In this document: positions 1 to 64,000 of the stretch, one piece after another
Layout of the letters: the number at the start of each line of letters is the position of its first letter
Numbering within the stretch: position 1 is the first letter of the stretch
Source: Candidatus Doudnabacteria bacterium
GTDB lineage: Bacteria > Patescibacteriota > Doudnabacteria > UBA920
DNA: 64,000 nt
NCBI GenBank assembly: GCA_963837465.1
Contig: CAWINB010000004.1
Coordinates: 330,853-394,852 of the forward strand
Direction of reading: 5' to 3'
Notes under the pieces: generated by a model
What the model was told of the DNA's origin: nothing
The model's input: only the letters and a program-made list of their open reading frames with translations
The model's database searches: none
Program-made: the position numbers and the translations under genes

Positions 1-96
1 GCCGTAGCCAGGCAGTTTTATCGTTTCCGCGGCAATACAGAGTTATCTAAACAGCCAATCTTAGCCTTAAATTAATTTGTGGTAAAATAAAATTAT

Positions 97-507
97 ATGG
101 AAAACAACATAACAATCACCATTCAACGTTTTACTGAGTGGGCAAAACTAAAACTTAGTATTCACCTTAACCATGACCCTGGAGCTATTTATTTTAAAGA
201 GCGACAAATTTGGTGGGTGAGCTTAGGGCAGAACATTGGCAGCGAGCAAAACGGCAAGCACAAAAACTTTGAGCGTCCGGTGTTAGTCCTTAAAAAGTTT
301 AACGCTGAAATGTTTTTGGCCGTTCCTCTGTCTAGCCAGGTTAAGCCTGGCGACTACAGATTTGTCTTTGAGCGCAACCAAACAAAATTTACAGCTAACT
401 TATCTCAAATTAGAGTGTTAAGCAGTAAGCGTCTGCTCCGATTAGTGGACAAAATGGAAGAATCAGACTTTGAAAATCTGCAGCAAATATTCCGCAAGCT
501 GACTTAA
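97..507 (+). CDS. PemK/MazF-like type II toxin
   Basis: 136-aa ORF. The string IWWVSLGQNIGSEQNGK...RPVLVLKKFN...AVPLSS fits the PemK/MazF toxin pattern. No antitoxin ORF lies between the window start and 97. Confidence 0.6.
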   Translation: MENNITITIQRFTEWAKLKLSIHLNHDPGAIYFKERQIWWVSLGQNIGSEQNGKHKNFERPVLVLKKFNAEMFLAVPLSSQVKPGDYRFVFERNQTKFTANLSQIRVLSSKRLLRLVDKMEESDFENLQQIFRKLT

Positions 508-518
508 ACAAGTAAAAA

Positions 519-548
519 GCCACTGGCCTAATAACCGGTGGCTTTTAA
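519..548 (+). terminator. Rho-independent terminator after the toxin gene
   Basis: gccactgg / ccggtggc 8-bp stem (one G-U) followed by tttt. Two further perfect hairpins follow at 557-576 (ggcctccc tttc gggaggcc) and 580-597. Confidence 0.55.
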
Positions 549-677
549 AAAATAACGGCCTCCCTTTCGGGAGGCCTCGGAACTCCTTACGGAGTCAAAA
601 TGTATTTATACATTAGCAGGTGTATAAGTACCTTGTCAAGCAATTTTACAAAATTTTAAAAAGTGTTATAATCAAGG

Positions 678-854
678 CACAATTTAATTGCCTAAACCTA
701 TAGCAATATGGGCATGGCATAAAACCCTTGAGAGATACTGAACCCCGCGTTCAGCGTCCTCTCAAGGTCTTGCTCGGAAACGGGTATGTGGCCGCAAGGC
801 CTCGTTGACACGGGGCTTTGTGTAAGCAAAATTATTAAGAATTAAAAAAACCAA
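678..854 (+). ncRNA. Candidate structured 5' leader RNA upstream of the bPH_2 membrane protein gene
   Basis: Extended -10 tgttataat at 664-672. Nested hairpin 726-767 (ccttgaga/tctcaagg enclosing ctgaa/ttcag). GAAA-capped hairpin at 773-784 and GCAA-capped hairpin at 790-801. Confidence 0.2.
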
Positions 855-2057
855 ATGGACCAACAATCTAGTTTCCAAATGCAGTATCCCTTAAGCCCTA
901 AAAAGTTCTGGAAAAAAATTTTTCCGAACCTGTTTACTTATTTTTTTCTTGCGATTATACCAGGTTTAGCTATTGGGTTTATAGTATTTCTTGCCCTCGG
1001 CGGCGGTAATGGCAGTAGTAATGGTTCAATATTGCCTTACTTAGGCTATGCTTTTGTTTGTACTCTAATTTCCTATGCGGCAATTATCTCTTTAAATGCC
1101 TGGTACATAAAAACCTATATCAAAAGATATTACTATGATTGTAGCGACCAGTTTGTAACAATCAAAAAAGGAGTTTTTACTCCTACAGAAATTCATGTGC
1201 AATATCCCAAAATCCAGGATGTATATGTTGACCAAGATTTTTTAGACAGACTAATGGGATTATATGATGTCCATATTGCTAGCGCTACCGTAACTTCCGG
1301 CATTGAAGCTCATATTGACGGTGTTGAAAAAGATGTAGCCGAAGCCATTAAAAATTTTTTGCTGGCAAAAATTCAAGGTGTTAGTATGTCATCTGGTGTT
1401 CCAACTCCTGGGCAACCTGCAGGCATGGCTCCGGCAGCTCCAATGCCTCCACGGGCAGCCAGCTTTCAGTCGACTACAAAAGTTTCCAGCGACACTTTTC
1501 CCATTAGCGGTGCATGGACATTTAGCGCAATAATAGGTGCCTTCTTTTATAGTCTGCTGCTAACGTTGATTTTTGGCAGCTGGATTGGCAGGCTTGCCGT
1601 GGATGTATTTTCCTCTTCATCAGTAAATTCTACTGATGCAGGAGCTATCTTAGGCTATGCATTTTTACTTTTTTTACTTATTTTCTTTGGAAGAATAATT
1701 TGGGTCTTGATTTGGAAAAGCAGTTATTATTTTGAGTTTTTACCTGATTATATTTTACTCCGCACAGGCGTAATTAGCAGATCAGAAAACCACTTGCCTT
1801 ATAAATCAATCCAGAATGTTACCAATAAACAAGGTATTATTGAAAGAATGTTAGGCATTGCTACTGTTAGTGTAGAAAATGCAGCCTTTGTTACCAGTAA
1901 CGCTCCGCGATCATTCTCTCTTGGAGGCCGCTCTAGCAGCAGGTCAGCCGGTATCGCGCTTATTGGCCAGCCAAAAGAAAGAGCCGAACAACTGAATCAA
2001 CTCTTGAACCAAATTACAAGCGCACAGGGTAACACAAGCGTCTTGATGGGGGTTTAA
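855..2057 (+). CDS. Membrane protein with two bacterial PH (bPH_2, YdbT/YdbS-like) domains
   Basis: 400-aa ORF with TM segments. Two repeats of the bPH_2 pattern: FVTIKKGVFTPTEIHVQYPKIQDVYVDQDFLDRLMGLYDVHI and ILLRTGVISRSENHLPYKSIQNVTNKQGIIERMLGIATVSV. Confidence 0.6.
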   Translation: MDQQSSFQMQYPLSPKKFWKKIFPNLFTYFFLAIIPGLAIGFIVFLALGGGNGSSNGSILPYLGYAFVCTLISYAAIISLNAWYIKTYIKRYYYDCSDQFVTIKKGVFTPTEIHVQYPKIQDVYVDQDFLDRLMGLYDVHIASATVTSGIEAHIDGVEKDVAEAIKNFLLAKIQGVSMSSGVPTPGQPAGMAPAAPMPPRAASFQSTTKVSSDTFPISGAWTFSAIIGAFFYSLLLTLIFGSWIGRLAVDVFSSSSVNSTDAGAILGYAFLLFLLIFFGRIIWVLIWKSSYYFEFLPDYILLRTGVISRSENHLPYKSIQNVTNKQGIIERMLGIATVSVENAAFVTSNAPRSFSLGGRSSSRSAGIALIGQPKERAEQLNQLLNQITSAQGNTSVLMGV

Positions 2058-2795
2058 TTTTTTACCAATAAGGACAGGGTTAATACTAAATTGAGTCTAT
2101 GCTAAATCAAGAAGCCTTAGATTATATAAAACAAAACCGGAATGCTGGAATAAACGACCAAGTTATTAGGCAAAATTTGGTCAACGCGGGTTGGCCTGTG
2201 GCAGATATAGACAGTGCTTTTTCTAATAATGCGCACGTCGCCCAATTTCAGAGTCCAACACTGCCCCTTTCCTCTAATGCAAACAAAGTTCCGGTTTTTA
2301 AGATTTTAGTAGTCGGTTTTATTTTTCTTATTGTTTTAGCAGGAGTTGGTTGGCTATTGATAAGTCATACAAAAAAAATTACACCCACTTTGCTCAATCA
2401 AAATCTTGGGGATGTTAAACCAACAGACACCCAGCCACAAGATATTGATGTTTTGCCAATGTATGGCGGCTACCAAAAAACCGCGGCCGAGCAAAAAGCT
2501 GATACTGATTTTATAAATACGGCGAGCCAAGTGTCTGGGGGTCGCACAGCAGCTGCAGCCACTTTAGTTCAGACTGCTAACCAATCTTTAAATCAGGGAG
2601 ATTACGATACAGCAATAAAAAGTTTTAACCAGGCGTGGCTCTTGGATTGGAATAATTCCGATATCTATAAAGGGTATATTCAGGTAAGTGAAAAACAAAA
2701 CACACTCCTTGACTTACGTCAGTCTACTGAAAGAACCGTTGCTCAATACCCACAGCAAGCAACTATACAATGTTTTTTAGGGGTTATAGATACTA

Positions 2796-3928
2796 TTGAC
2801 TTTCGCCAATTAGATTGAATAGTCTTAAACATAGAGTACCGAGGCTCTCAGAAATCCCCGTAACAGTTCCCGGTCATTCCTGATTTTACGATAACTCCTG
2901 CCAACCGCGGCCTTTAACAGCGGCAAGCCTTTGGGCCGCAGGTTGCATAAATGTTTGTTCTTCATAGCGGACCACAGGTATTCGGCCGGGTTGAGTTCCG
3001 GCGCGTAAGCCGGAAACCGCTCCACCTTCAGCCAATGCTTTTGAGTTTTGAGGTATTCTATCGTCGCTTTAGCCTTATGCGCCGATAGTCCGTCCCAAAA
3101 CAACAACAGCTTCTTACCCTTTAAGTGGCGTTTCAGTTCTTTTAAATAGTCAATAACATCGGGAAATTTGACGCTATGGGGCAGGCTTTTTAAAAACAAC
3201 CGGGGATTATTGCCTTTAGGGGTACAAACAATTGTCCCGGAAAGGCTCATTGTCGCCCAAGAGCCCGTGGATTGTATTATCGGCGTCCTGCCCACCACAG
3301 ACCAGGTTCTTCTGACAGTAGGTTTTTCAGAAATTCCCGACTCATCGTGGAAGCCCAGTAAATACAGGTGTTTATCAGCCCATTTTTTTTAAGGCCGGAA
3401 AGCTTTGAACTTTCCAGGCTTTGATGGCTGACTCATCGCGTTCTTTGGCTCTGGTTTCAGGCTTTTGGCAGGAAAAGCCCAAAGAGATGAGAATTTTCCA
3501 GACATGGCCCGGGTGGTAGTTAACCTTACTGATGCTTTTAATTACCTTGCCGATCCTTTGAAGTGTCCATAAGTCGGTGGAATAACCCAGGGCTTTGGGG
3601 CCCTTTAAGATAGCGGCTTTGAGCTTTCTCCGGTCTTCATTATCCAGTTGAGGCTTGGGGCCGGGCCTGCCCTTGCTTTTTAAGCCCTCTAAACCGCCAT
3701 CTTTATAGAGCTCCACCCAGTTACTGACCGCCTCAAAGCTGACTTTTAGCTTTTTGGCTATAAAATACTGGCTTTTGCCCTGGCTATGGAGCCTGATGGC
3801 TTGTCTGCGGCGCGACTCCAGCGCCTGTGGATCCCGTTTGCGAGACCCTGAAGATATATGTTTGTTTTTCATATACCTTCATGGTAGCACAAAATTAATC
3901 CATATTCAAGCTAATTGGCGAAGGTCAA
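2796..3928 (-). mobile_element. IS630-family insertion sequence (about 1.13 kb)
   Basis: 26-bp terminal inverted repeats, ttgactttcgccaattagattgaata (2796-2821) and its complement at 3903-3928, with 24/26 matching. TA on both flanks (2794-2795, 3929-3930). Encodes an HTH plus DDE transposase. Confidence 0.85.
2825..3872 (-). CDS. IS630-family DDE transposase, read in two frames across an A8 tract
   Basis: N-terminal HTH ORF 3375..3872 ends ...PALKKMG*. The next frame continues WADKHLYLLGFHDESGISEKPTVRRTWSVVGRTP... into ORF 2825..3298. The frames meet in the T8/A8 run at 3383-3390. A +1 shift, or loss of one A, would fuse them. Confidence 0.8.
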
Positions 3929-4727
3929 TAGTTTTGCTTCTGATTACCAAAATACACAAACAGATTTATCAAGCATAGAAAAAGCAGAGTTTGAAAAAGG
4001 ATTGGCTTTAGATAATAATAATCCATTTTGCCAGTTGAACTACGCGGCTTCACTTTATGTTAATGGAGACTATCAGGATGCTTGGACCCATCTTGTAGCT
4101 AACTCACTTTTACCAAACAGTCGTTATGATAACCAGCTAACTTTAAATATATACAATAAAGTTCAAACCTTAAATTCTGCCGACGAATATAGTTTGATTG
4201 AAACTACTTATCAACGCCTTGGCCAGACGGATAATGCCTTTGCTATTCTTCAAAAGGGAGTTGCTTTGTATCCCAATAACGTTCCTTTAATGTGTGATCT
4301 TGGGGGCGTGTATATAAACAAGTGGTATGCCGCCGAGCAGGCCAATCCTAATGTTTCAAATGATTTATTGAAACAGGCAGAAATGTATTTGCAAAAGGGC
4401 ATACAGTTAAATCCGCAATCAGCCTCCTGTCACGGCAATTATGCACTCGCAATATATAATGATAATAGCCAAAGTTTAAGTCTTGTGTGGCCAGAAGTAG
4501 AAAAAGCGGAAAGTCTTGGATGGGTTTTTGACCAAAAATTCCTTACTAACTTACAAGCAGTATCTCCTGAGCCCAAGCAATAAGTTACAAGAAAAGTAGC
4601 CACATAAAAAAGGGCGTCGTGCGTTGGCCGATAGCCCTTTTTATATACTTTTTTGATAGAGTGGTTTTAGTATTTTTTACATGCTATAATATAAGTACAA
4701 TTTTTGTACAGGTTTTAGACCTTACAC

Positions 4728-5336
4728 TCAAATGAGTTTGAGGACATGCCACCAATTCTCAATGTAATCAGGCCTTTTGTTCTGGTACTTGAGGTAGTAG
4801 GCGTGTTCCCAAACGTCTAGGCCTATTAAGGGGATGTGGCCTTGCATTACCGGGGAGTTTTGGTTGGGTGTGGAATAGACCTGGAGCTTGCTGTCAATGT
4901 CGCGAACCAGCCAGGCCCAGCCGGAGCCAAAGCGGGTGGTAGCCGCTTCCGTAAATTTTTTCTTAAATTCATCAACAGAACCAAAAGCAGAGGTAATTTC
5001 TTCTACAAGTTTGGAATCCGGTTCTTTTTTGGGACCCATAATCTTCCAAAAAAAACTGTGGTTTAAATGGCCGCCGCCGTTGTTGCGCAGGGTGGTTTTA
5101 TCCTTTTCTTCCATTTCCAGGGACTCAAAATTTTCCAGCAGATTTTCCAGAGGCTGCTCGGCCAAATTTGGGTATTTTTCCAACACAGCGTTGAGCTTAT
5201 CTATATATGCCTGATGGTGTTTGGTGTAATGTATTTCCATTGTTTTGGCGTCAATATAAGGCTCCAAGGCATTATAGTCGTAGTTTAATTTGGGTAGTTC
5301 ATATTTTCCGCCGGAGGCGGACATATCAGTATTCAT
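4728..5336 (-). CDS. sod: Fe/Mn superoxide dismutase
   Basis: YELPKLNYDYNALEPYIDAKTMEIHYTKHHQAY... and DVWEHAYYLKYQNKRPDYI are canonical Fe/Mn-SOD motifs. Confidence 0.95.
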   Translation of the reverse strand: MNTDMSASGGKYELPKLNYDYNALEPYIDAKTMEIHYTKHHQAYIDKLNAVLEKYPNLAEQPLENLLENFESLEMEEKDKTTLRNNGGGHLNHSFFWKIMGPKKEPDSKLVEEITSAFGSVDEFKKKFTEAATTRFGSGWAWLVRDIDSKLQVYSTPNQNSPVMQGHIPLIGLDVWEHAYYLKYQNKRPDYIENWWHVLKLI

Positions 5337-5726
5337 ATAATTTCCTTTCTTTAAGTTTTCTGTCTAAATTATATCACATACTGGGTTAAATTTTTATTAA
5401 GTCTCAAAAAAACGGGCTTTTGACACCACGGGGCATTTATGGTAGCATAATGTTACTTGGAATTTATTGATCCTCCTTCGCTAAAGCTTCGGAGGACAAG
5501 CTTCTAATATAGCATAGTAATTTGTAGCCATTAATTTCCGTGCGAAAGATTTTGCCGTAGTTTATATGCAATTTTTGTCTTCTTTTAGAGCGTTTATTGG
5601 GACCGTGCTAAATTTTGGTTCATCGGCCGTTTCTCAAATCTTATTTACTGCTTAAAGTTTGGCTAAAACTTTGGGTTTTTGCATATACGGGTAAAAATCC
5701 TTATCGCGCGGATATAGGGAATTTTT

Positions 5727-7268
5727 ATGATGACGATTTTCGCCGCGATTATAGCGGCAGCAGCCGGGTTGGCCGTGGGGTATTTTGTCCGCAACTCCAT
5801 TGCCGGCAAAAAAGTTGCAGGCGCGGAAACCAGGGCGGAAAAAATCCTGGAAGATGCCAAGGCCCGGGAAAAAGAACTGTTACTGGACGCCAAAACCAGA
5901 AGCCTGGAAATAATTGACCAGGCCAAAAAGCAGGAAGCCGAGTTCCGCGGCCAGATTGTAAGGTTTGAAGACCGCATAGACCGCAAAGAAAAAGAACTGG
6001 ACCAGAAATCCAATCTTTTAGATAGGCAAAAAAGCGATTTGGAGCAAAAAGGCGAACAGATTAAGCAAATCCAGGAAGAAATCAAGGAAGCGCGCCAGAA
6101 GCAGCTGGATAATCTGCAAAAGATTGCCGGTATGACGCGCGAGGAAGCCGCCAAAGTTTTGCTGGATAACGCTGAAAAGACCATAAAGGAAGAAATGGTC
6201 GGCCTGCATAAAAAACTGCTGGAACAAACGCGCGAAGACGCGGAGCGCGACGGCCGCAACATTGTGGCCCAGGCTATTGAACGCGTGGCCAGCGAAGTTA
6301 CGGCGGAAGTTACCACCACCACGGTACAAATCCCCAGTGAAGAAATGAAGGGCCGCATTATAGGAAAAGAGGGCCGCAACATCCGCGCTTTTGAACAGAT
6401 GATGGGCGTGGAAATTTTAATTGATGATAGTCCCGATACGGTAGTCATCAGCGGCTTTAATTCCATACGCCGCCACATTGCCAAACTGACTTTGGAAAAG
6501 CTGCTGGCCGATGGACGCATCCATCCTGCCAGAATTGAAGAAGCTTACGAAAAAAGCAAGGCGGAAATTAACGAACAAATCAAGCAGGCCGGCGAACAGG
6601 CGGTTTACGAACTTGGCATTGCCAATTTTCCGCCAAAACTGGTTCATCTTATAGGCCGGCTGCTGTTTAGAACATCTTATGGCCAGAATATTTTGCGCCA
6701 CAGCGTGGAAATGGCCAAAATTGGCGCGCTTATGGCGGAGGAATTGGGCGCGGATGTTTTAATCACCAAACAGGGCGCGCTGCTGCATGACATCGGCAAA
6801 GCCCTGGACCAGGATCTGGAAGGCAGCCACGTGGAGCTGGGTAAAAAAGTGGCGGAAAAATTCGGCCTGGATCCAAGAGTGGTGGAGGCCATTGCCAGCC
6901 ATCACCACGATACCGATGTTTCCGGCAAAAGCGTGGCCGCGCAAAGCGTGGAAGCTATTATAGTTGATGCCTGCGACAATATTTCCGGCGCGCGGCCGGG
7001 AGCGAGAAAAGATTCTTTGGAAAATTACATAAAACGTTTAACGGATTTGGAAAATATCGCCAACTCTTACGAGGGCGTGGAAAAAACCTACGCCATCCAG
7101 GGCGGCCGCGAAATCCGCGTGTTTGTTACCCCATCTAAATTAGATGACCTTGCCTGCCAAAAATTGGCGCGCGATATTGCCAATCGTCTGGAGCAAGAGT
7201 TGAAGTTCCCGGGGGAAATTAAGGTGCATGTTATCCGCGAGACGCGCGTCATAGAATACGCGAGGTAG
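5727..7268 (+). CDS. rny: Ribonuclease Y
   Basis: N-terminal TM helix, long coiled coil, KH domain (GKEGRNIRAFEQMMGVEILIDD) and HD domain (LLHDIGKA...HH). 513 aa. Confidence 0.95.
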   Translation: MMTIFAAIIAAAAGLAVGYFVRNSIAGKKVAGAETRAEKILEDAKAREKELLLDAKTRSLEIIDQAKKQEAEFRGQIVRFEDRIDRKEKELDQKSNLLDRQKSDLEQKGEQIKQIQEEIKEARQKQLDNLQKIAGMTREEAAKVLLDNAEKTIKEEMVGLHKKLLEQTREDAERDGRNIVAQAIERVASEVTAEVTTTTVQIPSEEMKGRIIGKEGRNIRAFEQMMGVEILIDDSPDTVVISGFNSIRRHIAKLTLEKLLADGRIHPARIEEAYEKSKAEINEQIKQAGEQAVYELGIANFPPKLVHLIGRLLFRTSYGQNILRHSVEMAKIGALMAEELGADVLITKQGALLHDIGKALDQDLEGSHVELGKKVAEKFGLDPRVVEAIASHHHDTDVSGKSVAAQSVEAIIVDACDNISGARPGARKDSLENYIKRLTDLENIANSYEGVEKTYAIQGGREIRVFVTPSKLDDLACQKLARDIANRLEQELKFPGEIKVHVIRETRVIEYAR

Positions 7269-7446
7269 CATATAGACTCTCCATCCCGGAATTTTTTGCG
7301 CCGATGGTAATTCATAAGCCGCAAAAAATATCCGGGATCCAGAACAAAGCTTAATCCTGGACCCAGGATATTTTTCACCTGATGATAGGCGCTGAAGTGA
7401 AAAATTCGGGGGTGGAAACAGTTTGACTTTTTTATTAAAACGCAAG

Positions 7447-8247
7447 ATGCCCAAAATTCTTTTCATCGGTGACGTCGTCGGAAAACCCGGGAGAAAAATT
7501 CTTTCCCAGGTTTTGCCTGTGTGGAAAGAAAAATATAAGCCGGATGCCACCATTGTCAACGTGGAAAACCTGGCGCACGGCAAAGGGGTGACGCCGACAA
7601 CTTTGGCGGAAGTGGAAGCCCTGGACGCGGATTGTTTTACTTCCGGCAACCACATTTTTAAAAAAAAGGATTTATCCAACGAATGCTTTGATATATATCC
7701 AAAACTTATCCGTCCGGCTAATTTTGGAGACTCCCCGGCCGGCCACGGGTATTACCGCTTTGCCAAAGACGGTCGGCAATATTTGATAATCAACCTAAAC
7801 GGCCAGGTGTTTATGGAAAACCAGTTTGACGGCGAGATCGGGAACCCCTTTTTGGCCGTGGACAAGCTTATTTCCGAGCAGGGGCAAAAAGGTGATATAA
7901 TAATTGTGGATTTCCACGCGGAAGCCACCAGCGAAAAAGTATCCATGGGTATACATTTAAACGGCCGGGTCGCCTCCGTGTTTGGCACCCACACCCATAT
8001 TCCCACGGCCGATGCCAGAGTGCTGTCCGGCGGCACCGCTTACATAACCGATGTCGGAATGGCAGGAACCAGAGATTCGGTTTTGGGAGTCATTCCCGCA
8101 AACGCCCTTAAAAAATTTTTGGATTCCAGCGCGAAATTTGTAAATGAGATTCAGGAAGACGGAGTGCTGATGATAAACGGGGTGTTGATAGAGATTGGCG
8201 AGAATCAGAAAGCGATAAAAATAGAAAAGCTTTATCAGGAAATATGA
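7447..8247 (+). CDS. ymdB: YmdB-family metallophosphoesterase (TIGR00282-like)
   Basis: MPKILFIGDVVGKPGRKIL...NVENLAHGKG...GNHIF...DFHAEATSEK...GTHTHIPTADARVL. Lies directly after rny, as in Firmicutes. The first ATG at 7447 is preferred to the track start at 7423. Confidence 0.85.
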   Translation: MPKILFIGDVVGKPGRKILSQVLPVWKEKYKPDATIVNVENLAHGKGVTPTTLAEVEALDADCFTSGNHIFKKKDLSNECFDIYPKLIRPANFGDSPAGHGYYRFAKDGRQYLIINLNGQVFMENQFDGEIGNPFLAVDKLISEQGQKGDIIIVDFHAEATSEKVSMGIHLNGRVASVFGTHTHIPTADARVLSGGTAYITDVGMAGTRDSVLGVIPANALKKFLDSSAKFVNEIQEDGVLMINGVLIEIGENQKAIKIEKLYQEI

Positions 8248-8480
8248 GTTTAAAAGTTATGAATGAAGGACTGCTTCCTGTTTCAAAAATAGGCGCGCTA
8301 TGCATAGCTATTTTTGGATTACTTCTGATGTATGTAAGTAAATATTTTGAACGGATGCCCATTTTTTTAGCCGCCAGTTTAATTATTGGATTCTTATTGT
8401 TTTTCCAGATATTTTTATCCTCTTTATATAAAACTCTCAAAATCAAAAACAGGTATTTAATTTGGTTTGAGATAAAGTAA
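8244..8480 (+). CDS. Small hypothetical membrane protein
   Basis: 78-aa ORF with two hydrophobic helices. Its start overlaps the ymdB stop (ATGA). Confidence 0.3.
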   Translation: MSLKVMNEGLLPVSKIGALCIAIFGLLLMYVSKYFERMPIFLAASLIIGFLLFFQIFLSSLYKTLKIKNRYLIWFEIK

Positions 8481-8484
8481 CATT

Positions 8485-8853
8485 ATGGCTCCAAAATTCT
8501 TAAACGCATCTTTGTTCATCCTTTTTGGATCCCAAAACAAAGGCCATGCCGGCGCGGCTTCCGATTTTGATATCGGCATATTGGCGGATGAGCCTTTGAC
8601 CTTTGAACAAAAAAGCAAATTAAGCGAAGAAATTGCCAAGGAGTTTGGTTTTGCGGAAGATAAAATTGACCTTGTGGACTTAAATGAGGCTTCGCCTTTG
8701 CTGCAAATGGAGGCCGCTAAAAGCGGAAAGCTCCTTAAAGGAAAAGAATCGGATTTTTTTAAATTTAAACTTTTGGCGTGGAAACGTTACCAGCACACCG
8801 CGAAATTCAGAAGAATGAGAAAAGAGCACTTACAGCAAATATATGGGCAATGA
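8485..8853 (+). CDS. MNT-type nucleotidyltransferase (type VII TA antitoxin)
   Basis: GSQNKGHAGAASDFDIGIL nucleotidyltransferase motif (GS...D.D). Overlaps the downstream DUF86 gene. Confidence 0.75.
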   Translation: MAPKFLNASLFILFGSQNKGHAGAASDFDIGILADEPLTFEQKSKLSEEIAKEFGFAEDKIDLVDLNEASPLLQMEAAKSGKLLKGKESDFFKFKLLAWKRYQHTAKFRRMRKEHLQQIYGQ

Positions 8854-9265
8854 AATTGTGGAAAAAAAATCCGAACAAATCCATTCTCTTATTGAAGAGT
8901 TAAAAGAGTGGACAGCGGTGGATTTTGGGACTTTTGACGGGACCGTGACTTTAGTGCGGGCTTGTGAAAGGAATTTGGAATTGTTAGTTGAGCTGGCCAG
9001 CGATATAAATGCCAGTATCATTTTGGAAAAACAGGGCAAGACCCCCGATAGCTACAAAGATTCTTTCCAATGGCTTCAAAAATTGGGTATAATAGGTGAA
9101 GATCTTTGCAAAAAACTCATAGATTCGGTAAAATTACGCAACGGCTTGGTGCATGAATATGAATTTGAACTTAATAACAGAAAATTTTACGATTCCATAA
9201 AGAATGATTTTATTCCCGCTTACCAAGAGTATTTAAAGTCAGTAGTCAAAAGCACCGCAAAGTAA
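8843..9265 (+). CDS. HepT/DUF86 toxin
   Basis: R-x4-H-x-Y motif (RNGLVHEY). 140 aa, overlapping the MNT gene by 11 nt. Confidence 0.75.
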   Translation: MGNEIVEKKSEQIHSLIEELKEWTAVDFGTFDGTVTLVRACERNLELLVELASDINASIILEKQGKTPDSYKDSFQWLQKLGIIGEDLCKKLIDSVKLRNGLVHEYEFELNNRKFYDSIKNDFIPAYQEYLKSVVKSTAK

Positions 9266-9294
9266 TTTACACTAATTTTCTCTCAGAAAATTAT

Positions 9295-9825
9295 ATGCCC
9301 TCAAGATTTTTAAATCCAAGCGAGGTGGTGGCGCAGACCGGCCTGATGCAGGGGCAGGTTGTGGCGGACATGGGTTGCGGCAACGGTTTTTATGTATTGC
9401 CGGCCGCGCAGATGGTTGGGCCCACGGGCACGATTATTGCCGTGGATGTTATGGAACAAAAATTGGCTGCTACCATTTCCATAGCCAACCAGTTCGGTTA
9501 CAAAAACGTGCGCGTTTTGCAGGCGGATTTGGCCAAACCGCTTTTGGATATTCCGGAAAATTATTGCGACCTGGTCATTATCGGCAATATCTTTCACGAA
9601 ATCAGCCAGAAGGACCAGCTGATAAGAAATATTTACCGGATTTTAAAATCCCAGGGCCGCGTGGTGATAGTGGAATGGAAAAAAACCGCCACGCCTTTTG
9701 GGCCACCGCTGGACAAGCGCGTGGATCAGGAGAAAATGGAAATAATGCTTATGGAGGCGGGACTGCGCAAGGACAAAGATTTGCAGGCCGACGGGTATCA
9801 TTACGCGGTGTTGTTTGAAAAATAA
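9295..9825 (+). CDS. Class I SAM-dependent methyltransferase
   Basis: VADMGCGNGFY (motif I), IIAVDV, LKSQGRVVIVEW. Confidence 0.7.
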   Translation: MPSRFLNPSEVVAQTGLMQGQVVADMGCGNGFYVLPAAQMVGPTGTIIAVDVMEQKLAATISIANQFGYKNVRVLQADLAKPLLDIPENYCDLVIIGNIFHEISQKDQLIRNIYRILKSQGRVVIVEWKKTATPFGPPLDKRVDQEKMEIMLMEAGLRKDKDLQADGYHYAVLFEK

Positions 9826-9907
9826 TCTACAGAGTTGGCGCATTAACCGCGCTACAGAAGCCTACAGAACCTGGTGGCCCTGATTGTTTCTGTAGTTTTC
9901 TGTAGAT
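9825..9907. repeat. Composite palindromic intergenic element built from CTACAGA units
   Basis: atctacaga (9825-9833), ctacagaag, ctacagaac, then the inverted ttctgtag and tctgtagat (9899-9907). Followed by tataat at 9911-9916. Confidence 0.6.
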
Positions 9908-9934
9908 TAGTATAATGAGTAATTCTATAGTTTT

Positions 9935-10333
9935 ATGAATTTAAAATCATATTTTAACTCCCAATACCTTTTTCAGATTAATTCCGCCTTTATCAGCCCT
10001 GGCGAGAAGCTTTTTTTTCTGCTGGGCGTGATTTTGCTTTTGGTCGCCGTGGTCCTGAAAATATCAGCCAAGCTTGCGCCTACCCCCGTGGACTCCGGTT
10101 ACCGCAAAAAGTTTTACGTGCTGTTGCTGACCATCGGCCTGCTGGAAATTTTTTGGTACCTGCTGCGTTACGAGAACGTGGAGTTTTTTGGCAGCCGTTT
10201 TACGGCTTTCTTGTTCCTGTTCATCGGCCTGGTCTGGCTTCTGCGCGTTTTGCTGTCGATGTTAAAAAATTACCGACCGGCTAAAGTTGCCTGGGAAAAA
10301 GAACAGGTCAGGATGAAGTATTTGCCCAAATGA
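9935..10333 (+). CDS. Hypothetical membrane protein
   Basis: 132-aa ORF with three or four hydrophobic helices. Confidence 0.4.
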   Translation: MNLKSYFNSQYLFQINSAFISPGEKLFFLLGVILLLVAVVLKISAKLAPTPVDSGYRKKFYVLLLTIGLLEIFWYLLRYENVEFFGSRFTAFLFLFIGLVWLLRVLLSMLKNYRPAKVAWEKEQVRMKYLPK

Positions 10334-10360
10334 CAAAAATAAAAAGACAAATGTTTATCC

Positions 10361-10780
10361 ATGTTCAATCTTTTTAAACCAACAATCAGGAAACCAAAAT
10401 CTTTGGGTCAGCTGGGTGAACAGTTCGCCCAGGAAGAATATAAAAAGCTCGGTTATAAAATTATCGCGGCCAACGAGTACAATAAAAAAGGCAAACAACT
10501 TGGAGAGATAGATTTCATCGCCAAAAATAACGAATCCATAATATTTGTGGAGGTTAAGACCCGTAAAGATCGCCTGGGTAAATTTGGCACGGGCGCCGAA
10601 GCGGTTGATGTTTACAAACAGCGGAAACTGCTGGCAGCGGTAAAAATGTACTTTTTGCGCAATCCGGCAATGTCCGAACTTAAGCCCCGGATTGATGTTT
10701 GTCTTATGGAATTCGGCGAGCTTGACAAAAGCTTTAAACCTGCTAAAATAATAACGAATGCAGTAGAAGATTGGAACTGA
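10361..10780 (+). CDS. yraN: YraN-family (UPF0102) endonuclease-like protein
   Basis: GEQFAQEEYKKLGYKIIAANEY...GEIDFIAKNNESIIFVEVKTR fits the YraN pattern. Confidence 0.8.
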   Translation: MFNLFKPTIRKPKSLGQLGEQFAQEEYKKLGYKIIAANEYNKKGKQLGEIDFIAKNNESIIFVEVKTRKDRLGKFGTGAEAVDVYKQRKLLAAVKMYFLRNPAMSELKPRIDVCLMEFGELDKSFKPAKIITNAVEDWN

Positions 10781-10826
10781 CTGACGAGCGATGCTCGTCA
10801 TTTTAATTAGTAAGCCGCTGAAAAGA

Positions 10827-10893
10827 CGCTGATAGGTACGCTGAATAAACGCTGAACCGGCGTTTCAGCGACAAATCAGCGTACCTATCAGCG
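10827..10893. repeat. Composite palindromic intergenic element built from CGCTGA units
   Basis: Perfect 18-bp outer stem, cgctgataggtacgctga (10827-10844) / tcagcgtacctatcagcg (10876-10893), enclosing an inner cgctgaa/ttcagcg stem. Extra cgctga copies lie upstream. Confidence 0.65.
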
Positions 10894-10912
10894 ATAAATT
10901 AGCGCTTTAAAT

Positions 10913-12130
10913 ATGAATGAGCAACTAGAACAAGCTTTGGATCAGATTGCCGAAGAAAAAGGCATTAGCCGCGAGGATTTAATTTCTATGATAGAGGCGT
11001 CTTTGGCCGCGGCCTTCCGCAAGGATTACGGTGAAAAAGACCAGAATATCGTGGTGGAATTTAACCCCGAAACAATGGGCGCCAAGGTTTTTGACGTTAA
11101 AACCGTGGTGGAAACCCCAACCGAAGCCGAGGAAGACCCGCAAAAATTAATTGATTTGGAAGCGGCAAAACAAATCAAAAAATCCTATAAAGTGGGTGAC
11201 GAAATTAAAACCGAAATCACGCCAAAAACCGGCACCTCTTACGGCCGCATTGCGGCACAGACCGCCAAACAGGTAATCATTCAAAAGCTCCGCGAGGCTG
11301 AACGCAACGTCCAGTTTTCCGACTTTAAATCCAAAGAGCGCACTCTGCAAAACGGTATTGTGCAAAGAGTGGAAGGCGATACCGTGCTGGTGGATTTGGG
11401 CAAGGCCGCCGGAGTGCTGTTTCCCAGCGAGCAAATCCGCGGCGAGCGTTACGCCATTGGTCAGCGGGTAAAAGTTTTAATCCTCCATGTCGAACCGGCC
11501 ACCAAGGGCCCTAAAATTACCCTGTCCCGCTCGCATCCGGATATGGTCCGCAAGCTGTTTGAGCTGGAAGTGCCGGAAATTTATAACGGCAGCGTGGAAA
11601 TAAAAGCCATTGCCCGCGAGGCGGGATCCCGTTCCAAAGTGGCGGTAATTTCCACCCAGGACGGCATTGATCCCATAGGCAGTTGCGTAGGGCAAAAAGG
11701 CAGCCGCGTGCAAACCGTAATGGCCGAACTCGGCGGCGAGAAAATAGATATTATAGAATTTTCAGACGACACCGTAAAATTTATCGCCAACGCGCTTTCC
11801 CCGGCCAAAATTTTAAATGTTCAGCTGGATGAAGACAAAAAAGAAGCCAAAGTCGGCGTTTTGGAAGACCAGTTATCCCTTGCCATCGGCAAAGCCGGAC
11901 AAAACGTGCGGTTGGCCGCGCGGTTGACCGGATGGAAGATTGATATCAATGGGGAAAAATTGGCCGGAGATGCGGCATCAGAACCTGCTGCTGAAGGCGA
12001 AGAAGCAGAAACCGTTGCCCCCGAAACATCAGCCACGGAAGAAGCTCAAACCGACGCCGGCGGAGTAAGCGAAGGTACTTTGCAGGAAGCGGAGAACCCC
12101 GAAAAGCAGATGGAAGAAAAGGGAGAATAA
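10913..12130 (+). CDS. nusA: Transcription termination/antitermination factor NusA
   Basis: N-terminal NusA domain, S1 domain (GIVQRVEGDTVLVDLG), two KH domains (GSCVGQKGSRVQ, LAIGKAGQNVRLA) and an acidic tail. Confidence 0.95.
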   Translation: MNEQLEQALDQIAEEKGISREDLISMIEASLAAAFRKDYGEKDQNIVVEFNPETMGAKVFDVKTVVETPTEAEEDPQKLIDLEAAKQIKKSYKVGDEIKTEITPKTGTSYGRIAAQTAKQVIIQKLREAERNVQFSDFKSKERTLQNGIVQRVEGDTVLVDLGKAAGVLFPSEQIRGERYAIGQRVKVLILHVEPATKGPKITLSRSHPDMVRKLFELEVPEIYNGSVEIKAIAREAGSRSKVAVISTQDGIDPIGSCVGQKGSRVQTVMAELGGEKIDIIEFSDDTVKFIANALSPAKILNVQLDEDKKEAKVGVLEDQLSLAIGKAGQNVRLAARLTGWKIDINGEKLAGDAASEPAAEGEEAETVAPETSATEEAQTDAGGVSEGTLQEAENPEKQMEEKGE

Positions 12131-12229
12131 TAATTAATTTCAAATTACAAATATCAATTTGCCGAGTCACGCAACTTGGTATTAAATCATTAGGATTTTA
12201 TTTGGAATTTGATATTTGGAATTTTACTT

Positions 12230-12805
12230 ATGCCTTTAATACCAATGGTCATTGAGAAATCCCCGCAGGGGGAGCGCGGCTATGATATTTACAGTCGACT
12301 TTTAAAAGATCGAATAATTTTTTTAGGCGAACCTATAGACGACGCGGTCGCCAATATTTTAATCGCCCAATTGCTTTTTTTGGACGCGGATAATTCCAAG
12401 CAGGATATCAAGCTTTACATTAATTCTCCCGGCGGCTCGGTAACCTCGGCTATGGCGCTTTATGATACTATGAACCACGTTAAATCCGATGTTTCCACTA
12501 TTTGCATCGGCCAGGCCGCCTCGGCTGCCGCGGTACTGCTTGCGGCCGGAGCCAAAGGCAAAAGAATCGCCCTGCCTAACGCGCGCGTGCTTATCCACCA
12601 GGTTATGGGCGGAGCCGAAGGCCAGCAAAAAGATATTGTCATAGCGGCCAACGAGATTACGCGCATAAAAAACCAGCTTAACCATATTCTTTCCAAACAC
12701 ACTGGTCAGCCGGTAAAGAAAATAGAATCGGACACCGATCGTGATTTCTGGATGACTTCGGACGAGGCCAAGAAATACGGGATTATAGATAAAATTATCC
12801 AGTAG
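12230..12805 (+). CDS. clpP: ATP-dependent Clp protease proteolytic subunit
   Basis: [19 protein letters not shown]...[18 protein letters not shown]...[11 protein letters not shown]...IHQ. The ATG at 12230 is preferred to the track start at 12209. Confidence 0.95.
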
Positions 12806-12840
12806 TGCTGTTTTCAGGGCGGTTTCCAATATGTATCAAT

Positions 12841-12870
12841 AAAAATCCGGACCCAGGGTCCGGATTTTTA
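12841..12870. terminator. Bidirectional rho-independent terminator
   Basis: aaaaatccggaccc a gggtccggattttt: a perfect GC-rich stem flanked by an A-run and a T-run, between convergent clpP and the phosphoesterase gene. Confidence 0.75.
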
Positions 12871-12903
12871 TATATATTATTTCGCCTGCCGACGGCAAAA
12901 TTA

Positions 12904-14016
12904 TTAACCCAAGCTCTGAAAAGTTATTTTAATTATTTCAGATTCGGTAAAAATTCTCAAAGCCGGGCCCCAGGTGCCCACGCCGCTGGAAGTTAAAACC
13001 TGTAAGTCCCCTAAAGCCTTAAGGCCGTAATCGTAACCTTTAAAAATTTTGCGGGTAACATAGCGACCCGGCCAAATTTGTCCCAGGTGGGTGTGGCCCG
13101 AAAGCTGCAGGCTTACTCCGCTTTGTTCCGCGACGGACAAATGACTGGGTACGTGTTTTAAAAGTATGGAGGGCTTGTTGTTTGCCAAACCGGTTTTCAG
13201 TAGCCGAGTTTTAACAGTTTCATCAGTTTCCTGTTTATAGGCCAGGCCTAAAACCTGCAAACCCTCTATCTCCACTTTCTGGTCTTCCAAAATTTTGATG
13301 CCGGCATTTCTTATGGCTTGTTCGCAAATACCGTAACCGGCGAACATTTCGTGGTTGCCGGAACAAAAGTAAATTCCCAATGGAGCTTTGATTTTTTTAA
13401 ATTCATTTGCCAATCCCTGGAAGTCGCTGCGCGCGCCGTCATAAAAATCTCCGGGAATAAAAACAATCTCGGGATTTAAAGAGTTGGTAATTTTGATTAT
13501 TTTTTTGGCGAAACCGTTTTTTAAAATCTGCCCCAGATGCAAATCGGAAACCATAACCGCGGTTTTGCCTTTCCAAAAATCCGGCAAATTGGGCAGATTG
13601 ACCGTTAGGTGCTTAATTCTTATTACGCGCGCGTTAACGGCGCCGTAAACAACCAGGGTCAATGAGACGATAATGCTAAGGTGCCCCGCGGTAGTTAGTG
13701 CCAGCAGGCCTAAAGCGCAAAGGACCAGGGTTAAAGCGGAAGCCATTAAAAAGTAGAGCCCCCATACTATCCAAATTCCGGCCAAGACGTTGCCCCAGTT
13801 TAAGAGGAAACTTTGGTAATTATGGGTAAGCAGTGTAAACAATAAAAAAGCAAAAGATAACAGCAGCATTATTACGGCCAGCAAAATGTGGTAAGGGTAA
13901 AGGGCGGGGAAAAACAACAGCAGGAGCTCGTATCCCAGCCAATGGCAAGCGGCAATAAACAATTGCGCGATTCCAATTACGTAAATTAAATTTTTAGGCA
14001 TGTTTACAGTATACAT
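12904..14016 (-). CDS. Membrane-anchored calcineurin-like metallophosphoesterase
   Basis: Several N-terminal TM helices, then VSDLHLGQ, PGDFYDG, GNHE and GHTHLGQ motifs. Confidence 0.75.
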   Translation of the reverse strand: MYTVNMPKNLIYVIGIAQLFIAACHWLGYELLLLFFPALYPYHILLAVIMLLLSFAFLLFTLLTHNYQSFLLNWGNVLAGIWIVWGLYFLMASALTLVLCALGLLALTTAGHLSIIVSLTLVVYGAVNARVIRIKHLTVNLPNLPDFWKGKTAVMVSDLHLGQILKNGFAKKIIKITNSLNPEIVFIPGDFYDGARSDFQGLANEFKKIKAPLGIYFCSGNHEMFAGYGICEQAIRNAGIKILEDQKVEIEGLQVLGLAYKQETDETVKTRLLKTGLANNKPSILLKHVPSHLSVAEQSGVSLQLSGHTHLGQIWPGRYVTRKIFKGYDYGLKALGDLQVLTSSGVGTWGPALRIFTESEIIKITFQSLG

Positions 14017-14173
14017 TATAATTAAGTTGTTGTAATACGCATAGCCGAAACTTAAATTTTTACCGAGAAAATTAAATTGACGTCCGGGGAGGCGTTGTTA
14101 AAGTCGCCGTCCTATCCAAACGAGCATGGAAGCAGTTTTAAGTTTAATAAAACCGCAGTAGTTTCTAATCAAG

Positions 14174-15578
14174 ACATGGCCCCTATCCGCCAGCGGCCAT
14201 TTTTTGATGTTCCTTAAGTTTAATGTTTTTAAATACTGCTGACTTTGCTTCCTGCATAAGTTTTGCCCATCCGTTATGGCTGTGGCCGGTGCTGATGTCA
14301 TCCAGTTGTTTTTCCGTCCGTCCTGGGGCAAGGTAGCGTGTCCAATTATCCAGAGTCTTCAGTTTGGCATAGGGAGTTAAGTAAATATCATATTTTTTCT
14401 TTTCCTTGCCCTTATGGTCAACCGTGGTGGTGGCAAAGCCGCAGGGTCTGTGGAAGTTCAGGTAAGGGTTAAAAAACTTCTGGTAAAATTCGTTAATCTC
14501 CTGCGCGTAGGTTTTCGGGATATGAGTGTAGCCCATATACTTTCTGATGACACTGCCGTTCTTGCTTTCCACTAAGGCATTGTCATTGCAGTGCCTGCTT
14601 CGTGATTTTGTCTGTTTAATAACTAACCTTCTAAGAATATCAGCTACCGTGTAATTAATGTTCTCGCTACCGTTGTCAGAGTGGAAGTTAATTACTGTAA
14701 AGGGAAACATTTGCTGCAACTGTTCAAATATGGGTTTTAAATGCAGCTCGGAAATCGTTTCCACACAGAAGACCATTTCCCATTGGGTGACTTCATCCAC
14801 CAGGTTTAAGTGGTAAATACCTTTCTCATACTTGCCCAAAGCCAGCTTACGGTCGCCCTGATGCACGGTATCCACCCGCAGATAGCCCGGAATGCCCATA
14901 TTGTCGGGTCTTCTTCTAATACCAATCGGGGTGCTTACTGGATCGGTTATGGTAAAGGTGGTGGAGTGGCTGGTGTAAATTCTTTTAACTCGCAGATTGT
15001 AGATATGGGAAACGGAAATATCTTTTAGTCTTTTAAACCGTTCGTCACCGAATATTTCATATTCAGCCATTAGGATCTGTTTGGTGGCATGGGCATTCAT
15101 TCGTTGGTGCAGATTATCGGTTTCAGCCAGCAATAGTATTTCTGCCGGGCCATAAACAGTAACAAACCGGTTTTTCTTGCCCCAATTCGGGGACAAGGCC
15201 ACTAACCCACTTCCTCTCTTGTTGGTAATCAGTCGTTTTAGCTGTCTGCCCGACATGCCGGTCATCCGTTGGATATATTCCTTAATCTGCCCCTTGTCTT
15301 TTTTGCCTTTAAGCCGGACATAGCCAAACTTGTTTAAGACGTTGTTAATCCATTCATATTTCTCCTTTCTGGAAACTGAGGTAAAATTAATTGCTGTATT
15401 GACCTTTAGAAATTCCTTGATTTGAGCTATGCTCGTAACGCTTAAGTCTGTCATATCGATTGTCATCAAGTCAGTGTGGCAGGCTTATGCTCTTTGTACA
15501 GCTTCCGGGCAACCCTCCGGTTTCAGCAATTGGGGTACCGTCCTCCTTTAGAGGCTGTCTCAAAGATAGGGGCCATGT
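14174..15578 (-). mobile_element. Insertion sequence encoding an rve-type DDE transposase, just upstream of the rRNA promoter
   Basis: 14-bp terminal inverted repeat, acatggcccctatc (14174-14187) / gataggggccatgt (15565-15578), bracketing a 428-aa transposase ORF. I saw no clear target duplication. Confidence 0.5.
14183..15469 (-). CDS. DDE (integrase-core, rve) transposase
   Basis: GYLRVDTVHQGD...GIYHLNLVDEVTQ...HSDNGSENIN...NDNALVESKNG is the DDE integrase-core pattern. The family (IS481 or ISNCY-like) cannot be settled by eye. Confidence 0.75.
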   Translation of the reverse strand: MMTIDMTDLSVTSIAQIKEFLKVNTAINFTSVSRKEKYEWINNVLNKFGYVRLKGKKDKGQIKEYIQRMTGMSGRQLKRLITNKRGSGLVALSPNWGKKNRFVTVYGPAEILLLAETDNLHQRMNAHATKQILMAEYEIFGDERFKRLKDISVSHIYNLRVKRIYTSHSTTFTITDPVSTPIGIRRRPDNMGIPGYLRVDTVHQGDRKLALGKYEKGIYHLNLVDEVTQWEMVFCVETISELHLKPIFEQLQQMFPFTVINFHSDNGSENINYTVADILRRLVIKQTKSRSRHCNDNALVESKNGSVIRKYMGYTHIPKTYAQEINEFYQKFFNPYLNFHRPCGFATTTVDHKGKEKKKYDIYLTPYAKLKTLDNWTRYLAPGRTEKQLDDISTGHSHNGWAKLMQEAKSAVFKNIKLKEHQKMAAGG

Positions 15579-15599
15579 TCCATTGTATAAGACTGGCGC

Positions 15600-15628
15600 T
15601 TGACACCTTTTTCCAAAAGGTTTATAAT
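15600..15628 (+). promoter_or_regulatory. Consensus sigma70-type promoter, probable rRNA promoter
   Basis: TTGACA (15600-15605), a 17-nt spacer, TATAAT (15623-15628). It starts 22 nt outside the IS end and lies about 670 nt upstream of the 16S. Confidence 0.5.
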
Positions 15629-16293
15629 TGCTTGGCGGTTAGGAATTAAATCTTAACGTTTAAAACTTCAATAAACTTTTAGTTCAATTTTGCTCTTATG
15701 TAAGCGGGCATCGCTGATTATAGGAGATCCCTATTGGCACCTGGGAGACTGGACATTATCCACATTTAAGATGGATATGTTTTTTTTAGCCTCAATTTTA
15801 GACCCTTCAGGATCAAATTATAGAGGCTAATCCGCCGAAGCCTTGGCGAAGGCTGGATAACTAAGTTTGATCGCCGATAAATCGGCACGCTACGCCAATC
15901 ATCTTGGTCAAAGCAAAGTACCTCAAAATGAGATGCTCCGCTCCGCTCAGGATGCGTTCCTACGGAACTGTACCTTAACAGTTAAATAGTGATTAGAAAA
16001 CACTGAATACCGCCCGGTATTTAGTGTGTACAAAACCATCGCGTCTTGACCTATTTAAACCAGGTTGAGATGCAATGTTTGCGTCAATTCAATATGAGTT
16101 CAATGATATTCTGTGAATAACAGAAAAATGTTTTGTTAGGTTTACATTTTACAAAAATAAATCTAACGCCAACTTAACATCAATATTTATATTCGTGTTA
16201 AGAGGTTTGTCTTTTAGACAGATCAAACTTTCAATTTTATTTCCGTCCCGCCAAAGGCTGGGACAATTCAGGATTTATAATTGATTTCTAATA

Positions 16294-17860
<1,567 letters not shown>

Positions 17861-17872
<12 letters not shown>

Positions 17873-18137
17873 AAGGAACTTTTCTTGACTACACTGGTTT
17901 TCGAACTGTGTGTCAAGACATTCTGTTGGTCGTCGTCAATTATTTCGATTTTTGACGCAATCCTTTCTCAATAAGAAACGACGTAAACGTAAGTGGTTTT
18001 GTATAGCGGTAATTCTACCCATATTTAGCAATAAATATGGGCCTGAGCGCCTTTAATGCTCGGGGTCACTATTTAGCCGTTAAAAAACGGAAATTGCAAT
18101 TAAAAAGCCTGACTTCTACTACTGAAGTGAGGCTTTT
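17861..18137 (+). other. 16S tail + trailer + terminator segment, copy S-A
   Basis: gtcactatttagccgttaa (18065-18083) pairs 18/19 with the leader ttaacagttaaatagtgat (15975-15993). tggttttgta (17994-18003) pairs with the leader tacaaaacca (16029-16038). Terminator hairpin at 18107-18137. Confidence 0.75.
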
Positions 18138-19121
18138 ATGTTTTATAAGGAAAGTGTCGTAGAAACATCTACGAAAACCGACAGTAGGGTTTTGCCATCG
18201 TCCCCGGCTGTTTACAGCCCAAAGATGAGCGAGTTGGTTGATGGGTTTTTAAAGCACGGTCAGTTTGATTTAAGCTGGTCGGCTGGGACAGTCGCAAAAT
18301 ACGGTGAGTGTTTACGGATGACTATTCGGGACATCGGCGATTTGCCGGTAAATGAAATCCGTTTGGTTCACCTTACGGAATTAAAATCTAAAATAATAAT
18401 GCGCGGAGCCGGAGAGTCCAGAGTCGGCTCAATGGTTTTTGCGTTAAAAAGTTTTTTAAAATACTGCAAGGAAATTGTGGAGTTGGATGTGCTGGACTTT
18501 AACAAGATTACCCCGCCAAAACGCCATCGCCGGGAAGTGCTGTTTTTGACCAACGAAGAAATTCAGCGGTTTGTGGATGTTATAAAAATAAAAAATACCT
18601 GGGATGGGAAAAATAAAAAGAGTTGCGTCCGAATGGATGGTCTAAGGTTCAGGGCTTTGGTAGAAGTCTTGCTTGGCAGCGGTATGAGAATATCCGAGGC
18701 GTTATCGCTTAACCGGGGTAGTATAAATTTTGAAAAGAAAGAGGCAAAAATTATCGGTAAAGGTAGCAAGGAACGCACGGTATTTTTTAACGATCGTTCG
18801 TTGGAATGGGTTAGGTATTTATTGGAAGAAAGGAAGGACAGTCACGAACCTTTATTTCTTTCCCAAAAAGGCAACAGGTGGGATAAGGGAGAAGTTAATA
18901 AACTGTTTCAGCGTTATACTAAAAAAGCGGAAATCACCAAAAAATTAACGCCCCATATTCTGCGGCATACTATGGCCACAAACTTACTTTTTAACGGTTG
19001 CCCGATTTCCCACGTCAAAGAAATTTTAGGCCATGATAGGCTGGAAACCACGTGCCGCTACTATCTGGGTTTGGACAAGAGTAAGGCCAAGGAGGCTCAC
19101 GAAAAATTCTTGAATTATTAA
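18138..19121 (+). CDS. Tyrosine recombinase/integrase, class A (copy 1)
   Basis: GMRISEALSL (R), HILRHTMATN (H-x-x-R), LGHDRLETTCRYY (H and Y). 327 aa. Paralogs at 34943 and 47997. Confidence 0.9.
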   Translation: MFYKESVVETSTKTDSRVLPSSPAVYSPKMSELVDGFLKHGQFDLSWSAGTVAKYGECLRMTIRDIGDLPVNEIRLVHLTELKSKIIMRGAGESRVGSMVFALKSFLKYCKEIVELDVLDFNKITPPKRHRREVLFLTNEEIQRFVDVIKIKNTWDGKNKKSCVRMDGLRFRALVEVLLGSGMRISEALSLNRGSINFEKKEAKIIGKGSKERTVFFNDRSLEWVRYLLEERKDSHEPLFLSQKGNRWDKGEVNKLFQRYTKKAEITKKLTPHILRHTMATNLLFNGCPISHVKEILGHDRLETTCRYYLGLDKSKAKEAHEKFLNY

Positions 19122-19159
19122 AAAAATTTATTGAATAAATAGCTCAATTTCGCTATAAT

Positions 19160-19365
19160 TAGAATAATTGAATAGGTGCCTAACCCCATGGCTAAAACTA
19201 TGGGTATGGTAGAAGTAAAGAATCCTCAGCTACGTAAAGACGGTCTCTTAACCGCTCTCGTAGCTGAGGTGCGTGCGAAAGCATGCGGTGGTGTCGAAAG
19301 GCACTGCTGCGGTTGGGAGGCCCTTTTTGTATCCAACCGCAATTTAAAAACCTCAGCTACAACAA
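19160..19365 (+). ncRNA. Candidate structured leader RNA upstream of the type III mod gene
   Basis: tataat at 19154-19159. 11-bp perfect stem cctcagctacg (19224-19234) / cgtagctgagg (19259-19269). Two adjacent GAAA-capped hairpins (cgtgc gaaa gcatg, gtgtc gaaa ggcac). gcggttgg/ccaaccgc stem. A second cctcagctac at 19351-19360, 5 nt before the ATG. Confidence 0.35.
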
Positions 19366-21255
19366 ATGAATAACAAATCACTGATTTTTGAATTGCCCAA
19401 AATTGTGGAAGAGGGCAAAAAAGAAGTTGAAAAAATATTGGAACGGCTTTCCAGTCAAAGTCGGTTAGGTTTGCAGACTAATGAGCTGGTTCTACCGGCA
19501 AAAGATAGTGGCGGGCTTTTTCGCGGGCATATAGCAGAACAGAAAAACAATGAGTGGCTGAATCGCTTAATATATGGCGATAATTTGTTAGCTATGCAGG
19601 CTTTGCTTTCCGGCGATGAGCAGAGCGGTCTTGCCAGTATGCGTGGGAAAATAGATTTAATTTACATTGATCCACCGTTTGATAGCAAAGCTGACTACCG
19701 CACAAAGGTTACCTTGCCTGGCGTGGATTTGGAGCAAAAGCCAACAGTTATAGAACAATTTGCATACGCCGATACTTGGAAAGATGGCACCGTAAGCTAT
19801 TTGAAAATGCTTTATCCTCGTCTTGCTTTAATGCGCGAGTTGCTCTCCGAACAAGGCAGTATTTATGTGCATATTGATTGGCACGTCGGGCATTATGTAA
19901 AAATTTTACTTGATGATATTTTTGGAAAAAATAATTTTAGGAACGAAATAATTTGGTGGTATCTTTGGGGAGGAAGAGGTAAGACACAATGGAATAGCAA
20001 ACATGATAATATTTTATTTTATTCCAAGGATAATAATTGGATTTTTAACTTTAAGGATGTATTAGATGATCACAATTTAATGACAGAAGGGTCAAAAAAT
20101 AGGTTGAATTACAAAGGTGCGATGGTAACTACCAAAAGCGAATCCTCAGAAATACCCGAAGATAAAGTGCTGCCTTCTGATACTTGGTATATAGCAACCA
20201 TTAATGCAATGGCAAAAGAAAAATTAAATTATGGTACTCAAAAACCAGAATCTTTGGTAGAAAAAATAATCAAAGCATCTTCAAATGAAAATTCCATTGT
20301 AGCAGATTTTTTTGCGGGGAGCGGGACAACTGGAGCGGTGGCGGAAAAACTTGGACGGAGGTGGATTATGTCGGATATTGGCAAGCCAGCGGCTTTGATA
20401 ATGCGCAAACGGTTAATTGACCAAAACGCCAAACCGTTTTTGTATCAATCCATCGGCGACTACCAAAAAGAAGCGTTTACCTCCTCAAAGTTATACCGCC
20501 GGGTTGGCGACCTGGCCCAGGTGGTATTGCAACTTTACGGCGCAATCCCTTTTACAGAAGACCAAAGCCAAATGCGAAATTTGGGGTATATAAAAGACAG
20601 TAAAACTTTGGTAATGGTGGATTCGCCGAATAAAATGACCGGCCTTGCCACGCTTAAAAAAGCGCAGGAGCTTAAAGCCAGTTTTATGGGCGGATTTAAC
20701 AAAGTGGTGGTCTTGGGCTGGAATTTTACTTTTGATATTACCGAAGCTATTCATTCGCTTAACGATAAAAGCGTGGAAGTTTTAGTTATACCCCCGGATC
20801 TGTTAGATAAGTTAAAGAGCAAAGCTGATTACAAAGACTTGATTGACAGCGGTAAAATTCGTTTTTCCTCTTTGCAATATCTGACTTTAAAACCAATTAC
20901 GGTAAAAATATTGCCGGATGATAAAGAACAGTTGCATGTTGAATTAGATAATTATGTTTTACTTTCCCCAGACAACATACCTTTGGACGAAAAGGACAAG
21001 GAAAAATTAAAAGAAGTCATTGCTAAAGATCCATTGTCTTTGGTTGAATATTGGAGCATTGATCCCGATTATGACGGAGTTACTTTTCGCAGCCTATGGC
21101 AGGATTATCGGGAAAATGAAGACAATGACGCAGAGCCTTACCATGTTGTAAAATCGGTAGATTTGACTGTCCCCAAAAAGAAAGAAAAAAGAATTGTATG
21201 CGTAAAGGTCGTGGATGTTTTTGGTTTTGAAAGTATTGCGACCGAGGAAGTTTAA
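19366..21255 (+). CDS. mod: Type III restriction-modification methyltransferase (Mod)
   Basis: [11 protein letters not shown] (motif IV) precedes [20 protein letters not shown] (motif I). 629 aa, directly upstream of res. Confidence 0.85.
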
Positions 21256-21258
21256 CAT

Positions 21259-24171
21259 ATGCCATCACCAATCAGCATAGGCACAAGGGACATTCCCTTA
21301 AAACTTGCCAAGACAATTAGTGAGAAAGTAAATTTAGCTTGGGACAGTGGAGAGTTTTTAGACAAGACCACGGCCGTTACTCAAGATTTGCTAAAATTTT
21401 GGTTTACCGAACCACACATAGAAAACCGATATATTAATTTTCACTCCGGCCAGCGCCAGGCTATTTTAAACACCATTTATTTGCACGAAATTTTAAGCAC
21501 GAAGTCCGTTAAAGATATTTACGAGAACATAGAATTTGAACTGTTGCCGGAAATAGACATAGCCGAGCTAAAAAAGCCAAAATACGAAATTCCCAAATAC
21601 GCTATTAAGATGGCAACCGGGACGGGCAAAACATGGGTGATGCACGCCTTGTTAATTTGGCAATATCTAAACGCCAAATATGAAGCCCAAAAATCAGGAA
21701 AGTTTTCCAAGAACTTTTTATTAGTCGCCCCCGGCATAATCGTCTACGAACGGCTGCTGGATGCTTATTTGGGTAAGGAAAATGAAAATCGGGAACGCCA
21801 ATTTGAGCAATCTGATTTTTACCAGTTTAAGGATTTGCTCTTGCCTCCGGCCTTTAGGGAAGAATTTTTTGGCTTTATCCAGTCGGCCGTAGCCAAGAAG
21901 CAGGACATCGGCAGCAAGGTGACTGGTGACGGCCTGATCGCCATTGCCAACTGGCATTTATTTATGGGGGAAGAAGAATCGGAAGACAAACCCGTTTCGC
22001 CATTAGACAGTCCACAACAAATCCTCAAAGACATCATGCCAATTCGGCCGGGAGTATCCGGCGGCAATTCTTTGGATGCTTTAGATAGTGCCTATTGGGG
22101 CGGCAAGGAATTGGATTATTTGGCCAATTTGCCGGATTTAGTTTGTATAAATGACGAGGCACACCACATCCACGAAAATAAAACCTACGGGGAAGTCAGC
22201 GAGGTGGAATGGCAAAAGAGCTTGAATAAAATTGCCGCCTCCAAAGGCCATAAATTCATGCAGATAGATTTTAGCGCCACCCCTTACGACGTAACCGGCA
22301 GCGGGCAAAATCGTATCAAGCATTACTTTCCCCACATCATTGTGGATTTTAAGCTAAAGACGGCCATAGACGGCGGCTTTGTAAAGACCATAGCCATAGA
22401 CAAGCGCAAGGAACTTGTGGATTTGCCTTTAGACTTTAAATCGGTACGGGACGAAAACAATACCGCTATTGCGCTCTCGGACGGGCAAAAGCTGATGATC
22501 CGTGCCGGATTAAATCGATTAAAAATTCTTGAAACGGAATTTGTTAAATTCACTAAAGATGCCGATGGGGTTTCCAATAAATATCCCAAAATGTTGATCA
22601 TGTGCGAGGATACTAAAGTTACGCCATTGGTTGAGGCTTTTTTTCTGGACGAAGGCTTAAGCGAGGACGAGGTGCTTCGGGTAGATTCCAATAAAAAAGG
22701 CGAGATACCGGAAACGGAATGGAGAGAACTTAAACAAAAATTATTTAATATTGATAAGCATGATAAGCCTAAAGTTATTATTTCCGTGCTCATGTTGCGT
22801 GAGGGTTTTGACGTAAATAATATCTGCGTTATTGTCCCGTTGCGTTCGTCCGCCGCCCCGATTTTGCTGGAACAGACTATTGGCCGTGGTTTGCGGCTGA
22901 TGTGGCGGGAGCCGGAATATCGTGAAGCCAAAATGGACAATATCCGGCAATTGATAAAAGAAAAACGGGAACCGCAAAACTTGCTGGACTTGCTGTTTAT
23001 TGTTGAGCATCCGGCGTTTTTGCAATTCTATGAGGATTTAGACAAAGAAAGCATCGTAGAAGTTGGTGACATACCAGAGGGAGGGGTGTTGGGGGAAATT
23101 ATTAAGGTTGGCTTAAAACCCGACTGGCAAAAATATGATATGTATTGGCCGATCATCTTGCGTGATGCGGAAGATGAAATGTCCGGCAGCCGTCCGCCGG
23201 TTGAAAAAATGGAAAAATTTACCGTTTATGCGTTGGAAGATTTAAAGAAGTTTTTTCATAAAGGCGGCGAAAAATTCGTGTCCGAGGAGTTAACCGTTAA
23301 AACCCGTTTTGGGGAGTACATGGTAGATGCCAGCCTGTTTACTTCCCAAAGCTATAATGAGTATTTGCAGAAAATAATCCACGCAGTAGTCAATAGGACG
23401 GCGAAGACAAGTGCACGTGGGCATAAAGTTTACCCGACGTTACAAATAAACCAACTGCAATTAGTTGAAGCTTTGGATTTTTATATCCGCAATCTGTTGT
23501 TTGGTAACTCATATGACCCGTTTGTTGATAATAATTGGAAAGTGCTTTTACTGAAGAATGGCGTTGTTACCCAGCATATCGTCAAAGAGGTGGGCAAACT
23601 AATTTTTGAAATGCAGAATAACACTACCACGAGCGAGGCATTGGTAGAAAAGCGCCATTTTGCCGAAGTGGACAGTTTGAGGATGAGGGAAAATTATTCC
23701 TTGCCGATTGTAAAAACTATTTACGAAAGATTGCGCTACCCTTCTAACAAAGGCGGTTTTGAAAAAGACTTTTTAAGCTATGCGGATGGCGACGGGCAGG
23801 TGGAGGCGATAATTAAAATCGAAGAATACCAGCACACCTTTGCCGTTATCAACTATATGCGTTCCGATGGTTTTCTCGCCCAATACCACCCGGACTTTTT
23901 AGTGCAGGCGGTCAATAAAATCTATGTTATTGAAACAAAAGCCGACAAAGACATTGACGATAAAAATGTCCGGCAAAAGCAGCTGGCTACGCTGGATTGG
24001 ATTAAGCGGATCAACGGGTTAAAAACCGAAGACAGATTAAAAAAAGAATGGGAATATGTTTTGCTAGGTCAAAGCAATTTTTACGGTTTAAGCAAAAACG
24101 GGGCTTCCATAACTGAAATTTGCGAATTAGCCAAGGTTAGCGAGGCTGCGGTGACCGGCAGGCTACTTTAG
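21259..24171 (+). CDS. res: Type III restriction enzyme Res subunit (helicase-nuclease)
   Basis: Walker A MATGTGKT, DEAH box NDEAHHI, helicase C motifs (VLMLREGFDV, QTIGRGLR). 970 aa. Confidence 0.85.
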   Translation: MPSPISIGTRDIPLKLAKTISEKVNLAWDSGEFLDKTTAVTQDLLKFWFTEPHIENRYINFHSGQRQAILNTIYLHEILSTKSVKDIYENIEFELLPEIDIAELKKPKYEIPKYAIKMATGTGKTWVMHALLIWQYLNAKYEAQKSGKFSKNFLLVAPGIIVYERLLDAYLGKENENRERQFEQSDFYQFKDLLLPPAFREEFFGFIQSAVAKKQDIGSKVTGDGLIAIANWHLFMGEEESEDKPVSPLDSPQQILKDIMPIRPGVSGGNSLDALDSAYWGGKELDYLANLPDLVCINDEAHHIHENKTYGEVSEVEWQKSLNKIAASKGHKFMQIDFSATPYDVTGSGQNRIKHYFPHIIVDFKLKTAIDGGFVKTIAIDKRKELVDLPLDFKSVRDENNTAIALSDGQKLMIRAGLNRLKILETEFVKFTKDADGVSNKYPKMLIMCEDTKVTPLVEAFFLDEGLSEDEVLRVDSNKKGEIPETEWRELKQKLFNIDKHDKPKVIISVLMLREGFDVNNICVIVPLRSSAAPILLEQTIGRGLRLMWREPEYREAKMDNIRQLIKEKREPQNLLDLLFIVEHPAFLQFYEDLDKESIVEVGDIPEGGVLGEIIKVGLKPDWQKYDMYWPIILRDAEDEMSGSRPPVEKMEKFTVYALEDLKKFFHKGGEKFVSEELTVKTRFGEYMVDASLFTSQSYNEYLQKIIHAVVNRTAKTSARGHKVYPTLQINQLQLVEALDFYIRNLLFGNSYDPFVDNNWKVLLLKNGVVTQHIVKEVGKLIFEMQNNTTTSEALVEKRHFAEVDSLRMRENYSLPIVKTIYERLRYPSNKGGFEKDFLSYADGDGQVEAIIKIEEYQHTFAVINYMRSDGFLAQYHPDFLVQAVNKIYVIETKADKDIDDKNVRQKQLATLDWIKRINGLKTEDRLKKEWEYVLLGQSNFYGLSKNGASITEICELAKVSEAAVTGRLL

Positions 24172-24192
24172 CATTATGGATTGTAAAAATTT

Positions 24193-24369
24193 ATGTCACA
24201 TGAAGATTTAGACATTGACGAGTTCAAAAGAATTTTTGGAAAGTATTATGACAAGCCGCTTTCCGACCAAGATGCATATGAAGGCGCTTATGATTTGCTT
24301 AACGCTTTTAAATGGTTAGTAGATCAGGACGAAAGCAACAATCTAAAAATTCAGCCAAAAACTAGATGA
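24193..24369 (+). CDS. Small hypothetical protein, paralog 1 of a three-member family
   Basis: 58-aa ORF not in the track: MSHEDLDIDEFKRIFGKYYDKPLSDQDAYEGAYDLLNAFKWLV... It aligns with the next two small ORFs. Confidence 0.4.
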   Translation: MSHEDLDIDEFKRIFGKYYDKPLSDQDAYEGAYDLLNAFKWLVDQDESNNLKIQPKTR

Positions 24370-24533
24370 TTTCTCAAGAAGCGTTAGAAAAATATAAGGC
24401 TATTTACAAGGAAGAGTATGGTGCGGATATTTCAGACGCAGAAGCCTTGGATTTGGCCGTCAATCTTTTAACAATGATGAACGCAGTATATCGGCCGATA
24501 AAAAAAGAATGGGCTGAAGATGCTGACCTTTGA
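24366..24533 (+). CDS. Small hypothetical protein, paralog 2
   Basis: 55-aa ORF: MISQEALEKYKAIYKEEYGADISDAEALDLAVNLLTMMNAVYRPIKKEW... Its start overlaps the previous stop (ATGA). Confidence 0.45.
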   Translation: MISQEALEKYKAIYKEEYGADISDAEALDLAVNLLTMMNAVYRPIKKEWAEDADL

Positions 24534-24560
24534 ATTTAACAATCAAATTTAGATAAATTT

Positions 24561-24698
24561 ATGAAGGTATTTATTAGGTTAGTGTTAGGCTTAGTGGCAT
24601 TATTGTTTATAACTTTTATGTCGGCTGCTTTTGGGATAGGCGGGTTTTTGTTCACGCTCGGTTTGTTTGCGGTTATAGTTTATGCTTTTGCTAGGTAG
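24561..24698 (+). CDS. Small hydrophobic peptide
   Basis: 45-aa ORF: MKVFIRLVLGLVALLFITFMSAAFGIGGFLFTLGLFAVIVYAFAR, with two predicted helices. Confidence 0.3.
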   Translation: MKVFIRLVLGLVALLFITFMSAAFGIGGFLFTLGLFAVIVYAFAR

Positions 24699-24707
24699 CT
24701 ATTTTTT

Positions 24708-24893
24708 ATGATTTCAAAAGAGCATCTTGAAAAATATAAACAGATTTATAAAAACCGTTTTGGGAAAGAATTATCTAACCAAGAGGCTCTTGAGCAGGCC
24801 ACTAAGTTGCTTAGGTTAATAGAAATTATTTACCATCCCATGACCCAGGAAGAGCTGGATATGGTTAATAGGCGGAGACAGGAATTGGGTTAA
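24708..24893 (+). CDS. Small hypothetical protein, paralog 3
   Basis: 61 aa: MISKEHLEKYKQIYKNRFGKELSNQEALEQATKLLRLIEIIYHPM... It shares the LEKYK.IY....G...S..EAL pattern with paralog 2. Confidence 0.5.
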   Translation: MISKEHLEKYKQIYKNRFGKELSNQEALEQATKLLRLIEIIYHPMTQEELDMVNRRRQELG

Positions 24894-24980
24894 AAAGCTT
24901 TGACTAAAGTTTGCCATCACAAAGCTTGGAATTTTGCTATAATTAAGAGGCACAAAGCCTCTTTTAATTTAACCCCCTCT

Positions 24981-26114
24981 ATGAACTATATCGAAGATTG
25001 GAAATTATATCTTTGGAAAAAACTGTTGCTGAAATCTGATTATTTCAGCCAGCAAAACCTTAACCTATTTCAGGCTATCCGTAATTTTGTATTTGGCCAG
25101 GACTGGGGCGGAACTGTAGGCAACGATTTGATAGCACAAGCATTAATTGAAATGAGCAATTTTCAGCCGCCCGCTGTTGAGATTACCAACGTTAGGATGT
25201 TAAAAGATTACCGAGATTACCATTACAAGAGATTGTCTGAAGAAGAAGCAAAAAAGGCGCTCGCGGCTGCCACAAGCTCAAGCTATACAAATCCAAATTC
25301 CAAAACCGTCCACGTTGTTTTGCAGCCCAACCACGGATTGCCTAAAGAAGTAGACCAGAAGCTGGAGAAACTTGAGAAGGACAAAAATCTGGCTGACTTA
25401 GATTTGGCGGACTTAAAAACGATGGCCTATAATGCCAAGCTCCCTCAATACTTATGGAATTACGTTAGCTTTGATGCGAAATTCCACAAAGAGCCTTTAG
25501 AAAAAAAGCTAAACGATTACATCGACTCTTTTATCCAAGGGGATTTGGTAGCGCCAAGGGGTTTTAGACTTTACGGCCCAAGACAGCAGATGGAGAGAAT
25601 GTGGCAAACTATACAGGTATTAGCGACTGGTCAGGGCTCGAAAAACCTCAAAGTTACTTTGCGGGACATTGTGCCGCCGGGACGTAGCCCAGTAAATGAG
25701 CATAATCTCTATAAATTTTATGAAATGATACTGGCTTTGGAGCGCAGTGGCGACATCACAGTTACTGATATAGTCGGCTCCGAGGCAGTTATTTCCATAG
25801 CCCCAAGGCATTTAAAAAATCTCGACCCGGACTTAAGGATACCCCCTGCTTTTGCTAAATTTGAAGGCAAGTTTGTCGAACATGAACTTCATTGGTATTG
25901 CCCTATATGCGGCAACAAGATTAAAGTCTTTGAGGACAAAGACACGCTGGCGGAAACCCTTACTATCCGCACCAAACGCTGTAAAAACGGCCACGAAAAC
26001 AAAATAATGATTATCGATGATAAGCTGTATTTGGAAAATACGCCCATTGCCGTTTCAGAAGCAATGGCACACTTTAAGCGCAGGAATAAAGTCCAAAAAC
26101 CAGATGGCGTTTGA
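24981..26114 (+). CDS. Hypothetical protein with a C-terminal zinc ribbon
   Basis: The first ATG at 24981 is preferred. C-terminal CPICGNK...CKNGH Cys/His pairs. Confidence 0.45.
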   Translation: MNYIEDWKLYLWKKLLLKSDYFSQQNLNLFQAIRNFVFGQDWGGTVGNDLIAQALIEMSNFQPPAVEITNVRMLKDYRDYHYKRLSEEEAKKALAAATSSSYTNPNSKTVHVVLQPNHGLPKEVDQKLEKLEKDKNLADLDLADLKTMAYNAKLPQYLWNYVSFDAKFHKEPLEKKLNDYIDSFIQGDLVAPRGFRLYGPRQQMERMWQTIQVLATGQGSKNLKVTLRDIVPPGRSPVNEHNLYKFYEMILALERSGDITVTDIVGSEAVISIAPRHLKNLDPDLRIPPAFAKFEGKFVEHELHWYCPICGNKIKVFEDKDTLAETLTIRTKRCKNGHENKIMIIDDKLYLENTPIAVSEAMAHFKRRNKVQKPDGV

Positions 26115-26376
26115 CAGTAAGTTATTTTGGGTGTAAAATGTAAGCAGTTAATCTTTTACAATTTAATTGTTTCGCCTTATCGGTCTTGCCAGGCGGCGAG
26201 AGGTAAGGAAGGAATGATTATCCAAAACTTTTTAGACGGTTATACCCAAAGCTATTTGGCTCTGCCAGGAGGCGGAGGAGTAAGCGAGTAAGTATAACGC
26301 CATTAAGCCAAGATAATAGAAAAATCGGACCGTTGATTCGGCCTGGTCTTCTTGTTATTTTGGCTTTTTTCGTTTG

Positions 26377-26405
26377 ACCAGCGCTTTTAACGGCGCTGGT
26401 TTTTG
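26377..26405 (+). terminator. Rho-independent terminator
   Basis: accagcgc ttttaacg gcgctggt followed by tttt. Confidence 0.6.
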
Positions 26406-26425
26406 CGTTTTACGCAAGAAAATGG

Positions 26426-26502
26426 GGCAATTAGGTTGCTGCCTTGGGATCTGGTTTGCTCATAGAGGGGTTATCCTGAAACCGGGCAGCACCCTAATTG
26501 CC
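26426..26502. repeat. Long hairpin upstream of the 393-aa ORF
   Basis: ggcaattaggttgctgcc (26426-26443) pairs 17/18 with ggcagcaccctaattgcc (26485-26502). The loop is 41 nt. Confidence 0.6.
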
Positions 26503-26524
26503 TCTAAATAATCAAAATCCCTCT

Positions 26525-27703
26525 ATGATGATTGACAGTATACGTCTAAGAATTTCTATATTTAGTAGCGTGAAAAATAACTTCTTTTTTAGAGAAAAAA
26601 GAGGGAGCCTTGATTATGATAATAGTAATAGACAGAGGGTTAAACAATTTATACGAACCAATTTTAAGTGGAGCGAACAACAACGGTCTCAGGGTAAATA
26701 TATCCCAAAATATTGGACAGAAACCAACAGCTTTGAGGGCGGTAAACAGTATCTTATTTTTGAATTTTCAGTTCCAAAGTTCTTGCAGGGACATAATTTA
26801 GTCGAAATTGCAGAAACCATGCTGCCTGTCTTGGTGGATCGTCTCGAGGACTTCTGTAAAATAATTCAACTATCAGTTGCGGAGGTAGATATTTTGGGTG
26901 CGCAAGTCACGATGGTCGCATATTGTCATAATGTTCCGATAGCCCATCTGGCTCCTTCGCAAGAAGTTATGAAATTGTTATCTGGATATACCTATCGTTT
27001 TCGTTCTAAATTTCGGCCCGAGCAAAATGAATTGGGACAGATTACTCATTTACAACTCGGTAATAATACTTCCCATGTTACTGCTTATGATAAGTTGCCG
27101 GAGATTATAGTGCATGCCCGAACTACTGAGGAATTGGAAATTGCCAAAATAATTAAAAATAAACAGTTGCCAAATCCTTACGGAAAAATTATTCAAGACA
27201 CCATTAGGTTTGAGCTCACTTTACATAATACTGTGTCGGTAAGGCAAGCAATGAAAAAATTTTATGGTGACAAGCCTTTTTACACACTCAAGGATGTGTT
27301 CAAAGCCGATATTGCGGCGGCATTATTAAAGTTGGAAATGGAGGAAATTTATAATCACCCCCTTAAAAATATAGCTGCAAATTCTAATTATGACTTCCGA
27401 AAACTAAATGATGAGGTCGGTAAATTTATTCGAGACCGCCATCAGGACGGCAAACTGATTGGCTTGCTGGAACAGGCCACCCTTGTTCTACACGCCGGGG
27501 GCTGGGCGGCGGTCAGAACTTATTTAGCGAAAGGTTGTTGCCGCCGGACTTTGCAATACCGGATAGCTGAACTACGCGAAATAGAAAAAATTGGAATTAA
27601 TTTGGGAACGCCAAATGAAAAAATTATGGAATATATTTTAAACCAATTTGGCATTGGAAAAACTAATTTACTTCCTAAAGGCCAACAATTATTGTTTAGC
27701 TAA
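26525..27703 (+). CDS. Hypothetical protein (weak suspicion of a replication initiator)
   Basis: 392 aa. The N-terminus MMIDSIRLRI recalls the MIDW... start of gene II/X-type replication proteins. I could confirm no catalytic motif. Confidence 0.4.
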   Translation: MMIDSIRLRISIFSSVKNNFFFREKRGSLDYDNSNRQRVKQFIRTNFKWSEQQRSQGKYIPKYWTETNSFEGGKQYLIFEFSVPKFLQGHNLVEIAETMLPVLVDRLEDFCKIIQLSVAEVDILGAQVTMVAYCHNVPIAHLAPSQEVMKLLSGYTYRFRSKFRPEQNELGQITHLQLGNNTSHVTAYDKLPEIIVHARTTEELEIAKIIKNKQLPNPYGKIIQDTIRFELTLHNTVSVRQAMKKFYGDKPFYTLKDVFKADIAAALLKLEMEEIYNHPLKNIAANSNYDFRKLNDEVGKFIRDRHQDGKLIGLLEQATLVLHAGGWAAVRTYLAKGCCRRTLQYRIAELREIEKIGINLGTPNEKIMEYILNQFGIGKTNLLPKGQQLLFS

Positions 27704-27916
27704 TTTATATGCAACTGCCATGTTTATCTATAGCCAACAAAAACCATACAGTCTATGCGTCTTTTGTCTCCCTAAGTATTACGTCAATACACGTGCAATC
27801 TTTTGCACATTTTCACAGAGAATAATTGTGCAAGTTATAAAGCGCAGCTTAGGCAATATATGTGCAATCGCAAAAAGCCAAAATGTTACAAATCAATGAC
27901 TGAATAAAGTTGTCTC

Positions 27917-28885
27917 ATGAGCCAGTTTAACCAAAACCCAGATCCTAATTTTATACAGCAGCCATCTGCTCCGGTTTTAGGTTTGCCGGTCGTAAATACC
28001 CCACAGCTTTTGACCTTTGAACAGTTGATCCCGTTGTTTGGCGATTACGTCACTTACGATTTGAATCATAGTCCTAAGACATCCAAAAAGTATGTCGAGG
28101 GGTTAAGGCATATTTTGAAAGACCTACCCTTTATAGTTTACCCCCAAGACTTAACGTTGCCGCATATTACGGAACTGAAGAAAAAAGTGCAGTTGCGTGG
28201 CGCAAAAGAGTCCCGAGTTAATAGTCTACTATTCTCATTGCGAAAATTTTTAACCTATTGTAACGAAGTCTATAAACTGGTTACAATAAATCCAAAGGAA
28301 ATTAAAGTTATGCGATTACCAAAAAGGGAAGTGGTGTTTTTGGCTCCTGCCGAAATTGAGCAATTTTTAAGCGCAATGGATACAACAACTTTGCCGGGAT
28401 TACGAATACGGACGCTTGTAGAGGTGCTACTTTCCACTGCTATGCGAATTTCCGAAGCCCTGTCGGTCAGCCGTGGGGACATTGACTGGGAGGGCAAGGA
28501 AATTGTCATTATAGGGAAAGGCAATAAGCAGCGGACGGTATTTTTAAGCGATAGGGCAATCGGTTGGCTTCAAACCTATTTACTCCGGCGTAAGGATAAT
28601 GACCCTGCTTTGTTCGTAACCTTTGGCGAACCCAAACGCTTGTCGCCTTATGACTTGTCTAAGCAGTTTAAGCACTATGCTGAAAAAGCAGGATTAAAGA
28701 AAAAAGTAACACCCCATATTTTACGCCATACGGCCGCGACAACCATGTCCCATAACGGCGCGGACATTCGTAACATTCAGCTAATTTTAGGCCATAGCGA
28801 CATTAAAACAACCGCCAAATATTACTTAGGCGTGGACAAAGAGGCTTTAAAGGAAGCCCATAAAAAGTTTCTAAAATACGATTAG
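27917..28885 (+). CDS. Tyrosine recombinase/integrase, class B (copy 1)
   Basis: AMRISEALSV, HILRHTAATTM, LGHSDIKTTAKYY. Its closest paralogs are at 39633 and the fragment at 48956-49412. Confidence 0.9.
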   Translation: MSQFNQNPDPNFIQQPSAPVLGLPVVNTPQLLTFEQLIPLFGDYVTYDLNHSPKTSKKYVEGLRHILKDLPFIVYPQDLTLPHITELKKKVQLRGAKESRVNSLLFSLRKFLTYCNEVYKLVTINPKEIKVMRLPKREVVFLAPAEIEQFLSAMDTTTLPGLRIRTLVEVLLSTAMRISEALSVSRGDIDWEGKEIVIIGKGNKQRTVFLSDRAIGWLQTYLLRRKDNDPALFVTFGEPKRLSPYDLSKQFKHYAEKAGLKKKVTPHILRHTAATTMSHNGADIRNIQLILGHSDIKTTAKYYLGVDKEALKEAHKKFLKYD

Positions 28886-28962
28886 GCAGGCAAACTACCT
28901 ATGGATTGAGTGGTTTCTAAGATAGTTTACCCCTTATTTTATAGGGTTTTTATGATTTTGGC

Positions 28963-28991
28963 TTGACAGAAGCCATAAAATCAGGTATAAT
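28963..28991 (+). promoter_or_regulatory. Consensus promoter upstream of the DGR target gene
   Basis: TTGACA (28963-28968), a 17-nt spacer, TATAAT (28986-28991). Confidence 0.55.
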
Positions 28992-29128
28992 TAAAAGTTA
29001 ATTTTGAGACTGGAAATTGAGCTATCAAAGTTTATTTAATGGCTGAATTGCCTGTCCCAACTGTTGGGATTTGGTGTGCCGTGGCTTTCACGGATGCAGT
29101 TAATGTTCCTATAAATCAATAAGGAGGG

Positions 29129-29806
29129 ATGACGCCAATGGAAACCCCGTTGACCGTATCCACTAACAATCCCCGAGAAGGCAAACAGGGCCGGAAGTTG
29201 TATTACCGGCTCAAAACCTCAATTAAGAAATCCGGATTATTAATTGTAGCGCTTCAACCCGCGCTTGAGTTCCCCGGCACAGCGATGGAAGACGACATCG
29301 CGGCTATCTTGGTAAAGTATTCCAAGATGGCTCGTGGCATCGTTACTCCCGTCCGCGCCGAGGACACCGGCCTCATGCCCCAGGGCTATTCGGTATACCT
29401 CACGCCGCAGGGCGTTCGCAAGGATCGTCTGGAAGGCGACGTCGAGCTGGCTAATGTCGACTACATCTGCCCGTTGCGGGATGATGATGGCGACTATATC
29501 GGCGGCGAGGTAATGCTCCAGCGGTCGGTCGAACTCAAGGCCATCGGTAGCCTCGGCTACGCTTTCGCGCTTCTCAAGGCGCAGGAGCAAGGGAAGGAAA
29601 TCTTTCCTGTCGAGTCGCGCGGCAAGCATTATTTCATTATGCCGCTCACCGAGCTGCTCGGTGACGACCGTGGCCGCCGCGTGGCTTGCTTCGGCTGGCA
29701 CGGCAAGTCGCTGCGTTGGGTGCTCTTCTTCCGTTGGGTCGGCGGCGTCTTCGCTCGCCGCGGTCGGTTTGTTGTTCCCCGCGAGAAGAAGCCCTCGGTC
29801 GCTTAG
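29129..29806 (+). CDS. DGR variable (target) protein
   Basis: 225-aa ORF whose last ~50 codons are the variable repeat. The C-terminus ...ACFGWHGKSLRWVLFFRWVGGVFARRGRFVVPR parallels the TR-encoded ...AYFNWNDKSQRWVLNFNWVDNNFNRNDRFVVPR. Confidence 0.85.
   Translation: MTPMETPLTVSTNNPREGKQGRKLYYRLKTSIKKSGLLIVALQPALEFPGTAMEDDIAAILVKYSKMARGIVTPVRAEDTGLMPQGYSVYLTPQGVRKDRLEGDVELANVDYICPLRDDDGDYIGGEVMLQRSVELKAIGSLGYAFALLKAQEQGKEIFPVESRGKHYFIMPLTELLGDDRGRRVACFGWHGKSLRWVLFFRWVGGVFARRGRFVVPREKKPSVA
29654..29782 (+). repeat. DGR variable repeat (VR)
   Basis: 129 nt aligning without gaps to 30148-30276. By my hand alignment there are 26 differences, all at template adenines. Confidence 0.9.
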
Positions 29807-29853
29807 TCCCTCGGCTCTGCCGCTGGGTTCTGGACTCTTGGCGCTTCGCATTG

Positions 29854-29894
29854 CCCCGCATTTTGACTTCGGTCAGGATGCGGGGTGTTTTTTT
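29854..29894 (+). terminator. Terminator after the DGR target gene
   Basis: ccccgcat...atgcgggg stem with an inner tgac ttcg gtca, followed by a T7 run. Confidence 0.7.
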
Positions 29895-30147
29895 GTCCAA
29901 AATTTTGAAAGTTTGGTATAATTTAAGTAGATGGGATTTATGCCTGCGGTTAAGGCTTCAGGTGACCACATCTCGCATTGTTAAAAAACCAGAGTATCGG
30001 CGGCTACGGTTTCCGGTAGAGTGTTTTTTAACAAATCTTAAAAAGAAGATACTCGGTGCAAAGTATTGGCGGGCTTTAAGGCCCCAAATAAAATACAACC
30101 CCAAGAGTATTCAAGGGGTGGTGGCTTGGAATATACTTTGCATAATC

Positions 30148-30276
30148 CTGCTCGATGACAACCGTAACCGCAACGTGGCTTACTTCAACTGGAACGACAA
30201 GTCGCAGCGTTGGGTGCTCAACTTCAATTGGGTCGACAACAACTTCAATCGCAACGATCGGTTTGTTGTTCCCCGC
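30148..30276 (+). repeat. DGR template repeat (TR)
   Basis: Rich in AAC/AAT codons. Identical to the VR except at adenines. The last 19 nt (tcggtttgttgttccccgc) are A-free and identical in both copies. Confidence 0.9.
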
Positions 30277-30644
30277 TATTGTCTTCTTACTCCTCCCACA
30301 ACGGGAGGAGTTTCTTTTAATAACTGCCGCTGCCAGCCGCCAAACATTTTACCCGCGTCAACCAGAGGTGTTGAAATATCACTAAATTGTTTATTGTCTA
30401 AGGCTTTTAACTCCCAAGCCAATTGTAGGAAGTATTTAAGGGTATCAAGTTTAATGCTTGCCTTTTGAATTAAGATTGACTTGCTATCCCTTGAGGTAAA
30501 GCCCGCTGTCAGCGTTAGTTCAATAACATCGGTGAACAGGACATTGATTTTTTCAGCCAAGGAGTATTTTACCAGCTTGGGCAGGTGTGGCAGGTAGTTG
30601 TGCCAGAGTTTGTAAGCATCGGTAATTTTTTGTAATACCGGCAA
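30276..30644 (-). CDS. avd: Avd-like four-helix-bundle accessory protein
   Basis: 122 aa. The pattern KITDAYKLWHNYLPHLPKLVKYSLAEKI...LDTLKYFLQLAWELKALDNKQF fits the four-helix-bundle (23S-IVS protein/Avd) family. On the opposite strand to the TR and RT. Confidence 0.7.
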   Translation of the reverse strand: MPVLQKITDAYKLWHNYLPHLPKLVKYSLAEKINVLFTDVIELTLTAGFTSRDSKSILIQKASIKLDTLKYFLQLAWELKALDNKQFSDISTPLVDAGKMFGGWQRQLLKETPPVVGGVRRQ

Positions 30645-30662
30645 GTTGATAAAATTTCCGTT

Positions 30663-30673
30663 GGGGGGGGGGG
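30663..30673. repeat. G11 homopolymer between the avd and RT starts
   Basis: ttgggggggggggttg, counted as 11 G. Confidence 0.9.
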
Positions 30674-30703
30674 TTGTTAAAAGTCATTTTTATAAGTTTA
30701 ATT

Positions 30704-31717
30704 ATGAAAACGCAATTAAAAATAAGTTACGAGGAAATCATTTCACTCGAAAATTTGTTTGCCGCCTGGCAGGAGTTTTTGCCGGGCAAGAGAAAAAAGA
30801 AAGACGTGCAGGAATTTGGCCTTAGGCTTGCTGATAACATTTTACAGCTTCAGGAGGAACTTGCCAATTTTAGCTATATCCACGGCCCATACAAGGCCTT
30901 TAACATTTCTGACCCCAAGCCGAGGAATATCCATAAGGCAAGCGTTCGGGACAGAGTTTTACATCACGCCATTTACCGCAAACTATATCCGTTTTTCGAC
31001 AAAACTTTTATCGGCAGTTCGTATTCCTGCCGTTTGGACAAAGGAGTTCACAAGGCTTTGAATAAGTTTAGGGCATTGGCGTTTAAAGCAAGTAAAAATC
31101 ATACGCAAACAGCTTGGGTGCTCAAGTGTGATATTAAAAAGTTTTTCGCCAGCATTGACCATGCAAAACTGCTGAAAATTTTATCAGCTTACGTTCCCGA
31201 TAAAAATATTCTTTGGGTTTTAGAGCGAATTATTTATAGCTTTGATTATAAGGTAGCAGGCCGCGGCCTCCCGCTTGGCAACCTGACCTCCCAATTATTT
31301 TGCAACGTATATATGAACGAATTTGACCAATTCATAAAACACAAACTCAAGGCCAAATATTATATCCGTTATGCTGATGATTTTGTTTTTTTATCGGGTA
31401 GCAAGGACGAGCTAATATCCTTAGTTCCTAAAGTAGCCGAGTTTTTAGGAGAGGACTTAAAACTGTCTTTGCATCCGGATAAAGTTTTTATAAAGACCTT
31501 GGCCTCGGGCGTGGACTTCCTGGGCTGGGTGCATTTCCCTCATTACCGGGTTCTAAGAAAAAATACCGGCAGAAGAATGTTCAAACGAATTTACGGCCAT
31601 CCAACAAATGAAACATTCCAGTCATATTTAGGGTTAATGAGCCACGGAAATACTTACGGGCTTAAACAAAAATTGTTGAATTGGTATGGGTTACTTAAAA
31701 CAGCACAGCAGGAATAG
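30704..31717 (+). CDS. DGR-type reverse transcriptase
   Basis: RT motifs including LPLGNLTSQLFCNVYMNEFD (the DGR-typical GxxxSQ) and YADDFVF. 337 aa from the ATG at 30704. Confidence 0.9.
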   Translation: MKTQLKISYEEIISLENLFAAWQEFLPGKRKKKDVQEFGLRLADNILQLQEELANFSYIHGPYKAFNISDPKPRNIHKASVRDRVLHHAIYRKLYPFFDKTFIGSSYSCRLDKGVHKALNKFRALAFKASKNHTQTAWVLKCDIKKFFASIDHAKLLKILSAYVPDKNILWVLERIIYSFDYKVAGRGLPLGNLTSQLFCNVYMNEFDQFIKHKLKAKYYIRYADDFVFLSGSKDELISLVPKVAEFLGEDLKLSLHPDKVFIKTLASGVDFLGWVHFPHYRVLRKNTGRRMFKRIYGHPTNETFQSYLGLMSHGNTYGLKQKLLNWYGLLKTAQQE

Positions 31718-31786
31718 AAAAGGCCACGTTGCTGGAACGTGGCCCCCGTCTTAATGTGACGACGGATTGAGTGGCTGCTTGCGGGA

Positions 31787-32242
31787 TTACCGACTGACGT
31801 AGGCGAACTGGCCTTCCTGCACCGGCTTGCGTTCGGTAGCGCCGACCAGCGAAGCGACAGTCATGCGCATACCCACCGGCAGATTTTGGAGGAGTGTGGC
31901 ATGGCCGCCTTTGAAGCGGATTGCATCGCGGTAGTTGTTGACCCGCTCGCTGAGCTGATCGAACGTCGCTTCCTGCGGTTTTCCATTGCCTTTGTTGAGA
32001 TTCAACTTGGCTCCGGGTGGAACGCAGATGGCGCAGACAACGGGCGGGTTATTGCTGGTGACAGCTTGTTTGATTTTAGCCACCACACCCGTTTCATTAC
32101 GAACCGACTGCCACGCCTGAAAGGCGTTTAAGTCAGCTACGGAGGCCAGACCGATTGTGCCTGTGCCGAAGCGGTGAGTAACGAGTTCCTCACCCTCTTG
32201 AGCCAGACGGTTATTGACTCCCATCAAGGAGTAGTCGCACAT
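31787..32242 (-). CDS. Hypothetical protein in a G+C-rich patch
   Basis: I prefer the start at MCDYSLMG, which has agaggg 9 nt upstream. Composition is visibly more G+C-rich than the surroundings. Confidence 0.45.
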   Translation of the reverse strand: MCDYSLMGVNNRLAQEGEELVTHRFGTGTIGLASVADLNAFQAWQSVRNETGVVAKIKQAVTSNNPPVVCAICVPPGAKLNLNKGNGKPQEATFDQLSERVNNYRDAIRFKGGHATLLQNLPVGMRMTVASLVGATERKPVQEGQFAYVSR

Positions 32243-32549
32243 AGGGTTAAACCCTCTTTCCAATTGGATTTTCAAGGTCATGACAGCACCATGAATTATC
32301 CAAATCATAAACGAACAGAGAGAGAGAGAGTCAATAGAGGATTTTTTATGCAAGGTCGCTAAAAAAATTGATTTTTGCTAAAATATAGTAAACACTACGG
32401 GTCGATTTATAAAAAATTTATGCCGGACTATAATCACCTGCTTGTAACAACCCAAGCTAAAAGCAAAAGGCCAAAATGGTGGTGGATAGTAATTGTTATT
32501 TTTGCAGTTTTGATAGTAATTGTGCTATTAAAAAAATAATTTTATAACT

Positions 32550-33200
32550 ATGGAAACTGAAACCCGTTCTACCCCCCCCCATACCTCTTCCGAGAACCCA
32601 GACACTTGGGTCAAAGACACCACCCAAGCTATGAGGAAGCCTGGCGGCAGGGACTTGGCCGACTACAAGGAATTTTTAGGATTTACCGAAAATGAGCTTG
32701 CAGGCAAGACAATTTTAGATTTGGGTTCGGGTTCAAAAGAAAAATTATCACGCCAGCTAAAGGAAGCCGGCGTTGTTGCTAATGTAGTTAGTCTGAACCC
32801 GGATTATACCATTCCTAAGTATAGGCGCATTATAAACAACGAGGAAGACTGGCAGAAAAAATCCGTAGCCGCCTTAGCCCAAAGCCTGCCTTTTAAGGAT
32901 GGCAGCTTTGACAGTGTTTTATCTTTGGAAGCCATAACGATGTATGAGGATGCTTTTGAAAAACCGGACAGTGCCAAAAAATGGGCGGCAGAAATAGCAA
33001 GGGTCTTAAAACCCGGCGGCGAAGCAAGGCTGGGAGAAATTTTGGGTTTCAAAGGTGAACTAAAGCAACAGGCTTGGCAGGAGCTGGTTAGGCTTTTTGC
33101 GGATTTAGGCGTAGAGGCAAGAATTGAGCAATTTAAAATCAGGGAAACAAACCCGATGCCGAGATTTAGGTTGGTTCTGAAAAAATCTTTAATCCAATAA
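32550..33200 (+). CDS. Class I SAM-dependent methyltransferase with a C9 tract in codons 8-10
   Basis: ILDLGSGSKE (motif I), FDSVLS, LKPGGEARL. The C9 run is at 32572-32580. Confidence 0.65.
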   Translation: METETRSTPPHTSSENPDTWVKDTTQAMRKPGGRDLADYKEFLGFTENELAGKTILDLGSGSKEKLSRQLKEAGVVANVVSLNPDYTIPKYRRIINNEEDWQKKSVAALAQSLPFKDGSFDSVLSLEAITMYEDAFEKPDSAKKWAAEIARVLKPGGEARLGEILGFKGELKQQAWQELVRLFADLGVEARIEQFKIRETNPMPRFRLVLKKSLIQ

Positions 33201-33222
33201 TTAACCATTAACCTTTTTATTT

Positions 33223-33657
33223 ATGACAGAAATCAAAAGAAATTTTGAGGATGAACCCACTCGCCAAGAGCGTGATCCTCAACATTTAGAAGTAAAGCGT
33301 TTGTTTGAATCCTTAGCAGCCCAACACGGCACTGGGATTATGCTTAAGTATATTGAAAGTGTTACCGATGTTGCTCCCAAAGTGGCGTCCGAATGGTTTG
33401 AAGGTCATCGTCATCCCAGCTCAGGTATTCGCAAGGCTATCCTTAACTGCTTGCGGAATTTTAAGCATGAAGATTTACCCAAGCAACCGGAACATATAAA
33501 AGCTCCGCTGGCTACCAGTCAGCCAAAAGAAAATAAACAAATTCCAACAAGACAGCCAAGGCCGCAGGAGCAGAAAAAACAGGAAACCATTGCAAAAAAT
33601 GAAGCTGAGCTTAAAGCCATAATGGATAGGGCAAGGGAAAAGGGGCAAATAACTTAG
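33223..33657 (+). CDS. Hypothetical protein
   Basis: 144-aa ORF with a charged, low-complexity C-terminus. Confidence 0.35.
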   Translation: MTEIKRNFEDEPTRQERDPQHLEVKRLFESLAAQHGTGIMLKYIESVTDVAPKVASEWFEGHRHPSSGIRKAILNCLRNFKHEDLPKQPEHIKAPLATSQPKENKQIPTRQPRPQEQKKQETIAKNEAELKAIMDRAREKGQIT

Positions 33658-33725
33658 TTTTTTATAGATTTATTGGTCTTTATATAGGACTTGACAATGT
33701 GGTGTTTACCATATACAATTGAAGT

Positions 33726-34040
33726 ATGGATTTCATATTAAACAATTTTGAGGGTTTTGAGTGGGATGAGGGGAACGAACAAAAGAGCTTTTTGAAACAT
33801 GGCATTACGCCATTGGAAGCGGAAGAAGCATTTTTTAACCCCAATTTTATATCAGCTGATCCTGTCCATAGCCAGAGCGAAAAGCGTTACCGCTTATTGG
33901 GCAGAACTAACAGTAGTAAAGTTTTAATAATAGCTTTTACAATAAGAAGTAACAAAGCGAGAGTTATCTCTTCGCGATTAGCCAATAAAAAAGAAAGGAC
34001 ATTATATGACCAAGCAGTTAAAGCCAATTCCCAAATTTAA
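33726..34040 (+). CDS. brnT: BrnT-family (DUF497) toxin
   Basis: FEWDEGNEQKSFLKHGITPLEAEEAF is the BrnT signature. Confidence 0.8.
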   Translation: MDFILNNFEGFEWDEGNEQKSFLKHGITPLEAEEAFFNPNFISADPVHSQSEKRYRLLGRTNSSKVLIIAFTIRSNKARVISSRLANKKERTLYDQAVKANSQI

Positions 34041-34272
34041 GACTGAAGCCGAAGAAGCCAAGTTTTGGAATAGCCACGACTCTACCCAGTATATTGACTG
34101 GTTAAAAGCCCCGCGTGGCGTTTTTCCTAACCTAAAACCATCTTCTCAATCTGTTTCACTTCGCATTCCAGCCAACATATTAGCTCGCATTAAAGTGCAA
34201 GCCAATCAGTTAGACGTGCCTTATCAATCTTTGATGAAGCAGTATATTGCTAACGGTGTAATGAAGAATTAA
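34006..34272 (+). CDS. brnA: BrnA-family antitoxin
   Basis: Overlaps brnT. EEAKFWNSHDSTQYIDW plus a C-terminal ribbon-helix-helix-like segment. Confidence 0.75.
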   Translation: MTKQLKPIPKFKTEAEEAKFWNSHDSTQYIDWLKAPRGVFPNLKPSSQSVSLRIPANILARIKVQANQLDVPYQSLMKQYIANGVMKN

Positions 34273-34277
34273 ATGCA

Positions 34278-34487
34278 ATGGGCAGTATAAGACATATTGA
34301 CGCAGGTCATCCGGATGAGTGGTATAAGGACAGGTTTATGGTCACATTTACCGAGGAAGGTATAATGGATCTGAGGTACCAAGATTGGGTTGGCGGCAGG
34401 ATGGAAGTGTATGTTGTGGGAGAGCAGTATGCAATAGATGAAATTCGGTTTTTTTACCCCAAACACATTAGAATGGATAAACTTTAG
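34278..34487 (+). CDS. Hypothetical protein
   Basis: 69-aa ORF with no recognisable motif. Confidence 0.25.
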   Translation: MGSIRHIDAGHPDEWYKDRFMVTFTEEGIMDLRYQDWVGGRMEVYVVGEQYAIDEIRFFYPKHIRMDKL

Positions 34488-34587
34488 GGAGCAATATGAT
34501 GGCAAGTGGTTAGATAAAACTGCATTTGAAGACGTAGTGGAAACGGTAAAGAAAAGGTTTTACACCAAACCAGAAAGCAGAATTTAA

Positions 34588-34662
34588 CAATTAAATTGAT
34601 CTTTTAAATTTTTAATACAGTAGTAGTTTGTCAGGCAATTTCCGTTTACAACGGCTCAGAAA
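34588..34662 (+). repeat. Right-end repeat R1, copy a
   Basis: Matches 51785-51858 except for a 1-nt indel. Ends ...gcaatttccgtttacaacggctcagaaa immediately before CACCTCC. Confidence 0.85.
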
Positions 34663-34679
34663 CACCTCCTTTCTAAGGA
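34663..34679 (+). repeat. att core copy 2 (cacctcctttctaagga)
   Basis: 17/17 identical to the 16S 3' tail at 17861-17877. Confidence 0.85.
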
Positions 34680-34942
34680 ATAAATATGCAGCCTTAAACT
34701 TTTCGAAGTTTATGTTGTTGCACATTCCAGTGGTCGTCATCTTCTATTTCGATAGAAGGTGCACATACTCTAACGATTGAACGTAAACGAACGGTTTTGT
34801 AAAAGGTAATTCTACCCTTATTTTCGCAAGATTATAAGGAGTCTCAACGCCTTAAATGTTGGGAGTCACTATTTAGCCGTTAAGGGAACTTAACGAAATT
34901 GCAAATAAAAGCCTCGTCATCAGCAATGATAACGAGGTTTTT
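34663..34942 (+). other. 16S tail + trailer + terminator segment, copy S-B
   Basis: Shares ggtcgtc, acgtaaacg, ggttttgta, ggtaattctaccc, gtcactatttagccgtta and gaaattgcaa with S-A. UUCG hairpins at 34696-34711 and 34741-34758. Terminator at 34912-34942. Confidence 0.75.
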
Positions 34943-35929
34943 ATGTATGAGGTTAATTCGGTAGAAAGAGTCGCAAAAGGTGGAATTGCGGCGACAGTCA
35001 GCCCCGCCGCTCCTATCGGCACAAAGATTAGCACTTTGGTGCCGCAATTCTTGGCTTATGGCCAGTATGACCTGTCCTTTGCCGCAGGCACCATAGAGAA
35101 ATACCGCGATAGCCTAAACGTCTTTATGCGGGACGTTGGGGATTTGCCCGTAGAGGAATTAAACTTTGGGCATTTTACTTTGCTGAAACAAAAAATTATG
35201 GAAAGGGGGTCGGGGGTCTCACGCATAGCGGGCGTGGTCTTTGCGATGAAAAGTATGTTAAAGTTTGCTACCGACGTATTGGAGATGCAGATTTTGGATT
35301 ATAAGAAAATCAGAGCGCCGAAGCGGCGCAGGCGGGACGTAGTTTATTTAACCAATGCCGAAATCCAGCAGTTCGTTGACAGCATAAAGTTTGAAAAATG
35401 CTGGACGGGCAATACCCGTAAAAAGGGCATCAGCGTCCACCGCCTGAGGTTTCGGACTTTGGTTGAAGTCTTGCTTGGCACGGGGATGCGTATAAGCGAA
35501 GCATTGTCGCTTACAAGGGATGTTATAAACTTTGAAAAAGGCGAGGCTAAGATAATCGGCAAAGGAAGCAAGGAGCGCACAGTGTTTTTTAACGAACGGG
35601 CTTTGTATTGGATTAAGTTTTATTTGGAACAGAGAAACGACGACAATCCCGTTATATTTTTAAACCGAAAAGGCAAGCCGCTGGACAGGGGCGATGCCGA
35701 TACTTTGTTTAAGCGTTACGCAGAAAGGTCAGGTATAACTAAAAAATTAACGCCGCACATTTTGCGGCACACGATGGCGACGAATCTGCTTTTTAACGGA
35801 TGCCCGATTGGCCATATTAAGGAAATCCTCGGACACGACCGATTAGAGACAACTTGTCGTTATTATTTGGGCTTAGACAAAGATAAAGCTAAAGAAGCCC
35901 ACGGCCAATTTTTAAATTACGAACAATAA
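34943..35929 (+). CDS. Tyrosine recombinase/integrase, class A (copy 2)
   Basis: GMRISEALSL, HILRHTMATNLLFNGCPI, LGHDRLETTCRYY. Confidence 0.9.
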   Translation: MYEVNSVERVAKGGIAATVSPAAPIGTKISTLVPQFLAYGQYDLSFAAGTIEKYRDSLNVFMRDVGDLPVEELNFGHFTLLKQKIMERGSGVSRIAGVVFAMKSMLKFATDVLEMQILDYKKIRAPKRRRRDVVYLTNAEIQQFVDSIKFEKCWTGNTRKKGISVHRLRFRTLVEVLLGTGMRISEALSLTRDVINFEKGEAKIIGKGSKERTVFFNERALYWIKFYLEQRNDDNPVIFLNRKGKPLDRGDADTLFKRYAERSGITKKLTPHILRHTMATNLLFNGCPIGHIKEILGHDRLETTCRYYLGLDKDKAKEAHGQFLNYEQ

Positions 35930-35934
35930 GGCCT

Positions 35935-36690
35935 CTAAACAAGCTGGTGATAAATCGTCGCTGTAATTGTTCCAGCATCAAGCATAACAATAATCTGCTC
36001 GCAAGCATTTTTGAAATCGCCGAAGAAGTCTTCTGCAACTAAAATTAAGTTACCTTTTTGGTCAGAAGATAGATTTTGTTTATTATAGATGCGCTCGGAG
36101 AGAATGATTGTCTGATGTGGCAGAGTATAGTGATTAACACCACACCTGAGTTCTTTATAAAGCCTGTCCTTGTAAGGCTGGTATGATGGCGGAAAGAGTT
36201 TGTCTATGGCATTTTTAAATCTGTTGCCGCTTTCCCTGTCCACAAAAAAAGAATTGCTGGTATCAAGGAATGTTCCCAATAATTCTACCCCAGCCATCAT
36301 CAAACTCCAAGAATAAAACGGGTGCTTCTGAACAATATCTTGGGTTTGGCTTATTAAGTCCTGCAATATTTGTTTTTGAGACATTGCATTCGCAGGCGCT
36401 GGTATGGAGCCTATGGAAAAGCTCTGCGTGCCAGCTGTAGAATGGGCGAGCGCAAAACCTACGGTGGTTCCAGAAGAAGATAGACCAGCCGCTACTGTTG
36501 TTCCGCTAAAACCGCCTATTGGCTGATTTAAAGCAGGTGCTGGTTTATTGGATGTTTGAGTTTCGGGTTCTGTTAAAAATTTGTTTTTTAGTTTGAAATA
36601 AAGAACTATAAGCAGAGCCGCTACCAAAATTGCAAAAACTGTCCATCCAAAAATTAGCACTATAAATTTTATCAGACCCCAGATAATCAT
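35935..36690 (-). CDS. Hypothetical membrane-anchored protein
   Basis: 251 aa with an N-terminal TM helix, a Gly/Ser/Thr-rich linker and a globular C-terminal domain. Confidence 0.45.
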   Translation of the reverse strand: MIIWGLIKFIVLIFGWTVFAILVAALLIVLYFKLKNKFLTEPETQTSNKPAPALNQPIGGFSGTTVAAGLSSSGTTVGFALAHSTAGTQSFSIGSIPAPANAMSQKQILQDLISQTQDIVQKHPFYSWSLMMAGVELLGTFLDTSNSFFVDRESGNRFKNAIDKLFPPSYQPYKDRLYKELRCGVNHYTLPHQTIILSERIYNKQNLSSDQKGNLILVAEDFFGDFKNACEQIIVMLDAGTITATIYHQLV

Positions 36691-36791
36691 ATAATTTAAT
36701 TTGTTTCTTTAATTATACTCGCTTTGCCTATTATTGCCATTGGTTGCGGATAACCCGATAGACATTTTATTTTGAATCCTTTAGAGTCGAG

Positions 36792-37004
36792 TTGAAATTA
36801 AACAACTTGGCTATGAAATTTAAAAATCGGGCAGAAAAAATGGAATGGCTAAAAGCCACAGGGCAGAAGATACAGCAAATGGCGCACGACCGCCGAATCG
36901 CCATTGTGCGGGGCGAGTTTGGCCGAGCCTATGACTTGCTACGTGGTATAAACTTCGCCCGCCGAGAATTTAAGAAAATTAGCGAATCGCTAAGGCCTCA
37001 CTAA
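36792..37004 (+). CDS. Small hypothetical protein
   Basis: 70-aa basic ORF. The start is uncertain. Confidence 0.3.
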   Translation: MKLNNLAMKFKNRAEKMEWLKATGQKIQQMAHDRRIAIVRGEFGRAYDLLRGINFARREFKKISESLRPH

Positions 37005-37187
37005 TAATTATATTTTACCGTCCGTGAGATTAAGCGGGCTGTTCGTAATAGATATAAAAAATTGAGAGAAAAAAAATTGGAAAATTAGTGTCACACCTTT
37101 GATGACCGCAATCGAGTTGTGAGATAAAATTGTAGATACATAAAGAGTATCTATTTTTTTATGTAAATTTAGAAAATTATTTAGGCC

Positions 37188-38048
37188 GTGGAAACGGCCA
37201 GAAAGGTAAGTATGAAAGATTTTAAGATAGTCCCCGATGAATTACAAGACCGCCTTATCAGCGGCGAAATAAATATCAAAAATTGGATGGTGGCAATATG
37301 GATATATGTAAACACCAACCGATTTAATGGTTATTGCGTAACCAGCTATCAGGAAATCGCCAGCATCTTCAAAGGGTTGATAGAAGAAAGTAATGCCAGA
37401 ACCATTTTCCGCAAATTGCGCCACCTGAAAATAATAACATTTAAAAATCATAAGGGAGTGGCGGGCAAGTTTAAAGTTTGGCCGAATAAAATAATAATGT
37501 ATAACAAAAAAATTCAGTTGGTAGTTGGCGAGCAGGGAGAAGTTAAGCGTATAGGTAACGGCGACAAAAAAGATGACGACCTTGACCCACCTTCCGAGCT
37601 AGACCATTCACAGCTTACAGCCGAAATTCACAACCTAAATGATGGCAAAGCCCCTGAACTATTGCCAGAAAGCGACCCTATAAATAGTAGAATTCACAAC
37701 CACCAAGAGAGAGAGTCAGAGTCAGATGAAGATTCATATAACGATACGAACGATGCTTTGCCTGAAGGCAAAGCTCTCTCAATCTACATTGCTATGAAAT
37801 TAGGAGAACCCAATGTCGCCACTATAGAGGCATTAGAAAAACAGTATAGCCCTGAACAAATGCTAGAAGCTTTGGAGTCTACTTTAAGACGGGCAAAAAG
37901 AAAGGGCGGCGATGATGATAGCTATGTGGAAAATCCCGCCGCTTATTTTACCACCACATTAAAGCAGATGAAGAAATTAGAGGAGATGGATAAAACACGT
38001 GATGATTCTTGGATGCTTAATTTTCCTAAAGCCGACAGCAACCAATAA
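37188..38048 (+). CDS. Hypothetical protein, possibly with a winged-helix DNA-binding N-terminus
   Basis: 286 aa. The N-terminal ~110 aa look like a winged helix (YQEIASIF...ARTIFRKLRHLKIITF), followed by an acidic linker and a helical C-terminus. Confidence 0.4.
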   Translation: METARKVSMKDFKIVPDELQDRLISGEINIKNWMVAIWIYVNTNRFNGYCVTSYQEIASIFKGLIEESNARTIFRKLRHLKIITFKNHKGVAGKFKVWPNKIIMYNKKIQLVVGEQGEVKRIGNGDKKDDDLDPPSELDHSQLTAEIHNLNDGKAPELLPESDPINSRIHNHQERESESDEDSYNDTNDALPEGKALSIYIAMKLGEPNVATIEALEKQYSPEQMLEALESTLRRAKRKGGDDDSYVENPAAYFTTTLKQMKKLEEMDKTRDDSWMLNFPKADSNQ

Positions 38049-38258
38049 AGTTTAATTTAATTATTCATTTAGAAAGGAGTAATATGTAACATCCAACATT
38101 TATTAGGGGTTCCCGCCGCTGAAACCCGCACAAATAAAAAAGCCCACCCGTGGAAGGACTAGGCTTTTCAGTGGCAACACATTAACAACTAATTTTCGTT
38201 AACGGCTCTGCCTATTTATATTATAGGCGAGCTGGCGAAAAAAGCAAGAAAGGCCAAA

Positions 38259-38477
38259 ATGCCAAAAACAGCAATAAGTAAAGTATCACCCAACCATAAG
38301 GAACTTCTAAAAAATTATAACCAGCAAAAAGTGGAACTTCATCAAGCGTTGAAACTTTTAATCGTTTGCAGTGATTCCTTAGATTCTGCAATAGATGGGA
38401 TAATAGATGCAACGATGGATGTTCTGGCCAAAGCTGAAGAGGAATGTCGTATGGAGTTCCAAACAGTAAATAAGTAA
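38259..38477 (+). CDS. Small hypothetical protein
   Basis: 72-aa helical ORF. Confidence 0.3.
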   Translation: MPKTAISKVSPNHKELLKNYNQQKVELHQALKLLIVCSDSLDSAIDGIIDATMDVLAKAEEECRMEFQTVNK

Positions 38478-38582
38478 GATTGGTAGTTTTATTCAGAAAT
38501 TTAATAAATAATTTTCGTTTCGCCTCCCGCCCGCATTTCTAATCGGGCGAGAGGCGGCGAAAAAGACTAAGGAAATTATAAA

Positions 38583-39614
38583 ATGCAAAATACAGCAGTA
38601 GCAACTATGAACCCGCCTATGCTGGCGGTTGCAGAAGACTTGTCGCCGATAGAAATTGTCTATTTGGCCACAAGCGAGATTCGGCCTGATAAAAATCAGC
38701 CCCGTAAATCTCTAGACAGTAAGAAAATTAAGGAAATGGCGGAAAGCATTAAGGCCGTTCGGGGGATTATAAATCCCATCGAAGTCGACCAAGACTATAT
38801 TATTGTTACGGGACAGCTCCGCTGGGAAGCCGCTAAGGTGGCGGGGTTAGAAAAAGTGCCGTGCAAAATAATAGAAATCAGCGATGAGGAGCGCTTCCGC
38901 AGGCAAGTAGTGGAAAACTTGCACCACAACGTGATGAGCGATATGGATATTGCTAAAGCATTTGCTAAGATGCTTAACATTCTACCTGGTAGCAGGTTGC
39001 AGGGAAAAGACGCTGGCCTTAGCCGCTTGGCTGAAGATATTGGTAAAAGCGTGGACTACATCAGCCAGCATTTAGACCGATTGGAAGACTCTGGGCGCAT
39101 TCAGGAAGCTTTGAGTTCGGGAAAAATTTCTTTTACCCACGCAAGAGAGACAAAGAAAGTTCCCGCTGGCTTCAGGGAAGCCGTAGAGAAAAAAATGCTG
39201 GCGGGCGAGTTTCCCCATAGCGGTTCCATAGCGGAATTGGCTAAAGGCTTAAAGAGGAATCCAGATAAAGCCGACCAAATTTTGGCATTTAATTTTACGG
39301 AGTTAAAGTCGCCTGAGGAAGTTAAACAGGCAGTATCCAAAATTGCATCTCCTGCGGCGGATGCTTCGGGGGCAGTAGAGGAATTCAATAGAATTATAAA
39401 TGGGCTTATGCACTGGCTTGAAAACACCCCGTCGTCCTATGCCGCTGAACACCCCGAATTGAAAATCAACCAAACGCTAACCAAGCTCGGCAAGGAGATT
39501 AAGAAATGGCTGAAAAATCTGAAAGAATTTCAGGCTCGAGCGGAAGTTAAGGGGCAGACGATGTTGGATATGGATATCCCCGAAATAACAGTAGATGATA
39601 TCCCCGAATTCTAA
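38583..39614 (+). CDS. ParB/Srx-like nuclease-domain protein
   Basis: IRPDKNQPRKSLDSKKIKEMAESIKAVRGIINPIEV...VTGQLRWEAAKVAGLEKVPCKI is the ParB N-terminal domain pattern. Confidence 0.75.
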   Translation: MQNTAVATMNPPMLAVAEDLSPIEIVYLATSEIRPDKNQPRKSLDSKKIKEMAESIKAVRGIINPIEVDQDYIIVTGQLRWEAAKVAGLEKVPCKIIEISDEERFRRQVVENLHHNVMSDMDIAKAFAKMLNILPGSRLQGKDAGLSRLAEDIGKSVDYISQHLDRLEDSGRIQEALSSGKISFTHARETKKVPAGFREAVEKKMLAGEFPHSGSIAELAKGLKRNPDKADQILAFNFTELKSPEEVKQAVSKIASPAADASGAVEEFNRIINGLMHWLENTPSSYAAEHPELKINQTLTKLGKEIKKWLKNLKEFQARAEVKGQTMLDMDIPEITVDDIPEF

Positions 39615-39632
39615 AATTAAAGACATAACCAT

Positions 39633-40682
39633 ATGAACAATATGACAACCTTCACTAAACAGTGGACTTCCAATAGGCCTAGAATTTTCGGGGTCTTTGG
39701 GAAAACCCAGCAGGATGACACATTTGAAATTTTAATTCCAAAATTTCTTGACTACGCCCAATTTGATTTGAAACTGGCCAAAGAGACCATCGGAAAATAC
39801 AAAGAATCTTTGGGTTGGGTGACAAGGTATCTGCCCGACGTGGAACGCCCCGCCCAAATGACGCTGGAAGATGTTACCCGAATTAAAAAGCAGGTGGCAA
39901 TGCGTGGCAATAGCGAGGCTCGGACTAACTCCATTATCTTCGCCTTGCGGAAGTTTTTGGACTATTGCGGCAAGCGGATGCAGATTGAAACCATTGACCC
40001 AAAGACCATAGAGCCGCTGAAAATCCCCAAGCGGGAAGTTATCTACCTTAACAAGGACGAGATAAAAAATCTGCGTGATGTATTTGACTTAGCCAACAAG
40101 CGGGAGTTCCGAATGCGGGTGCTGGTGGAATTTCTGCTCGGCACGGGAATGAGAATCTCTGAAGCGCTATCGGTCAATCGTGAGCAGATTAATTATGACA
40201 GCAAGGAAATAAAAATTGTCGGCAAGGGCAACAAGGAGCGCACAGTTTTTGTTTCCGATGATGCCTTAGGCTGGATAAAAAGGTATCTGGATACCCGCAC
40301 GGATGACAATCCTGCTGTCTTTATAACCTTTGGCGAGCAAGAAAGGTTAAGGCGGGGCGACTTGGCAGAATTATTAAGAGGTTATGGAATAAAAGCGGGG
40401 CTACAGAAGAAAGTTACGCCGCATATCTTGAGACACTCATCGGCAACCACGATGATGCGGAAAGGCTGTCCTCTGCCTTACATCCAGCAGTTGCTCGGCC
40501 ACGCCGACATTAAAACGACCGCCAAATATTATCTTGGCGTTGATAAACAATCCGTCAAAGATGCTCACGAAAAATATCTTAAGTTCGACCACCACCGTTT
40601 GGGAATGGCGGCACCTGTGCGTAAAGGTATTGACTTGGATAGCTACCTTGAGTATTTCTCGGCCTATCTTCCGAAAGAGTAG
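39633..40682 (+). CDS. Tyrosine recombinase/integrase, class B (copy 2)
   Basis: GMRISEALSV, HILRHSSATTM, LGHADIKTTAKYY. Has a ~30-aa C-terminal extension. Confidence 0.9.
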   Translation: MNNMTTFTKQWTSNRPRIFGVFGKTQQDDTFEILIPKFLDYAQFDLKLAKETIGKYKESLGWVTRYLPDVERPAQMTLEDVTRIKKQVAMRGNSEARTNSIIFALRKFLDYCGKRMQIETIDPKTIEPLKIPKREVIYLNKDEIKNLRDVFDLANKREFRMRVLVEFLLGTGMRISEALSVNREQINYDSKEIKIVGKGNKERTVFVSDDALGWIKRYLDTRTDDNPAVFITFGEQERLRRGDLAELLRGYGIKAGLQKKVTPHILRHSSATTMMRKGCPLPYIQQLLGHADIKTTAKYYLGVDKQSVKDAHEKYLKFDHHRLGMAAPVRKGIDLDSYLEYFSAYLPKE

Positions 40683-40823
40683 AACAACAGCACCCGCCTG
40701 ATATTTATCAGGCGGGTGTTTGTTTTTAATTTTGAACCCGTCAAAAATAATGTTATAATTTAGGTAGTTTATGCACGCTGAAATATGAGCGTCATAGTAT
40801 ATAAAACAGTATAGGGAGCGGAT

Positions 40824-41861
40824 ATGGATACAAATTACCCCAATAAAATAAACAAAATTTTAAAGCCTAAGGCCGATAAGCGGTTGCCTTTGGTTATTGA
40901 CCTTTTTGCTGGCTGTGGAGGCTTGGCTTTGGGTTTTGAAGCGCAGGGTTTTGAAACTTTAGGCTATGAAATGGATAAAGACTGTTGCGAAACCTATAAT
41001 AAAAATTTAACTGGTAAATGTATACAGCAGTTTTTGGATGTTAATAGTGATTTTCCCAAAGCGGAAATTGTGATTGGCGGTCCACCTTGCCAGCCATTCA
41101 GCGTTAGGGGAAAACAAAAAGGTTTGGCCGACGAGCGGAACGGTTTTCCAGCTTTTATTGCCGCCGTTGAAAAAGCCAAGCCCCGCTTTTGGATGTTTGA
41201 AAATGTGAGAGGGTTATTTTACAAAAATAAAGAATATTTAAACGAAGTAATAGAAACGCTAAAAAATCTTGGTTATTTTGTTGAGTCTCATTTAGTTAAT
41301 GCTTCCAATTATGAAGTTCCCCAAAACAGGGAGAGGGTTATAGTAATAGGCTATAAAAATGGAAGTTTTAAATTTCCCCAAAAGCTCGGCACTAAAGTGA
41401 CGGCTGGGGAAGCTTTGGGCGAAATGGCCTTATCTGCTCCTAAGGGTTCAAGGTATTTGACCCCAAGTATGGACACTTATGTTGCTAAATATGAAGCGGC
41501 TTCTAAATGTGTTGTCCCAAGAGATTTGCATATGCACCTACCAGCAAGGACTTTGACGTGCAGGAATTTGTCGGGTTCTACAAGCGATATGCACAGAATT
41601 AAATTACCAAACGGCAAGCGTAGACAATTACTCGTTAGAGAGGCCGCTCGCTTGCAGAGCTTTCCTGATAAGTTTGAGTTTTGCGGGAGCGAGAGCAGTG
41701 CTTTTAAACAAATAGGCAATGCTGTGCCGCCTATGCTTTCCTACCACATTGCTGGTGCTGTAAAAGAATATTTGGAATCCGTAAATAAAACCCCGACCAA
41801 ACATATCAGAAATAATTCATTTGCTTACCAATATCAGCAAGCTATAAAATTCAATGTATAA
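40824..41861 (+). CDS. DNA (cytosine-5) methyltransferase
   Basis: DLFAGCGGLALGF (motif I), GGPPCQPFS (IV), ENV (VI), PQNRERVIVIG (VIII), GNAVPP (X). Confidence 0.9.
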   Translation: MDTNYPNKINKILKPKADKRLPLVIDLFAGCGGLALGFEAQGFETLGYEMDKDCCETYNKNLTGKCIQQFLDVNSDFPKAEIVIGGPPCQPFSVRGKQKGLADERNGFPAFIAAVEKAKPRFWMFENVRGLFYKNKEYLNEVIETLKNLGYFVESHLVNASNYEVPQNRERVIVIGYKNGSFKFPQKLGTKVTAGEALGEMALSAPKGSRYLTPSMDTYVAKYEAASKCVVPRDLHMHLPARTLTCRNLSGSTSDMHRIKLPNGKRRQLLVREAARLQSFPDKFEFCGSESSAFKQIGNAVPPMLSYHIAGAVKEYLESVNKTPTKHIRNNSFAYQYQQAIKFNV

Positions 41862-42873
41862 AATCTTAGATAAGTTCGCTCCCTCGGCGGAATTTAAAAC
41901 GAAGTCAAAGCAAAATAAAATTTTAGTTGACCAAGCCGCTTACGCCTTGATGAAGTTTGGTGTGCCTTTTGACGGCCTGTCTTTTAGGAGAATAGAGCGG
42001 ATGGCATTGTCCTTTATGGCGGTTTGCCAAGTTAGCGCAAAAAGCCACTGGCCAAAAACTAAGGATTTTACGGACAAGGTTGCTATGAAAACTAGGGACA
42101 TTATCAATTACGTTAATAAAAATTTTCAGGAAAATATATCGTCTGGTTCCTATGACGACATCCGCAGAAAAGATTTAAAATTGCTGGTGCTTGGAGATAT
42201 TGTCATTAGGACTAACCCCGAAGCGGCAAGGAACGACTCTACCAGAGGCTATGCGCTGAATCCAGCTTACAAAACAATAGTTAAGGAAATTGGCAAACCT
42301 AACTGGGATACCACAGTCAAAAAGTTTTTAAAAGGTAAAAAGACGGTTGCGGAATTACTTTCTTCCAAACGCAATGTGGCGACTATTCCCGTCGTGCTTC
42401 CCTCGGGAGCCGAGCTTCAATTTTCGCTTGGAGAACATAACGTATTACAAAAAGCCATTATAGAAGAATTTTTGCCTCGCTATGGCTATGGCTCCGAAGT
42501 TTTGTATGTTGGCGATACAGCCGACAAGTTCTTATATTTGAACAAAGAGAAGCTGGAAGCTTTAAAGTTCTTTGAGCTATCCCACGGCGAATTGCCCGAT
42601 GTTGTCGCTTATTCAAAAAGCAAAAATTGGTTATACCTTATAGAAGCCGTTCACAGTTCGGGACCGATATCGTCCATTAGGCTTGCGGAGCTAAAAAAGC
42701 TCACACAAAAATGCACCGCCGACATTGTATACATAACAGCATTTTTGGACAGGGAAACTTTTAGGAAATTTATAAAAGACATTGCCTGGGAAACCGAAGT
42801 TTGGATTGCTACCAACCCTGACCATTTGGTGCATTTTAACGGCGACAAATTTTTAGGACCCTACAAACAGTAG
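41854..42873 (+). CDS. Type II restriction endonuclease (BsuBI/PstI-like C-terminus)
   Basis: Overlaps the methyltransferase stop by 8 nt. The C-terminal LPDVVAYSKSKNWLYLIEAVHSSGPIS...IAWETEVWIATNPDHLVHFNGDKFLGPY resembles the BsuBI/PstI family as I remember it. Confidence 0.55.
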   Translation: MYKILDKFAPSAEFKTKSKQNKILVDQAAYALMKFGVPFDGLSFRRIERMALSFMAVCQVSAKSHWPKTKDFTDKVAMKTRDIINYVNKNFQENISSGSYDDIRRKDLKLLVLGDIVIRTNPEAARNDSTRGYALNPAYKTIVKEIGKPNWDTTVKKFLKGKKTVAELLSSKRNVATIPVVLPSGAELQFSLGEHNVLQKAIIEEFLPRYGYGSEVLYVGDTADKFLYLNKEKLEALKFFELSHGELPDVVAYSKSKNWLYLIEAVHSSGPISSIRLAELKKLTQKCTADIVYITAFLDRETFRKFIKDIAWETEVWIATNPDHLVHFNGDKFLGPYKQ

Positions 42874-43047
42874 GGTTAGCAGGAGAGCCTATGAAAATCG
42901 CTTAAAAGGCGATTTTTTGCTATTATTTAGATATAAAATTGTTGGATAACAGTCGGGGAAAAAACTATATATAGTTAAACAAGATTTTAAAATTTTATAT
43001 AGTTTCAGCTAACCTTAAACCAAAAAAATACTGAAGTAGATTGGCTT

Positions 43048-43614
43048 ATGATAAATAGAAAAATGATTTTTGAAGAAGTAAAAAATTGCTCCAAAAAATT
43101 AGGTTTGGGTAAGGCGAAAGTTAGTTTGTTAATTGTAAACAAGTCAGCGAAAAACAGGTTGGGCAATTTGGAATTAGAAGGAGACATCTATGCGAATCTT
43201 TTGCCCCTAAAAAGTGGTTATAAAATTAGATTTAATATAACGACCATAAATGATAATAAGTTAAACCGTAAGCAGTTGCGTGGATTGGTTTTTCACGAGT
43301 TAACCCACATATTGCGTCACGAATACACAAAATTTATCAGAGGCAAAGACAAAATTTCCTACGCCGAATTTGTAAAAGCCAATAAAAATTATAGTTATTG
43401 GCACGGCAGTTCCATAATTTCTGATATTAACGAATTAGAGGAGCTTTTGATTGATATTTTTGTAACTAGGCTGTGTATATTAGAAGGGTTTTCTTGGGGT
43501 TTGCCAATAGAGGATGAAAGTGGCGAAGCTGTGAATGATAGGAATTATTTGTCCAAAAGAGCCGAAGACTTTTATAGTTCCCTAAAAGAAAAAATCAGTA
43601 ATTTAAATGTTTAG
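43048..43614 (+). CDS. Putative zinc metallopeptidase (HExxH)
   Basis: The single HELTH motif in VFHELTHILRHEY gives a SprT/WLM-like flavour. 188 aa. Confidence 0.4.
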   Translation: MINRKMIFEEVKNCSKKLGLGKAKVSLLIVNKSAKNRLGNLELEGDIYANLLPLKSGYKIRFNITTINDNKLNRKQLRGLVFHELTHILRHEYTKFIRGKDKISYAEFVKANKNYSYWHGSSIISDINELEELLIDIFVTRLCILEGFSWGLPIEDESGEAVNDRNYLSKRAEDFYSSLKEKISNLNV

Positions 43615-43623
43615 AAAATCTTT

Positions 43624-43806
43624 GTGTATATGGCACTCAAAGAAAAGCAGGCTTACTATAAATGCAAAAAGTGCGGCGATGAGATTTATTGGAATACCCA
43701 CAAAAGGTATACCAAGTGCAGTTGCGGAGCTTTGGCGGTAGACGGGTGCGAAGAATATGTAAGGGTAATAGGCAACGCTAAGGACTGGGGGGAGATAAAA
43801 AAATAA
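43624..43806 (+). CDS. Small zinc-ribbon protein
   Basis: CKKCGDE...CSCG...DGC cysteine pairs. 60 aa. Confidence 0.4.
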   Translation: MYMALKEKQAYYKCKKCGDEIYWNTHKRYTKCSCGALAVDGCEEYVRVIGNAKDWGEIKK

Positions 43807-43817
43807 TTCTAGAAATT

Positions 43818-44237
43818 ATGTCAAACCAAGACAGGTTAAAAATGTCCGATGTATACAGAGATTTTGTTCCAATTTTTGGCAAGAAAGTTCCGTTTGCAGA
43901 AGCTTACCCGCAAATTGAGAATATTAAAGTTGAGGTTGAACAACGAGGACAAGGAGTAAGAGAGTGGAATAAAAATTGGGTCTTGAACGGTATAAATGAC
44001 TTTAGACAATATATAGATTGCAGTAATCCTTTATGCGCCAAAGGCGGTTTTGCGTTGGGTGAAATGGTGCGAGATATGGTGCGCAACAAAGACGAATCCT
44101 TTGAGCAGAGTAAAATTTGTATTGGCAACGAGGGGTCGCCAAAAGGTAAAAGAATTTACCGAAAGTGTATGAATTATTTTACTGTTAAGGTAGCTATTCA
44201 ATACAAAAAGGAAGTAGACAAAGAAAATAAAGAATAA
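43818..44237 (+). CDS. Hypothetical protein
   Basis: 139 aa, in the same operon-like string. Confidence 0.35.
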   Translation: MSNQDRLKMSDVYRDFVPIFGKKVPFAEAYPQIENIKVEVEQRGQGVREWNKNWVLNGINDFRQYIDCSNPLCAKGGFALGEMVRDMVRNKDESFEQSKICIGNEGSPKGKRIYRKCMNYFTVKVAIQYKKEVDKENKE

Positions 44238-44241
44238 ATTT

Positions 44242-44856
44242 ATGCCTGAAAGACCAGCCCCCGAAGAGTTTAATAGGCCAATAGAAAGTCGGCAAGACCA
44301 AACTACGCCGATAGAGTTTCCGCACGCCGAAGCTGGCTTGGAGGCTTACCTTAAAGAGTATCCAAACGAAGCGTCCAGAGCGGAAAAGTTACGAGCCGTG
44401 TTCCAAGAGTTTTTACAGCGGGAAATAAAAAACATAAAAATATTCAAATCAGAACAGCTTGGTGCCGAATTGCCGTATACTTCTATTAAGATTGGGGAAT
44501 TAGCAAGAAGCATTTACAAAAAATACGCTGAGGCAGACAGTTTACCTGTTGAAGCCCCCGATGTCGCACCAGTGGCTCAAGAATTTGTATTTAATTCAGC
44601 CTTGTCCACGGATGAGGGTAATGAGTTTAACTTTGTAGAGGAGGCTATGCACGAAGCCGTTAAACATTTGCCCGCCGCTCTTAAAGCACTTAGAGAGGGC
44701 AAAGCTCCCGAAGAACGGGAAGTTTTTACTCTTGGTATGCCAACTAATGTATTAGGCAGGGTGTCGCCCGAACTGGCGGACAGAATAAACAAAGAACCTT
44801 TTGAGGAATTGGGCAAAGTCTTTGCTGAATTGGTAAAAGCAGAGAATGCGAGCTAA
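44242..44856 (+). CDS. Hypothetical protein
   Basis: 204 aa, acidic. Overlaps the next ORF. Confidence 0.35.
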   Translation: MPERPAPEEFNRPIESRQDQTTPIEFPHAEAGLEAYLKEYPNEASRAEKLRAVFQEFLQREIKNIKIFKSEQLGAELPYTSIKIGELARSIYKKYAEADSLPVEAPDVAPVAQEFVFNSALSTDEGNEFNFVEEAMHEAVKHLPAALKALREGKAPEEREVFTLGMPTNVLGRVSPELADRINKEPFEELGKVFAELVKAENAS

Positions 44857-45817
44857 AGCAATAAAATTTCAAGGCGTATCTTTGAGTAGCAATATAGCAA
44901 TTAGAACGGCAGAAAATTTAGTTGAAAAAGGCTTGGTTACTCAAGACTTTGCCGTAGCCGAAAAAGACCATTTGCCGTATTTGCAAATTGAAGCCGAGGT
45001 TCCCGTTTCCCTTAGCCCGTCTAAAATAAAAGCCCTGCAAGTGCCAGTTGGTTTTTTTGCCGATGCTTTAAAAGAAAGAAAGTTGCCAGAAGTCAAAAGG
45101 ATAGAAGCTGGTAAGCCGCAGTTTGGAAAAGATGTAAATGAGGTGTTAGCCCAAAGGGGTATACACGAGCAAATGGCTGATGACCAAAAGAAGACTAAGC
45201 GTGGGGTCATACTTGATATACTCAAAAAGGTTGGCAACACTTTTAAGCCAAAACCTGAAACAAAAATTACCACCCTTTATGGTTTAAATGATTTAACCAC
45301 CAAGTCGCCGTCTATGGTTAAAGCGGCAAAAGTCCGCAAGCAGGAATTTGGCGGCACGCTTGGCCAAAACCTTTTGGAAAGGGCTAAGCCCAACGAAAGA
45401 GTGTTTACTGCCGAAATGATGCACCTTAGTCCTCGGTTTAGAAAAACTCAGCTAAGAAGAATGCGGGTGCTTGCTATAACTTTAGAAGATTTGGAACAGG
45501 GTAAAAATTTATTAGAGGTAGCACCAGAGCATATACCAACCCCCGAAGAAGTAAATTTGGTTTTTAGGGAACTAATAGGCAAGGAATACAGGGAAGTGCG
45601 TAAACGAGAAGACGAGCAAGGTCTTTACTTGTTAGAGGTGGAAGTTGCTGGAGAAGCGGAAGGTGAAATTACCGAATACGCTTATATGCGAAAAGGCCGT
45701 TATGCGGAAGGTCAAATTTCGGCAACCGAAATTCACGTTACTTATTACAAGGACGGCAAACCCGTAAGCGGAACATCGGCGGCAAGGTATGTTGATGGGG
45801 AATGGAGAATTCTTTAG
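44846..45817 (+). CDS. Hypothetical protein
   Basis: 323 aa with no motif I recognise. Confidence 0.35.
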   Translation: MRAKAIKFQGVSLSSNIAIRTAENLVEKGLVTQDFAVAEKDHLPYLQIEAEVPVSLSPSKIKALQVPVGFFADALKERKLPEVKRIEAGKPQFGKDVNEVLAQRGIHEQMADDQKKTKRGVILDILKKVGNTFKPKPETKITTLYGLNDLTTKSPSMVKAAKVRKQEFGGTLGQNLLERAKPNERVFTAEMMHLSPRFRKTQLRRMRVLAITLEDLEQGKNLLEVAPEHIPTPEEVNLVFRELIGKEYREVRKREDEQGLYLLEVEVAGEAEGEITEYAYMRKGRYAEGQISATEIHVTYYKDGKPVSGTSAARYVDGEWRIL

Positions 45818-45833
45818 TAATAGCATAAAAATG

Positions 45834-46049
45834 CCAATTTAGTTTTCCTACAAAAAGCTATTAAAACTCAATCGGCTAATTTAGGCTCTTAAACAATAGT
45901 GGGTAGCACAGAGGGTAAACTTTGGGAGGGGATAACTGTGTTGCTACAACTTTTTGTAATCGCTAACATCTGTGTAAGACTTTAAAAATTAAATATCTTT
46001 GCTGACCGAAGCGTAGTGCAGGAATTATTTTTTTACACCTCGGATTAAA
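45834..46049 (+). repeat. Right-end repeat R2, copy a
   Basis: About 216 nt, homologous to 47498-47720. Shared blocks are ctattaaaac, aaacaatagtggg, ggtaaactttgg, ggataact, cgctaacatc, tttaaaaattaaatatc and ttacacctcggattaaa. Confidence 0.8.
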
Positions 46050-46056
46050 CACCTCC
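46050..46056 (+). repeat. att core copy 3 (cacctcc followed by atacggctaca)
   Basis: Heptamer preceded by ...cggattaaa and followed by the short left-end type. Confidence 0.6.
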
Positions 46057-46124
46057 ATACGGCTACAACTTCCTCACTTAGCAAAAATCGCCCAAAAGGC
46101 GGTTTTTTTTGTTATAATTTAACT

Positions 46125-47486
46125 ATGCACGAACCAACTGAACCTAATAATCAACCCTGTCCAGGTTGTGGCTATCCAGCTCAAGCTGGCCACGCTCCTA
46201 ATTGCCCTACTGTCAGCAAAGGCGAAAAGGAAAAAAACCTTGAAGGAGTAGAAGCAAGGAAGTATACGGCCGAGGATATACAAAATTTTCAGGGTGAATT
46301 ATCACAATTTGAAAAAATGCGTAAGGCTGATAATGCCAACTACGTCTTTGATTTTACCGAGTATTACCAATTTTTAACCCAGCACAAAAAATCTCAAGAA
46401 CGACCTTTTACACAAAGAGATGTTTCGACACCTGGCTATCAAGATTTGGAAGTTGGCATATTCAAAGGCTGGAAACAAAATTTGTTAGCCAAAAAAGACA
46501 AACTCATCCAGTCACGACCAAAATTAGCACCGATTATCGGAATGCTAGAGAGCGAGCCTACGCCAAAAACCTTAGATGAACTTCGGGATTTGTTTAGAAA
46601 ACATCCCGACTTAAATGAATTTGGCGCAGTCCAATACCAAGACGGCGTGGGAGAACAGGGAGAAAAGAAAAGCGGATTTTTGCATATCAATATGTCCCGC
46701 TATAACGGCTATGAATACGAACTACCCAAGACGGATACCAGAGTTTACTTAAACCCGCCACCCGAAGCTATACCGCAAATATCTATGGAGCTTTGTAATA
46801 TAGCACAGGCTAAAAGATTTCCGTTATATTTTAAAACCATAGATTATTCTTTTCAAAAACCCAATCCCGACAACACCAACAGGCTGGATAAGTTTATTGT
46901 TTATACAGACAAGGCGCACGTGACCGCTCTCTCCCAAGAATTAAAAACTTTGCAAAGCAAACATCCCGAATGGTTTAACGGCAGAGAATTGCCAACTATG
47001 GTTGCCAAAATGGGCGAGGGCGTGGGAGTAGCGGAAGACCCTAACGAACAACAAATGCAAAAGTTTGGCGAGCGTGGCAAGTCATTTAACGGTATGAGGG
47101 CTTTATTTTTAAAGGATGTTTGGACGGGTGTGACAAAAGACATTATCTTAGCGCAACGGACTTGGCGGCCAAGAGGCGGTAGGACTATGGAAGAAATTTT
47201 TAATGATAATCTAAAAGCTGGGCTAACTCGTAGGCAGTTACAGCCTAATGTGATAGCCGATGTTATCGGCAAGGCTTGGGCGGCACAATTAGATAGTTCA
47301 AGAATGGGAAGTCTTCCCGACAGCAGAATAGCAGATGAAGTTGATAATGCCGTGGCAAGAACTATGGCTGATGTAATTCCTAACATTACCCCTGATTCCT
47401 TGCAACCAGCCGTGCAAAACCAAATCAACAAAAAAGCAAAGGATTATTTTATTAACCCTAATAATTTAGCTTTTAATCAAATTTAA
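46125..47486 (+). CDS. Hypothetical protein with an N-terminal Cys-rich knuckle
   Basis: 453 aa. The N-terminus contains CPGCGYPAQAGHAPNCP. The -10 box lies about 9 nt before the ATG, so the 5' UTR is very short or absent. Confidence 0.45.
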   Translation: MHEPTEPNNQPCPGCGYPAQAGHAPNCPTVSKGEKEKNLEGVEARKYTAEDIQNFQGELSQFEKMRKADNANYVFDFTEYYQFLTQHKKSQERPFTQRDVSTPGYQDLEVGIFKGWKQNLLAKKDKLIQSRPKLAPIIGMLESEPTPKTLDELRDLFRKHPDLNEFGAVQYQDGVGEQGEKKSGFLHINMSRYNGYEYELPKTDTRVYLNPPPEAIPQISMELCNIAQAKRFPLYFKTIDYSFQKPNPDNTNRLDKFIVYTDKAHVTALSQELKTLQSKHPEWFNGRELPTMVAKMGEGVGVAEDPNEQQMQKFGERGKSFNGMRALFLKDVWTGVTKDIILAQRTWRPRGGRTMEEIFNDNLKAGLTRRQLQPNVIADVIGKAWAAQLDSSRMGSLPDSRIADEVDNAVARTMADVIPNITPDSLQPAVQNQINKKAKDYFINPNNLAFNQI

Positions 47487-47497
47487 GGGATTATGGC

Positions 47498-47720
47498 CAG
47501 TTTAGTTTTTGTATAAGAATCTATTAAAACTAAATCGGCTTTAAACAATAGTGGGCGGTAGTGGGGGTAAACTTTGGAGGGGATAACTTTGTTGCTAAAA
47601 AATTTTACTGCCGCTAACATCCGAGTAGCAATTTAAAAATTAAATATCATCGCTGTAAGCGAGCTTGAAAATAAATAGTGGGAGCGAGTGGGGGTGAACA
47701 ACTTTACACCTCGGATTAAA
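47498..47720 (+). repeat. Right-end repeat R2, copy b
   Basis: See 45834-46049. Contains ataaatagtggg (leader-like) and ends ...ttacacctcggattaaa. Confidence 0.8.
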
Positions 47721-47737
47721 CACCTCCTTTCTAAGGA
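47721..47737 (+). repeat. att core copy 4 (cacctcctttctaagga)
   Basis: 17/17 identical to the 16S 3' tail. Confidence 0.85.
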
Positions 47738-47996
47738 ACAATATGCACCCTTTTCCCTTTTCGAAGGGGAATGTTGGTTCACATTCCGTAGGTCGTCGTT
47801 AATTTTTTCGAAAATTAGCGCACTTCTTGAAACTTCAAAGAACGACGTAAACTGGTGGTTTTGTAACGGTAATTCTACCGTATTTAGCAATAAATACGGC
47901 CTAAGCGCCATTAATGCTTGGGATCACTATTTAGCCGTTAAAGGTTAAACACGAAATTGCAAAGAAAGTCTCGGCCGTTATGGTGCGAGGCTTTTT
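47721..47996 (+). other. 16S tail + trailer + terminator segment, copy S-C
   Basis: UUCG hairpins at 47754-47769 and 47800-47817. ggttttgta, ggtaattctacc and atcactatttagccgttaa are conserved. Terminator at 47967-47996. Confidence 0.75.
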
Positions 47997-48968
47997 ATGT
48001 TCTATGCAAAAACGTCACTTGAATCAACCGCTAAAGTAGGAACTTTAGCGCCAATCTCCAATGATTTGACAATGAGCCAGCTCATTCCAATGTTTTTAAA
48101 GTACGGTCAGTTTGAATTAATGTTCTCACAGAACACGCTCACCAAATACGACGAGTGTTTAAAATGGGTTGTTAGGGACATCGGCGATTTGAAGGTCACG
48201 GAGTTAAGCCTGTTCCATTTTACCGAGTTAAAACAGATAATAACTAACCGTGGTTGCGGCACCAGCCGCGTTGCTTCCATGGTGTTCTCCATGAAGAGTT
48301 TCCTTAAGTATTGCAAGGACTATCTAGAGCTGCCGGTCATGGATTACAAAAAGATAAGGTCGCCGCGGTTTAAGCGCCGTGAAGTGATTTATTTAACTAA
48401 CGAAGAGATTGAGCAGTTTGTCAGCGCCATTAAAATAGAGAATGGCCCTCGTGCCATAAATTCGGTACGTATGGATGGCCTAAGGTTTCGGGTACTGGTG
48501 GAAGTCTTGCTCGGCACCGGCATGCGCATTTCTGAAGCCTTGTCGCTTAACAGGGATATGGTTGATTTTGAAAAGGCCGAAGCCAAGATTATAGGCAAAG
48601 GCAGCAAAGAACGTACAGTATTTTTCAGCGAGCGGTCGCTTGATTGGGTCAAGCGTTATCTATCCCTGCGTACAGACAATGAACCCGCTTTGTTTCTCAC
48701 CCAGCAGAATACGCGCCTGTCCAAGATAGATGTGCCCGGCTTCTTTAAACGGTACAGCAAGAAGGCCGGTATAACGAAGAAACTGACACCGCACGTGCTC
48801 AGGCATACCTGTGCTACGAACCTCTTGTTTAACGGCTGTCCCATAAACAATGTTCAAGTAATTTTAGGGCATGACCGGCTGGAAACCACCTGTCGCTATT
48901 ATCTCGGTGTTGACAAAACAAAAGCCAAAGAGGCACATGGCAACTTTTTAAATTATCAATTGTCGTAA
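47997..48968 (+). CDS. Tyrosine recombinase/integrase, class A (copy 3)
   Basis: GMRISEALSL, HVLRHTCATNLLFNGCPI, LGHDRLETTCRYY. Confidence 0.9.
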   Translation: MFYAKTSLESTAKVGTLAPISNDLTMSQLIPMFLKYGQFELMFSQNTLTKYDECLKWVVRDIGDLKVTELSLFHFTELKQIITNRGCGTSRVASMVFSMKSFLKYCKDYLELPVMDYKKIRSPRFKRREVIYLTNEEIEQFVSAIKIENGPRAINSVRMDGLRFRVLVEVLLGTGMRISEALSLNRDMVDFEKAEAKIIGKGSKERTVFFSERSLDWVKRYLSLRTDNEPALFLTQQNTRLSKIDVPGFFKRYSKKAGITKKLTPHVLRHTCATNLLFNGCPINNVQVILGHDRLETTCRYYLGVDKTKAKEAHGNFLNYQLS

Positions 48969-49412
48969 TTTAGATACTTTGCGTGCGCGGCTTTCAGCGC
49001 GCGTTTATCGGTGCCCAGATAATACTGGGCCGTGGTGCGAATGTCCGAGTGCCCCAAGAGTTCCTGGATATAGCGGATGTCGCAACCGTTTTCCAGCATG
49101 ATCGTCGCGGCCGTGTGCCGCAGCGTATGCGGCGTGACTTTTTTCTTGATCCCGGACTTGGCCGCATACCTGCGGAATTCCTTGCCCAGGTCATAGCGGG
49201 CAAGCCGCTTGGCTTTGCCGAACGTCACGAAAAGGGCCAGGTTGTCATCGGTTCGGCTTTGCAGATACTTATTTATCCATTCCAAAGCGCGATCGCTTAT
49301 GAAAATTACCCGTTCCTTGTTGCCTTTGCCGATTATGGTAGCTTCTTTGGTTTGCAAGTTTATGCTGTCGCGGTTAAGGCTTAAAATTTCCGAAATACGG
49401 CCGCCGGTGTCG
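48956..49412 (-). pseudogene. Class B tyrosine recombinase, C-terminal half only
   Basis: The minus-strand reading ...DTGGRISEILSLNRDSINLQTKEATIIGKGNKERVIFISDRALEW...HTLRHTAATIM...LGHSDIRTTAQYY runs only from the catalytic Arg region onward. The upstream part is replaced by IS256-like sequence. Confidence 0.75.
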
Positions 49413-50210
49413 GAAACTTATGGTGTTGAGATTTCGCAGTCAGCGATTTCCGGCATCACGGATAAAGTTTTTCCACAAATGAAGGAATGGCAATCCAAAC
49501 CGCTGTCGTCATTATATCCGTTGCTTTATTTGGACGGTCTGTGGTTTAAAGTTAGGGATAGCGGCAAAATTGTAACCAAGTGTGCCTATATTGCTTTGGG
49601 TATTTGGATTTGCGAGAGCGAGGGCGCAAAATTTTGGTTACAGGTTTTGAGCGAGATAAAAAATCGGGGCGTGGAGTCTGTGCTTATTGCTTGCGTGGAC
49701 GGCTTGAAAAGTTTTCCCGAAGCTATTAAAACTGTGTTCCCGGAAGCCGAGGTGCAAGCCTGCATAGTTCACCAAATTCGTCACACCATAAAGTTCGTGT
49801 CCCACAAAGACCGAAAAACTTTATGCGAAGATTTAAAGAGCGTTTATGCTGCACCATCTGAGGTGGTTGGGTTACAGGCTTTGGAGGAGGTTAAGCAAAA
49901 GTGGCCCCAATACAGTTTCTGCTTAAACAAGTGGGAACAGAGATGGACTGACCTTGCGCCATTCTTTGGCTATCCCGAGCAGATTCGGCGGATAATGTAT
50001 ACCACTAACGCCATAGAAAACCTAAACCGCCAGTTTCGCAAAGTCACCAAGACCACGCAGGTCTTTCCGCACGATGACTCTCTGCTTAAATTGCTCTGGC
50101 TGGCGCAGGACGAGTTGGCAAGGAACTGGGTTATGCCCATGCATAACTGGGGTCAAATTATCACCCAGTTTGCTATCCTGTTTCCAGATAAAATAAATAC
50201 AGAAAATTAA
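49413..50210 (+). pseudogene. IS256-family (Mutator-type) transposase fragment
   Basis: YGVEISQSAISGITDKV...LYLDGLWFKVRD...ACVDGLKSFPEAI...CIVHQIRH...TTNAIENLNRQFRKVTK. The N-terminal part is missing and a segment after YIALGI appears to be deleted. The N-terminus of track ORF 49209 is antisense integrase sequence. Confidence 0.7.
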
Positions 50211-50382
50211 TTATTAACTGAACTTTCCCAAATTTGCCCGGCGGTAGAATAGCTCAAAAACCTTAAAGAATTTGGGCAAAATGGGCTATTTACAGCCTAT
50301 GTGGGTATCTCACTTGCAACAGTTTCGATTATATGTTAATATGGTTCTGAAAGATACGGTTAATCGTATCTAATGGAAACAT

Positions 50383-51003
50383 ATGCAGTTTTACGAACTT
50401 AAGGAACAATTAAAGGATTTTATGGTTTTTTCCTTAGCCGATATTCGGAAGGTAGAGCCGAAGTTTTACAGGCCACGCTTGAGTGAGTGGCAGGATAAGG
50501 GTTTGCTGAAGAACTTGCGCCGGGGCTTTTATATGTTCGCCGATACAAAGCTAAATGAAGAAACGTTTTTTTTAATCGCCAATAAGCTCTATGCGCCGTC
50601 CTACGTTTCCTTTGAAATGGCCTTGTCTTATTACAACTTAATTCCTGAAGGCGTATATTCCATAACTTCTGCTACGAGCAAGAAGACAGAAAAGTTTAAG
50701 ACGCCGGTTGGGGAATTTTCCTACCGCAGCTTAAAGCCGCAGCTGTTGTTTGGTTACAATTTGCAGGGCAACGGCAAGCAGCAATACAAGTTGGCGGAAA
50801 TTGAAAAGGCAGTTTTAGATTATCTTTACTTAAATCCAAAGTCTACCAGCAAGGCGGATTTGCAGGAGTGGAGATTTAATGCCCGGGAATTTTTAGCCCG
50901 AGCGGATATGGACAAGTTTAATAGGTATGTTAAAGTTTTTAATAGCCCAAGTTTGGAAAGACGGGCAAAGCAATTTATAAAGTTTATTAAGCAAGCACAA
51001 TAA
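50383..51003 (+). CDS. abiEi: AbiEi-like antitoxin/transcriptional regulator
   Basis: 206 aa immediately upstream of, and abutting, the AbiEii gene. The N-terminus is winged-helix-like. Confidence 0.6.
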   Translation: MQFYELKEQLKDFMVFSLADIRKVEPKFYRPRLSEWQDKGLLKNLRRGFYMFADTKLNEETFFLIANKLYAPSYVSFEMALSYYNLIPEGVYSITSATSKKTEKFKTPVGEFSYRSLKPQLLFGYNLQGNGKQQYKLAEIEKAVLDYLYLNPKSTSKADLQEWRFNAREFLARADMDKFNRYVKVFNSPSLERRAKQFIKFIKQAQ

Positions 51004-51779
51004 TGCTGACTTTAGAACAAATTGAACAGCAGTATCCGGAAAACTTACGAGGCTTTAAGCGTTCGCTGCTTCGGGAGTATTTGCAGTATAAGATTTTAGA
51101 AATTATTTTTGCCTCTGAGTATGCCACCAAGTTAGTTTTTATCGGCGGCACGGCTTTAAGGATAGTTCACGACAACAGTCGTTTTTCGGAAGATGTGGAC
51201 TTTGATAATTTCGGATTAACGGCAGCCGAGTTTGAGGAGACATCGCAAAAGGTTAAGGCAGGACTTACAGCGGAAGGGTTTAATGTTGAAATAGGCTTTA
51301 GGGGTAAGGAATCCTACCGCTGTGATGTAAAGTTTCCCGGCTTACTCTTTGGGAGCGGACTTTCGCAGCACGAAGGCGAAAAGATACTGGTGCAAATAGA
51401 TAGTTTATCCCAAGGCTTTAGCTATAAGCCTGAACGTAAGATATTAAACAAGTTTGATGTTTTTACGGAAATTTTTACCCCTTCGCCCGAGTTATTACTA
51501 TCTCAAAAGATTAACGCTATTTTTACACGGAAGCGGGCAAAGGGCAGGGACTTTTATGATGTTGTGTTTTTACTATCCTTTACAAAGCCAAACTATCAGT
51601 TTTTGACGCAAAAGTGGGGAATTGAGAATGGTGAGGGATTAAGAGCAAAGCTAATGGAAATGGCTTCCAAGCTCGATTTTAAGGATTTGGCACGGGATGT
51701 AGAGCCGTTTCTATTCAATCCGAGTGACAGTAAGAAGGTTGAGTTATTCGCGGATTTTATTAAGCAAGCTAAGTTGTAA
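51003..51779 (+). CDS. abiEii: AbiEii/DUF1814 nucleotidyltransferase toxin
   Basis: LREYLQYKILEIIF...LVFIGGTALRIVHDNSRFSEDVDFD is the AbiEii pattern. Confidence 0.75.
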   Translation: MLTLEQIEQQYPENLRGFKRSLLREYLQYKILEIIFASEYATKLVFIGGTALRIVHDNSRFSEDVDFDNFGLTAAEFEETSQKVKAGLTAEGFNVEIGFRGKESYRCDVKFPGLLFGSGLSQHEGEKILVQIDSLSQGFSYKPERKILNKFDVFTEIFTPSPELLLSQKINAIFTRKRAKGRDFYDVVFLLSFTKPNYQFLTQKWGIENGEGLRAKLMEMASKLDFKDLARDVEPFLFNPSDSKKVELFADFIKQAKL

Positions 51780-51784
51780 GTTAG

Positions 51785-51858
51785 CAATTAATTGATCTTT
51801 TAAATTTTTAATACAGTAGTAGTTTGTCAGGCAATTTCCGTTTACAACGGCTCAGAAA
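51785..51858 (+). repeat. Right-end repeat R1, copy b
   Basis: Nearly identical to 34588-34662. Confidence 0.85.
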
Positions 51859-51865
51859 CACCTCC
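51859..51865 (+). repeat. att core copy 5 (cacctcc followed by ctccggctaca)
   Basis: Heptamer preceded by ...ggctcagaaa. Followed by a short left end with the terminator cccgctc gtaatt gagaggg ttttt. Confidence 0.6.
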
Positions 51866-52033
51866 CTCCGGCTACAGAAAATGCAAATACAGAAACTGTC
51901 CAAGAATGAAATCGCCCGCTCGTAATTGAGAGGGTTTTTGATTATAAGAGACCGATGGGTTGTGGTTCATGTTACCTCTGGACAGTTTTCGGCCGTAGGT
52001 TATAATTAAGGCAAGATATTAACTAATTATTAT

Positions 52034-52891
52034 ATGGGGACTTATGCAGGAGGCAGGCCAGGTGGAGAAGTTGACCCGGGGCTTATTGCCGGTCAAATTT
52101 TGGACAAATCAAAAAAAGGCGAAAGCAAACAGAAACAGCCTTTAGCCGAGGCTCTTGCTGATAAGGCATTATCGCGAGACCAGATGTTTCAAAAGCTGTA
52201 TAGTATGGTGCCAGCAATGGAACGCTATGCCGAATCACGGCTCGGCAGCCATAAAGCCAATGCGGCCGACATTGTGAGCAAGGCCATGGCCTACGTGATT
52301 CAGAGTGCAAGCGTTACCTTTTGGGTGCTTATTTCCGGAAATTTTTTTACGAAAAAACTTAATCAAAATCGCAATGTTCAAGAAATACGCGTGTTTTGAA
52401 ATTTTCATTTCAACACACACATATCCCTTGAAGCAACTTAACTAGTTAAACCACGATTTTTTGTCTTAATTGTGTTTTAAAAATACAATCTCACGCACCC
52501 AAAAGGTAACGCTCTCATTCAGAGTATAGATAACGGGGTTTTTCGGTTTAATGCGCCGTTGAGCAGTTGGTTTAAAATCTCGGTAAATGGGCGCATCCAG
52601 GATCGTTTTCGGTCGGCAACTAACGACCCCTTGGATCGAGCGGAAAGCATGGATGCGCCTATGGAGTCGGCAAAAGGGGATGAAAGCTATCGCCAGTATG
52701 CTGATTCTACTCCAAATATCGAGGAAAAGTTGGTGGCACAATCCAACGAACAGGCGCTTAAAAGAGGTATCGCCGTGCTCCTAAAACAGAACCAAAAACT
52801 TGGCGACGTTATGAGTTTGGTTGCCGACGGTTTAACCAACCAAGAAATCGCTGAGCGGCTAGGCGTTAATAGCAACCAAGTCAAAGTATAA
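52034..52891 (+). pseudogene. Sigma-70-family/LuxR-HTH-like regulator gene, split by a MITE and truncated by IS3
   Basis: Removing 52307-52525 fuses 52034..52306 to 52526..52891 in frame. The region-4-like ...LVADGLTNQEIAERLGVNSNQVKV stops abruptly at the IS3 end. Confidence 0.6.
52307..52516. mobile_element. MITE (210 bp) with 22-bp terminal inverted repeats and a 9-bp target duplication
   Basis: gcaagcgttaccttttgggtgc (52307-52328) vs gcacccaaaaggtaacgctctc (52495-52516), 20/22 complementary. Flanked by attcagagt at 52298-52306 and 52517-52525. The AT-rich interior has no ORF. Confidence 0.8.
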
Positions 52892-52965
52892 TGGACTGGG
52901 AATCCTGTACAGGTATATTAGATAGAAAATCGGGGGTATAATACTGTCAGGAAGGAATAACAAAA

Positions 52966-53256
52966 ATGAAAAAGGTGTTTACCCCGCAGCAGAAAGCTGC
53001 GGTAGCCCTGGAGGCCATTAAGGGCGAATTAACAATTGCACAGATTGCCAGTCAATACGAAGTTCATCCCACTCAGATCGCAGTCTGGAAGAAACAGGCC
53101 ATAGAGATTTTAAAGGCCGGCTTTACCGATAAGCGTAAAAAGGAAAATTTTGACCAGCAGAGGATAACTGATGACCTCTACAAGACCATCGGCCAGCGCG
53201 ACATGGAGCTGGCCTGGCTTAAAAAAAAGTTGCAGCCATTTGGACTTTCAGACTAA
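52966..53256 (+). CDS. IS3-family transposase OrfA (HTH)
   Basis: MKKVFTPQQKAAVALEAIKGELTIAQIASQYEVHPTQIAVWKKQ... plus a leucine-zipper-like end. Confidence 0.8.
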   Translation: MKKVFTPQQKAAVALEAIKGELTIAQIASQYEVHPTQIAVWKKQAIEILKAGFTDKRKKENFDQQRITDDLYKTIGQRDMELAWLKKKLQPFGLSD

Positions 53257-53701
53257 ACAGAATTTAATTATTCCCGGTCTCCAAGGCCTTTCCATTGCCA
53301 GGCAAGCAAAGCTCCTTAATATTTCCCGCTCCGGTTTTTACTACAAGCCCGCGTCCCTAAGCCCTGAAGAAATTCGCATCATGGGCTGTATAGATAAAAT
53401 CTTTACCGATTGCCCATTCTACGGCTCCCGCAGGATCAAGCACGAGCTGGAAAGTCAGCCGTACAAAATTTTCATCTGTCGAGAGCATGTGCAACATCTT
53501 ATGCGCCAGATGGGACTGGAAGCTATATATCCAAAAAAAATTACTACCATACCTAACCTGCAGCACCTTAAATACCCCTACTTGTTAAAAAATTTGCCTA
53601 TTGTGAGGCCTAACCAGGTCTGGGGCACGGATATTACCTACATTAAGCTACTCGGCGGCTTCTGTTATTTAGTCGCCTTACTGGACTGGTTTTCCCGATA
53701 C
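53228..53701 (+). pseudogene. IS3-family transposase OrfB, truncated after the first catalytic Asp region
   Basis: Track ORF 53171..54139 is a chimera. Transposase similarity ends near 53701, and residues from GEYRDTKNQ onward are unrelated. Confidence 0.7.
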
Positions 53702-54227
53702 GGGGAATATAGGGATACAAAAAATCAACCGTACATAGAACTGCAAAAATCCGGGTGGAAAGGTGAATTAGGTCAAGAGCTAAAAAATAGATTTAGCTCT
53801 GCCTCTGAACAATCGCATGCAAACTTGTTTAAAATGATGTTTTGGAGAGGCTCAAGAACAGAAAAAGAAAATGGTCAATTTAAGATAGTAGATCGTTTTG
53901 AATTTTTTGACAATCCAAACCCGCCAGATTGGATGATAACTAACCTCCACTGGCTGATAGACACCTCTTTTACCATACTGATTTTGTTGTCAGAAACTTT
54001 TCAGGAACCTCAAAAAAACAGTGATTTTAAAAAAGCAGTACAGACTAAATATTCAAAGTATAAAAAATACATACTTGAGAACCAGGACAAAATATTGATT
54101 AGACATAAGCTCACATATATTCCAGAAGAAGAAGTTTAATTTTTTGGTCAAACTCCACTGTCGATATTTTATAATTGATTTGTTATGACCGTTGGTTGTT
54201 TTTTAAAATTTTTGTTATAGTTTTATC

Positions 54228-54483
54228 GGAGTAGTGAGAGTTGGTGTTTTTAGCCCTTTTGGCTAAAACACTGCCGTGTAATAAGTCCGCCATCCGCCTT
54301 GTGCGGTGGATTTGCCCGAGTAGGGTGAAAGGTGCGGTTAAAAGCGGCAGTGGCTTACGGGTCCACCAAGAGTTCAGCCGAGCAATAACTGGAGCAAAAC
54401 CGAGGGCTGGAAAGCGAAATAGGATTTTCCTCTCGCTTGCTACTCCCGCAAAGAACTTCCAATTTTGGGAGTTTTTTGTTTTT
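54228..54483 (+). ncRNA. Candidate ~255-nt structured RNA ending in an intrinsic terminator
   Basis: Extended -10 tgttatagt at 54213-54221. Stems gtgttttagcc/ggctaaaacac, ctgccg...cggcag and cagcc...ggctg. Terminator aacttcc aatttt gggagtt plus a T-run at 54454-54483. The overlapping 83-aa ORF looks non-genic. Confidence 0.3.
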
Positions 54484-54543
54484 AAACAATAGGGAATATG
54501 GAGGTATTGTTATAAACACCTCATTTTGTGGTATAGTATAGGT

Positions 54544-55152
54544 ATGAAAATGTTGCTTGAATTTGACTACAAAAAAGCCACCCAAGCGATAAACTACCTC
54601 ACAAAAAAAGAGGGCGGACAGATTGATAAACTGAAACTCATTAAGCTTGTCTACCTCGCAGATAGGTATCACTTGCGGCGATATGGTCGGCCGATGGTCA
54701 ACGATGCCTATTTTGCCATGCCTCTCGGCCCAGTTGGTTCATCCGTAAAAGACATTGCGGAGTTTTCTGGTTTTCTTGATGGGTCAGAACTAACCTATGC
54801 TGTAACATATTTGGGACGCGGGGGCGTTGAAAATACAGTGGTGTCCATAGCAGATGTTGATACGGGAGTTTTTTCAAAGAGCGAAATCGAAGCTCTTGAT
54901 TTTGCCTATAATGAGTTTGGCGGACAATCAGCCCCGTCTTTAGTAAATATTACACATCGCTATCCGGAATGGGATAAATTTAAGAGTGCGCTCCAATCAA
55001 AAGAAACAACCCGTGAGCCGATGTCTTATACTGATTTTTTTAAAAACCCCATCAATGGGACAGAAGATAAATTTGTCCTCTCAAGTGACATACTTGCGGC
55101 TTCCAAAGAACTTTTTGATGAAGACTACAAGATTGCCGAATACTGGAGATAA
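54544..55152 (+). CDS. Panacea-domain (DUF4065, SocA/PanA-like) protein
   Basis: IDKLKLIKLVYLADRYHLRRYGRPMVNDAYFAMPLGPVGSSV...THRYPEW fits the DUF4065 pattern. Confidence 0.7.
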   Translation: MKMLLEFDYKKATQAINYLTKKEGGQIDKLKLIKLVYLADRYHLRRYGRPMVNDAYFAMPLGPVGSSVKDIAEFSGFLDGSELTYAVTYLGRGGVENTVVSIADVDTGVFSKSEIEALDFAYNEFGGQSAPSLVNITHRYPEWDKFKSALQSKETTREPMSYTDFFKNPINGTEDKFVLSSDILAASKELFDEDYKIAEYWR

Positions 55153-55174
55153 ACGGGATAACCGATATACGGAT

Positions 55175-55627
55175 ATGAAAATCCCAGCGCACATTCGCAT
55201 TTTAGCGACAATACAACCTGGCTCGATTTATTATTTTGAAGAAGAGCAACTCTCTTCACCAGAGCCGCACTACTTCATAGTTTTGAATAAAGACCCGCTC
55301 ACAGAGGAATTTCTTATTCTTGTTTGCGCTTCTTCCCAAGTTGAGAAGCGTCGGCAGATAGCAATAAAGCTGGGCTTTCCAAAAGAAACTTTGGTATTTG
55401 TATCACCATCCGAATGCTCGCTTTTCACAAAGGATACCGTTATAGATTGCAACAGGGTTTTTGAAAAAACTTCGCAGTCTCTCATTGAAAAACTTGAGCA
55501 AGAGAATCTCAAAGTATGCGCAGAAGTAATTGCCACAGAGATTATCGCCAAACTGATACAGGGAGTGTTGGCAAGCTCGCAAGTATCCGAAAAGATACAG
55601 CAATTACTCTTAAATCATACCAACTAA
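55175..55627 (+). CDS. Hypothetical protein, candidate toxin partner of the Panacea protein
   Basis: 150 aa from the ATG at 55175, 22 nt after the Panacea gene. No motif recognised. Confidence 0.4.
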   Translation: MKIPAHIRILATIQPGSIYYFEEEQLSSPEPHYFIVLNKDPLTEEFLILVCASSQVEKRRQIAIKLGFPKETLVFVSPSECSLFTKDTVIDCNRVFEKTSQSLIEKLEQENLKVCAEVIATEIIAKLIQGVLASSQVSEKIQQLLLNHTN

Positions 55628-56072
55628 GCCCCGGGCTTAAAAATCCTATGCATAGTCAGCCAGCGTAAACTTTAGCAAACCTTGTTCGAACCTCTCTGCA
55701 GGTGGCGAGCCACATGGGACGAACAACCTCGAAAGAGGGGGTTCGTCCTTTGTTTATCGATGGATTCTTTTGTTCGAACCTTGCAGATGCCTTTGGTTCT
55801 TGCTTGATGCCATTTTTTATTATTTCCAGCTCTTCAGGCAAGCAAACATTGAGGATTTTGTTGATTAGGGTTGTGTTCGAACCTAATTCCGAAAGTATCT
55901 CTCGTTTCTTTTTAATATCGCCGTGCTTCAACAAATATTTGGCTTGGAACACAAAATCACCGTACGGCAGTGGCGACACCAAATTGTAGTAGAACCTAAA
56001 TTAACAAAATAAATCTCTCTTGCCTGAAGAGAGATTATTGGTGTTAGTTTTGGTTTTGGTAGATTTTTTGGT

Positions 56073-56348
56073 TTAGCCATTGGCTTGGACAATTTTTTGC
56101 AGATCGAGAGGTTCGTCTTTTTTTGCGTTTTTCATTGGCGCGGTATCGTATACATATTTAAGCAACGAATCCAAGGTAAACGAACCAAACTGTTTTATTA
56201 TGGTATCAACGATGTCTTTTTTTACCGGTGCTATATTCAACTCTACTGGCTTGCCGGTATATTGGAAAAGAAAATAGACTTCATCGGGATGGGATACTTT
56301 ATTTTGTTGTTTGACCTCAATAAATTTATGGGCTTCAAGTGGGCACAG
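56073..56348 (-). pseudogene. C-terminal fragment of a second Panacea-domain protein
   Basis: The startless minus-strand reading ...APVKKDIVDTIIKQFGSFTLDSLLKYVYDTAPMKNAKKDEPLDL parallels EIEALDFAYNEFGGQSAPSLVNITHRYPEW of the intact copy. Confidence 0.35.
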
Positions 56349-56587
56349 TCATAGTTGAAAGTCAGGGATGAAAAGCAATTCCGAAGCACCAAGTTTTTGC
56401 CAGCCGGGGCCGACATAAAAACTTCACAGTTCATTTATGGTAATACCCTGGCTATTATTTCCCTCAATAAGCGCAAGCCCGTAGCCATAATCATGGAAGA
56501 CCCGGATAGTGGATGTTACCAATCTGCCGCGAGGAACCTTTATTGAATCGTGTTATAATAAAGGAAATTAACCCATTAGAAATAAAT

Positions 56588-57043
56588 ATGAAAATCCATA
56601 CCCAGACTGATAAAGAGAGGCAGCAGCAGTTAAAGCTGTTTTATGATTTCATAAGATCGCACAAGCTGGCGGTTATGGCTACGGTAACCGGAAGCGCTTT
56701 GCCTGAAGCTGCGGTGGTAGGCATTGGGGTGGAGGAAAACTTGCAATTGCTTTGCAGCACTTTCAGCACCTCCAGGAAATATGAAAATATTAAACTGAAT
56801 CCGAAAGTCGCGTTGGTCATTGGCTGGGAACACGGTAAAACGGTGCAGTACGAGGGGACGGCCGAGGAGTTAAGTATTGAGCAGGCCGAAGAAAATCCGC
56901 TGCGGGACGGATTGGAAAAAATACCGGCCATTGCCAAGTATGTACAAAGGGAATACGGCGTGTTCTATAAAATTAAGCCAGAGTGGGTTAGAATGAGCGA
57001 TTTATCGGTAGACCCATGGGAACGGTTTGAAATTAAGTTTTAA
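56588..57043 (+). CDS. Pyridoxamine 5'-phosphate oxidase-family (FMN-binding split barrel) protein
   Basis: LAVMATVTGSALPEAAVVG...KVALVIGWEHGKTVQYEGTAEEL pattern. The ATG at 56588 is preferred. Confidence 0.6.
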   Translation: MKIHTQTDKERQQQLKLFYDFIRSHKLAVMATVTGSALPEAAVVGIGVEENLQLLCSTFSTSRKYENIKLNPKVALVIGWEHGKTVQYEGTAEELSIEQAEENPLRDGLEKIPAIAKYVQREYGVFYKIKPEWVRMSDLSVDPWERFEIKF

Positions 57044-57080
57044 CTAAAAATAATTAAGAACCTGTTTTAAAACAAAACAT

Positions 57081-57638
57081 ATGAACGAAACACAAAATGT
57101 TGTGCAAATCCCCGAGCCGGCCTTGTCGCGGTTTTTATTCGCCGACAGCCGCTTTGCCTGGTTCTGGCTTATCGTCAGGTTGTATGTCGGCTGGCAGTGG
57201 CTTTCGGCAGCTTGGGAAAAATTCAACAGCCCCATGTGGGTGGGTAGTCAGGCTGGTGTTGCCATTAAAGGCTTTCTTATGGGTGCCGTGCAAAAAGCTG
57301 CCGGAGCTCATCCTGACGTTTCCGGATGGTATGCTGCTTTTTTGCAGAACTTTGCCATTCCCCACGCCGCGGCTTTTTCTTATGTGGTAACTTATGGCGA
57401 ATTGTTGGTAGGAATTGCCTTGATTTTGGGCGTGCTTACGGGTATAGCGGCTTTCTTTGGCACGTTTATGAACTTGAATTATTTGTTTGCCGGAACCGTC
57501 AGCATCAATCCTTTATTGGCCGTATTAGGATTGTTCTTGATTTTGGCTTGGCGCACAGCAGGCTGGTACGGGCTGGACCGCTGGTTGTTGCCAACCTTGG
57601 GCACGCCTTGGCAAGCAGGCAAAATATTTAAAGGTTAA
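57081..57638 (+). CDS. DoxX-family membrane protein
   Basis: Four TM helices. RLYVGWQWLSAAWEKF and YGELLVGIALILGVLTGIAAFFG are typical of DoxX/DoxD. Confidence 0.65.
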   Translation: MNETQNVVQIPEPALSRFLFADSRFAWFWLIVRLYVGWQWLSAAWEKFNSPMWVGSQAGVAIKGFLMGAVQKAAGAHPDVSGWYAAFLQNFAIPHAAAFSYVVTYGELLVGIALILGVLTGIAAFFGTFMNLNYLFAGTVSINPLLAVLGLFLILAWRTAGWYGLDRWLLPTLGTPWQAGKIFKG

Positions 57639-57678
57639 TAGGTTCTAGAAAAAATTAATCTTTACTATAATATGCAAT

Positions 57679-58470
57679 ATGCAACCATCCTTACAACAGC
57701 TTATAAACCTTAAAGACAAAACTGCCGTTGTTACCGGCGGCGCTATGGGCATTGGCTTTGGTATCGCGTATCGGCTTGCAGAAGCCGGAGCCAATGTAGT
57801 TGTCGCGGATATGAATGAGAAAGTTGGCAAGGCTTCAGCAAAGCAATTGGCTGATAAAGGCTGGAAAGCCGGCTTTGTCAAGGTTGATGTCTCTGATGAT
57901 TTGCAGGTAGGGGCGGCAGTGGAATTTGCCCGCAAAACCTACGGCGGCATTGATATTTTAGTCAATGACGCCGGCATTTATCCCATAGCTCCGATCATGC
58001 AAATGGCTGTGAAGGATTTTGAGAAAGTCCTTGCCGTAAATTTAAAGAGTGTTTTTCTTTTTACCAAAGCCGTGGCGCAAGTTATGATAGAGGACGGCAA
58101 GGGCGGTAAAATTATAAACATCACTTCCGTGGACGCTCTCCATCCTTCTTCGGTGGGTTTGGCTGTTTATGACGCTTCAAAGCATGGGCTGTGGGGTTTT
58201 ACCAAAAATACCGCCTTAGAACTGGCGCCGCATAACATTCAGGTTAATGCCATAGCCCCGGGCGGTATCGCTACACCCGGCACAGGAGCGGGCCAAGCGC
58301 AAACTCCGCAAATAGAGGCAGTCACCAAAGAATTTTTGAAAAAAATTCCCATGAAGCGCATGGGTGATCCCGACGACATCGGCAAAGTCGCCCTGTTCCT
58401 TGCTTCCGACCTTTCCAGCTACATGACCGGGTCACAGGTAGTGGTTGACGGAGGAGTTTTGCTGGCCTGA
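57679..58470 (+). CDS. Short-chain dehydrogenase/reductase (FabG-like)
   Basis: TGGAMGIGFG (cofactor site), NDAG, YDASKHG (catalytic Y-x3-K). Confidence 0.85.
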   Translation: MQPSLQQLINLKDKTAVVTGGAMGIGFGIAYRLAEAGANVVVADMNEKVGKASAKQLADKGWKAGFVKVDVSDDLQVGAAVEFARKTYGGIDILVNDAGIYPIAPIMQMAVKDFEKVLAVNLKSVFLFTKAVAQVMIEDGKGGKIINITSVDALHPSSVGLAVYDASKHGLWGFTKNTALELAPHNIQVNAIAPGGIATPGTGAGQAQTPQIEAVTKEFLKKIPMKRMGDPDDIGKVALFLASDLSSYMTGSQVVVDGGVLLA

Positions 58471-58489
58471 TAAATTATTATATAATCGC

Positions 58490-59072
58490 ATGACCGGCTA
58501 CAAAGATGTTTTGGGTATTGTTACTTTATTAATCGCAGTAGTCAGCTACAGTTTTTATTTTAAAGATGTCTTTTTGGGCCATACCAGGCCGCAGCCTTTT
58601 TCTTGGTTTGTTTGGTCAGTCCTTTCTGCCGTAGCCTTTGCCGGCCAAATTGCCTCAACTGCCGGGCCGGGCGCTTGGATTACGGGATTTACTGCCAGTG
58701 GTGTGCCTTATCATTTCCGTAATAGCTTCCTTTAAAGGAGCAACGCAATTTAAAATTTTAGACTGGATTTCGCTGTTTGCGGCTTTAGCGGCGCTCCTGC
58801 TTTGGTATTGTACAAGGCAGCCGGTTTTGGCAGAGATGTTGGTAAGCGCGGCTTATGCGCTAGGTTTTATCCCAACCATTGTAAAAAGCTACAACAAGCC
58901 CCAAGAAGAAACGGCTACCACCTTTGGGCTAAATTCCATTAAGTTTGGCATTTCCATTTTTTCCTTAACCGTTTTTTCCGTTGCCACCTGGCTGTATCCG
59001 CTGACACTTTTTGTCTTAAATGGTTTATTTGCCATTATGCTGTTAGCGCGCCGTCAGCAAACGGCTGGTTGA
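58490..59072 (+). pseudogene. Multi-pass membrane protein with an apparent +1 frameshift near 58700
   Basis: ORFs 58445..58735 and 58638..59072 are both hydrophobic. Together they read as one protein if one base is skipped around actgccagtggtgtgcc. Confidence 0.45.
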
Positions 59073-59168
59073 ATTAAAAGCAGGTTCTAGCTTAAAATCT
59101 GCCCGGCTATACGGAATATTGTGCCAAAGCGCATTGGTCCCTCATGTCGGCGATTTTCTAAATTAGTC

Positions 59169-59612
59169 ATGAATCCCATAATTTTCCTTATCCTCAATCT
59201 GGCTTTAGCCTTTTATAACGTCGGTACCATCTGGGCCATGGAAGTGGATATTTTCCGCTCCTGGAAACTTGCGGGCGCTGATTTTCCCAAAGTCCAGGAA
59301 GTTCACTGGCGAAAACTTCCTTATTGGGTTTTTGCTCCGGTAGTTTCGGCCCTTTTAGGCGGCATCGTGCTGGTTTGGCATCACCCGGCCAACTCGCCAG
59401 CTTGGGGATACTTCGGAGCTTTGCTGTGCCAAGCCGCCTCTTTAATTTTAACCGCCATCTTTTGGGGGCAGTGGCAGGCAAAGCTGTCCAAAGATCCGCT
59501 CGGTCCTAACTGTTTGTACTTGCAGAAAATTTTAGCCACCCACTGGATCAGAACCTTGCTTGTCAATGCCTATGCTTTTATCTTGCTGGCATGGATGGTA
59601 AAAATCATATAA
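59169..59612 (+). CDS. Hypothetical four-helix membrane protein
   Basis: 147 aa from the ATG at 59169. Confidence 0.45.
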   Translation: MNPIIFLILNLALAFYNVGTIWAMEVDIFRSWKLAGADFPKVQEVHWRKLPYWVFAPVVSALLGGIVLVWHHPANSPAWGYFGALLCQAASLILTAIFWGQWQAKLSKDPLGPNCLYLQKILATHWIRTLLVNAYAFILLAWMVKII

Positions 59613-59668
59613 CCCGCGAAGGCTATTTAATGAAACAATAAAATCTAAATTACTAATCCAGAAAAGAA

Positions 59669-59788
59669 ATTGCAGGCTTTAGGGACAAAGCGATCCACGA
59701 CTATGCCGGCCTTCATGCCGGGATAGTTTGGGAAACCATCCAAACGGATTTAAAACCACTACAAACAGCCTTGTTAAAAGTATCATAA
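59669..59788 (+). pseudogene. HepT/DUF86 C-terminal remnant
   Basis: IAGFRDKAIHDYAGLHAGIVWETIQTDLKPL retains R-x4-H-x-Y but has no N-terminal half and no start. Confidence 0.55.
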
Positions 59789-59935
59789 GAGCTAAAAGTT
59801 GATATTTTTGACAGGCTGTTTTGTTTTCTCAAAAATGCTATAATGTAATTACTAATTGTTATCTCAACTGGAGATAAAAGCCTCTTTTCAAACTAAATAG
59901 TGACTCCTGCAACACAGTTCCTACGTCGGGGTGAA

Positions 59936-59947
59936 CACCTCCTTTCT
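59936..59947 (+). repeat. att core copy 6 (cacctcctttct), distal boundary of the array
   Basis: 12/12 identical to the 16S tail. Preceded by gtcggggtgaa (compare 16S gtcgtggat). Followed by unique sequence and the LCP gene. Confidence 0.7.
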
Positions 59948-60017
59948 TTCGCACATTTTTATATTTGTTCAGACCCTAAGTTTATTGGGAAACTAAGGGT
60001 TATTCAAAAGGTCTATT

Positions 60018-61226
60018 ATGAAAGTCTATGAAGTCTCCGATTCCCAGCAGCCAAATGCCGCTCCAAAAATAAATTACACCAGCGAGCCTACTCCAAAAGC
60101 AACCGGCAAACGGCAGGTTTCCCTTGTCGGCCCCAAAATAATTATCGGGACTATTGTTTTTGTGTTTTTATTGCTGGTCGGCAGCGCCTATGCTTTTCTT
60201 TCGCATTCCCTGTCGCGTACCAGCAAGAGTTTTAAAAATGGCCAGGCCATCAGTTTGGCTTCTTTCGCGGCGGCGGCAAATACCAAGCTTATGGGGGAAG
60301 ACCAGGATCGCACCAATGTTATGATTTACGGGCTAACCGCGGACGGGCTTCGCACCGACACAATAATTTTGGCCTCGTACTACTGGAATGAACGCAAGTT
60401 GGTCATGCTTAACATCCCCAGGGATTTGTACGCCAACTACGACAACCATGATACAAAGATTGTTTCCCTGTACGCCATTGCCAAAGACGCGGATCCGGGG
60501 GACGAGAGCTATCCCCCCCAGTACGTCAGCGACTTTATTTCCAAGGAATACGGCATCCCCGTAGATTACTGGGTCGTTGCCAATATGAATGCCTTTAAAC
60601 AGCTGGTAGATTCCGTTGGCGGCGTAACCATAAATGTGCCAGACTCTTTTACCGATTATGAGTACCCAACTGACGATTACAGCGGCTACATCCGTCCCGC
60701 TCCCCATTTTAGCGCCGGCGTTCAGACCATGGACGGCGCCACGGCGCTTATTTACGCCCGCAGCCGCCATGCCGCCGGGCCGGAAGGCACGGACTTTGCC
60801 AGGAGCAGGCGCCAGCAGGTTATTATAGAGGCGATTTTAAGCAAACTTAAGCAGCAGGGAGCGTTAACCGATGCGACCAAGCTTGATTCCTATCTGCAAA
60901 TTTTTGGCAGCAATGTTTTTACCGATATGACGCCGGCCGAACTGATTAAATCCGGCCAGCTGGCCGGCCAGCTGAATTTATCGCAGGACGTTATTACTGC
61001 CAACTGGAGCAATGATATTGGTTTTTTGTGTGATTCCACGGACGCGGGAGGTTCTTACGTGCTTCGTTACGGCGTTTTGGGCAACTGCACAGGAGCGGCC
61101 GGCGACAACGACAGCTCCCCATACAGGCAACAGGCCGTTAATTATGTACAGAACCTTTTACAGAGCGCGGAACCTCCGGTTTCAACCAGCACGGCCACCA
61201 GCGCCACAACTACCTCGCCTGACTGA
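60018..61226 (+). CDS. LytR-CpsA-Psr (LCP) family protein
   Basis: N-terminal TM anchor. RTNVMIYGLTADGLRTDTIILASYY...LNIPRDLY and ALIYARSRH motifs. Confidence 0.85.
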   Translation: MKVYEVSDSQQPNAAPKINYTSEPTPKATGKRQVSLVGPKIIIGTIVFVFLLLVGSAYAFLSHSLSRTSKSFKNGQAISLASFAAAANTKLMGEDQDRTNVMIYGLTADGLRTDTIILASYYWNERKLVMLNIPRDLYANYDNHDTKIVSLYAIAKDADPGDESYPPQYVSDFISKEYGIPVDYWVVANMNAFKQLVDSVGGVTINVPDSFTDYEYPTDDYSGYIRPAPHFSAGVQTMDGATALIYARSRHAAGPEGTDFARSRRQQVIIEAILSKLKQQGALTDATKLDSYLQIFGSNVFTDMTPAELIKSGQLAGQLNLSQDVITANWSNDIGFLCDSTDAGGSYVLRYGVLGNCTGAAGDNDSSPYRQQAVNYVQNLLQSAEPPVSTSTATSATTTSPD

Positions 61227-61445
61227 CTTTTAAGACATAGCTTAATAATCAAATATGTCGCAAACCCCGTAAAATCAATATCTCCATTAATTTAAGTCTT
61301 AAAGGCCAGTAAGCCTTGGCCAATCCATCATCTTCCATGTCCACGCGGGACTGCCCCGGGCCATAGGCTTCCGGCGGCGCGAGTATTGGATTTGTCCCTT
61401 AATAACCCGGTTTTAAACCAGGCTCCGTTGTGATATTATAGAGTC

Positions 61446-62165
61446 ATGTTGAAAATACAGCAGCTTACCAAAAAATTTGGAAACAAAATTGCCTTAAATA
61501 ACGCGGATTTGGAAATAAAATCCGGGGAAGTTTTTTGTCTTATTGGACCCAACGGCGCCGGTAAATCCACACTGGTTAAAATTGTGGCCGGGTTGCTGCA
61601 ACCCAGTTCCGGACAGGTTAGCGTGGAAGGGTTTGACTCGGTTAAAGATCCGGAAAAAACCAAAGCCCGGCTTGGCTATATTCCGGACGAACCCACGGTC
61701 TGGAGCGCTGTTACCGGAGGTGAATTTTTGCGGATTGTGGGCGCGCTATACGGTATAAGCGCCCAAAGGCTTGGGGAAAAAATTCCCGCGCTCCTTTCCG
61801 TGTTCGGCTTAGAAAATATAGAGCAGGATTACTTTGAAGATTACTCACGTGGCAACAAGCAAAAATTTTCTATTTTGGCGGCACTGCTGCACAGCCCAAA
61901 TTTTTTACTGGTAGATGAGCCCATAGTCGGCCTGGATCCCACGAGCGCCGAAATCGCCAAAGTCCAATTTTCGGAATTCGCGAAAAACGGCGGCGGTGTT
62001 TTGATGGTCACCCATACCTTGAGTGTAGCCCAGGCTATTGCCGACCGCATAGGTTTTTTGGAAGACGGCCGGCTGAAAGCCGTAGGCAGTATGGCGGAAC
62101 TGCGTTTAAAAGCCGGCTTGCCGGAAACCTCCTCCTTAGAAGAAGTTTATAAAAAGCTGGTTTAA
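61446..62165 (+). CDS. ABC transporter ATP-binding protein
   Basis: Walker A GPNGAGKST, signature YSRGNKQK, Walker B LLLVDEP. Confidence 0.9.
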   Translation: MLKIQQLTKKFGNKIALNNADLEIKSGEVFCLIGPNGAGKSTLVKIVAGLLQPSSGQVSVEGFDSVKDPEKTKARLGYIPDEPTVWSAVTGGEFLRIVGALYGISAQRLGEKIPALLSVFGLENIEQDYFEDYSRGNKQKFSILAALLHSPNFLLVDEPIVGLDPTSAEIAKVQFSEFAKNGGGVLMVTHTLSVAQAIADRIGFLEDGRLKAVGSMAELRLKAGLPETSSLEEVYKKLV

Positions 62166-62198
62166 TTTTCGGTCAGAACTTACGCAATCAGTCCAAGG

Positions 62199-62349
62199 CC
62201 AGGGGTAGCCGGAAAATTTTTTTGCCTTCGTCTTGCCCAGAAGCTAGCTTAAAAATAGTTTGCAGCCCAAAAGATTTATAAGACAGGTTCTAGTTAAATC
62301 CTTGCAGGGCAAGACGTGAGGCAAAACAAATTTATCCGCCAACCCCTGG
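62199..62349. repeat. Long imperfect inverted repeat between the ABC ATPase and permease genes
   Basis: ccaggggtagccggaaaatttttttgccttcgtcttgccc (62199-62238) vs gggcaagacgtgaggcaaaacaaatttatccgccaacccctgg (62307-62349). The ends are perfectly complementary (ccagggg, gtcttgccc). Confidence 0.6.
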
Positions 62350-62430
62350 CTCACGGTCGGGCGCGGAAGCCATGCGCCAACCTTAATTTCAATAACTAAG
62401 CTCGTCCAAAACGGGCAAATCGGCAGGCAA

Positions 62431-64000
62431 ATGCTAAAATTTTTGTGGCAGATAAATTTAAGGCGCTTGCGCCGCTATTTCCGGAAAAATTTTCTGGCCA
62501 AAGCCGTTACCACGGCTATGTTCGCGCTCGTCTTTTGCGGCGTGGCAGGGGGTATTTACGAGTTTTTTTACCGCGGGTTTTTATACTTAAAAACTTTTCC
62601 TTATTTTAGGTCGGCGCTGATGCTGTATTCGTTTGAGATCTTTTTTTTGCTGACTTGTTTTTTAATCTGGCTGGGCTCGGTCATCTCTTTGTTGTTCGGC
62701 TTGTTTAAAAACGGGCGCTCCAATTTTATTATGGCCACGCCAAAATTCGGGACGCTGCGGATTTATACTCTCTGTTCAAGTTTGCTGTCATCAGTCTGGA
62801 TTTTATTGTTTGTTCTGGCTCCGGCGCTGTGGGCCGGGGAGGTGGTTTTTCATAGCGGTTTTTGGGCTTTTATTTTGGAGATGCTGGCCTGCCTGCTGAT
62901 AATTATTTTCTCGGTTTTACTGGCTTACGTCATGATTTTAGGCACGGCTTATATTTGGAGGTTTTTGCTTAAATCCGGCCCTGGGTTTTTGGGATTGGCG
63001 CTGTGCCTGGCCATTTTGACTTTTATGATATTCGGTGTAGTGGCAGCTAAAATTTCCCATAACGATATTGTCGCGATTTTGAGCACGGAAGATTTAAAAT
63101 TAAGCCAGGCTCCGCTTGGTCCTGTGCTGCAAAGTTTTAAATTATTGCCCACCAGCATGGCGGCCCAGATTGTGACTTTCGGCCAGTTGGGAGAGCTGGG
63201 AAAAACTTCCAGTTGTTTTGCCGTCCTGGCGCTTTTGATAATTATTGAGTTGCTGCTGACCTGGCTTTTGGGAAAAGCTTTTTTGCCGCTGTGGCAAAGC
63301 CTGGCGGAGAGCGGCGGGGCGGCCCGCGGGCGGCCCGGGAATAAAATCCCAAAATCAAACTTGCTGAATTCCCCGTTTGGCGCTGTGCTGTATAAAGAAA
63401 AAATACAACTGTTCCGTAATCCCAAAAACGCTTTTTGGCTGATGTTTTTGCTGCTGCTGTGGCTGAGCTATATTGGTTTTACCCTGACTTTTCAGCTGCG
63501 CTTGCGCAAAGACAGTGACCAGATAAGCCAGCTGCCCAATATTATTTTGGCTGTCCAACTGCTGGTTTTGGTTTATTTTGTCAGCGCGCTGTGTTTGCGT
63601 TTCGTGTTTCCTTCGTTTTCTTCCGAGCGTAATACCGCCTGGATTTTTGCCTGTTCGCCTCTGCGTTTGGGTCGGCTGTTGTGGGCCAAGTTTTGGTTTT
63701 TTGCCCTGACGTTTGGAGGATTCGCATTGTTGGCGGAAGCTGTCAATGTTTTATTGCTCAAGCTGCCAGGCGGCCAGGCCGGACTATTTTTAACATTGGG
63801 ACTGACAACAGTTTTTACGCTCTGCGCTTTGGGTCTGTATTTTGGGGTCAAATTTGCCAATTTTGAAACTGACGATCCCCAGGCTTTGGGCACCTCCGTT
63901 CCCGGCCTGATCTTTATGCTTTGCGCCGTAATCTATGGAGCCTTGTCCGCCTACGTTTATTATGTTTTTTTATCCGCCGCTTTGCCGGCGCTGCCCGTGA
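62431..64000 (+). CDS. Polytopic membrane protein, probable ABC permease partner (partial, runs off the window)
   Basis: Open frame from the ATG at 62431 to the window end, not in the track because it has no stop. Many hydrophobic helices, directly downstream of the ATPase. Confidence 0.55.
   Translation, partial: MLKFLWQINLRRLRRYFRKNFLAKAVTTAMFALVFCGVAGGIYEFFYRGFLYLKTFPYFRSALMLYSFEIFFLLTCFLIWLGSVISLLFGLFKNGRSNFIMATPKFGTLRIYTLCSSLLSSVWILLFVLAPALWAGEVVFHSGFWAFILEMLACLLIIIFSVLLAYVMILGTAYIWRFLLKSGPGFLGLALCLAILTFMIFGVVAAKISHNDIVAILSTEDLKLSQAPLGPVLQSFKLLPTSMAAQIVTFGQLGELGKTSSCFAVLALLIIIELLLTWLLGKAFLPLWQSLAESGGAARGRPGNKIPKSNLLNSPFGAVLYKEKIQLFRNPKNAFWLMFLLLLWLSYIGFTLTFQLRLRKDSDQISQLPNIILAVQLLVLVYFVSALCLRFVFPSFSSERNTAWIFACSPLRLGRLLWAKFWFFALTFGGFALLAEAVNVLLLKLPGGQAGLFLTLGLTTVFTLCALGLYFGVKFANFETDDPQALGTSVPGLIFMLCAVIYGALSAYVYYVFLSAALPALPV

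Follow-up and report, generated by a model that had tools for sequence, protein, structure and literature searches.

Two co-diverging tyrosine recombinase classes in a tandem array of integrative elements at the 16S rRNA gene end of a Patescibacteria genome

The 64,000-nucleotide stretch of Candidatus Doudnabacteria DNA analyzed here (hereafter, the window) belongs to a Patescibacteria (CPR) genome in which integrative elements have inserted one behind another at the 3' end of a 16S rRNA gene, forming a tandem array of 42 kb (17871-59947). Three mobile elements, U1, U2 and U3, are stacked after this one 16S gene and carry tyrosine recombinases of two classes. Class A, the left-end recombinase, is strongly supported by its position as the integrase for the attachment core derived from the 16S gene end, and class B is the other backbone gene of this lineage of elements. 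As for what class B does, we tentatively favor, at a confidence short of even, action on the element's own att core as the paralogous partner of class A, in a manner resembling XerC and XerD.

Organization of the array

The "16S-like core" described in the initial annotation is the genuine 3' terminus of a complete bacterial 16S gene, whose last 10 nt are the start of the attachment core (Table 1). The 17-mer CACCTCCTTTCTAAGGA recurs at 17861, 34663 and 47721, followed by a shortened 12-nt version at 59936. The limits of the array follow from these core copies as bounds, from the housekeeping genes, including that for NusA, which precede the 16S gene in an order shared with genomes of Doudnabacteria and other Patescibacteria, and from the chromosomal genes beyond 59947, namely those for LytR_cpsA_psr and for an ABC transporter. 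The array lies on a host contig of 868 kb. A like architecture, with genuine 16S genes, is found in other CPR genomes, and direct repeats of the target-gene end bound the units both in the window and in loci L002, L113, L121, L160, L244 and L245. None of the fetched loci showed the terminal overlap of a circular contig, and neither an excised circle nor an unoccupied target site was observed.

A full unit consists, from left to right, of the 17-nt copy of the 16S end, a putative trailer copy of about 260 nt, the class A gene, cargo, often a replication or partition gene, the class B gene, further cargo, and a right-end arm leading into the next core. Within the core, an inner dyad, YTCC/GGAR flanking TTTCTAA, is common to both arms and the outer parts of the arms differ; the motifs of the right-end arm vary with the class of the second recombinase. 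The portion of the U1 right end that recurs unchanged farther along the array (34594-34669) comprises the final part of the arm and continues 7 nt into core copy 2.

The cargo is mainly concerned with defense and includes a type III restriction-modification system, a diversity-generating retroelement, a Dcm/PstI-type (type II) system and AbiE. In the retroelement, which is linked to B1, all mismatches between the template (TR) and variable (VR) repeats fall at A in TR, and the reverse transcriptase (RT) matches RVT_1. Linkage of a class B gene with such a retroelement recurs in L005, L243, L245 and the P0014 contig.

Table 1. Features of the 16S gene region and the element array, in window coordinates
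Feature	Position	Strand	Details
16S rRNA gene	16287-17870	+	Rfam RF00177, 1274.6 bits, full length
Core copy 1	17861-17877	+	CACCTCCTTTCTAAGGA; attL of U1
Putative mimic of the pre-16S 3' trailer, element-borne	17878-18137	+	Conserved in 9 loci; structured, z -5.5
A1, left-end integrase of U1	18138-19121	+	Class A, 327 aa
Rolling-circle type replication initiator	26498-27703	+	PF05144 (filamentous-phage family), E 1.4e-6, above curated cutoff
B1	27917-28885	+	Class B, 322 aa
Diversity-generating retroelement linked to B1	29654-31717	+	VR 29654-29782, TR 30148-30276, RT 30674-31717
U1 right-end arm	34581-34662	+	34594-34669 is 100% identical to 51790-51865
Core copy 2	34663-34679	+	U1/U2 junction
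A2	34943-35929	+	Class A, 328 aa
ParB-like gene	38583-39614	+	PF02195, E 4e-18; ends 18 nt before B2
B2	39633-40682	+	Class B, 349 aa
Half core	46048-46056	+	Canonical right end ending AACACCTCC, then ATACGGCTACA in place of TTTCT and trailer
Core copy 3	47721-47737	+	U2/U3 junction
A3	47997-48968	+	Class A, 323 aa
Class B remnant	48956-49357	-	C-terminal 133 aa, 66% identical to B1; tail-to-tail with A3
IS256-type transposase, 5'-truncated	49209-50210	+	PF00872, profile positions 119-377 of 379
Second half core	51857-51865	+	AACACCTCC, then CTCCGGCTACA
Last core copy	59936-59947	+	12 nt, closing the array; then chromosomal LytR_cpsA_psr gene

Classification of the recombinases

All six recombinase sequences of the window (A1-A3, B1, B2 and a class B remnant) match the PF00589 profile with E values of 1e-30 to 1e-40, the five intact genes scoring 132-139 bits and the remnant 107 bits against a cutoff of 27.1. 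The class A proteins are 59-63% identical to one another and the two intact class B proteins 49-52%, compared with 41-47% between the classes. In total, 147 related recombinases were collected from the window and about 95 genome and metagenome loci and divided, at 45% identity, into classes A (84 members), B (19), C (20) and D (13). In a tree of these 147 recombinases, each class is monophyletic, with bootstrap support of 96, 84.5, 100 and 100%, respectively, so that the two classes told apart in the initial annotation are recovered as separate clades. The grouping of A, B and C has 89% support and that of all four classes 100% against other Xer-like proteins; B and C join with a bootstrap of 47%, and the tree does not fix which of the classes A, B and C split off first. 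To judge from the collected sequences, these four classes are a dedicated recombinase clade found only with 16S-end elements. None of the 19 class B members adjoins a core, 13 of the 20 class C members lie 85-220 nt upstream of one at the right end of a unit, and the class D genes are chiefly internal.

The catalytic residues R-K-H-R-H/W-Y occur in every copy in the window and, with few exceptions, in the 125 full-length class A-D relatives, and class B is predicted to be a catalytically intact, long-maintained paralogue. Both classes are two-domain Xer-type recombinases that score similarly on the XerA, XerC and XerD models, which are their top matches; the nearest solved structures are those of XerD and XerA. 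With 145-158 bits for class A and 165-180 bits for class B, both remain below the NCBIfam equivalog cutoffs of 335 bits for XerC and 330 bits for XerD, and, in place of the single-copy host genes expected of XerC and XerD, which work at a dif site close to the terminus, several copies lie inside mobile units beside the 16S gene. Scores of 177-197 bits were obtained with NF040815, a model for archaeal XerA or "integron integrase" (cutoff 220), and the integron integrase models TIGR02249 and NF011946 gave 83-99 bits (cutoff 265) and 57-71 bits (cutoff 435), respectively.

The named relatives of class B are CPR bacteria. Searches of viral contigs, plasmids and phages yielded no close relatives (best identity, 31-34%), and, among the plasmid and phage matches listed, the annotated ones are named xerC, xerD or integrase. 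One structural match, chain 14 of PDB 9i5v, was judged not relevant. The chain is labelled RaiA, the part of it that aligns is recombinase sequence of the XerC-like type, and the structure is that of a ribosome from Porphyromonas gingivalis (PMC12123416).

Class A at the 16S gene end

The three class A genes are open reading frames that carry the motifs originally quoted for them, and their placement at the left end of each unit, next to the core, holds throughout the window, with the ATG 265-269 nt downstream of the core in all three units. Among about 150 related loci that were fetched, every one of the 56 recombinase genes located directly downstream of a 16S-end core belongs to class A, and genuine 16S genes precede class A in other CPR genomes, including L006, L015, L016, L090, L104, L107 and L120-L124. 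In L133, a 1.84-kb unit lies between two cores and class A is its sole gene. Because the core-adjacent left recombinases are all of class A, its proposed part in integration at the 16S core is strongly supported by gene position.

Class B as a second backbone gene

The class B genes starting at 27917 and 39633 are intact open reading frames, as first described. The third copy, originally a fragment at 48956-49412, is also genuine, but it lies on the minus strand and ends at 49357; it overlaps the end of A3 by 13 nt and abuts the transposase at 49209-50210. The tail-to-tail layout seen in U3 is standard elsewhere, where the genes are intact (L099, L109, L125, L128, L130, L145 and L156).

Of the units with a core-adjacent class A gene, 5 of the 7 complete ones and 13 of the 20 that have at least 5 kb of sequence downstream encode another full-length recombinase, which belongs to class B, C or D. 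Altogether, of 27 informative units, at least 18 combine class A with a second recombinase, and the count rises to 20 of 27 when the U3 remnant and a distant class B gene on the L015 contig are included, so the pairing to be expected of one element is retained. Units with both A and B come from Saccharibacteria-labelled genomes (L002, L004, L005 and L244) and from metagenome contigs (L084, L085, L090 and L091), and a Doudnabacteria contig carries, in this order, a 16S gene, a core, class A, about 30 kb of sequence, a DnaG-type primase, class B, a zeta toxin, a core and a second class A gene.

Across nine units, the distances among class A proteins and those among class B proteins show a strong correlation (Mantel r of 0.86, p 1e-4). 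The genes that separate A from B have no homology from unit to unit, and cargo turnover is fast on either side of B. Class B, which has diverged in step with class A despite this turnover, is the second gene in the backbone of this lineage of elements. The tight tail-to-tail A/C and A/D pairs, in turn, resemble a single module.

The pair is not always kept, as is evident from the units with one recombinase: class A in L133, class C in L141 and L157/L158, and, in L082, a core and trailer followed by class B. Such units may be non-autonomous or fossil. In L245, a single A::B hybrid recombinase lies directly after the 16S core and trailer; it resembles A1 as far as the IIGKGSKERTVF box and is 80-97% B1-like beyond it.

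Possible roles of class B

Our preferred, still tentative, proposal, which we hold to be somewhat short of probable, is that class B would act together with A on the att core of its own element. It draws on the membership of B in the A-D clade, the orientation of B towards the right-hand core, which it shares with class C, and the combination of a shared inner dyad with differing arms in the core. Since B shares its dedicated clade with the two classes that adjoin cores, A and C, the att core seems a better candidate for its site of action than a dif-like or res site; the case for B having inherited core specificity is weak, given the low support for the B+C grouping. In the proposed scheme, A would serve the trailer-side half-site and B the opposite one, which either the right-end arm or the 16S side provides. 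Being often the last gene of a replication or partition operon, B would be made chiefly while the element is in an active or circular state, and multimer resolution at the same core could be a by-product. Several observations count against such a partnership. Units with one recombinase exist, so that an obligate heteromer would need help in trans from neighboring units, and U3, in the window itself, has a decayed class B gene; moreover, an asymmetric core is also compatible with a single-recombinase system, and the location of B after Rep, ParB, PrimPol-helicase and DnaG-type primase genes suits plasmid maintenance equally.

Plasmid maintenance is the essence of the role assigned to class B in the initial annotation, namely, that of a plasmid-type, partition-coupled recombinase that resolves multimers during an episomal stage at a res or dif-like site of its own, with A alone carrying out integration and excision. 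We consider this role doubtful, but it is a serious rival of the proposed partnership. The gene adjacency behind it was borne out: the open reading frame before B1 in U1, suspected to encode a replication protein, matches PF05144 and ends 214 nt upstream of B1, the ParB-like gene 18 nt before B2 in U2 matches PF02195, and B is the last gene, at gaps of 18-35 nt, after ParB in U2, a PrimPol-helicase in L003 and a DnaG-type primase in L160. With replication genes in front of B, the elements probably replicate as circles, and the A-only units indicate that A can stand alone. However, a replication or partition gene lies upstream of B in only 4-5 of about 14 distinct contexts, and the upstream neighbors elsewhere include TerL (a terminase), a further recombinase that is only distantly related, small ORFs of unknown kind and genes on the minus strand. 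Furthermore, a simple integrase of the Xer type, given an attP core, could itself resolve multimers, and a generic resolvase would not be expected to come always from one clade specific to 16S elements.

The dif-like site called for by a resolvase near class B did not emerge, nor did any conserved or dyad-symmetric site. A census of 11-mers within 3 kb on each side of 18 class B genes detected no dif-like or conserved site, with the reservation that a fast-evolving site could escape it; the 11-mers common to the flanks are A/T-rich words only, found in at most 4 loci, and alignments of the upstream and downstream flanks of the 18 loci contain no conserved block. The inverted repeat after B1, AAACTATCC...GGATAGTTT, which is conserved in L243 and L245, was considered as a site for B and rejected: in L005, it is located past an intervening gene, just before the retroelement target with its TTGACA/TATAAT promoter, and from this position it is assigned to the retroelement. 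The multimer-resolution idea thus survives on gene adjacency, with neither the expected site nor a consistent replication or partition neighbor detected in the loci compared.

A rather unlikely alternative, though the other serious rival, is that A and B are both self-sufficient integrases of the 16S core, the paired units being old fusions of a left-end element with a right-end one (rep-int-attP) that left the second gene largely redundant. Such a history would fit the units that carry one recombinase, of class A, class C or possibly class B, the orientation of B towards the right-hand core, which resembles the rep-xis-int-attP order of actinomycete integrative elements, and the decay and merging seen in the U3 remnant and the L245 hybrid. 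Against redundancy, both genes have remained intact, with their catalytic residues kept, over divergence down to 47-60% identity, which points to selection on both. Searches for degenerate cores between A and B, allowing up to 3 mismatches, detected no internal-core remnant in any unit, and the compact A/C and A/D pairs look like one module.

It is improbable that B serves at a variant site in a reaction of another kind, such as the capture or shuffling of integrase-less cargo at a CACCTCC crossover point. The array does contain two segments, 46057-47727 and 51866-59942, with neither recombinase nor trailer, each of which starts directly after the AACACCTCC of a half core with nnnCGGCTACA and finishes in a canonical right end, and the fast cargo turnover around B would be in line with capture. 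However, the CGGCTACA motif that follows the half cores has two instances, both in the window, and no other in 3 Mb of related loci, and nothing ties the half cores to B specifically.

Least of all, and very improbably, the class B genes could belong to independent elements nested within A elements and equipped with att sites of their own, for which one could cite the lack of A within 10 kb upstream of B in L003, L082 and L243 and a 17/18-nt direct repeat (24532 and 34580) around the B1 region, but A and B co-diverge, no att sites surround B, the one case followed further has A 30 kb upstream within the same unit, close relatives of B are missing from the mobile replicons searched, and the bracketing repeat was rejected as being at chance level, with no extension and no counterpart in U2.

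Comparison with known systems

Site-specific integrative elements that use tyrosine recombinases and build tandem arrays are known; the 16S-end target, the putative trailer copy and the two co-evolving paralogues per unit look new. A literature search on elements targeting the 16S 3' end and on recombinases beside unlinked rRNA genes returned nothing relevant, and a description outside the searched library is possible.

The proposed partnership most readily recalls XerC and XerD at dif, which are likewise two-domain Xer-type recombinases without an arm-binding domain, retained together as two paralogues and acting on a core with a common inner dyad and unlike outer arms. Unlike XerC and XerD, the genes described here are borne by elements and not by the host, the site is the 3' end of 16S rRNA, the joint action is a proposal, and the scores of A and B are far under the equivalog cutoffs. 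In Tn554, two tyrosine recombinases, TnpA and TnpB, are needed together for site-specific insertion, so that this transposon, too, carries two paralogous tyrosine recombinases in one site-specific element; its genes are adjacent at one end, with tnpC, whereas A and B lie on opposite sides of a unit or tail-to-tail. A mobile element whose second recombinase is a paralogue that co-evolves with the first would add a new example to these two systems.

SCCmec cassettes insert at the 3' end of rlmH by means of CcrA and CcrB, which are serine recombinases. These cassettes share with the present array the paired paralogous recombinases, the 3' end of a conserved ribosome-related gene as target and the tandem composite arrays with accessory cargo, and differ in that Ccr proteins are serine recombinases and the target is a protein-coding gene. 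Integrative elements of actinomycetes, such as pSAM2, have the order rep-xis-int-attP, target tRNA genes with a single integrase and an excisionase, and carry transfer genes. Here, as in pSAM2-type elements, a replication gene is followed by a recombinase that faces the att site, and the target is the 3' end of a stable-RNA gene that the element restores; in contrast, a second recombinase lies beyond the att site, and the target is an rRNA gene.

Cre/loxP and ResD/rfsF comprise simple tyrosine recombinases with a recognizable dyad site beside the gene. Class B resembles them as a simple tyrosine recombinase encoded beside replication or partition genes, but no dyad site was found at B, and the closest plasmid and phage records are 31-33% identical. 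With integrons, the array has in common tandem cargo units that each end in a recombination site, a Xer-related recombinase and two integrase-less, cassette-like segments; unlike in integrons, the recombinase is repeated in each unit and not encoded once on a platform, and no attC-like folded sites were seen.

The 16S rRNA gene end that serves as the target is among the most conserved bacterial sequences, and defense systems are stacked behind it in genomes of less than 1 Mb. If the pair confers the specificity, it would offer a starting point for a broad-host-range integration tool, including for CPR bacteria, which are hard to manipulate. The elements would also explain the frequent breaks of metagenome contigs right after the 16S gene in these lineages.

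The trailer-like stretch between core and class A

The stretch of about 260 nt that separates the core from class A is conserved in nine loci of different CPR lineages, and we read it as a likely element-borne copy of the pre-16S 3' trailer. Two blocks in it, TGGTTTTGTA and TCACTATTTAG, show complementarity to 16S 5' leader sequence at 16029 and 15983, and U1, U2 and U3 all retain both. The stretch terminates in a hairpin and a U-run, with a GAGG ribosome-binding motif inside and the class A ATG adjoining.

A broader scheme, to which we attach only a modest chance, would extend the partnership across the CPR: A together with B, C or D would form an obligate heteromer, A on the trailer side and its partner on the 16S side, the inserted trailer copy would preserve 16S maturation, and the integrase would be translated only when the hairpin opens, which would tie the element to rRNA transcription. 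LOOT RNA was considered as a component of the A module and rejected, other copies of it being located away from recombinases, before unrelated genes. The terminal hairpin itself shows covariation, with compensatory changes in 4 of its 14 pairs.

Putative trailer copy and recombinases of the units

The stretch of about 260 nt that lies between each core (the 17-nt copy of the 16S 3' end bounding the units) and the class A recombinase gene resembles a duplicated pre-16S 3' trailer. The stretch, which spans 17878-18137 behind the 16S gene itself (16287-17870), is conserved and structured, shows complementarity to two blocks (within 15983-16038) in the leader 5' of the 16S, and closes with a hairpin and U-run that hides a GAGG motif immediately before the class A start codon. 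Neither spacer tRNAs nor a 23S gene was found after the 16S gene within the window, and BLAST gaps against related CPR 16S sequences place about 100 extra nt near its positions 160-260.

L numbers mark related loci from other genomes and metagenomes. In L245, core and trailer directly precede a natural hybrid recombinase (see table), in which the first ~205 residues are class A-like, the remainder resembles B1, the class B recombinase at 27917-28885 (80-97%), and the joint falls at the conserved IIGKGSKERTVF box; this gene looks like a deletion product of recombination between the A and B genes of one unit. Units in L004, L005, and L243 hold three recombinases because a third, distant tyrosine recombinase of 368 aa is encoded immediately 5' of class B. 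L082 holds a candidate B-only unit: on the minus strand (17723), core and trailer have no class A gene behind them, and ~7 kb separate them from a convergently oriented class B gene.

Right ends and segments lacking recombinases

Right ends are the unit arms that run into the next core. Two canonical ones with altered continuation terminate in AACACCTCC, followed by nnnCGGCTACA in place of TTTCT, trailer, and class A; no further right end continuing in this way was present in 3 Mb of related loci. The segments behind these two right ends, 46057-47727, which carries a HopA1-like gene, and 51866-59942, are devoid of recombinases and yet are closed by normal right ends. Within the array, 34594-34669 and 51790-51865 share a right-end block of 76 nt at 100% identity, and L245 (9636-9723) has a ~90% identical counterpart; this suggests that units have exchanged sequence recently.

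Associated elements

Beside B1 lies a diversity-generating retroelement in which the template base is A at all mismatches between template and variable repeats, and such retroelements also lie downstream of B1-type recombinases in four further loci (L005, L243, L245, and the P0014 contig). One LOOT RNA motif, preceded by a promoter-like site (19131-19159), is located just 3' of A1, the class A gene at 18138-19121; the genes downstream of the three LOOT copies (bPH_2 protein, DNA methylase, and TPR protein) are mutually unrelated. Insertion-sequence genes both surround the array and sit within it.

Features in the window and in related loci
Feature	Location	Strand	Remark
Retroelement, whole	29654-31717		
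Variable repeat (VR)	29654-29782		3' end of ORF 29129-29806
Template repeat (TR)	30148-30276		
Reverse transcriptase	30674-31717		
Canonical right ends, altered continuation	46048-46067; 51857-51876		
LOOT RNA motif (RF03000)	689-802; 19177-19305; L003 3056-3175		
Insertion-sequence gene	14183-15469	-	rve integrase-core match (PF00665)
Insertion-sequence gene	53171-54139	+	rve integrase-core match (PF00665), score just under curated cutoff
Insertion-sequence gene	49209-50210	+	truncated, IS256-type
Hybrid recombinase	L245 1735-2730		
368-aa tyrosine recombinase	L004 7694-8800; L005 6840-7946; L243 8892-9998

Follow-up and report, generated by a model that had tools for sequence, protein, structure and literature searches.

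What kind of retroelement lies at this locus, and how is its TR made into RNA when an accessory gene stands between it and the reverse transcriptase (RT) on the opposite strand? The initial annotation had described a complete diversity-generating retroelement (DGR) with an unusual gene order, carried inside an integrative unit that targets the 16S gene. We analyzed the cassette within the window (the whole stretch of DNA examined, 64 kb; Table 1) and compared it with related loci.

Table 1. Features of the DGR cassette, with positions counted from the first nucleotide of the window
Feature	Position	Strand	Remarks
Promoter-like site of target gene	28963-28991	+	TTGACA-17-TATAAT, 12/12 consensus matches; putative function
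Target gene	29129-29806	+	225 aa; N-terminal helical part and C-terminal, putatively lectin-like domain ending in the VR
VR	29654-29782	+	Codons 176-218 of the 225-codon target
Terminator-like hairpin and T-run 3' of target gene	29852-29897	+	16-pair stem, then TTTTTTTG
Promoter-like site of TR RNA	29893-29922	+	TTGTCC-18-TATAAT with TG extension
Structured TR RNA leader	29924-30147	+	224 nt, six helices; covariation
Leader helix P1	29942-29963	+
Leader helix P2a	29987-29989 with 30023-30025	+
Leader helix P2b	29995-30018	+
Long-range helix, 5' strand	30043-30051	+	AAGAAGATA; pairs with TR 3' flank
Leader helix P3	30056-30067 with 30132-30143	+
Leader helix P4	30071-30084	+
Leader helix P5	30098-30119	+
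TR	30148-30276	+	31 adenines; third codon position A-free
avd (accessory variability determinant)	30276-30644	-	122 aa, TTG start; Pfam bAvd
Long-range helix, 3' strand	30280-30288	+	TGTCTTCTT
Hairpin and T-tract	30289-30321	+	ACTCCTCCC-ACAAC-GGGAGGAGT, then TTCTTTTAAT; terminator scan
Poly-G tract	30663-30673		11 G within the 59-nt spacer from which avd and RT diverge; putative switch by slippage
DGR reverse transcriptase	30704-31717	+	337 aa; RVT_1 match, LPLGNLTSQ and YADD

Components, class and setting of the cassette

The repeat pair, which was found independently twice, aligns without gaps over 129 nt (VR 29654-29782, TR 30148-30276). All 26 mismatches fall on TR adenines (17 A>G, 5 A>C and 4 A>T) and none on the 98 non-A positions, in exact agreement with the length, the absence of gaps and the number of adenine-only differences given by the initial annotation; five of the 31 TR adenines are unaltered in the VR. 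The probability that all 26 differences would land by chance on 31 adenines among 129 positions is 1.4e-22. The TR adenines are confined to first and second codon positions (28%, 44% and 0% of positions 1, 2 and 3, respectively), and the VR occupies the 3' portion of a protein-coding target gene. The last 19 nt of the TR, TCGGTTTGTTGTTCCCCGC (30258-30276), contain no A and are the same in the VR copy, and the homology stops directly after them, in keeping with the IMH-like end originally proposed; the two ends are a candidate IMH/IMH* pair, and some DGRs have been reported with identical IMH/IMH* pairs. A scan of both strands of the 64-kb window retrieved no second VR.

The product of the ORF at 30704-31717 has the LGNLTSQ and YADD motifs first ascribed to it, along with the RVT_1 match, and LGNLTSQ fits the (I/V/L)GxxxSQ signature that characterizes DGR RTs in RT domain 4 (PMC3521204). 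Its closest relative among solved RTs is 8ub7, a 328-aa RT (151 bits, with group II-like RTs at 73 bits). It shares 60-77% identity with RTs from Patescibacteria MAGs, including those of Doudnabacteria, and its nearest homologues are located in DGR cassettes. There is a negligible chance that the protein is a retron, group II intron or defence RT and the repeat pair a coincidental duplication. No DGR RT family came up in the NCBIfam scan, whose best match was a group II intron RT model (141.9 bits, far under the cutoff of 300), and some sources call the homologues "retron-type"; however, the RT carries the SQ motif of DGR RTs and adjoins both an Avd and an adenine-only TR/VR pair, and neither maturase or endonuclease domains nor an intron RNA were found.

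The opposite-strand ORF, initially called Avd-like, can be named an Avd, since it scores 44.8 bits against Pfam bAvd (gathering score 40). It reaches 64.2 bits with NCBIfam DivGenRetAVD, under the cutoff of 80, and a PDB sequence search with the protein gave no match. The avd stop codon (30276-30278) shares the last base of the TR, as the reported contact between the two had implied. The ORFs of the target, avd and RT are all intact.

With a VR-bearing target, a TR, an Avd and an RT all present, the locus is very probably an intact DGR with the usual layout of Patescibacteria (CPR) DGRs, namely architecture B3: target/VR, TR, opposite-strand avd, RT. Contrary to what had been thought, the order is not unusual: TR-(avd)-RT accounts for 90% of CPR DGRs (Wu et al. 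2018, PMC5758913), the window cassette agrees with the B3 definition by its coordinates, and in 73 of 74 related loci the gene immediately ahead of the RT is an avd on the other strand. Adenine-only TR/VR pairs were found in 61 of the 64 related loci that had enough upstream DNA. Order and strands are identical to those of the CPR B3 DGRs (PMC5758913), and here as in the B3 relatives a small target carries the VR at its 3' end and the TR abuts the 3' end of avd. The window cassette differs from them in its target, which comes from a small family (63 proteins) that lacks any Pfam domain, and in its location in an integrative element at a 16S end, a setting that is not general. The flagged locus thus adds to the CPR DGRs an ordinary member whose target family is unannotated.

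The VR codes for the last 43 structured residues of the 225-aa target, which begins at Met4 in a database copy of 222 aa. Structural models of the target had pLDDT values of 90 and 94.9, and the C-terminal ~155 residues, which were modelled confidently, most closely resemble C-type lectin-like domains; the expectation of a C-type lectin fold thus receives a signal from the models that is consistent, although weak. Across target homologues hypervariability is limited to codons opposite TR adenines: these 19 codons are 5-26% identical, as compared to 67-96% for the other VR codons. Of the related loci, only L002 and L006 have a member of this target family; L053 gives a weak partial match. The DGR of Bordetella phage BPP-1 (mtd-avd-TR-brt) has in common with the window DGR the RT SQ motif, the Avd, adenine-only mutagenesis and, as far as the models indicate, a lectin-like target tip. 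Downstream of the target gene, the terminator-like hairpin has similar counterparts 3' of the VR in 50/64 loci, and it could double as a target-side hairpin with a putative role in homing.

The 18-nt 3' end of the 16S gene, CACCTCCTTTCTAAGGAA, is repeated at 17861, 34663 and 47721 (0.1 expected), and at 17861 and 34663 the copy precedes ~250 nt of similar sequence and a gene for a tyrosine integrase. The 16S gene itself is intact. Direct attachment repeats thus bound a unit that starts with a tyrosine integrase. These 16S-end repeats and integrases bear out the 16S-targeting unit that had been suggested, and support placing the cassette within an integrative element of 16.8 kb that is inserted at the 16S rRNA gene 3' end and bounded by 16S-end copies. 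The mobile element also carries other cargo. We considered and rejected the possibility that this context is general for the RT clade: an integrase is near only 3 related loci, none of which has the exact 16S-end motif. Related locus L022 has a 3' part of the 16S 1.8 kb upstream of its VR.

The putative TR RNA and its structured leader

A TGnTATAAT block upstream of the TR is kept in an alignment of 58 loci, with the distance between the -10 element and the TR having its mode at ~225 nt. The leader that would be transcribed from this site is supported as a structured RNA by covariation. In a 43-sequence alignment, compensatory changes were seen at 39 of 43 leader pairs, and 94.9% of the alignment cells were paired, as compared to 39-52% in slid-partner controls. 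The covariation score was 0.849 (0.12-0.22 in controls), and none of 500 shuffles attained the value observed for the leader structure.

The unconstrained minimum free energy (MFE) fold of 29930-30322 connects leader and TR 3' flank by pairing 30043-30051 with 30280-30288. Column-based pair counts for this long-range helix were dropped, as the MAFFT alignment of the leader segment and the TR 3' flank was misregistered, with the 3' strand of the window three columns off; we therefore relied on alignment-free permutation tests. True partners had a duplex energy of -6.83 kcal/mol, versus -4.46 +/- 0.28 kcal/mol for permuted ones, and no permutation out of 1000 reached the observed value; the longest complementary run was likewise greater (7.37 versus 6.27; 0/200).

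Beyond the long-range helix, 12 nt 3' of the TR in the window, begins a hairpin with a T-tract. A GC-rich hairpin followed by a T-tract is found on the + strand of 57/63 related loci, usually 9-16 nt past the TR, as compared to 16% of random windows. The final ~15 avd codons are antisense to this hairpin, and its T-tract also codes for lysines of the Avd tail, so that coding constraint could add to the conservation of the T-tract. For the Bordetella phage DGR, Handa et al. (PMC6182149; bioRxiv 10.1101/2023.10.23.563531) described a stem-loop that binds Avd immediately downstream of the TR. By analogy, we consider the hairpin at 30289-30321 a candidate for both a terminator-like end of the TR RNA and an Avd-binding stem-loop.

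Since a hairpin and T-tract follow the TR and a conserved promoter-like site precedes it by ~225 nt, the TR RNA looks like a separate short transcript. It had been suggested instead that a TR-RT co-transcript would run antisense to avd, in which case the post-TR hairpin would serve only as an RNA-protein contact and not as a 3' end. The TR and RT do share a strand and are 428 nt apart, the Bordetella phage TR and brt are adjacent with the needed RNA reaching 140 nt past the TR, and no strong RT promoter stands out in the 59-nt spacer. Nevertheless, we judge a single transcript unlikely, given the + strand hairpin and T-tract, whose frequency after the TR far exceeds that in random windows, and the position of the conserved structured RNA, which is 5' rather than 3' of the TR. 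Moreover, avd is convergent with the TR in 73/74 loci, and full read-through would therefore always collide with avd transcription.

The RNA of BPP-1 resembles the putative TR RNA of the window in carrying a stem-loop directly after the TR and a duplex that links sequences upstream and downstream of the TR. The large structured RNA, however, is 5' of the TR in the window DGR and 3' of it in BPP-1. The window RNA also differs by having ~45 nt after the TR and then a terminator-like T-tract, and by a three-helix domain of ~90 nt between the 5' strand of the long-range helix and the TR. The comparison of ~75 relatives therefore yields a covariation-supported non-coding RNA structure for the commonest CPR DGR layout, located 5' of the TR and not 3', and the RNA at 29930-30322 is a concrete construct for asking if the Bordetella priming mechanism carries over.

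Two Rfam motifs share parts with the leader: RT-16 (RF03019) the AUAAAAUACA...GG.GGU core, and RT-7 (RF03028) the CCAGAGU...AGAGUG hairpin. The leader scores under the gathering threshold of both (31.5 versus 50 for RT-16 and 24.9 versus 116.8 for RT-7), and no Rfam family matched the DGR region of the window at gathering thresholds, nor did the RT motifs match in 16 related loci; the leader therefore falls outside the curated families. A role in DGRs has been speculated for the RT motifs, with the exception of RT-10 (Weinberg et al. 2017, PMC5737381). Limited searches of the literature that we reached retrieved no prior description of either the leader or the poly-G tract.

The repeat tract between avd and the RT

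The short spacer from which avd and the RT diverge carries a run of 7-14 G in 66/72 related loci; in five more, the equivalent position is taken by (CT)n, (GT)n or (GA)n. Across 603 kb of related loci there are 67 G/C runs of at least 8, every one of them inside the avd-RT spacer. Among contigs with identical flanks, the length of the tract ranges from 10 to 14 in one lineage and from 7 to 9 in another. The tract, placed in the 5' region of avd and the RT, is thus length-polymorphic among otherwise identical sequences, a polymorphism measured in two sister lineages and taken from assembled contigs, in which homopolymer lengths can carry sequencing error. Such variation between identical flanks suggests that the tract is a phase-variable switch.

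Alternatively, the tract may be a fixed promoter or 5'-UTR element, such as a protein-binding or structural signal, with length differences reflecting assembly noise. Homopolymers are error-prone in sequencing, two scaffolds (L036 and L081) break at or near the tract, and the CCGTT ahead of it is also conserved. We find this explanation rather less probable: dinucleotide repeats replace the poly-G in five loci, indicating that repetitiveness and not sequence is conserved, the two lineages differ in length between identical flanks, and long G/C runs are exclusive to this spacer.

The 59-nt spacer yielded no convincing -35/-10 pair for either the RT or avd; speculatively, a TATAAG at 30691-30696 might give a leaderless RT mRNA, and the 11 G might set a 17-nt spacing between TTTCCG and TAAAAG.

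In Haemophilus influenzae, phase variation of hifA and hifB occurs through a simple-sequence repeat, a (TA)n tract in their divergent promoter. The avd-RT spacer is similar to the hifA-hifB one in that a slippage-prone tract, here length-polymorphic among otherwise identical sequences, occupies the short spacer of two divergent genes. It differs in that the host is uncultivated and the genes that would be controlled (avd and the RT) form a mutagenesis machine. Such a tract is nearly universal in the clade and variable in length between otherwise identical contigs. If it gates expression, this would explain how organisms with tiny genomes limit the cost of a mutagenic RT, and would predict that tract length is linked to VR diversity.

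A proposed model for the CPR-type DGR

We propose that the TR has its own transcript of ~390 nt, which starts at the extended -10 promoter at 29893-29922. This RNA would consist of the 224-nt leader, the TR, and a strand (30280-30288) that pairs back to 30043-30051, and would end in the hairpin and U-tract at 30289-30321. RT-Avd would then bind the TR RNA, with the hairpin acting as the Avd-binding stem-loop by analogy with the Bordetella phage DGR, and the leader might provide the RT-binding and priming functions that are carried 3' of the TR in the Bordetella phage RNA. A conserved ACUYGG junction that comes after 30051 is a candidate site of priming. The resulting cDNA, with adenine misincorporation, would replace the VR. 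Divergent transcription of avd and the RT would start from the 59-nt spacer, where slippage would shift the length of the 11-G tract, probably turning the machinery on and off. In this model, the transcript ends, the priming by the leader and the switching by the G tract are deduced purely from sequence. Generalized to CPR-type DGRs, it holds that these elements combine a rearranged RNA, in which a structured 5' leader of 220 nt takes over RT/Avd binding and priming and is tied to the TR 3' flank and a hairpin forms the end, with a poly-G or dinucleotide on/off switch. The features it builds on are direct observations, to which it assigns putative functions; we offer this generalization tentatively, as somewhat less likely than not. 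If true, the hypermutation system would itself be under hypermutable control.

It could also be that the TR/VR differences record past activity and that the machinery of the window is now off or dead. The 11-G tract could mark either an on or an off state, and the cassette resides in a mobile element together with other cargo. A silent relic nonetheless seems improbable to us: all three ORFs are intact, every conserved RNA element was found in the window, and the 129 nt hold no non-adenine differences, although random ones would be expected from decay. Furthermore, in a sister lineage whose target is of the same family, one of four contigs differs from the other three by a single VR change at a TR-adenine site, and the TR is identical in all.

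The retroelement and its relatives

The flagged region holds a real, complete diversity-generating retroelement (DGR). Its completeness, claimed in the initial annotation, is borne out by a reverse transcriptase (RT) with the SQ motif, an accessory variability determinant (Avd), an adenine-only pair of template repeat (TR) and variable repeat (VR), and similar cassettes in relatives (see table); the sequence features described in that annotation are all present at the positions it gave. The TR and VR align without gaps over 129 nt, and the same pair was returned by a repeat finder. As first noted by eye, all 26 differences lie opposite TR adenines (17 A>G, 5 A>C and 4 A>T), with 5 TR adenines unchanged and 0 of the 98 non-adenine positions altered (P = 1.4×10−22 for 26 differences all falling on the 31 adenines of 129 TR positions). 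The alignment also confirms that the final 19 nt lack A and are identical in both copies, with homology ceasing immediately beyond. No second VR was found on either strand of the window.

Both motifs initially reported for the RT, LGNLTSQ and YADD, are present in its ORF, and the former conforms to the (I/V/L)GxxxSQ signature of DGR RTs (PMC3521204). The proposed Avd-like gene on the opposite strand is upheld by its Pfam match, and the NCBIfam Avd model also matches this ORF, but below the model's cutoff. Among solved structures, the top match to the RT was an 8ub7-series chain of 328 aa, listed under the name "Reverse transcriptase" (151 bits), which we take to be the Bordetella phage bRT; group II-like RTs scored ~73 bits. 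RT homologues number in the thousands, the nearest being in MAGs of Doudnabacteria and other Patescibacteria.

The gene order had been called unusual. However, avd lies directly upstream of RT, on the opposite strand, in 73 of the 74 related loci with an Avd match, and the layout TR-(avd)-RT, with parentheses denoting the reverse strand, is architecture B3, which accounts for 90% of CPR DGRs (Wu et al. 2018, PMC5758913). Where 1250 nt or more of upstream sequence was available (64 loci), a strict adenine-only scan retrieved a TR/VR pair in 61; in each of these the VR precedes the TR by ~390–630 nt (usually 440–500 nt), and the TR directly adjoins the 3' end of avd. Since the layout is a published norm with which our survey agrees, the headline claim fails, and the window DGR is typical of its clade, one more representative of a known type. 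What the comparison adds are two clade-wide features, a putative discrete TR RNA and a hypervariable tract of repeats in the avd-RT spacer.

Coordinates of the DGR and its surroundings in the window
Feature	Position	Details
16S gene	16287-17870	intact
16S 3' end, 18-nt direct repeat, three copies	17861-17878, 34663-34680, 47721-47738	CACCTCCTTTCTAAGGAA
Tyrosine integrases	18138-19121, 34943-35929	one after each of the first two repeat copies
N6/N4 DNA methylase + ResIII helicase	19366-24171	first-unit cargo, restriction-modification-like
Rep-like gene	26498-27703	first-unit cargo, rolling-circle (Pfam Phage_CRI)
Second integrase	27917-28885	first-unit cargo, Xer-like tyrosine type, directly upstream of DGR target
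Target gene	29129-29806	plus strand
VR	29654-29782	
Extended −10 promoter-like site	29893-29922	226 nt upstream of TR; conserved in sequence and distance
Structured leader	29924-30147	5' of TR
Long-range helix, by complementarity	30043-30051 with 30280-30288	AAGAAGATA, just 5' of P3, with TGTCTTCTT, the 9 nt following TR
TR	30148-30276	
avd ORF	30276-30644	122 aa, strand opposite to RT; Pfam bAvd above gathering score
Hairpin, from terminator scan	30289-30321	12 nt 3' of TR; 9 bp, GC-rich, then TTCTTTTAAT
Poly-G tract	30663-30673	11 G, in 59-nt spacer between divergent avd and RT starts
RT ORF	30704-31717	LPLGNLTSQ + YADD; RVT_1 match
Methyltransferase ORF	32550-33200	first-unit cargo
BrnT/BrnA pair	33726-34272	first-unit cargo, BrnT/CopG-type toxin-antitoxin

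Proposed architecture of the TR RNA

A TR-RT co-transcript antisense to avd had been proposed; the comparative data point instead to a discrete TR RNA, with a conserved promoter-like site, a leader, and a 3' hairpin followed by a T-tract. Of 63 related loci, 57 have a similar hairpin and T-tract after the TR, as compared to 16% of random windows. The avd frame crosses this hairpin on the other strand, so that the tail of Avd is encoded by the hairpin.

The 224-nt leader between promoter and TR comprises six helices with strong covariation support across 43 sequences. Compensatory changes were seen in 39/43 leader pairs, and 94.9% of alignment cells are paired, versus 39–52% when partners are slid by 1–3 columns; the covariation score was 0.849 versus 0.12–0.22, and the observed values were reached in 0/500 shuffles. 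The two strands of the long-range helix change jointly in other loci (for example AAATAAACA/TGTTTATTT, AAGTGAG/CTCACTT and AAATACA/TGTATTT), and true partners form a duplex of −6.83 kcal/mol versus −4.46 ± 0.28 for permuted ones, with 0/1000 permutations reaching the true value. An unconstrained fold of 29930-30322 recovers leader helices P1, P2 and P3, the long-range helix and the hairpin. Judged by sequence comparison, the TR RNA looks like a discrete transcript with a 5' leader and a long-range helix throughout the clade. The leader resembles the Rfam motifs RT-16 and RT-7, both below threshold; Rfam RT motifs are found beside RT genes, and those other than RT-10 were speculated to serve DGRs (Weinberg et al. 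2017, PMC5737381).

In the Bordetella phage DGR, cis-primed reverse transcription requires an RNA made up of the TR, 20 nt of upstream avd sequence and a 140-nt spacer (Handa et al., PMC6182149; bioRxiv 10.1101/2023.10.23.563531). In this spacer, a stem-loop that Avd binds follows directly on the TR, and a priming adenosine pairs with the TR 3' end; the spacer also duplexes with the upstream avd segment, and bears a stem-loop bound by bRT as well as a thumb ring (Handa et al.). Post-TR stem-loops and upstream-downstream duplexes occur in 207/278 Avd-containing DGRs, CPR included, in an analysis that took in the flanks of the TR, 40 nt on the 5' side and 100 nt on the 3' side (Handa et al.). 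The hairpin in the window fits the Avd-binding stem-loop, and its long-range helix fits the notion of a TR-bracketing duplex. In contrast to the phage system, the conserved structure here lies mostly on the 5' side of the TR, with the RNA seemingly ending ~45 nt past the TR. For these reasons we propose that the leader would carry the RT-binding and priming functions, in an order rearranged relative to the phage RNA. The conserved ACUYGG junction beside the long-range helix would be set against the TR 3' end in an arrangement reminiscent of retron RNAs.

The repeat tract between avd and RT

A run of 7–14 G (mode 10) was found in 66 of 72 related avd-RT spacers, and five of the remaining ones carry (CT)n, (GT)n or (GA)n in its position. 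All 67 G/C runs of at least 8 in 603 kb of related loci fall inside this spacer. Ten contigs from different samples, with identical RT and flanks, have 10, 11, 11, 14, 11, 12, 11, 10, 11 and 11 G, and seven of a second lineage have 7, 9, 7, 7, 7, 7 and 8 G, lengths that carry the error of assembled homopolymers. Conservation of a repeat, interchangeability of its type and polymorphism of its length are the marks of a putative slippage-prone contingency tract. Placed as it is in a divergent control region, the tract could turn avd, RT or both on and off, which we offer only as a hypothesis because promoter hexamers were not identified in the 59-nt spacer and assembled homopolymer lengths are error-prone. 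A limited full-text search found no literature linking DGRs with such tracts.

Two other repeats nearby could be slippage switches: a run of 9 C (32572-32580) among the opening codons of the methyltransferase ORF, and (AG)7 (32317-32330) in the 5' region of a GC-rich ORF (31787-32353, minus strand). Four related loci (L093-L096) share an identical RT, an identical TR and a target of the window's family (VR at 271-394 in L093); L094 differs from the other three at a single TR-adenine VR position, and has 9 G instead of 7.

Target protein and integrative setting

The 225-aa target matched no Pfam or NCBIfam domain and has only 63 homologues, all unnamed, several of them on the same contigs as RTs of this clade. 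AlphaFold gave confident models, with a pLDDT of 90.0 over the full length and 94.9 over residues 69-225, and Foldseek found no match in the PDB. We take the target to have a putative lectin-like fold, minimal and very divergent, that would be in keeping with a DGR target. Among the homologues, identity to the window is 5–26% at the 19 codons bearing TR adenines, 67–96% at the remaining VR codons and 57–89% in the rest of the protein, which indicates that diversification in this family is centred exactly on the TR-adenine codons.

The target gene is 59% GC within a 43% GC window, and codons 67-175, 5' of the VR, have A at only 6% of third positions versus 25–33% in neighbouring genes. High GC is common to the close target homologues at related loci L002 (third-position A, 9%) and L001 and is absent from L006. 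The unannotated ORF at 31787-32353 is likewise GC-rich.

The placement of the DGR inside a 16S-targeting integrative unit was correctly recognised, because copies of the 16S end, each of the first two followed by ~250 nt of similar DNA and an integrase, bound the 16.8-kb first unit that holds it. This arrangement suggests that integrative elements of 16.8 kb and 13 kb have inserted in tandem at the 16S 3' end. A homologous target on contig P0012 likewise has an integrase directly upstream, and a smaller mobile unit nested here may carry the DGR. Among related loci the 16S-end context is not general to this clade; in the Patescibacteria contig L022 (regions 1-541 and 2327-2843) the 3' part of a 16S gene lies 1.8 kb upstream of the DGR VR, and a few lineages may share such a placement. 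Two matches to LOOT RNA (Rfam RF03000) above the gathering score were found in the window, at 689-802 and at 19177-19305, the latter just past the first element's integrase.

Follow-up and report, generated by a model that had tools for sequence, protein, structure and literature searches.

The window analysed here (the whole stretch of DNA, 64,000 nt) holds, as read from its sequence, islands of Xer-like tyrosine integrases and defence cargo that are arrayed in tandem within the 3' end of a 16S rRNA gene from a probable Patescibacteria bacterium. We give roughly even chances to the reading that one of the window's repeats, RE1, is the right-hand attachment end of such mobile islands, which would insert one after another at this site. 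That the window holds a tandem island array follows from the heptamer CACCTCC, which is repeated at every unit boundary and in which RE1 itself terminates. CACCTCC is the anti-Shine-Dalgarno (anti-SD) heptamer of the 16S, 7-10 nt from the 16S rRNA 3' end, and, as expected of islands in a stable RNA gene, it is found with the rest of the 16S end, i.e. CACCTCC(TTTCTAAGGA), at 17861, 34663 and 47721 and as CACCTCC at 46050, 51859 and 59936, the 16S end being copied again at 34660 and 47718. The array holds five tyrosine integrases plus defence cargo (Table 1). Unit 3 consists of one gene with no integrase, and its right end RE2b contains the leader box AAATAGTG; CTAAATAGTGAC, which is the trailer box in reverse complement, lies in the right end before core copy 6. 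No trailer-like sequence was found after the last core, at 59943, so the displaced native trailer that is expected under a simple integration model is missing. Nor did the sequences show any transcript, circular junction or empty attB site. The 16S 3'-end location, CACCTCC as putative crossover core and the RNA nature of the trailer had all been missed in the preliminary description of this DNA.

Table 1. Coordinates of the 16S gene, cores, trailers, right ends and class-A integrases in the window
Feature	Position	Strand	Remarks
16S leader box TTAACAGTTAAATAGTGA	15975..15992	+	complementary to trailer box TCACTATTTAGCCGTTAA
Further colinear leader boxes	about 16027-16039 and 16075-16085	+	
Bacterial 16S rRNA gene	16287..17870	+	Rfam SSU_rRNA_bacteria, 1274.6 bits; 3' end GATCACCTCCTTTCTAAGGA, putative attachment target
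Core copy 1, CACCTCC	17861..17867	+	within 16S gene; unit 1 left junction
Trailer TR1	17868..18137	+	element-borne 16S end (TTTCTAAGGA) and putative surrogate 3' spacer
TR1 segment, inverted counterpart of RE1	18075..18124	+	overlaps 5' half of terminator hairpin
TR1 distal hairpin AGCCGTT-AAAAA-ACGG-AAATTGC	18075-18097	+	
TR1 predicted terminator/SD-sequestering hairpin	18107-18133	+	T-run abuts integrase ATG
Class-A Xer-like tyrosine integrase A1	18138..19121	+	Pfam PF00589, 9.6e-40; NCBIfam XerA/C/D-like, below cutoffs
RE1 copy 1	34581..34662	+	repeat search, self-BLAST, inverted-match analysis
RE1 copy 1, degenerate leader-like box	34585-34601	+	then AT-rich stretch
RE1 copy 1, inverted trailer segment CAGTAGTAG..GTCAGG..GCAATTTCCGTTTACAACGGCT	34618-34656	+	
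RE1 copy 1, core-proximal arm AACGGCTCAGAAA	34650-34662	+	abuts CACCTCC
Core copy 2, CACCTCC	34663..34669	+	unit 1 / unit 2 junction; confirmed in L118
Trailer TR2, unit 2	34670..34942	+	
Class-A integrase A2	34943..35929	+	identical to database protein P0039, on 868-kb contig
Type-2 right end RE2a with core copy 3 (46050-46056)	45833..46056	+	closes unit 2
Type-2 right end RE2b with core copy 4 (47721-47727)	47496..47727	+	closes unit 3
Trailer TR4, unit 4	47728..47996	+	95% identical to trailer behind 16S gene of Doudnabacteria MAG L005
Class-A integrase A4	47997..48968	+	identical to P0045
RE1 copy 2	51778..51858	+	directly 3' of AbiEi/AbiEii (50383-51779)
Core copy 5, CACCTCC	51859..51865	+	then trailer-less left end CTCCGGCTACAG
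Core copy 6, CACCTCC	59936..59942	+	last in window

The two copies of RE1 are 100% identical over 76 nt in a repeat search of the window (34594-34669 and 51790-51865), and in a gapped self-BLAST the match lengthens to 34581-34669 against 51778-51865, with 96.6% identity over 89 nt and one 1-nt indel. Near-identical right ends with a 1-nt indel had been reported before and are real; the extent then given (34588-34662 and 51785-51858) lies inside the match and stops 7 nt short of its true end, because the identity continues through CACCTCC. The contrast drawn earlier with diverged integrases and trailers also holds up in self-comparison, since identity is 72-78% among the linked trailers and, among the class-A integrases, 65-68% at gene level and 59-63% at protein level. 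RE1 is built of two parts, a conserved core-proximal arm, ACGGCT-N6-CACCTCC, and a ~40-nt inverted copy of the distal unit 1 trailer. The arm recurs in the right ends after the two closest relatives of integrase A1 (L113, L114), and the shorter CGGCT-N6-CACCTCC in the right end upstream of a third A1 relative's unit (L115); AACGGCTCAGAAA, CACCTCC and TTTCTAAG together form an imperfect inverted repeat. The last ~13 nt of RE1, AACGGCTCAGAAA, are plausibly a candidate core-type recombinase-binding arm. A consensus scan of 34300-35000 found no promoter within RE1, and RE1 as a homologue of the 16S leader was rejected, the short match TTAACAATTAAAT--TGAT alone being non-significant (p=0.09).

The integrases at 18138, 27917, 34943, 39633 and 47997 are tyrosine recombinases (PF00589, E 1e-38 to 1e-40), with the R, HxLRH and Y columns conserved in their alignment; these five paralogues lie within 30 kb, each linked to island cargo. 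They score far below the cutoffs of chromosomal XerC/XerD (158 vs 335 for TIGR02224 and 145 vs 330 for TIGR02225) and of integron integrases (84.5 vs 265 and 57 vs 435), and the right ends are heterogeneous. Alignments to the XerC/XerD/XerA models run from residue ~37-47 to ~320 of 327, with about 35 residues before that, which leaves no room for the extra N-terminal arm-binding domain (about 60-75 aa) of heterobivalent, lambda/P4-type integrases, and which makes it unlikely that the RE1 motifs are classical recombinase arm sites. The proposal that the inverted motifs are recombinase sites thus stands in part, in that a core-type arm is plausible (AACGGCTCAGAAA, with the recurring ACGGCT-N6-CACCTCC) and classical arm sites are not. 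The family comprises 1426 relatives at E<=1e-40, which the sources name only XerC/XerD. An IS256-family transposase lies between the unit 4 integrase and the AbiE-RE1 end, inverted integrase remnants adjoin integrase A4 (48956-49384, minus strand) and are also found in L005, and unit 1 has a rolling-circle-type Rep-like ORF (weak Phage_CRI match). Two candidate links between elements were dropped: the ORF at 26498-27703 and the 368-aa recombinase of L114 proved unrelated, and AbiE as a cassette common to A1-type elements was weak, the AbiEii of L113 being just 30% identical to that of the window.

The inverted part of RE1 is marked by the motif GCAATTTCCGTT-N(2-6)-AACGGCT, which has three sites in the window (18075-18097 on the minus strand, 34635-34656 and 51831-51852 on the plus strand) and none in shuffles. 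The match to the trailer is longer than had been claimed, with AGCCGTT..ACGGAAATTGC..CCTGAC..CTACTACTG shared in inverted orientation between 34618-34656 and 18075-18124 (p<0.002 against 500 shuffles), and in this extended form it is confined to the unit 1 trailer; the motif had been placed upstream of each integrase gene, and the other two class-A units share only AGCCGTT... and ...GAAATTGC. Using gapped local alignment against shuffles, the test finally adopted in place of ungapped helices, we found that right ends match their own trailers in RE1 (p<0.002), L006 (p=0.002) and L008 (p<0.002), and that TR1 is matched (p=0.006) by the last right end of the window (before 59936), which belongs to a unit lacking a trailer. 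These four cases are independent and their sequences unrelated, and the idea of inverted motifs near both ends of a unit therefore proves general. The own-trailer score exceeded the next-trailer score in four of the five pairs tested. In RE1, L006 and L008, 1-6 nt separate the core from the start of the inverted segment, as against 28 nt in the window's last right end; the counterpart of this segment lies in the distal trailer, and the complementary stretches are contiguous over about 25-45 nt. The leader box AAATAG[TC]G is present in five of eight right ends (P about 2e-10). Ungapped helices between right end and trailer (G-U allowed) were not significant over 15 junctions because of AT-rich noise, and the right ends of L113 and L003 show complementarity to neither trailer. 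In the right ends of L114 and L115, the trailer-matching motifs AAATAGYG and ACGGCT are ordered incompatibly with one continuous helix, which fits separate binding motifs as well as pairing. Inspection of the alignments gave no clear enrichment of G-U-compatible changes among the inverted-repeat mismatches, and an inverted pseudo-core beside AGCCGTT in the trailer was rejected, with just 5/13 further positions matching.

On the modelled structures, the trailer is a transcribed spacer that pairs with the 16S leader and carries covarying hairpins and a terminator hairpin abutting the integrase ATG. Colinear complementarity between leader and trailer is significant in seven of nine genomes (p<=0.005) and reaches p=0.04 in one more, with helices of 13-24 bp whose sequences differ in L009 and L011, and at the level of complementarity this is consistent with a pre-rRNA processing stem. 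The RNAalifold consensus of 11 trailers contains covarying hairpins and a terminator and leaves the leader-pairing boxes unpaired; TR1 likewise contains leader-pairing boxes and covarying hairpins. The terminator hairpin (columns 271-308, five pairs with double-sided changes, then TTTTT) has the form of an intrinsic terminator. A simple terminator scanner placed the TR2 equivalent of this hairpin on the minus strand alone and reported none in TR1; no Rfam family matched TR1 (17871-18137) at E<=1 among 4227 covariance models, and none matched the right ends at gathering threshold. With the trailer an RNA element, a role of the inverted motif at the RNA level becomes at least as likely as protein binding, and RNA-level pairing, in which the right end would act as a leader mimic, is our preferred reading of it. 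In each of the three contexts tested, the minimum-free-energy fold has RE1 paired with the trailer, and the probability of the TR1 terminator hairpin drops from 0.97 to 0.01 with RE1 upstream (0.96 with shuffled RE1). The predicted opening is specific to RE1-TR1, absent for L006, U2 and U4 and weak for L008; a general anti-terminator role of right ends was rejected, as it holds for RE1-TR1 alone and not for L006, U2 or U4.

The association of integrase and junction is conserved across genomes: 11 MAG loci have the integrase directly behind a full 16S gene, with about 260-300 nt from the 16S 3' end to the integrase start, and in 19 of the 43 closest loci, from both Patescibacteria and Acidobacteria MAGs, CACCTCCTTTCT precedes the integrase by 200-335 nt. 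One and the same unit directly follows the 16S gene in L116, but follows the right end of another unit in L115 and L117. The TR4-intA4 unit shares 89% identity with the unit behind a Doudnabacteria MAG 16S gene, and over their 3' 1.2 kb the two 16S genes are themselves only about 81% identical. In L108, a contig of a different metagenome, RE1 again follows an AbiE pair, here 93% identical, and the AbiE-RE1 end is joined to a TR2-like trailer, not to unit 5. Between the window and L108, 1/86 nt of RE1 differs as against 7.3% of the adjacent genes (P=0.012), which makes selective constraint equally consistent with the identity of RE1 as recent conversion; the RE1 module may be under constraint, adding to the identity of the two copies. 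Over the final ~300 nt leading up to RE1 the window and L108 differ less and less, and RE1 is kept in three contexts, from at least two samples. RE1 matches the unit 1 trailer, not the unit 4 trailer. Of the suggested gene conversion or exchange, exchange of RE1 between units is supported by the arrangement of the sequences (its match to unit 1, the IS256 element and L108), and recent conversion is not the sole explanation. A metagenome scan for GCAATTTCCGTT-N(2-6)-AACGGCT gave 33 matches, all of which except L108 are chance, inside unrelated genes. Viral contigs gave no match to the right-end/core pattern, the viral integrase relatives are distant (<=39% identical) and CACCTCCTT is absent from the 11 best viral loci; there is therefore no evidence that the islands are phages. 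Full-text literature searching turned up no account of integrases that target the 16S 3' end, nor anything on LOOT.

The possibility that the second RE1 copy, or the linkage across RE1, was made by the assembler is barely credible, even though the repeat is short (76-89 nt), so that the linkage of its flanks depends on spanning reads, and L108 joins AbiE-RE1 to a TR2-like trailer instead of unit 5. The flanks of the two copies differ on both sides, i.e. on 4/4 sides, and in the independent Logan assembly of ERR10755945, L124 ends 30 nt into the repeat and L118 starts 30 nt before its end, breaks that lie 30 nt inside each edge as a genuine two-context repeat would give. L118 also reproduces the U1/U2 junction, and a single 868-kb contig is on record with both integrase A2 and integrase A4. 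No independent contig is on record for the start of unit 5. The duplication by assembly that the preliminary description had named as its own refutation is contradicted by the distinct flanks, the Logan breaks and the L108 copy.

The explanation that best accounts for the anatomy, target, conservation and complementarities observed combines the attachment end of 16S-targeting islands with an RNA-level leader mimic in the right end, and as a whole we hold it with middling confidence. RE1 would form the attR side, and with it one of the attP arms, in a family of site-specific integrative islands whose Xer-like integrases would recombine at CACCTCC as crossover core. The left side of a complete island would bring the missing 16S end (TTTCTAAGGA) and a ~260-nt surrogate 3' spacer, the trailer, which would pair with the host 16S leader and whose terminator hairpin would immediately precede the integrase ATG. 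Successive integrations at the regenerated core would have built the array at 17861-59942, and the junctions predicted for unit 1 are RE1-CACCTCC-TTTCTAAGGAACTTTTCTTGAC for attP of the circle and 16S-CACCTCC-TTTCTAAGGAATAAATATGCAGCC for the excised site. The core-proximal ~13 nt, AACGGCTCAGAAA, would serve as the integrase's core-type binding arm, and the upstream RE1 strand, complementary to the distal trailer, as a leader mimic in RNA. Transcribed ahead of a trailer, a right end could pair with the element's own trailer in the excised circle, since the circle joins both ends, and with the next trailer at internal array junctions, and such pairing would build a copy of the pre-rRNA processing stem without a 16S. 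For the cognate pair RE1-TR1, the prediction is further that pairing opens the terminator/SD-sequestering hairpin ahead of the integrase gene. RE1 would then belong to an A1-type element, the right end of unit 4 being a borrowed or chimeric one of this type. Integrase binding, RNA pairing in vivo and regulation are the parts that we infer. A bolder extension, which we rate as improbable, holds that the islands are adapted to the rRNA transcription unit, that RE1-TR1 pairing in the circle switches the integrase on as an RNA sensor of integration state, that pairing at internal junctions neutralises decoy trailers and anti-SD copies, and that this is an undescribed anti-SD-targeting Xer-like family building defence islands in Patescibacteria and Acidobacteria.

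Among the competing readings, the one with most weight, though still unlikely, comes close to the proposal of the preliminary description and places the inverted motifs at the DNA level: as additional sites bound by the integrase, or by some accessory or host protein, they would give the attP complex its shape and the reaction its directionality, as lambda arm sites or the TnpI accessory motifs of the Tn4430 resolution site do. Three of the four significant cases have an inverted segment that begins 1-6 nt from the core and so overlaps where the integrase must bind, ACGGCT keeps a fixed distance from CACCTCC in RE1, L113 and L114 (CGGCT in L115), its reverse complement AGCCGT lies within the conserved trailer box, the order of motifs in L114 and L115 is incompatible with a single helix, and the better match to the own trailer than to the next would fit co-evolution with the element's integrase. 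However, the integrases, two-domain and Xer-like, lack an arm-binding domain, a contiguous complementarity of about 25-45 nt exceeds the length of a binding arm and is what nucleic-acid pairing typically shows, the mirrored trailer region belongs to a leader-pairing RNA element, and the same box stands in the leader, 1.9 kb from the core.

RE1 might also be a relic without present function, i.e. the end of a unit-1-type trailer inverted and fused beside the core, with copies that are identical through very recent duplication, conversion or an IS-mediated chimera. This we find quite improbable, as L006 and L008, whose sequences are unrelated, likewise have core-adjacent right ends that mirror their own distal trailer, right ends are enriched in the leader box, three contexts from at least two samples preserve RE1, and the inverted core GGAGGTG that an inverted unit predicts next is found at neither RE1 copy, despite the inverted integrase remnants beside A4 and in L005, the IS256-family transposase that separates A4 from AbiE-RE1, and a thinning of differences over the last ~300 nt before RE1 such as a recent recombination tract would leave. 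Even less probable is a folded single-stranded attP, in which right end and distal trailer pair in ssDNA as in the CTX-phage attP or the integron attC. Such a fold would be in keeping with the long inverted complementarity that flanks the core, with the Rep-like ORF of unit 1 and with Xer-like integrases, the kind of enzyme that acts on CTX-type substrates, but by inspection the core has no inverted partner (at best 5/13 positions beyond AGCCGTT) and would be single-stranded in it, the arms lie 130-210 nt apart, and the integron-integrase model scores 84.5 against a cutoff of 265.

If the attachment-end and leader-mimic explanation is true, the anti-Shine-Dalgarno, the most conserved bacterial heptamer, is the crossover site of a large integrase family, and insertion there would be tolerated because the element brings the remaining 16S and a working 3' processing spacer. 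This would explain the accumulation of defence and diversity-generating genes behind the 16S in ultra-small bacteria, and may explain both the lack of a 23S gene within 10 kb after these 16S genes and the frequent breaks of MAG contigs about 260-310 nt upstream of the integrase. It would also mean that pre-rRNA maturation depends in part on horizontally transferred sequence. RE1 and TR1 offer a testable pair for asking whether integration state is sensed via RNA pairing across attP, and the island junctions provide a simple delimiting rule in genomes without cultured representatives.

The closest parallels are the islands and prophages of tRNA and tmRNA genes (P4/lambda-type), which share a target in the 3' end of a stable RNA gene, a replacement 3' end, an integrase gene beside one junction and flanking direct repeats. 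Here, in contrast, the target is the 16S 3' end with its anti-SD heptamer, not a tRNA, the replacement includes a ~260-nt transcribed spacer that would have to pair with the host 16S leader, and the integrase is two-domain and Xer-like without an arm-binding domain. Head-to-tail stacking of elements, some without an integrase, with regenerated att cores and re-assortable ends is also known from ICESt1/ICESt3 and the CIMEs of Streptococcus thermophilus, which differ in recombinase family and target; the present array has single-gene integrase-less units with long structured right ends, and no conjugation genes were seen in it. Integron arrays (attC/VCR) likewise set unrelated cargo between highly similar, imperfectly palindromic ends, which can be near-identical where their neighbours have diverged. 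Unlike them, the array does not satisfy the integron-integrase model, most of its units bring their own integrase, its core is derived from the 16S, and its right ends do not appear to have the R''-L''/L'-R' layout of attC. The pre-16S leader-trailer stem cut by RNase III has the same long-range colinear 5'/3' complementarity, with structure kept and sequence varying between lineages, whereas here a mobile element would supply the 3' strand, with extra copies along the array, each after a leader-like strand. TnpI/IRS of Tn4430 sets a precedent for a two-domain tyrosine recombinase that uses extra copies of a core-type motif beside the core; those motifs are directly adjacent and serve resolution, and the copy found here lies 130-210 bp off, inverted, within an RNA element. 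In sib retroregulation of lambda int, as may be the case here, an RNA structure formed only across the joined attP could tie integrase expression to integration state, with the difference that the lambda structure lies downstream of int and triggers decay, whereas the structure predicted here, for RE1-TR1 only, would lie upstream and open a terminator/SD hairpin.

The right ends of U1 and U4, two of five tandem island units, are copies of one repeat, RE1. A repeat search of the window returned 34594-34669 against 51790-51865 as 76 nt of 100% identity, and a gapped self-comparison widened the match to 34581-34669 against 51778-51865 (96.6% over 89 nt, one indel). In the same self-comparison the trailers, i.e. 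the spacers between a 16S-end copy and its integrase, were 72–78% identical and the class-A integrase genes 65–68% (59–63% as proteins), which bears out the preliminary description of near-identical right ends beside diverged integrases and trailers. Both copies finish exactly at a CACCTCC core, so that RE1 forms the right-hand junction of both units. The inverted trailer motif reported in the right end is likewise present: GCAATTTCCGTT-N-AACGGCT occurs three times (inverted at 18075-18097, and in both right ends) with a chance expectation of none. The similarity extends further than had been noticed, with the reverse complement of RE1 matching the U1 trailer, TR1, from AGCCGTT to CTACTACTG (AGCCGTT..ACGGAAATTGC..CCTGAC..CTACTACTG; p < 0.002 versus shuffles).

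The array sits in the 3' end of a 16S rRNA gene whose anti-Shine-Dalgarno sequence, CACCTCC, recurs at 17861, 34663, 46050, 47721, 51859 and 59936, and these cores delimit the five units; the longer 16S end GATCACCTCCTTTCTAAGGA is repeated at 34660 and 47718. Nearly all array genes share the orientation of 16S, and no native trailer was found 3' of the last core (59936-59942). Two left ends, at 46050 and 51859, are trailer-less (CACCTCC-NTN-CGGCTACA) and, if ever first in the array, would yield an altered 16S tail. These starts (46050-46070 and 51859-51880) read CACCTCC-ATA-CGGCTACAA and CACCTCC-CTC-CGGCTACAG, and their CGGCTACAGAAA resembles, in direct orientation, the core-proximal arm of RE1, CGGCTCAGAAA. 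No 23S gene or tRNA was found within the window, including 59943-64000, nor a 23S gene within 10 kb downstream of the integrase in seven related loci (among L004–L011), where tRNAs are only scattered; island-bearing 16S genes thus lack a 23S gene within reach. The window's 16S gene carries an insertion of ~77 nt versus the Rfam model, a long AT-rich hairpin that is self-complementary by self-BLAST, and signatures of group I or group II introns are present in related 16S genes (L005, L007, L011).

Features of the 16S locus and island array (window positions)
Feature	Position	Content or remark
Bacterial 16S rRNA gene	16287-17870	Rfam
16S insertion	16447-16545	
U1	17868-34669	integrase A1, type III restriction-modification, second integrase, diversity-generating retroelement, BrnT/BrnA
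U2	to 46056	integrase A2, ParB-like gene and further integrase, C5 methylase, PstI-like nuclease
U3	to 47727	single HopA1-like gene; no integrase
U4	to 51865	integrase A4, inverted integrase remnant, IS256-family transposase, AbiEi/AbiEii
U5	to 59942	no integrase; IS3-type genes, SocA-like gene, metabolic genes
LOOT RNA (RF03000)	689-802; 19177-19305	second directly 3' of integrase A1
Rep ORF	26498-27703	weak Phage_CRI-like
Class B integrases	27917-28885; 39633-40682	inside U1; inside U2
Diversity-generating retroelement	29129-31717	inside U1
Variable repeat	29654-29782	3' end of ORF 29129-29806
Template repeat	30148-30276	
Reverse transcriptase	30674-31717	
Long right ends	45833-46056; 47496-47727	
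HopA1-like ORF	46125-47486	
Integrase gene 3' fragment	48956-49384	minus strand; tail-to-tail with integrase A4
IS256-family (Mutator) transposase	49209-50210	interrupts the integrase remnant

Among the cargo, all 26 mismatches between the variable and template repeats of the retroelement fall on template adenines; bAvd occurs in related islands (L114, L119/L120), as does a reverse transcriptase in L114. LOOT RNA also occurs in related islands (L005 16987-17107; L006 13497-13614), and a full-text literature search found no description of the motif. The class B integrases are 41–42% identical to A1 and have no 16S-end copy upstream; one comes after the Rep ORF, the other after the ParB-like gene and before the C5-methylase/PstI-like restriction pair, and internal integrase pairs also occur in L113 and L114.

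Scanning one genome per species, we found 416 relatives of the integrase, the closest in MAGs labelled Saccharibacteria, Doudnabacteria, Moraniibacteriota and Parcubacteria, followed by Acidobacteria; the labels Methylobacillus, Bathyarchaeia and Bdellovibrionales may reflect mis-binned contigs. The integrase starts ~260–300 nt past the 16S 3' end in 11 loci, several contigs start within the 16S end, and CACCTCCTTTCT lies 200–335 nt upstream of the integrase in 19 of the 43 closest loci, acidobacterial loci included. One identical unit is found directly behind 16S in contig L116 and, in L115 and L117, after the right end of a different unit. The unit comprising TR4 (the U4 trailer) and intA4 shares 89% identity over 1.7 kb with a unit that follows the 16S gene in a Doudnabacteria MAG, whereas the 16S genes of window and MAG agree at only ~81% over their 3'-terminal 1.2 kb, which points to horizontal transfer. 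On this evidence, linkage to the 16S end characterizes the integrase family. Acidobacterial homologues (40–58% identical; L012, L013, L014, L035, L037, ~9690-9800; L033, 11021) carry CACCTCCTTTCTAAGGAG 200–310 nt upstream of the integrase in five of six loci, the L033 copy being downstream of the integrase match. Because these 16S-end copies follow non-16S sequence, they occupy internal array positions, and 16S-end targeting seems to extend outside Patescibacteria.

The integrases are two-domain Xer-like tyrosine recombinases, scoring under the XerC, XerD, XerA and integron model cutoffs, and their model alignment leaves no room for an arm-binding domain. Membership tests placed the window integrases outside the lambda-type, XerC/D and integron integrases. 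In the protein database, 1426 relatives at E <= 1e-40 are named only XerC/XerD, and exact matches of A2 and A4 are both recorded on one contig.

The ~260 nt from 16S-end copy to class-A integrase are conserved across 11 units from different MAGs and show the behaviour of an RNA element. Their sequence is complementary to the 16S leader in colinear, antiparallel order, leader boxes TTAACAGTTAAATAGTGA, TGTACAAAACCAT and ATGTTTGCGTC matching trailer boxes TCACTATTTAGCCGTTAA, GTGGTTTTGTA and GACGTAAACGT. Eight of nine genomes show such complementarity at a significant level; L009 (15 bp) and L011 (24 bp) retain it with different sequences, and it extends to the internal trailers TR2 and TR4, which likewise match the window's leader. 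RNAalifold returned hairpins with compensatory changes that leave the leader-pairing boxes unpaired. The trailer motif of the preliminary description is the distal spacer hairpin, C(C/T)GTTAA...TTAAC(G/A)G followed by AAATTG, with a compensatory change from CCGTT/AACGG to CTGTT/AACAG in L015 and L020. The final hairpin shows covariation, holds the GAGG Shine-Dalgarno sequence within its 3' half, and is followed by a U-tract extending into the integrase ATG; no Rfam family matched the trailer. We conclude that the trailer is an element-borne substitute for the 16S 3' end and 3' external spacer.

RE1 terminates in AACGGCTCAGAAA|CACCTCC, and the two nearest A1-type elements are followed by right ends terminating in GTTACGGCTTGGTAA| (L113) and GTAACGGCTCGGTAA| (L114); all three right ends keep ACGGCT-N6-core though everything upstream differs, and in L115 the right end that precedes the unit of a third relative closes AATCGGCTCGGTAA| with CGGCT-N6-core. 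Across the core, CTCAGAAA|CACCTCC|TTTCTAAG forms an imperfect inverted repeat with a 7-nt spacer, the layout of a simple tyrosine-recombinase site, which the integrase would presumably bind. Complementarity to a trailer recurs elsewhere: reverse-complemented right ends match their own trailer in L006 (44–48 nt, p = 0.002) and L008 (38–41 nt, p < 0.002), and the final right end of the window, which closes a unit lacking its own trailer, matches TR1 (GGAGTCACTATTTAG, p = 0.006). The complementary segments of RE1 and these three right ends are mutually unrelated in sequence, begin 1–6 nt from the core (28 nt in the last right end), and in all four cases match the distal trailer; the own trailer outscored the next one in four of five tested pairs. 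A leader box, AAATAG[TC]G, the reverse complement of trailer CACTATTT, lies within 50 nt of the core in five of eight non-redundant right ends (background expectation 0.005 per 100 nt; P about 2e-10). Exceptions to trailer complementarity are L113 and L003, and a less refined helix test, covering 15 junctions, gave no significant result. A longer right-end type of 224–232 nt (two copies, 76% identical, last 25 nt identical) bears hairpins and repeated AATAGTGGG boxes; the copies bracket the one-gene, integrase-less U3, which is therefore cassette-like.

The target, the cores, the unit layout, the conserved arm, the trailer's RNA character and the complementarities are observed, and the mechanism built on them is inferred. 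In the model that we favor, the right end mimics the leader at the RNA level. Where it precedes a trailer in a transcript, be it its own trailer in the excised circle or the one at an internal junction, the RNA could form a version of the pre-rRNA stem that lacks the 16S, and any trailer fitted to the same host leader would be a pairing partner for a leader-like box, which would stop decoy trailers and decoy anti-Shine-Dalgarno copies from disturbing rRNA maturation. In minimum-free-energy predictions, RE1 pairs with the trailer both in the array (RE1 plus TR2) and in the U1 and U4 attP, the joined ends of the excised circle. For the cognate pair RE1–TR1 only, predicted pairing invades the terminator/Shine-Dalgarno hairpin, whose probability falls from 0.97 to 0.01 (0.96 with shuffled RE1), with no such predicted effect for U2, U4 or L006; this modelling suggests that integrase expression in the A1-type element depends on integration state.

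The inverted motifs might instead be accessory protein-binding sites, a reading favored by the overlap of the segment with the core arm and by the order of the two trailer-matching motifs in L114 and L115, which is incompatible with one helix; we nevertheless consider this rather unlikely, given matches that are long and contiguous and integrases without an arm-binding domain. That RE1 is the relic of an inverted unit fits the inverted integrase remnants, but recurrence of the arrangement in unrelated lineages makes it improbable, and a folded single-stranded attP is very improbable for a core without inverted partner.

As to why the two copies match, RE1 is cognate to TR1, not TR4, and U4 is rearranged, with an inverted integrase fragment and the transposase between integrase A4 and AbiE; the same inverted remnant occurs in the homologous unit of a Doudnabacteria MAG (L005 10960-11748, minus strand). 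In metagenome contig L108, a 93%-identical AbiEi/AbiEii–RE1 block is joined via the core to a TR2-like trailer (85%), not to U5. We therefore interpret U4's right part as an A1-type end that was borrowed or is chimeric, neighbouring units having swapped at the core or within RE1. Between window and L108, RE1 has one difference in 86 nt versus 7.3% in adjacent genes, mostly at third codon positions (P = 0.012), and differences are already sparser over the last 300 nt before RE1, fitting either constraint or a recent recombination tract. L108 also has three distal-trailer box and terminator modules (AATCACTATTTAGCCGTTAA...hairpin-TTTTTT; 1640-1740, 2900-3000, 3760-3870), each after a small gene group and only the first tied to a CACCTCC core, which may be trailer remnants or extra repeat-bounded cassette structure. 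In an independent Logan assembly of ERR10755945, L124 stops 30 nt into the repeat and L118 begins 30 nt before its end, reproducing the RE1–core–TR2–intA2 junction; such breaks inside RE1 indicate a genuine repeat that has two different neighbours on either side, the pairing of left with right flanks given here being that of the window's assembly.

A full-text literature search, of limited coverage, found no account of rRNA trailers borne by mobile elements or of integrases targeting the 16S 3' end, and what sets this site-specific integrative island apart is its unusual target, surrogate rRNA spacer and trailer-complementary right end. Its trailer follows the same logic as islands restoring the 3' end of a tRNA gene, and the proposed integration-state-dependent expression of the A1 integrase would resemble the logic of lambda sib.

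Follow-up and report, generated by a model that had tools for sequence, protein, structure and literature searches.

U3, a 1.67-kb unit at positions 46050-47720 of the window (the whole 64-kb stretch of DNA that was analysed), is a discrete, integrase-less unit with attachment-site cores at both edges. It lies third in a row of five units 3' of the 16S rRNA gene of a Doudnabacteria-like CPR bacterium. With moderate confidence, the row and the unit are read together as a tandem (accretion) chain of tyrosine-recombinase elements that use the 3' end of the 16S gene as their attachment site and, within this chain, a CIME-like, non-autonomous integrative unit. The evidence for this comes from the anatomy of U3, from the divergence of its right arm, from a related contig in which the same junction lacks the unit and from the gene that it carries.

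The array downstream of the 16S rRNA gene

The first attachment core, CACCTCC, can be read directly in the sequence at 17861-17867, within the last 10 nt of the 16S gene (CACCTCCTTT...), and the same core opens each of the five units (17861, 34663, 46050, 47721 and 51859) of an array that ends at 59936 (Table 1). CACCTCC is over-represented in the window, with 11 copies observed against 3.8 expected. Intact tyrosine integrases are encoded by U1, U2 and U4 and are absent from U3 and from U5 (51859-59935). Membership of the tyrosine recombinases is indicated by R184, K208/K211, H273, R276, H299 and Y308/Y309, which are invariant in all five integrases of the window, and the three intact class A integrases near U3 retain the whole catalytic set (R, K, HxxR, H and Y). 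The array has the features of an integrative element at the 3' end of an RNA gene, namely an integrase beside the target, a restored 3' end and a distal repeat. The order 16S gene, core, integrase recurs in the fetched loci L006, L121, L123, L128 and L130, and perfect repeats of the core plus trailer flank the 5-kb elements of L121 (147 nt) and L130 (at least 76 nt). Upstream of the 16S gene the order RNase Y, YmdB, methyltransferase, NusA, ClpP, 16S is common to the window, L121, L123 and L130; downstream, U5 included, nothing in common with these three loci was found. A full-text literature search found no description of the 16S 3' end as an attachment site, and the anchoring of an array on the last bases of this gene makes the setting an unusual one.

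The integrases belong to a family of 1314 proteins (E <= 1e-60), and those close relatives for which upstream sequence is visible all lie beside a 16S gene or beside another unit of such an array. A protein 97% identical to the U4 integrase adjoins the 16S gene in the MAG contig CAWBGV010000028.1. The array system appears to be active because one identical integrase (P0042) lies beside the 16S gene in L128 and after the R arm of another unit in L127 and L129, and because the elements of L121 and L130 have perfect flanking repeats. Relatives of the integrases in IMG/VR are no closer than 44% identity. Some decay is also visible in the array: U4 contains a truncated class B integrase beside an IS256-family transposase fragment, and U5 contains an IS3 fragment.

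Table 1. Coordinates of the features of the array and of its 16S anchor, numbered from the first letter of the window.
Feature	Position	Strand	Details
16S rRNA gene	16287..17870	+	Rfam SSU_rRNA_bacteria, 1274.6 bits
R1 arm and core, end of U1	34594..34669	+	left copy of 76-nt perfect repeat (family D6, 100% identity)
Class A tyrosine integrase of U2	34943..35929	+	PF00589, E = 1.2e-39; catalytic residues conserved
R2, non-coding right arm of U2	45834..46049	+	AATAGTG at 45895; GGGTAAA..GGGGATAA at 45913-45935
25-nt perfect direct repeat TTTACACCTCGGATTAAACACCTCC, left copy	46032..46056	+	includes core 46050-46056
Short left end of U3	46057..46124	+	ATA, CGGCTACA (46060-46067), terminator (46089-46110), extended -10 box TGTTATAAT (46110-46118)
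Only gene of U3, 453 aa, HopA1 family	46125..47486	+	only credible ORF in U3; PF17914
R2', non-coding right arm of U3	47496..47720	+	AATAGTG twice (47547, 47674); GGGTAAA..GGGGATAA at 47565-47586
25-nt perfect direct repeat TTTACACCTCGGATTAAACACCTCC, right copy	47703..47727	+	includes core 47721-47727; long left end of U4 next
Class A tyrosine integrase of U4	47997..48968	+	PF00589, E = 2.3e-40; directly downstream of U3
R1 arm and core, end of U4	51790..51865	+	right copy of 76-nt perfect repeat
U5, 8.1 kb	51859..59935	+	without tyrosine integrase; Pfam: IS3-type transposase fragment, SocA/Panacea, PNPOx, DoxX and SDR genes
Short left end of U5	51866..51947	+	CTC, CGGCTACA (51869-51876), terminator (51915-51939), TGATTATAA (51939-51947)
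Right end of U5	59613..59947	+	non-coding; R5 arm, AATAGTG at 59896; last core and CACCTCCTTTCT (59936-59947)

Anatomy of U3

The preliminary description resolved U3 into a core, a short left end, a ttataat box, one ORF of 453 aa and an R2-type right end, and each of these parts was located: the core is followed by 27 nt, a host-type terminator, a TGnTATAAT box, the single gene and a 225-nt right arm (R2'). The two short left ends that it had placed at 46050 and 51859 are borne out by CACCTCCNNNCGGCTACA, which occurs exactly twice in the window (shuffle mean 0.01; two copies reached in none of 100 shuffles), and by the terminators claimed for them, CGCC-CAAAA-GGCG + T8 in U3 and CCCGCTC-GTAATT-GAGAGGG + T5 in U5, the latter with six of seven stem pairs here and seven of seven in its homologue in L014. 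The long trailer reported elsewhere was also recovered, as CACCTCCTTTCTAAGGAA(C/T) after the cores at 17861, 34663 and 47721. The terminator of U3 is also found in Doudnabacteria chromosomes; it would insulate the unit from upstream transcription, with the extended -10 promoter serving the gene of the unit. The -10 box lies 6 nt upstream of the ATG, from which the mRNA is probably leaderless.

Several of these features are those by which a CIME is recognised. The att sites of U3 match those of its autonomous neighbours (cores at 46050 and 47721, homology of R2' to R2 and the 25-nt repeat), although the sequence to the right of its left core is unlike every class A left end. Functions for integration, excision or transfer are absent, the only credible ORF being a member of the HopA1 family, and a tblastn search with all five integrases of the window (E <= 1) found no integrase remnant in 46050-47720 or in 51859-59935. 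Finally, accretion with autonomous elements is evident in the position of U3 between U2 and U4, both of which have an intact class A integrase.

The R2 arms and the empty junction

As had been stated in the preliminary description, an R2-type right end also closes the preceding unit, U2. In an alignment of 250 columns, R2 (45834-46056, core included) and R2' (47496-47727) match at 174 (70%, or 85% of ungapped positions) and are separated by several indels, and the BLAST identity of R2' to its neighbour is 76% (E = 6e-30). R2' is 79-82% identical to the R2 of contig L132, and the R2 of L132 is 97.5% identical to that of the window over the core-proximal 81 nt. Since R2' is only 76% identical to R2 it is not a recent copy of it, and the comparisons support R2' as a separate lineage of this arm. 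An identity of R2 with a known RNA was rejected, as nothing beyond a chance match came from Rfam for 45700-48050 at E <= 1; RNAalifold on the two R2 copies gave two compensatory pairs, too few for a claim of conserved structure.

Contig L132 contains a U2-like gene (86% nucleotide identity), R2, the core and a U4-like left end (86%), and U3 is absent from this junction. Because a related sequence carries the same junction without the unit, U3 can be described as a discrete hitch-hiking cassette and as a precise insertion or deletion at the core, not a local duplication. In the same way the order R1, core, short end is found directly adjoining in L014, with U2-U3-U4 lying between these parts in the window. 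That the R2 copies might be a simple local tandem duplication, an outcome by which the preliminary description would be refuted, is thus contradicted both by the divergence of R2' (76%) and by the empty junction of L132.

A local tandem duplication, or an artefact of assembly through repeat collapse or joining, is therefore a very improbable origin for the arrangement. It is true that a 76-nt perfect repeat (34594-34669 and 51790-51865) brackets the block U2-U3-U4, and through it a circular U2-U3-U4 molecule could in principle have been joined to the chromosome during short-read assembly. However, R2 and R2', at 70-85% identity and with several indels between them, cannot collapse or be mis-joined; independent contigs repeat the junctions (R2-core-long end in L132, R1-core-short end in L014); and the source contig is 868 kb long.

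Short and long left ends

The 7 bp of CACCTCC are the only sequence common to all of the junction types, and the overlap regions of tyrosine recombinases usually have this length; the crossover would presumably lie here. Next to the core, the half-site TTTCTA(A/G)GGA is found at all 13 junctions beside a 16S gene and at nine of nine other internal junctions, and it is missing from the short left ends. With R1-type arms it forms one side of a dyad around the core, CTCAGAAA-CACCTCC-TTTCTAAG. A second feature, the arm motif CACTATT at +204-206, is present in every integrase-bearing left end and is likewise missing from the short ones. Its counterpart AATAGTG has seven of its ten occurrences in the window within att arms, being on the plus strand in R2, R2' (twice) and R5 and on the minus strand in three long left ends, 204-206 nt from the core; it also occurs in the R arms of the distant elements L127 and L130. 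Because they are without both the half-site and the CACTATT motif, the short ends are doubtful as integrase substrates, and the left-side junction of U3 may be a poor or dead one.

Both short ends carry CGGCTACA at an identical offset of +3, for which the chance at a single offset is about 1.5e-5, and both have a terminator-then-promoter layout. The only homologous short end, at L014:16876 in a related MAG, reads GGGATACT in place of CGGCTACA, and none of the other junctions in the 132 fetched loci carries CGGCTACA, so that its proposed role as a left-end signature does not hold. Scans of IMG/VR with the R2 end, with the core plus CGGCTACA and with the U5-type block each gave no matches, and in a single metagenome scan a pattern that covers the three known short ends matched once, inside a high-G+C transporter gene, which is attributable to chance. 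The idea that CGGCTACA is the 3' half of a 16S processing stem was rejected, as TGTAGCCG is not in the 16S leader. It had also been suggested that a short end next to the 16S gene would rewrite the tail of the rRNA; no example was found, the 13 junctions beside a 16S gene all having the half-site and none of them a short-left-end unit.

The absence of the two conserved left-arm features from the short ends may also be explained if U3 and U5 are remnants of complete class A elements with an R2'-type arm, from which a deletion reaching inward from the core removed the long left end, the integrase and other cargo; they would now be fixed, immobile scars, with one functional cargo gene in U3. Such an origin is possible but rather unlikely. 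It is in keeping with the decay seen elsewhere in the array (the truncated class B integrase and IS256-family fragment of U4, the IS3 fragment of U5), and the short end is for the most part a generic terminator and promoter of host type, also present between ordinary genes in L121 and L001 and inside U2. The empty site of L132 fits a deletion equally well. On the other hand, the end point of the deletion must have hit the right edge of the 7-bp core exactly, and twice, and must have left both short ends with CGGCTACA at +3 and the same order of terminator and promoter. In addition, another genome (L014) has a homologous short end at an R1 junction, and there is no vestige of an integrase even at E <= 1.

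The homology between the short end of U5 and L014:16876-16961 (85% identical over 86 nt) also bears on the proposal that the short end represents the chromosomal sequence originally found after the 16S gene, made up of the right half of the attachment site and the rRNA terminator, in which case the units would be trapped host DNA. In L014 this short end is the final junction seen ahead of genes of chromosomal appearance (ApbE-like, DedA-like and glycosyltransferase), the native trailer after the L121 element ends in the U3 short-end terminator ATCGCCCAAAAGGCGGTTTTTT, and part of U5 has the higher G+C of the downstream chromosome. Nevertheless the proposal is improbable. After the core, all 13 16S-adjacent junctions and both native post-element junctions (L121 and L130) read TTTCTAAGGA, and at the right boundary of U5 (59936) an R arm with AATAGTG is followed by CACCTCC and then by TTTCT, so that the terminal junction of the window too is at odds with it; the chromosomal flank begins thereafter, with a LytR_cpsA_psr gene at 60018. 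Both U3 and U5 close with genuine element-type right arms. Furthermore, the 85% identity of the U5-type short end links two genomes between which no flanking gene is shared within the fetched stretches and for whose 16S genes identity reaches only about 88% in the segments that align well, which is the behaviour of a mobile pool and not of intergenic chromosome. In the preferred, CIME-like reading, U5 would be a larger and more decayed unit of the same sort as U3, with a homologous short left end.

The cargo gene

The 453-aa protein matches PF17914 (HopA1) with E = 2e-7 and 31.5 bits against a cut-off of 22.7, and its predicted structure (AF2, pLDDT 83.8) was used for a Foldseek search in which the top matches were 4rsw and 4rsx (probability 1.00, E = 3e-4 to 9e-4), with 9dk1_B and 3i0u also found. 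With a profile match above the curated threshold and agreement in fold, the protein is placed in the HopA1 family, which is a family of Pseudomonas syringae type III effectors. Its best structural matches lie with HopA1 and with the OspF/SpvC/LxmY phospho-Ser/Thr lyases (4rsw and 4rsx being HopA1, 9dk1_B LxmY and 3i0u OspF), and the model suggests a fold like that of the phospho-Ser/Thr lyases. Identity to the solved HopA1, OspF and LxmY structures is however 13-17% and the query-normalised TM-scores are only 0.23-0.33; the protein also carries a Cys-rich segment at its N terminus and helical regions that are additional to these folds. A type III secretion system would not be expected in a CPR bacterium, and no gene for a ShcA-type chaperone was found in the 1.67 kb of U3. 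A sequence search of the PDB with the 453-aa protein gave nothing significant, phage and plasmid collections contained no tblastn match, and PADLOC gave no defence annotation.

The gene is intact and, because its dN/dS is 0.05 against the homologue in L001, under purifying selection. The preliminary description proposed a search for this gene with the same flanks at other 16S loci; the closest homologue (90% amino acid identity, dS about 1) lies in an unrelated context and has the coding sequence alone in common. The similarity of L001-L003 to U3 is limited to the coding sequence, except for a 26-nt match to the terminator elsewhere in L001. HopA1-like homologues are mobile cargo elsewhere too, one identical gene (P0011) being found in at least five different neighbourhoods.

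How U3 may have arrived and may move

U3 would most likely have arrived in circular form, with its ends joined as R2'-CACCTCC-short left end (ATACGGCTACA), and recombination of this circle with the U2/U4 junction, R2-CACCTCC-long left end (TTTCTAAGGAAC), would leave the 25-nt identical repeats that are observed. As U3 encodes no recombinase, its movement would depend on the integrase of a neighbour, and that of U2 is the likeliest provider in trans because U2 has the R2 arm type in common with U3. Alternatively, U3 may be carried passively when the composite U2-U3-U4 moves, through a circle junction R1-CACCTCC-TTTCTAAGGAAT. The preliminary description took U3 to be a satellite mobilised in trans. 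Of this, the discrete integrase-less unit and the intact integrases nearby have stood, and neither a further copy of U3 nor a circular junction or an excision product came to light in the sequences compared. Judged from its sequence, mobilisation in trans is plausible for U3, and co-mobilisation in cis or persistence as a fixed remnant are live alternatives; for excision or co-transfer by the integrase of a neighbour, the empty junction of L132 is indirect evidence. Should units of this type move, the system would have no simpler mobile cargo module, and they would give a handle on the minimal needs of its integrases (the core and one arm). If they are immobile, they would be a record of the decay of an array in which useful genes are retained.

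Comparison with known systems

Like the gene cassettes of integrons, U3 is a recombinase-less unit with a single ORF that is bounded by recombination sites and arrayed beside a tyrosine recombinase gene. It differs in having its own terminator and promoter, in a right end that is a 225-nt arm and not an attC hairpin, and in neighbours that are complete elements with their own integrases; an attI/Pc platform is absent. An integron cassette proper, a promoterless ORF with attC at attI, was therefore rejected for U3, which has its own TGnTATAAT box and an R2' arm shared with a full element. The broader idea that the array is an integron-like capture platform, in which U3-type cassettes are shuffled in trans by class A integrases, seems unlikely. 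If it were true, tiny-genome CPR bacteria would have a dedicated, exchangeable accessory and defence locus on an essential single-copy rRNA gene, and a short-end cassette landing first would alter the nucleotides after the anti-Shine-Dalgarno.

The closer comparison is with CIMEs, which, together with site-specific accretion, have reportedly been described for ICESt1 and ICESt3 of Streptococcus thermophilus. U3 resembles these in being flanked by att sites of its neighbours' type, in having no genes for recombination or transfer and in lying in tandem with integrase-bearing elements at one site, and like them it would be expected to move only through the integrase of a neighbour or within a composite. 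The differences are that U3 is targeted to the 16S 3' end, that it has a single gene in 1.67 kb, that it is known here from sequence alone and that its left end is not a truncated version of a neighbour's left end but a different, minimal terminator and promoter without the half-site or the arm motif. The CIME concept is cited in two further papers (PMC3146451; PMC5704250). Among the tandem ssrA islands of Dehalococcoides, 15 lack an integration module and were read by the authors as possible CIMEs or fixed remnants (PMC3146451). These islands, too, follow one another behind an RNA gene that is essential and present in one copy, are bounded by a repeat of its 3' end and have integration genes beside their left edge, but their recombinase is a serine enzyme (DsiB), their repeat is 20 bp long and their target is tmRNA (PMC3146451), where the window has tyrosine integrases, a 7-bp core and a 16S target. 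Given the streptococcal CIMEs and the Dehalococcoides islands, an integrase-less unit bounded by att sites is not new in principle; what is unusual in U3 is its extremely small size, its self-contained design for expression and the existence of an empty-site counterpart.

The array behind the 16S rRNA gene

The bacterial 16S rRNA gene is preceded by genes for RNase Y, YmdB, a methyltransferase, NusA and ClpP, an order that also precedes the 16S gene in three CPR assemblies (L121, which carries the label Candidatus Doudnabacteria, L123 and L130) whose NusA proteins are 79-84% identical to that of the window. No tRNA genes were found in the window. The contig of the source genome measures 868,218 nt and encodes the proteins P0025 and P0143. 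Downstream of the 16S gene, six copies of the core CACCTCC in attachment (att) context delimit five tandem units, U1 to U5, the whole window holding 11 copies against 3.8 expected. The last core is followed by CACCTCCTTTCT and a LytR_cpsA_psr gene, and this side is taken as chromosome.

Features of the array and of related loci (window coordinates unless a locus is named)
Feature	Position	Size	Integrase	Content or remark
16S rRNA gene	16287-17870			single copy in window
U1	17861-34662	16.8 kb	class A	type III restriction-modification, rolling-circle Rep-like, class B integrase, reverse transcriptase, BrnT/BrnA
U2	34663-46049	11.4 kb	class A	ParB-like, class B integrase, C5-methylase + BsuBI/PstI-type nuclease
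U3	46050-47720	1.67 kb	none	single HopA1-like gene
U4	47721-51858	4.1 kb	class A	truncated class B integrase, IS256-family fragment, AbiEi/AbiEii
U5	51859-59935	8.1 kb	none	IS3 fragment, SocA/Panacea protein, PNPOx, DoxX, SDR
CACCTCC cores (+)	17861, 34663, 46050, 47721, 51859, 59936			att context
Repeat around U2-U3-U4	34594-34669, 51790-51865	76 nt		R1 arm + core, perfect, direct
AATAGTG, right arms (+)	45895 (R2); 47547, 47674 (R2'); 59896 (R5)
AATAGTG, long left ends (-)	18067, 34867, 47925			204-206 nt from core
AATAGTG, other	15985			upstream of 16S
GGGTAAA-N(0-12)-GGGGATAA	45913-45935 (R2), 47565-47586 (R2')
Class B recombinases	27917-28885, 39633-40682, 48956-49357 (-); L006:10963-11811 (-); L007:6489-7433
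LOOT RNA	689-802, 19177-19305; L006:16987-17107; L121:11875-11990; L130:13494-13611
ATCGCCCAAAAGGCGG + T-run + TGTTAT...	L121:15065-15108, 16042-16085, 17175-17218, 18595-18638; L001:15596-15621; window 46083-46118, 42894-42929

Defence and addiction modules dominate the cargo of the integrase-bearing units (18138-34662, 34663-46049 and 47721-51858), namely type III and type II restriction-modification, a reverse transcriptase, BrnT/BrnA and AbiEi/AbiEii, and on this account the 16S-anchored array is read as functioning as a defence island. Every class A unit also carries a second tyrosine recombinase, of class B, about 42-47% identical to class A; that of U4 is truncated beside an IS256-family (Transposase_mut) fragment at 49209-50210. 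The LOOT RNA motif (Rfam RF03000, function unknown) is recurrent inside 16S-anchored integrase elements, directly downstream of the integrase in U1 and within elements of three other genomes, with one further copy upstream of the array. The 16S gene of the related MAG L006 is interrupted by a group I intron (RF00028, L006:8071-8566); that of the window is 1,584 nt long against a model of 1,533 positions.

Attachment junctions and arm motifs

Twenty-five junctions were surveyed, from the window and from loci fetched via integrase homologues. All 13 that adjoin a 16S gene read ...GGAT-CACCTCC-TTTCTA(A/G)GGA, so that no case was found of the altered 16S tail which the preliminary description had envisaged for a short left end lying next to the gene. 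TTTCT also follows the core in nine of the 12 internal or terminal junctions, the three exceptions being the short left ends of U3, of U5 and of the related MAG L014. This survey contradicts the view that the short left end is original host sequence, as do the element-type right arms, and we regard that view as improbable. Right arms vary among elements, with a short A-rich stretch just ahead of the core; the R1-type arm, which closes U1 and U4, forms with the long left end a dyad, CTCAGAAA-CACCTCC-TTTCTAAG. Since CACCTCC is the sole block common to all junction types, the simplest model would place a 7-bp overlap region there.

Seven of the ten occurrences of AATAGTG in the window fall in the att arms, a fraction of about 2.4% of the sequence (chance about 5e-10 by our own binomial estimate), and L127 and L130 also carry the motif in right arms that belong to unrelated elements. 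From its distribution it behaves like a putative arm-type binding motif. A further copy precedes the 16S gene by about 300 nt. An identical integrase, P0042, directly follows the 16S gene in L128 and the right arm of another unit in L127 and L129, and 5-kb elements are flanked by perfect repeats in L121 (147 nt) and L130 (at least 76 nt), which together indicate a system active on evolutionary time. The arrangement GGGTAAA-N(0-12)-GGGGATAA occurs in the window only in R2 and R2', the right arms of U2 and U3 (0.02 expected), and among the 132 fetched loci is limited to ten with HopA1 cassettes (L086-L095), so R2-type arms may be connected with the repeats that delimit those cassettes.

Short left ends and their terminators

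The short left ends of U3 and U5 read CACCTCC-NNN-CGGCTACA and each has its own terminator, exactly as first described. Within the window this sequence is confined to these two sites, and the anticipated CGGCTACA end was found at no att junction beyond it, the homologous short end of L014 reading GGGATACT; no further short left end was found in the 132 loci, IMG/VR or one metagenome scan. The U5-type end is 85% identical between the window and L014 over 86 nt, to the T-run of the terminator, despite 16S genes only about 88% identical over well-aligning segments and no flanking genes in common, and it is therefore considered a member of a mobile pool. The ends of U3 and U5 share only the octamer at the same offset and a layout of spacer, AAATCGCCC-type terminator and TGnTTATAA. 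Short left ends are without the TTTCTA(A/G)GGA half-site and the CACTATT arm motif.

The terminator in U3 is of a generic host type: its 26-mer AAATCGCCCAAAAGGCGGTTTTTTTT matches L001 perfectly (L001:15596-15621), L121 has four close variants, of which one directly follows the native 16S trailer, and a further variant lies inside U2. These properties, with the missing left-arm features, fit a U3 produced by deletion ending at the core; such an origin would require two deletions, each stopping precisely at the core and each leaving the octamer at an equal distance from it, and is possible but rather doubtful. The module of ATCGCCCAAAAGGCGG, T-run and TGTTAT... recurs between genes in Doudnabacteria-like genomes and reads as a terminator followed immediately by a -10 box, with the start codon a few bases on. 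This suggests that leaderless transcription units are widespread in such genomes.

Boundaries and right arm of U3

The make-up proposed for U3 (core, short end, -10 box, a single 453-aa ORF and an R2 right end) was confirmed, TGTTATAAT lying 6 nt upstream of the ATG, and no trace of a tyrosine recombinase was detected in U3 or U5 even at E <= 1. The arms closing U2 and U3, first described as one type, are true homologues (174 identities in 250 columns, E = 6e-30), and R2' bears the hallmarks of a right arm of the same family as R2. By BLAST R2' is 76% identical to the R2 of the window and 79-82% identical to that of L132 (a Logan contig, run ERR11523672), whereas the two R2 copies agree at 97.5% over the core-proximal 81 nt. 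A recent local tandem duplication of R2, named at the outset as the finding that would tell against mobility, is thereby excluded, and R2' is a separate lineage within the R2 arm family. That U3 is an artefact or a duplication is contradicted both by this divergence and by independent contigs, and is very improbable.

In L132, homologues of the last genes of U2 (86% nucleotide identity) are followed by a fluoride-riboswitch-CrcB-DUF190 module, R2, CACCTCC and a long left end 86% identical to that of U4. Absence or excision of U3 would be expected to give just such a junction, and U3 is thus a precise indel at the core; in the window it is bordered by 25 nt of perfect identity. The riboswitch module (RF01734, 53 bits; L132:2067-2902) has no counterpart in the window, so cargo varies right beside the right arm. 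In L014 a U1-like element ends R1-CACCTCC-short end, and in the window a 17.2-kb block of U2, U3 and U4, bracketed by a perfect direct repeat, lies between R1-core and short end. This suggests composite insertion of the block, or that a circular form of it could exist.

On balance we think it somewhat probable that U3 represents a non-autonomous unit resembling a CIME. Site-specific recombination at the core would have brought it there, and its movement would depend on the integrase of a neighbour or on carriage inside a composite.

The HopA1-like gene

The 453-aa protein matches Pfam HopA1 above threshold. Its fold is predicted with confidence (pLDDT 83.8, from a 21-sequence alignment), the best structural matches being HopA1 (4rsw, 4rsx), LxmY (9dk1_B), which is a lanthipeptide phospho-Ser/Thr lyase, and OspF; the modelled protein likely has a lyase-like fold. 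Comparison with the closest homologue indicates strong purifying selection (dN/dS 0.05, dS about 1). The surroundings of that homologue, which include a serine recombinase, are unrelated to those of U3, and the two share only the coding sequence; copies with the same flanks, as had been sought, did not emerge. More distant HopA1-like homologues, at about 50% identity, are mobile in their own right; one and the same gene, P0011, has at least five different upstream neighbours and lies in a unit that recurs every 1,919 nt, with 17-nt direct and 56-nt inverted repeats at its borders. In the groundwater metagenome contigs L086-L095, a gene about 50% identical to that of U3 occurs as a 1.7-kb unit, 99.7% identical among its copies and with at least five different neighbours upstream; the direct repeat TAAATGGGGATAAGTCC and 56-nt inverted repeats delimit it, its period is 1,919 nt, and tandem repeats CCCATTTAC precede the ORF.

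Comparison with known systems

Full-text literature searches gave no account of CPR bacteria in which integrative elements occupy the 3' end of the 16S gene, within a limited collection that leaves novelty unproven. The closest concepts are CIMEs with accretion and the tandem ssrA islands of Dehalococcoides, 15 of which are without integration modules and are considered by the authors to be possible CIMEs or fixed remnants (PMC3146451). U3 agrees with a CIME in all three sequence-level criteria, and it does not qualify as an integron cassette. The principle of integrase-less units bounded by att sites is already known; no precedent is known for an attachment site on the 16S gene, for a format pared down to a single gene or for the non-canonical left end.
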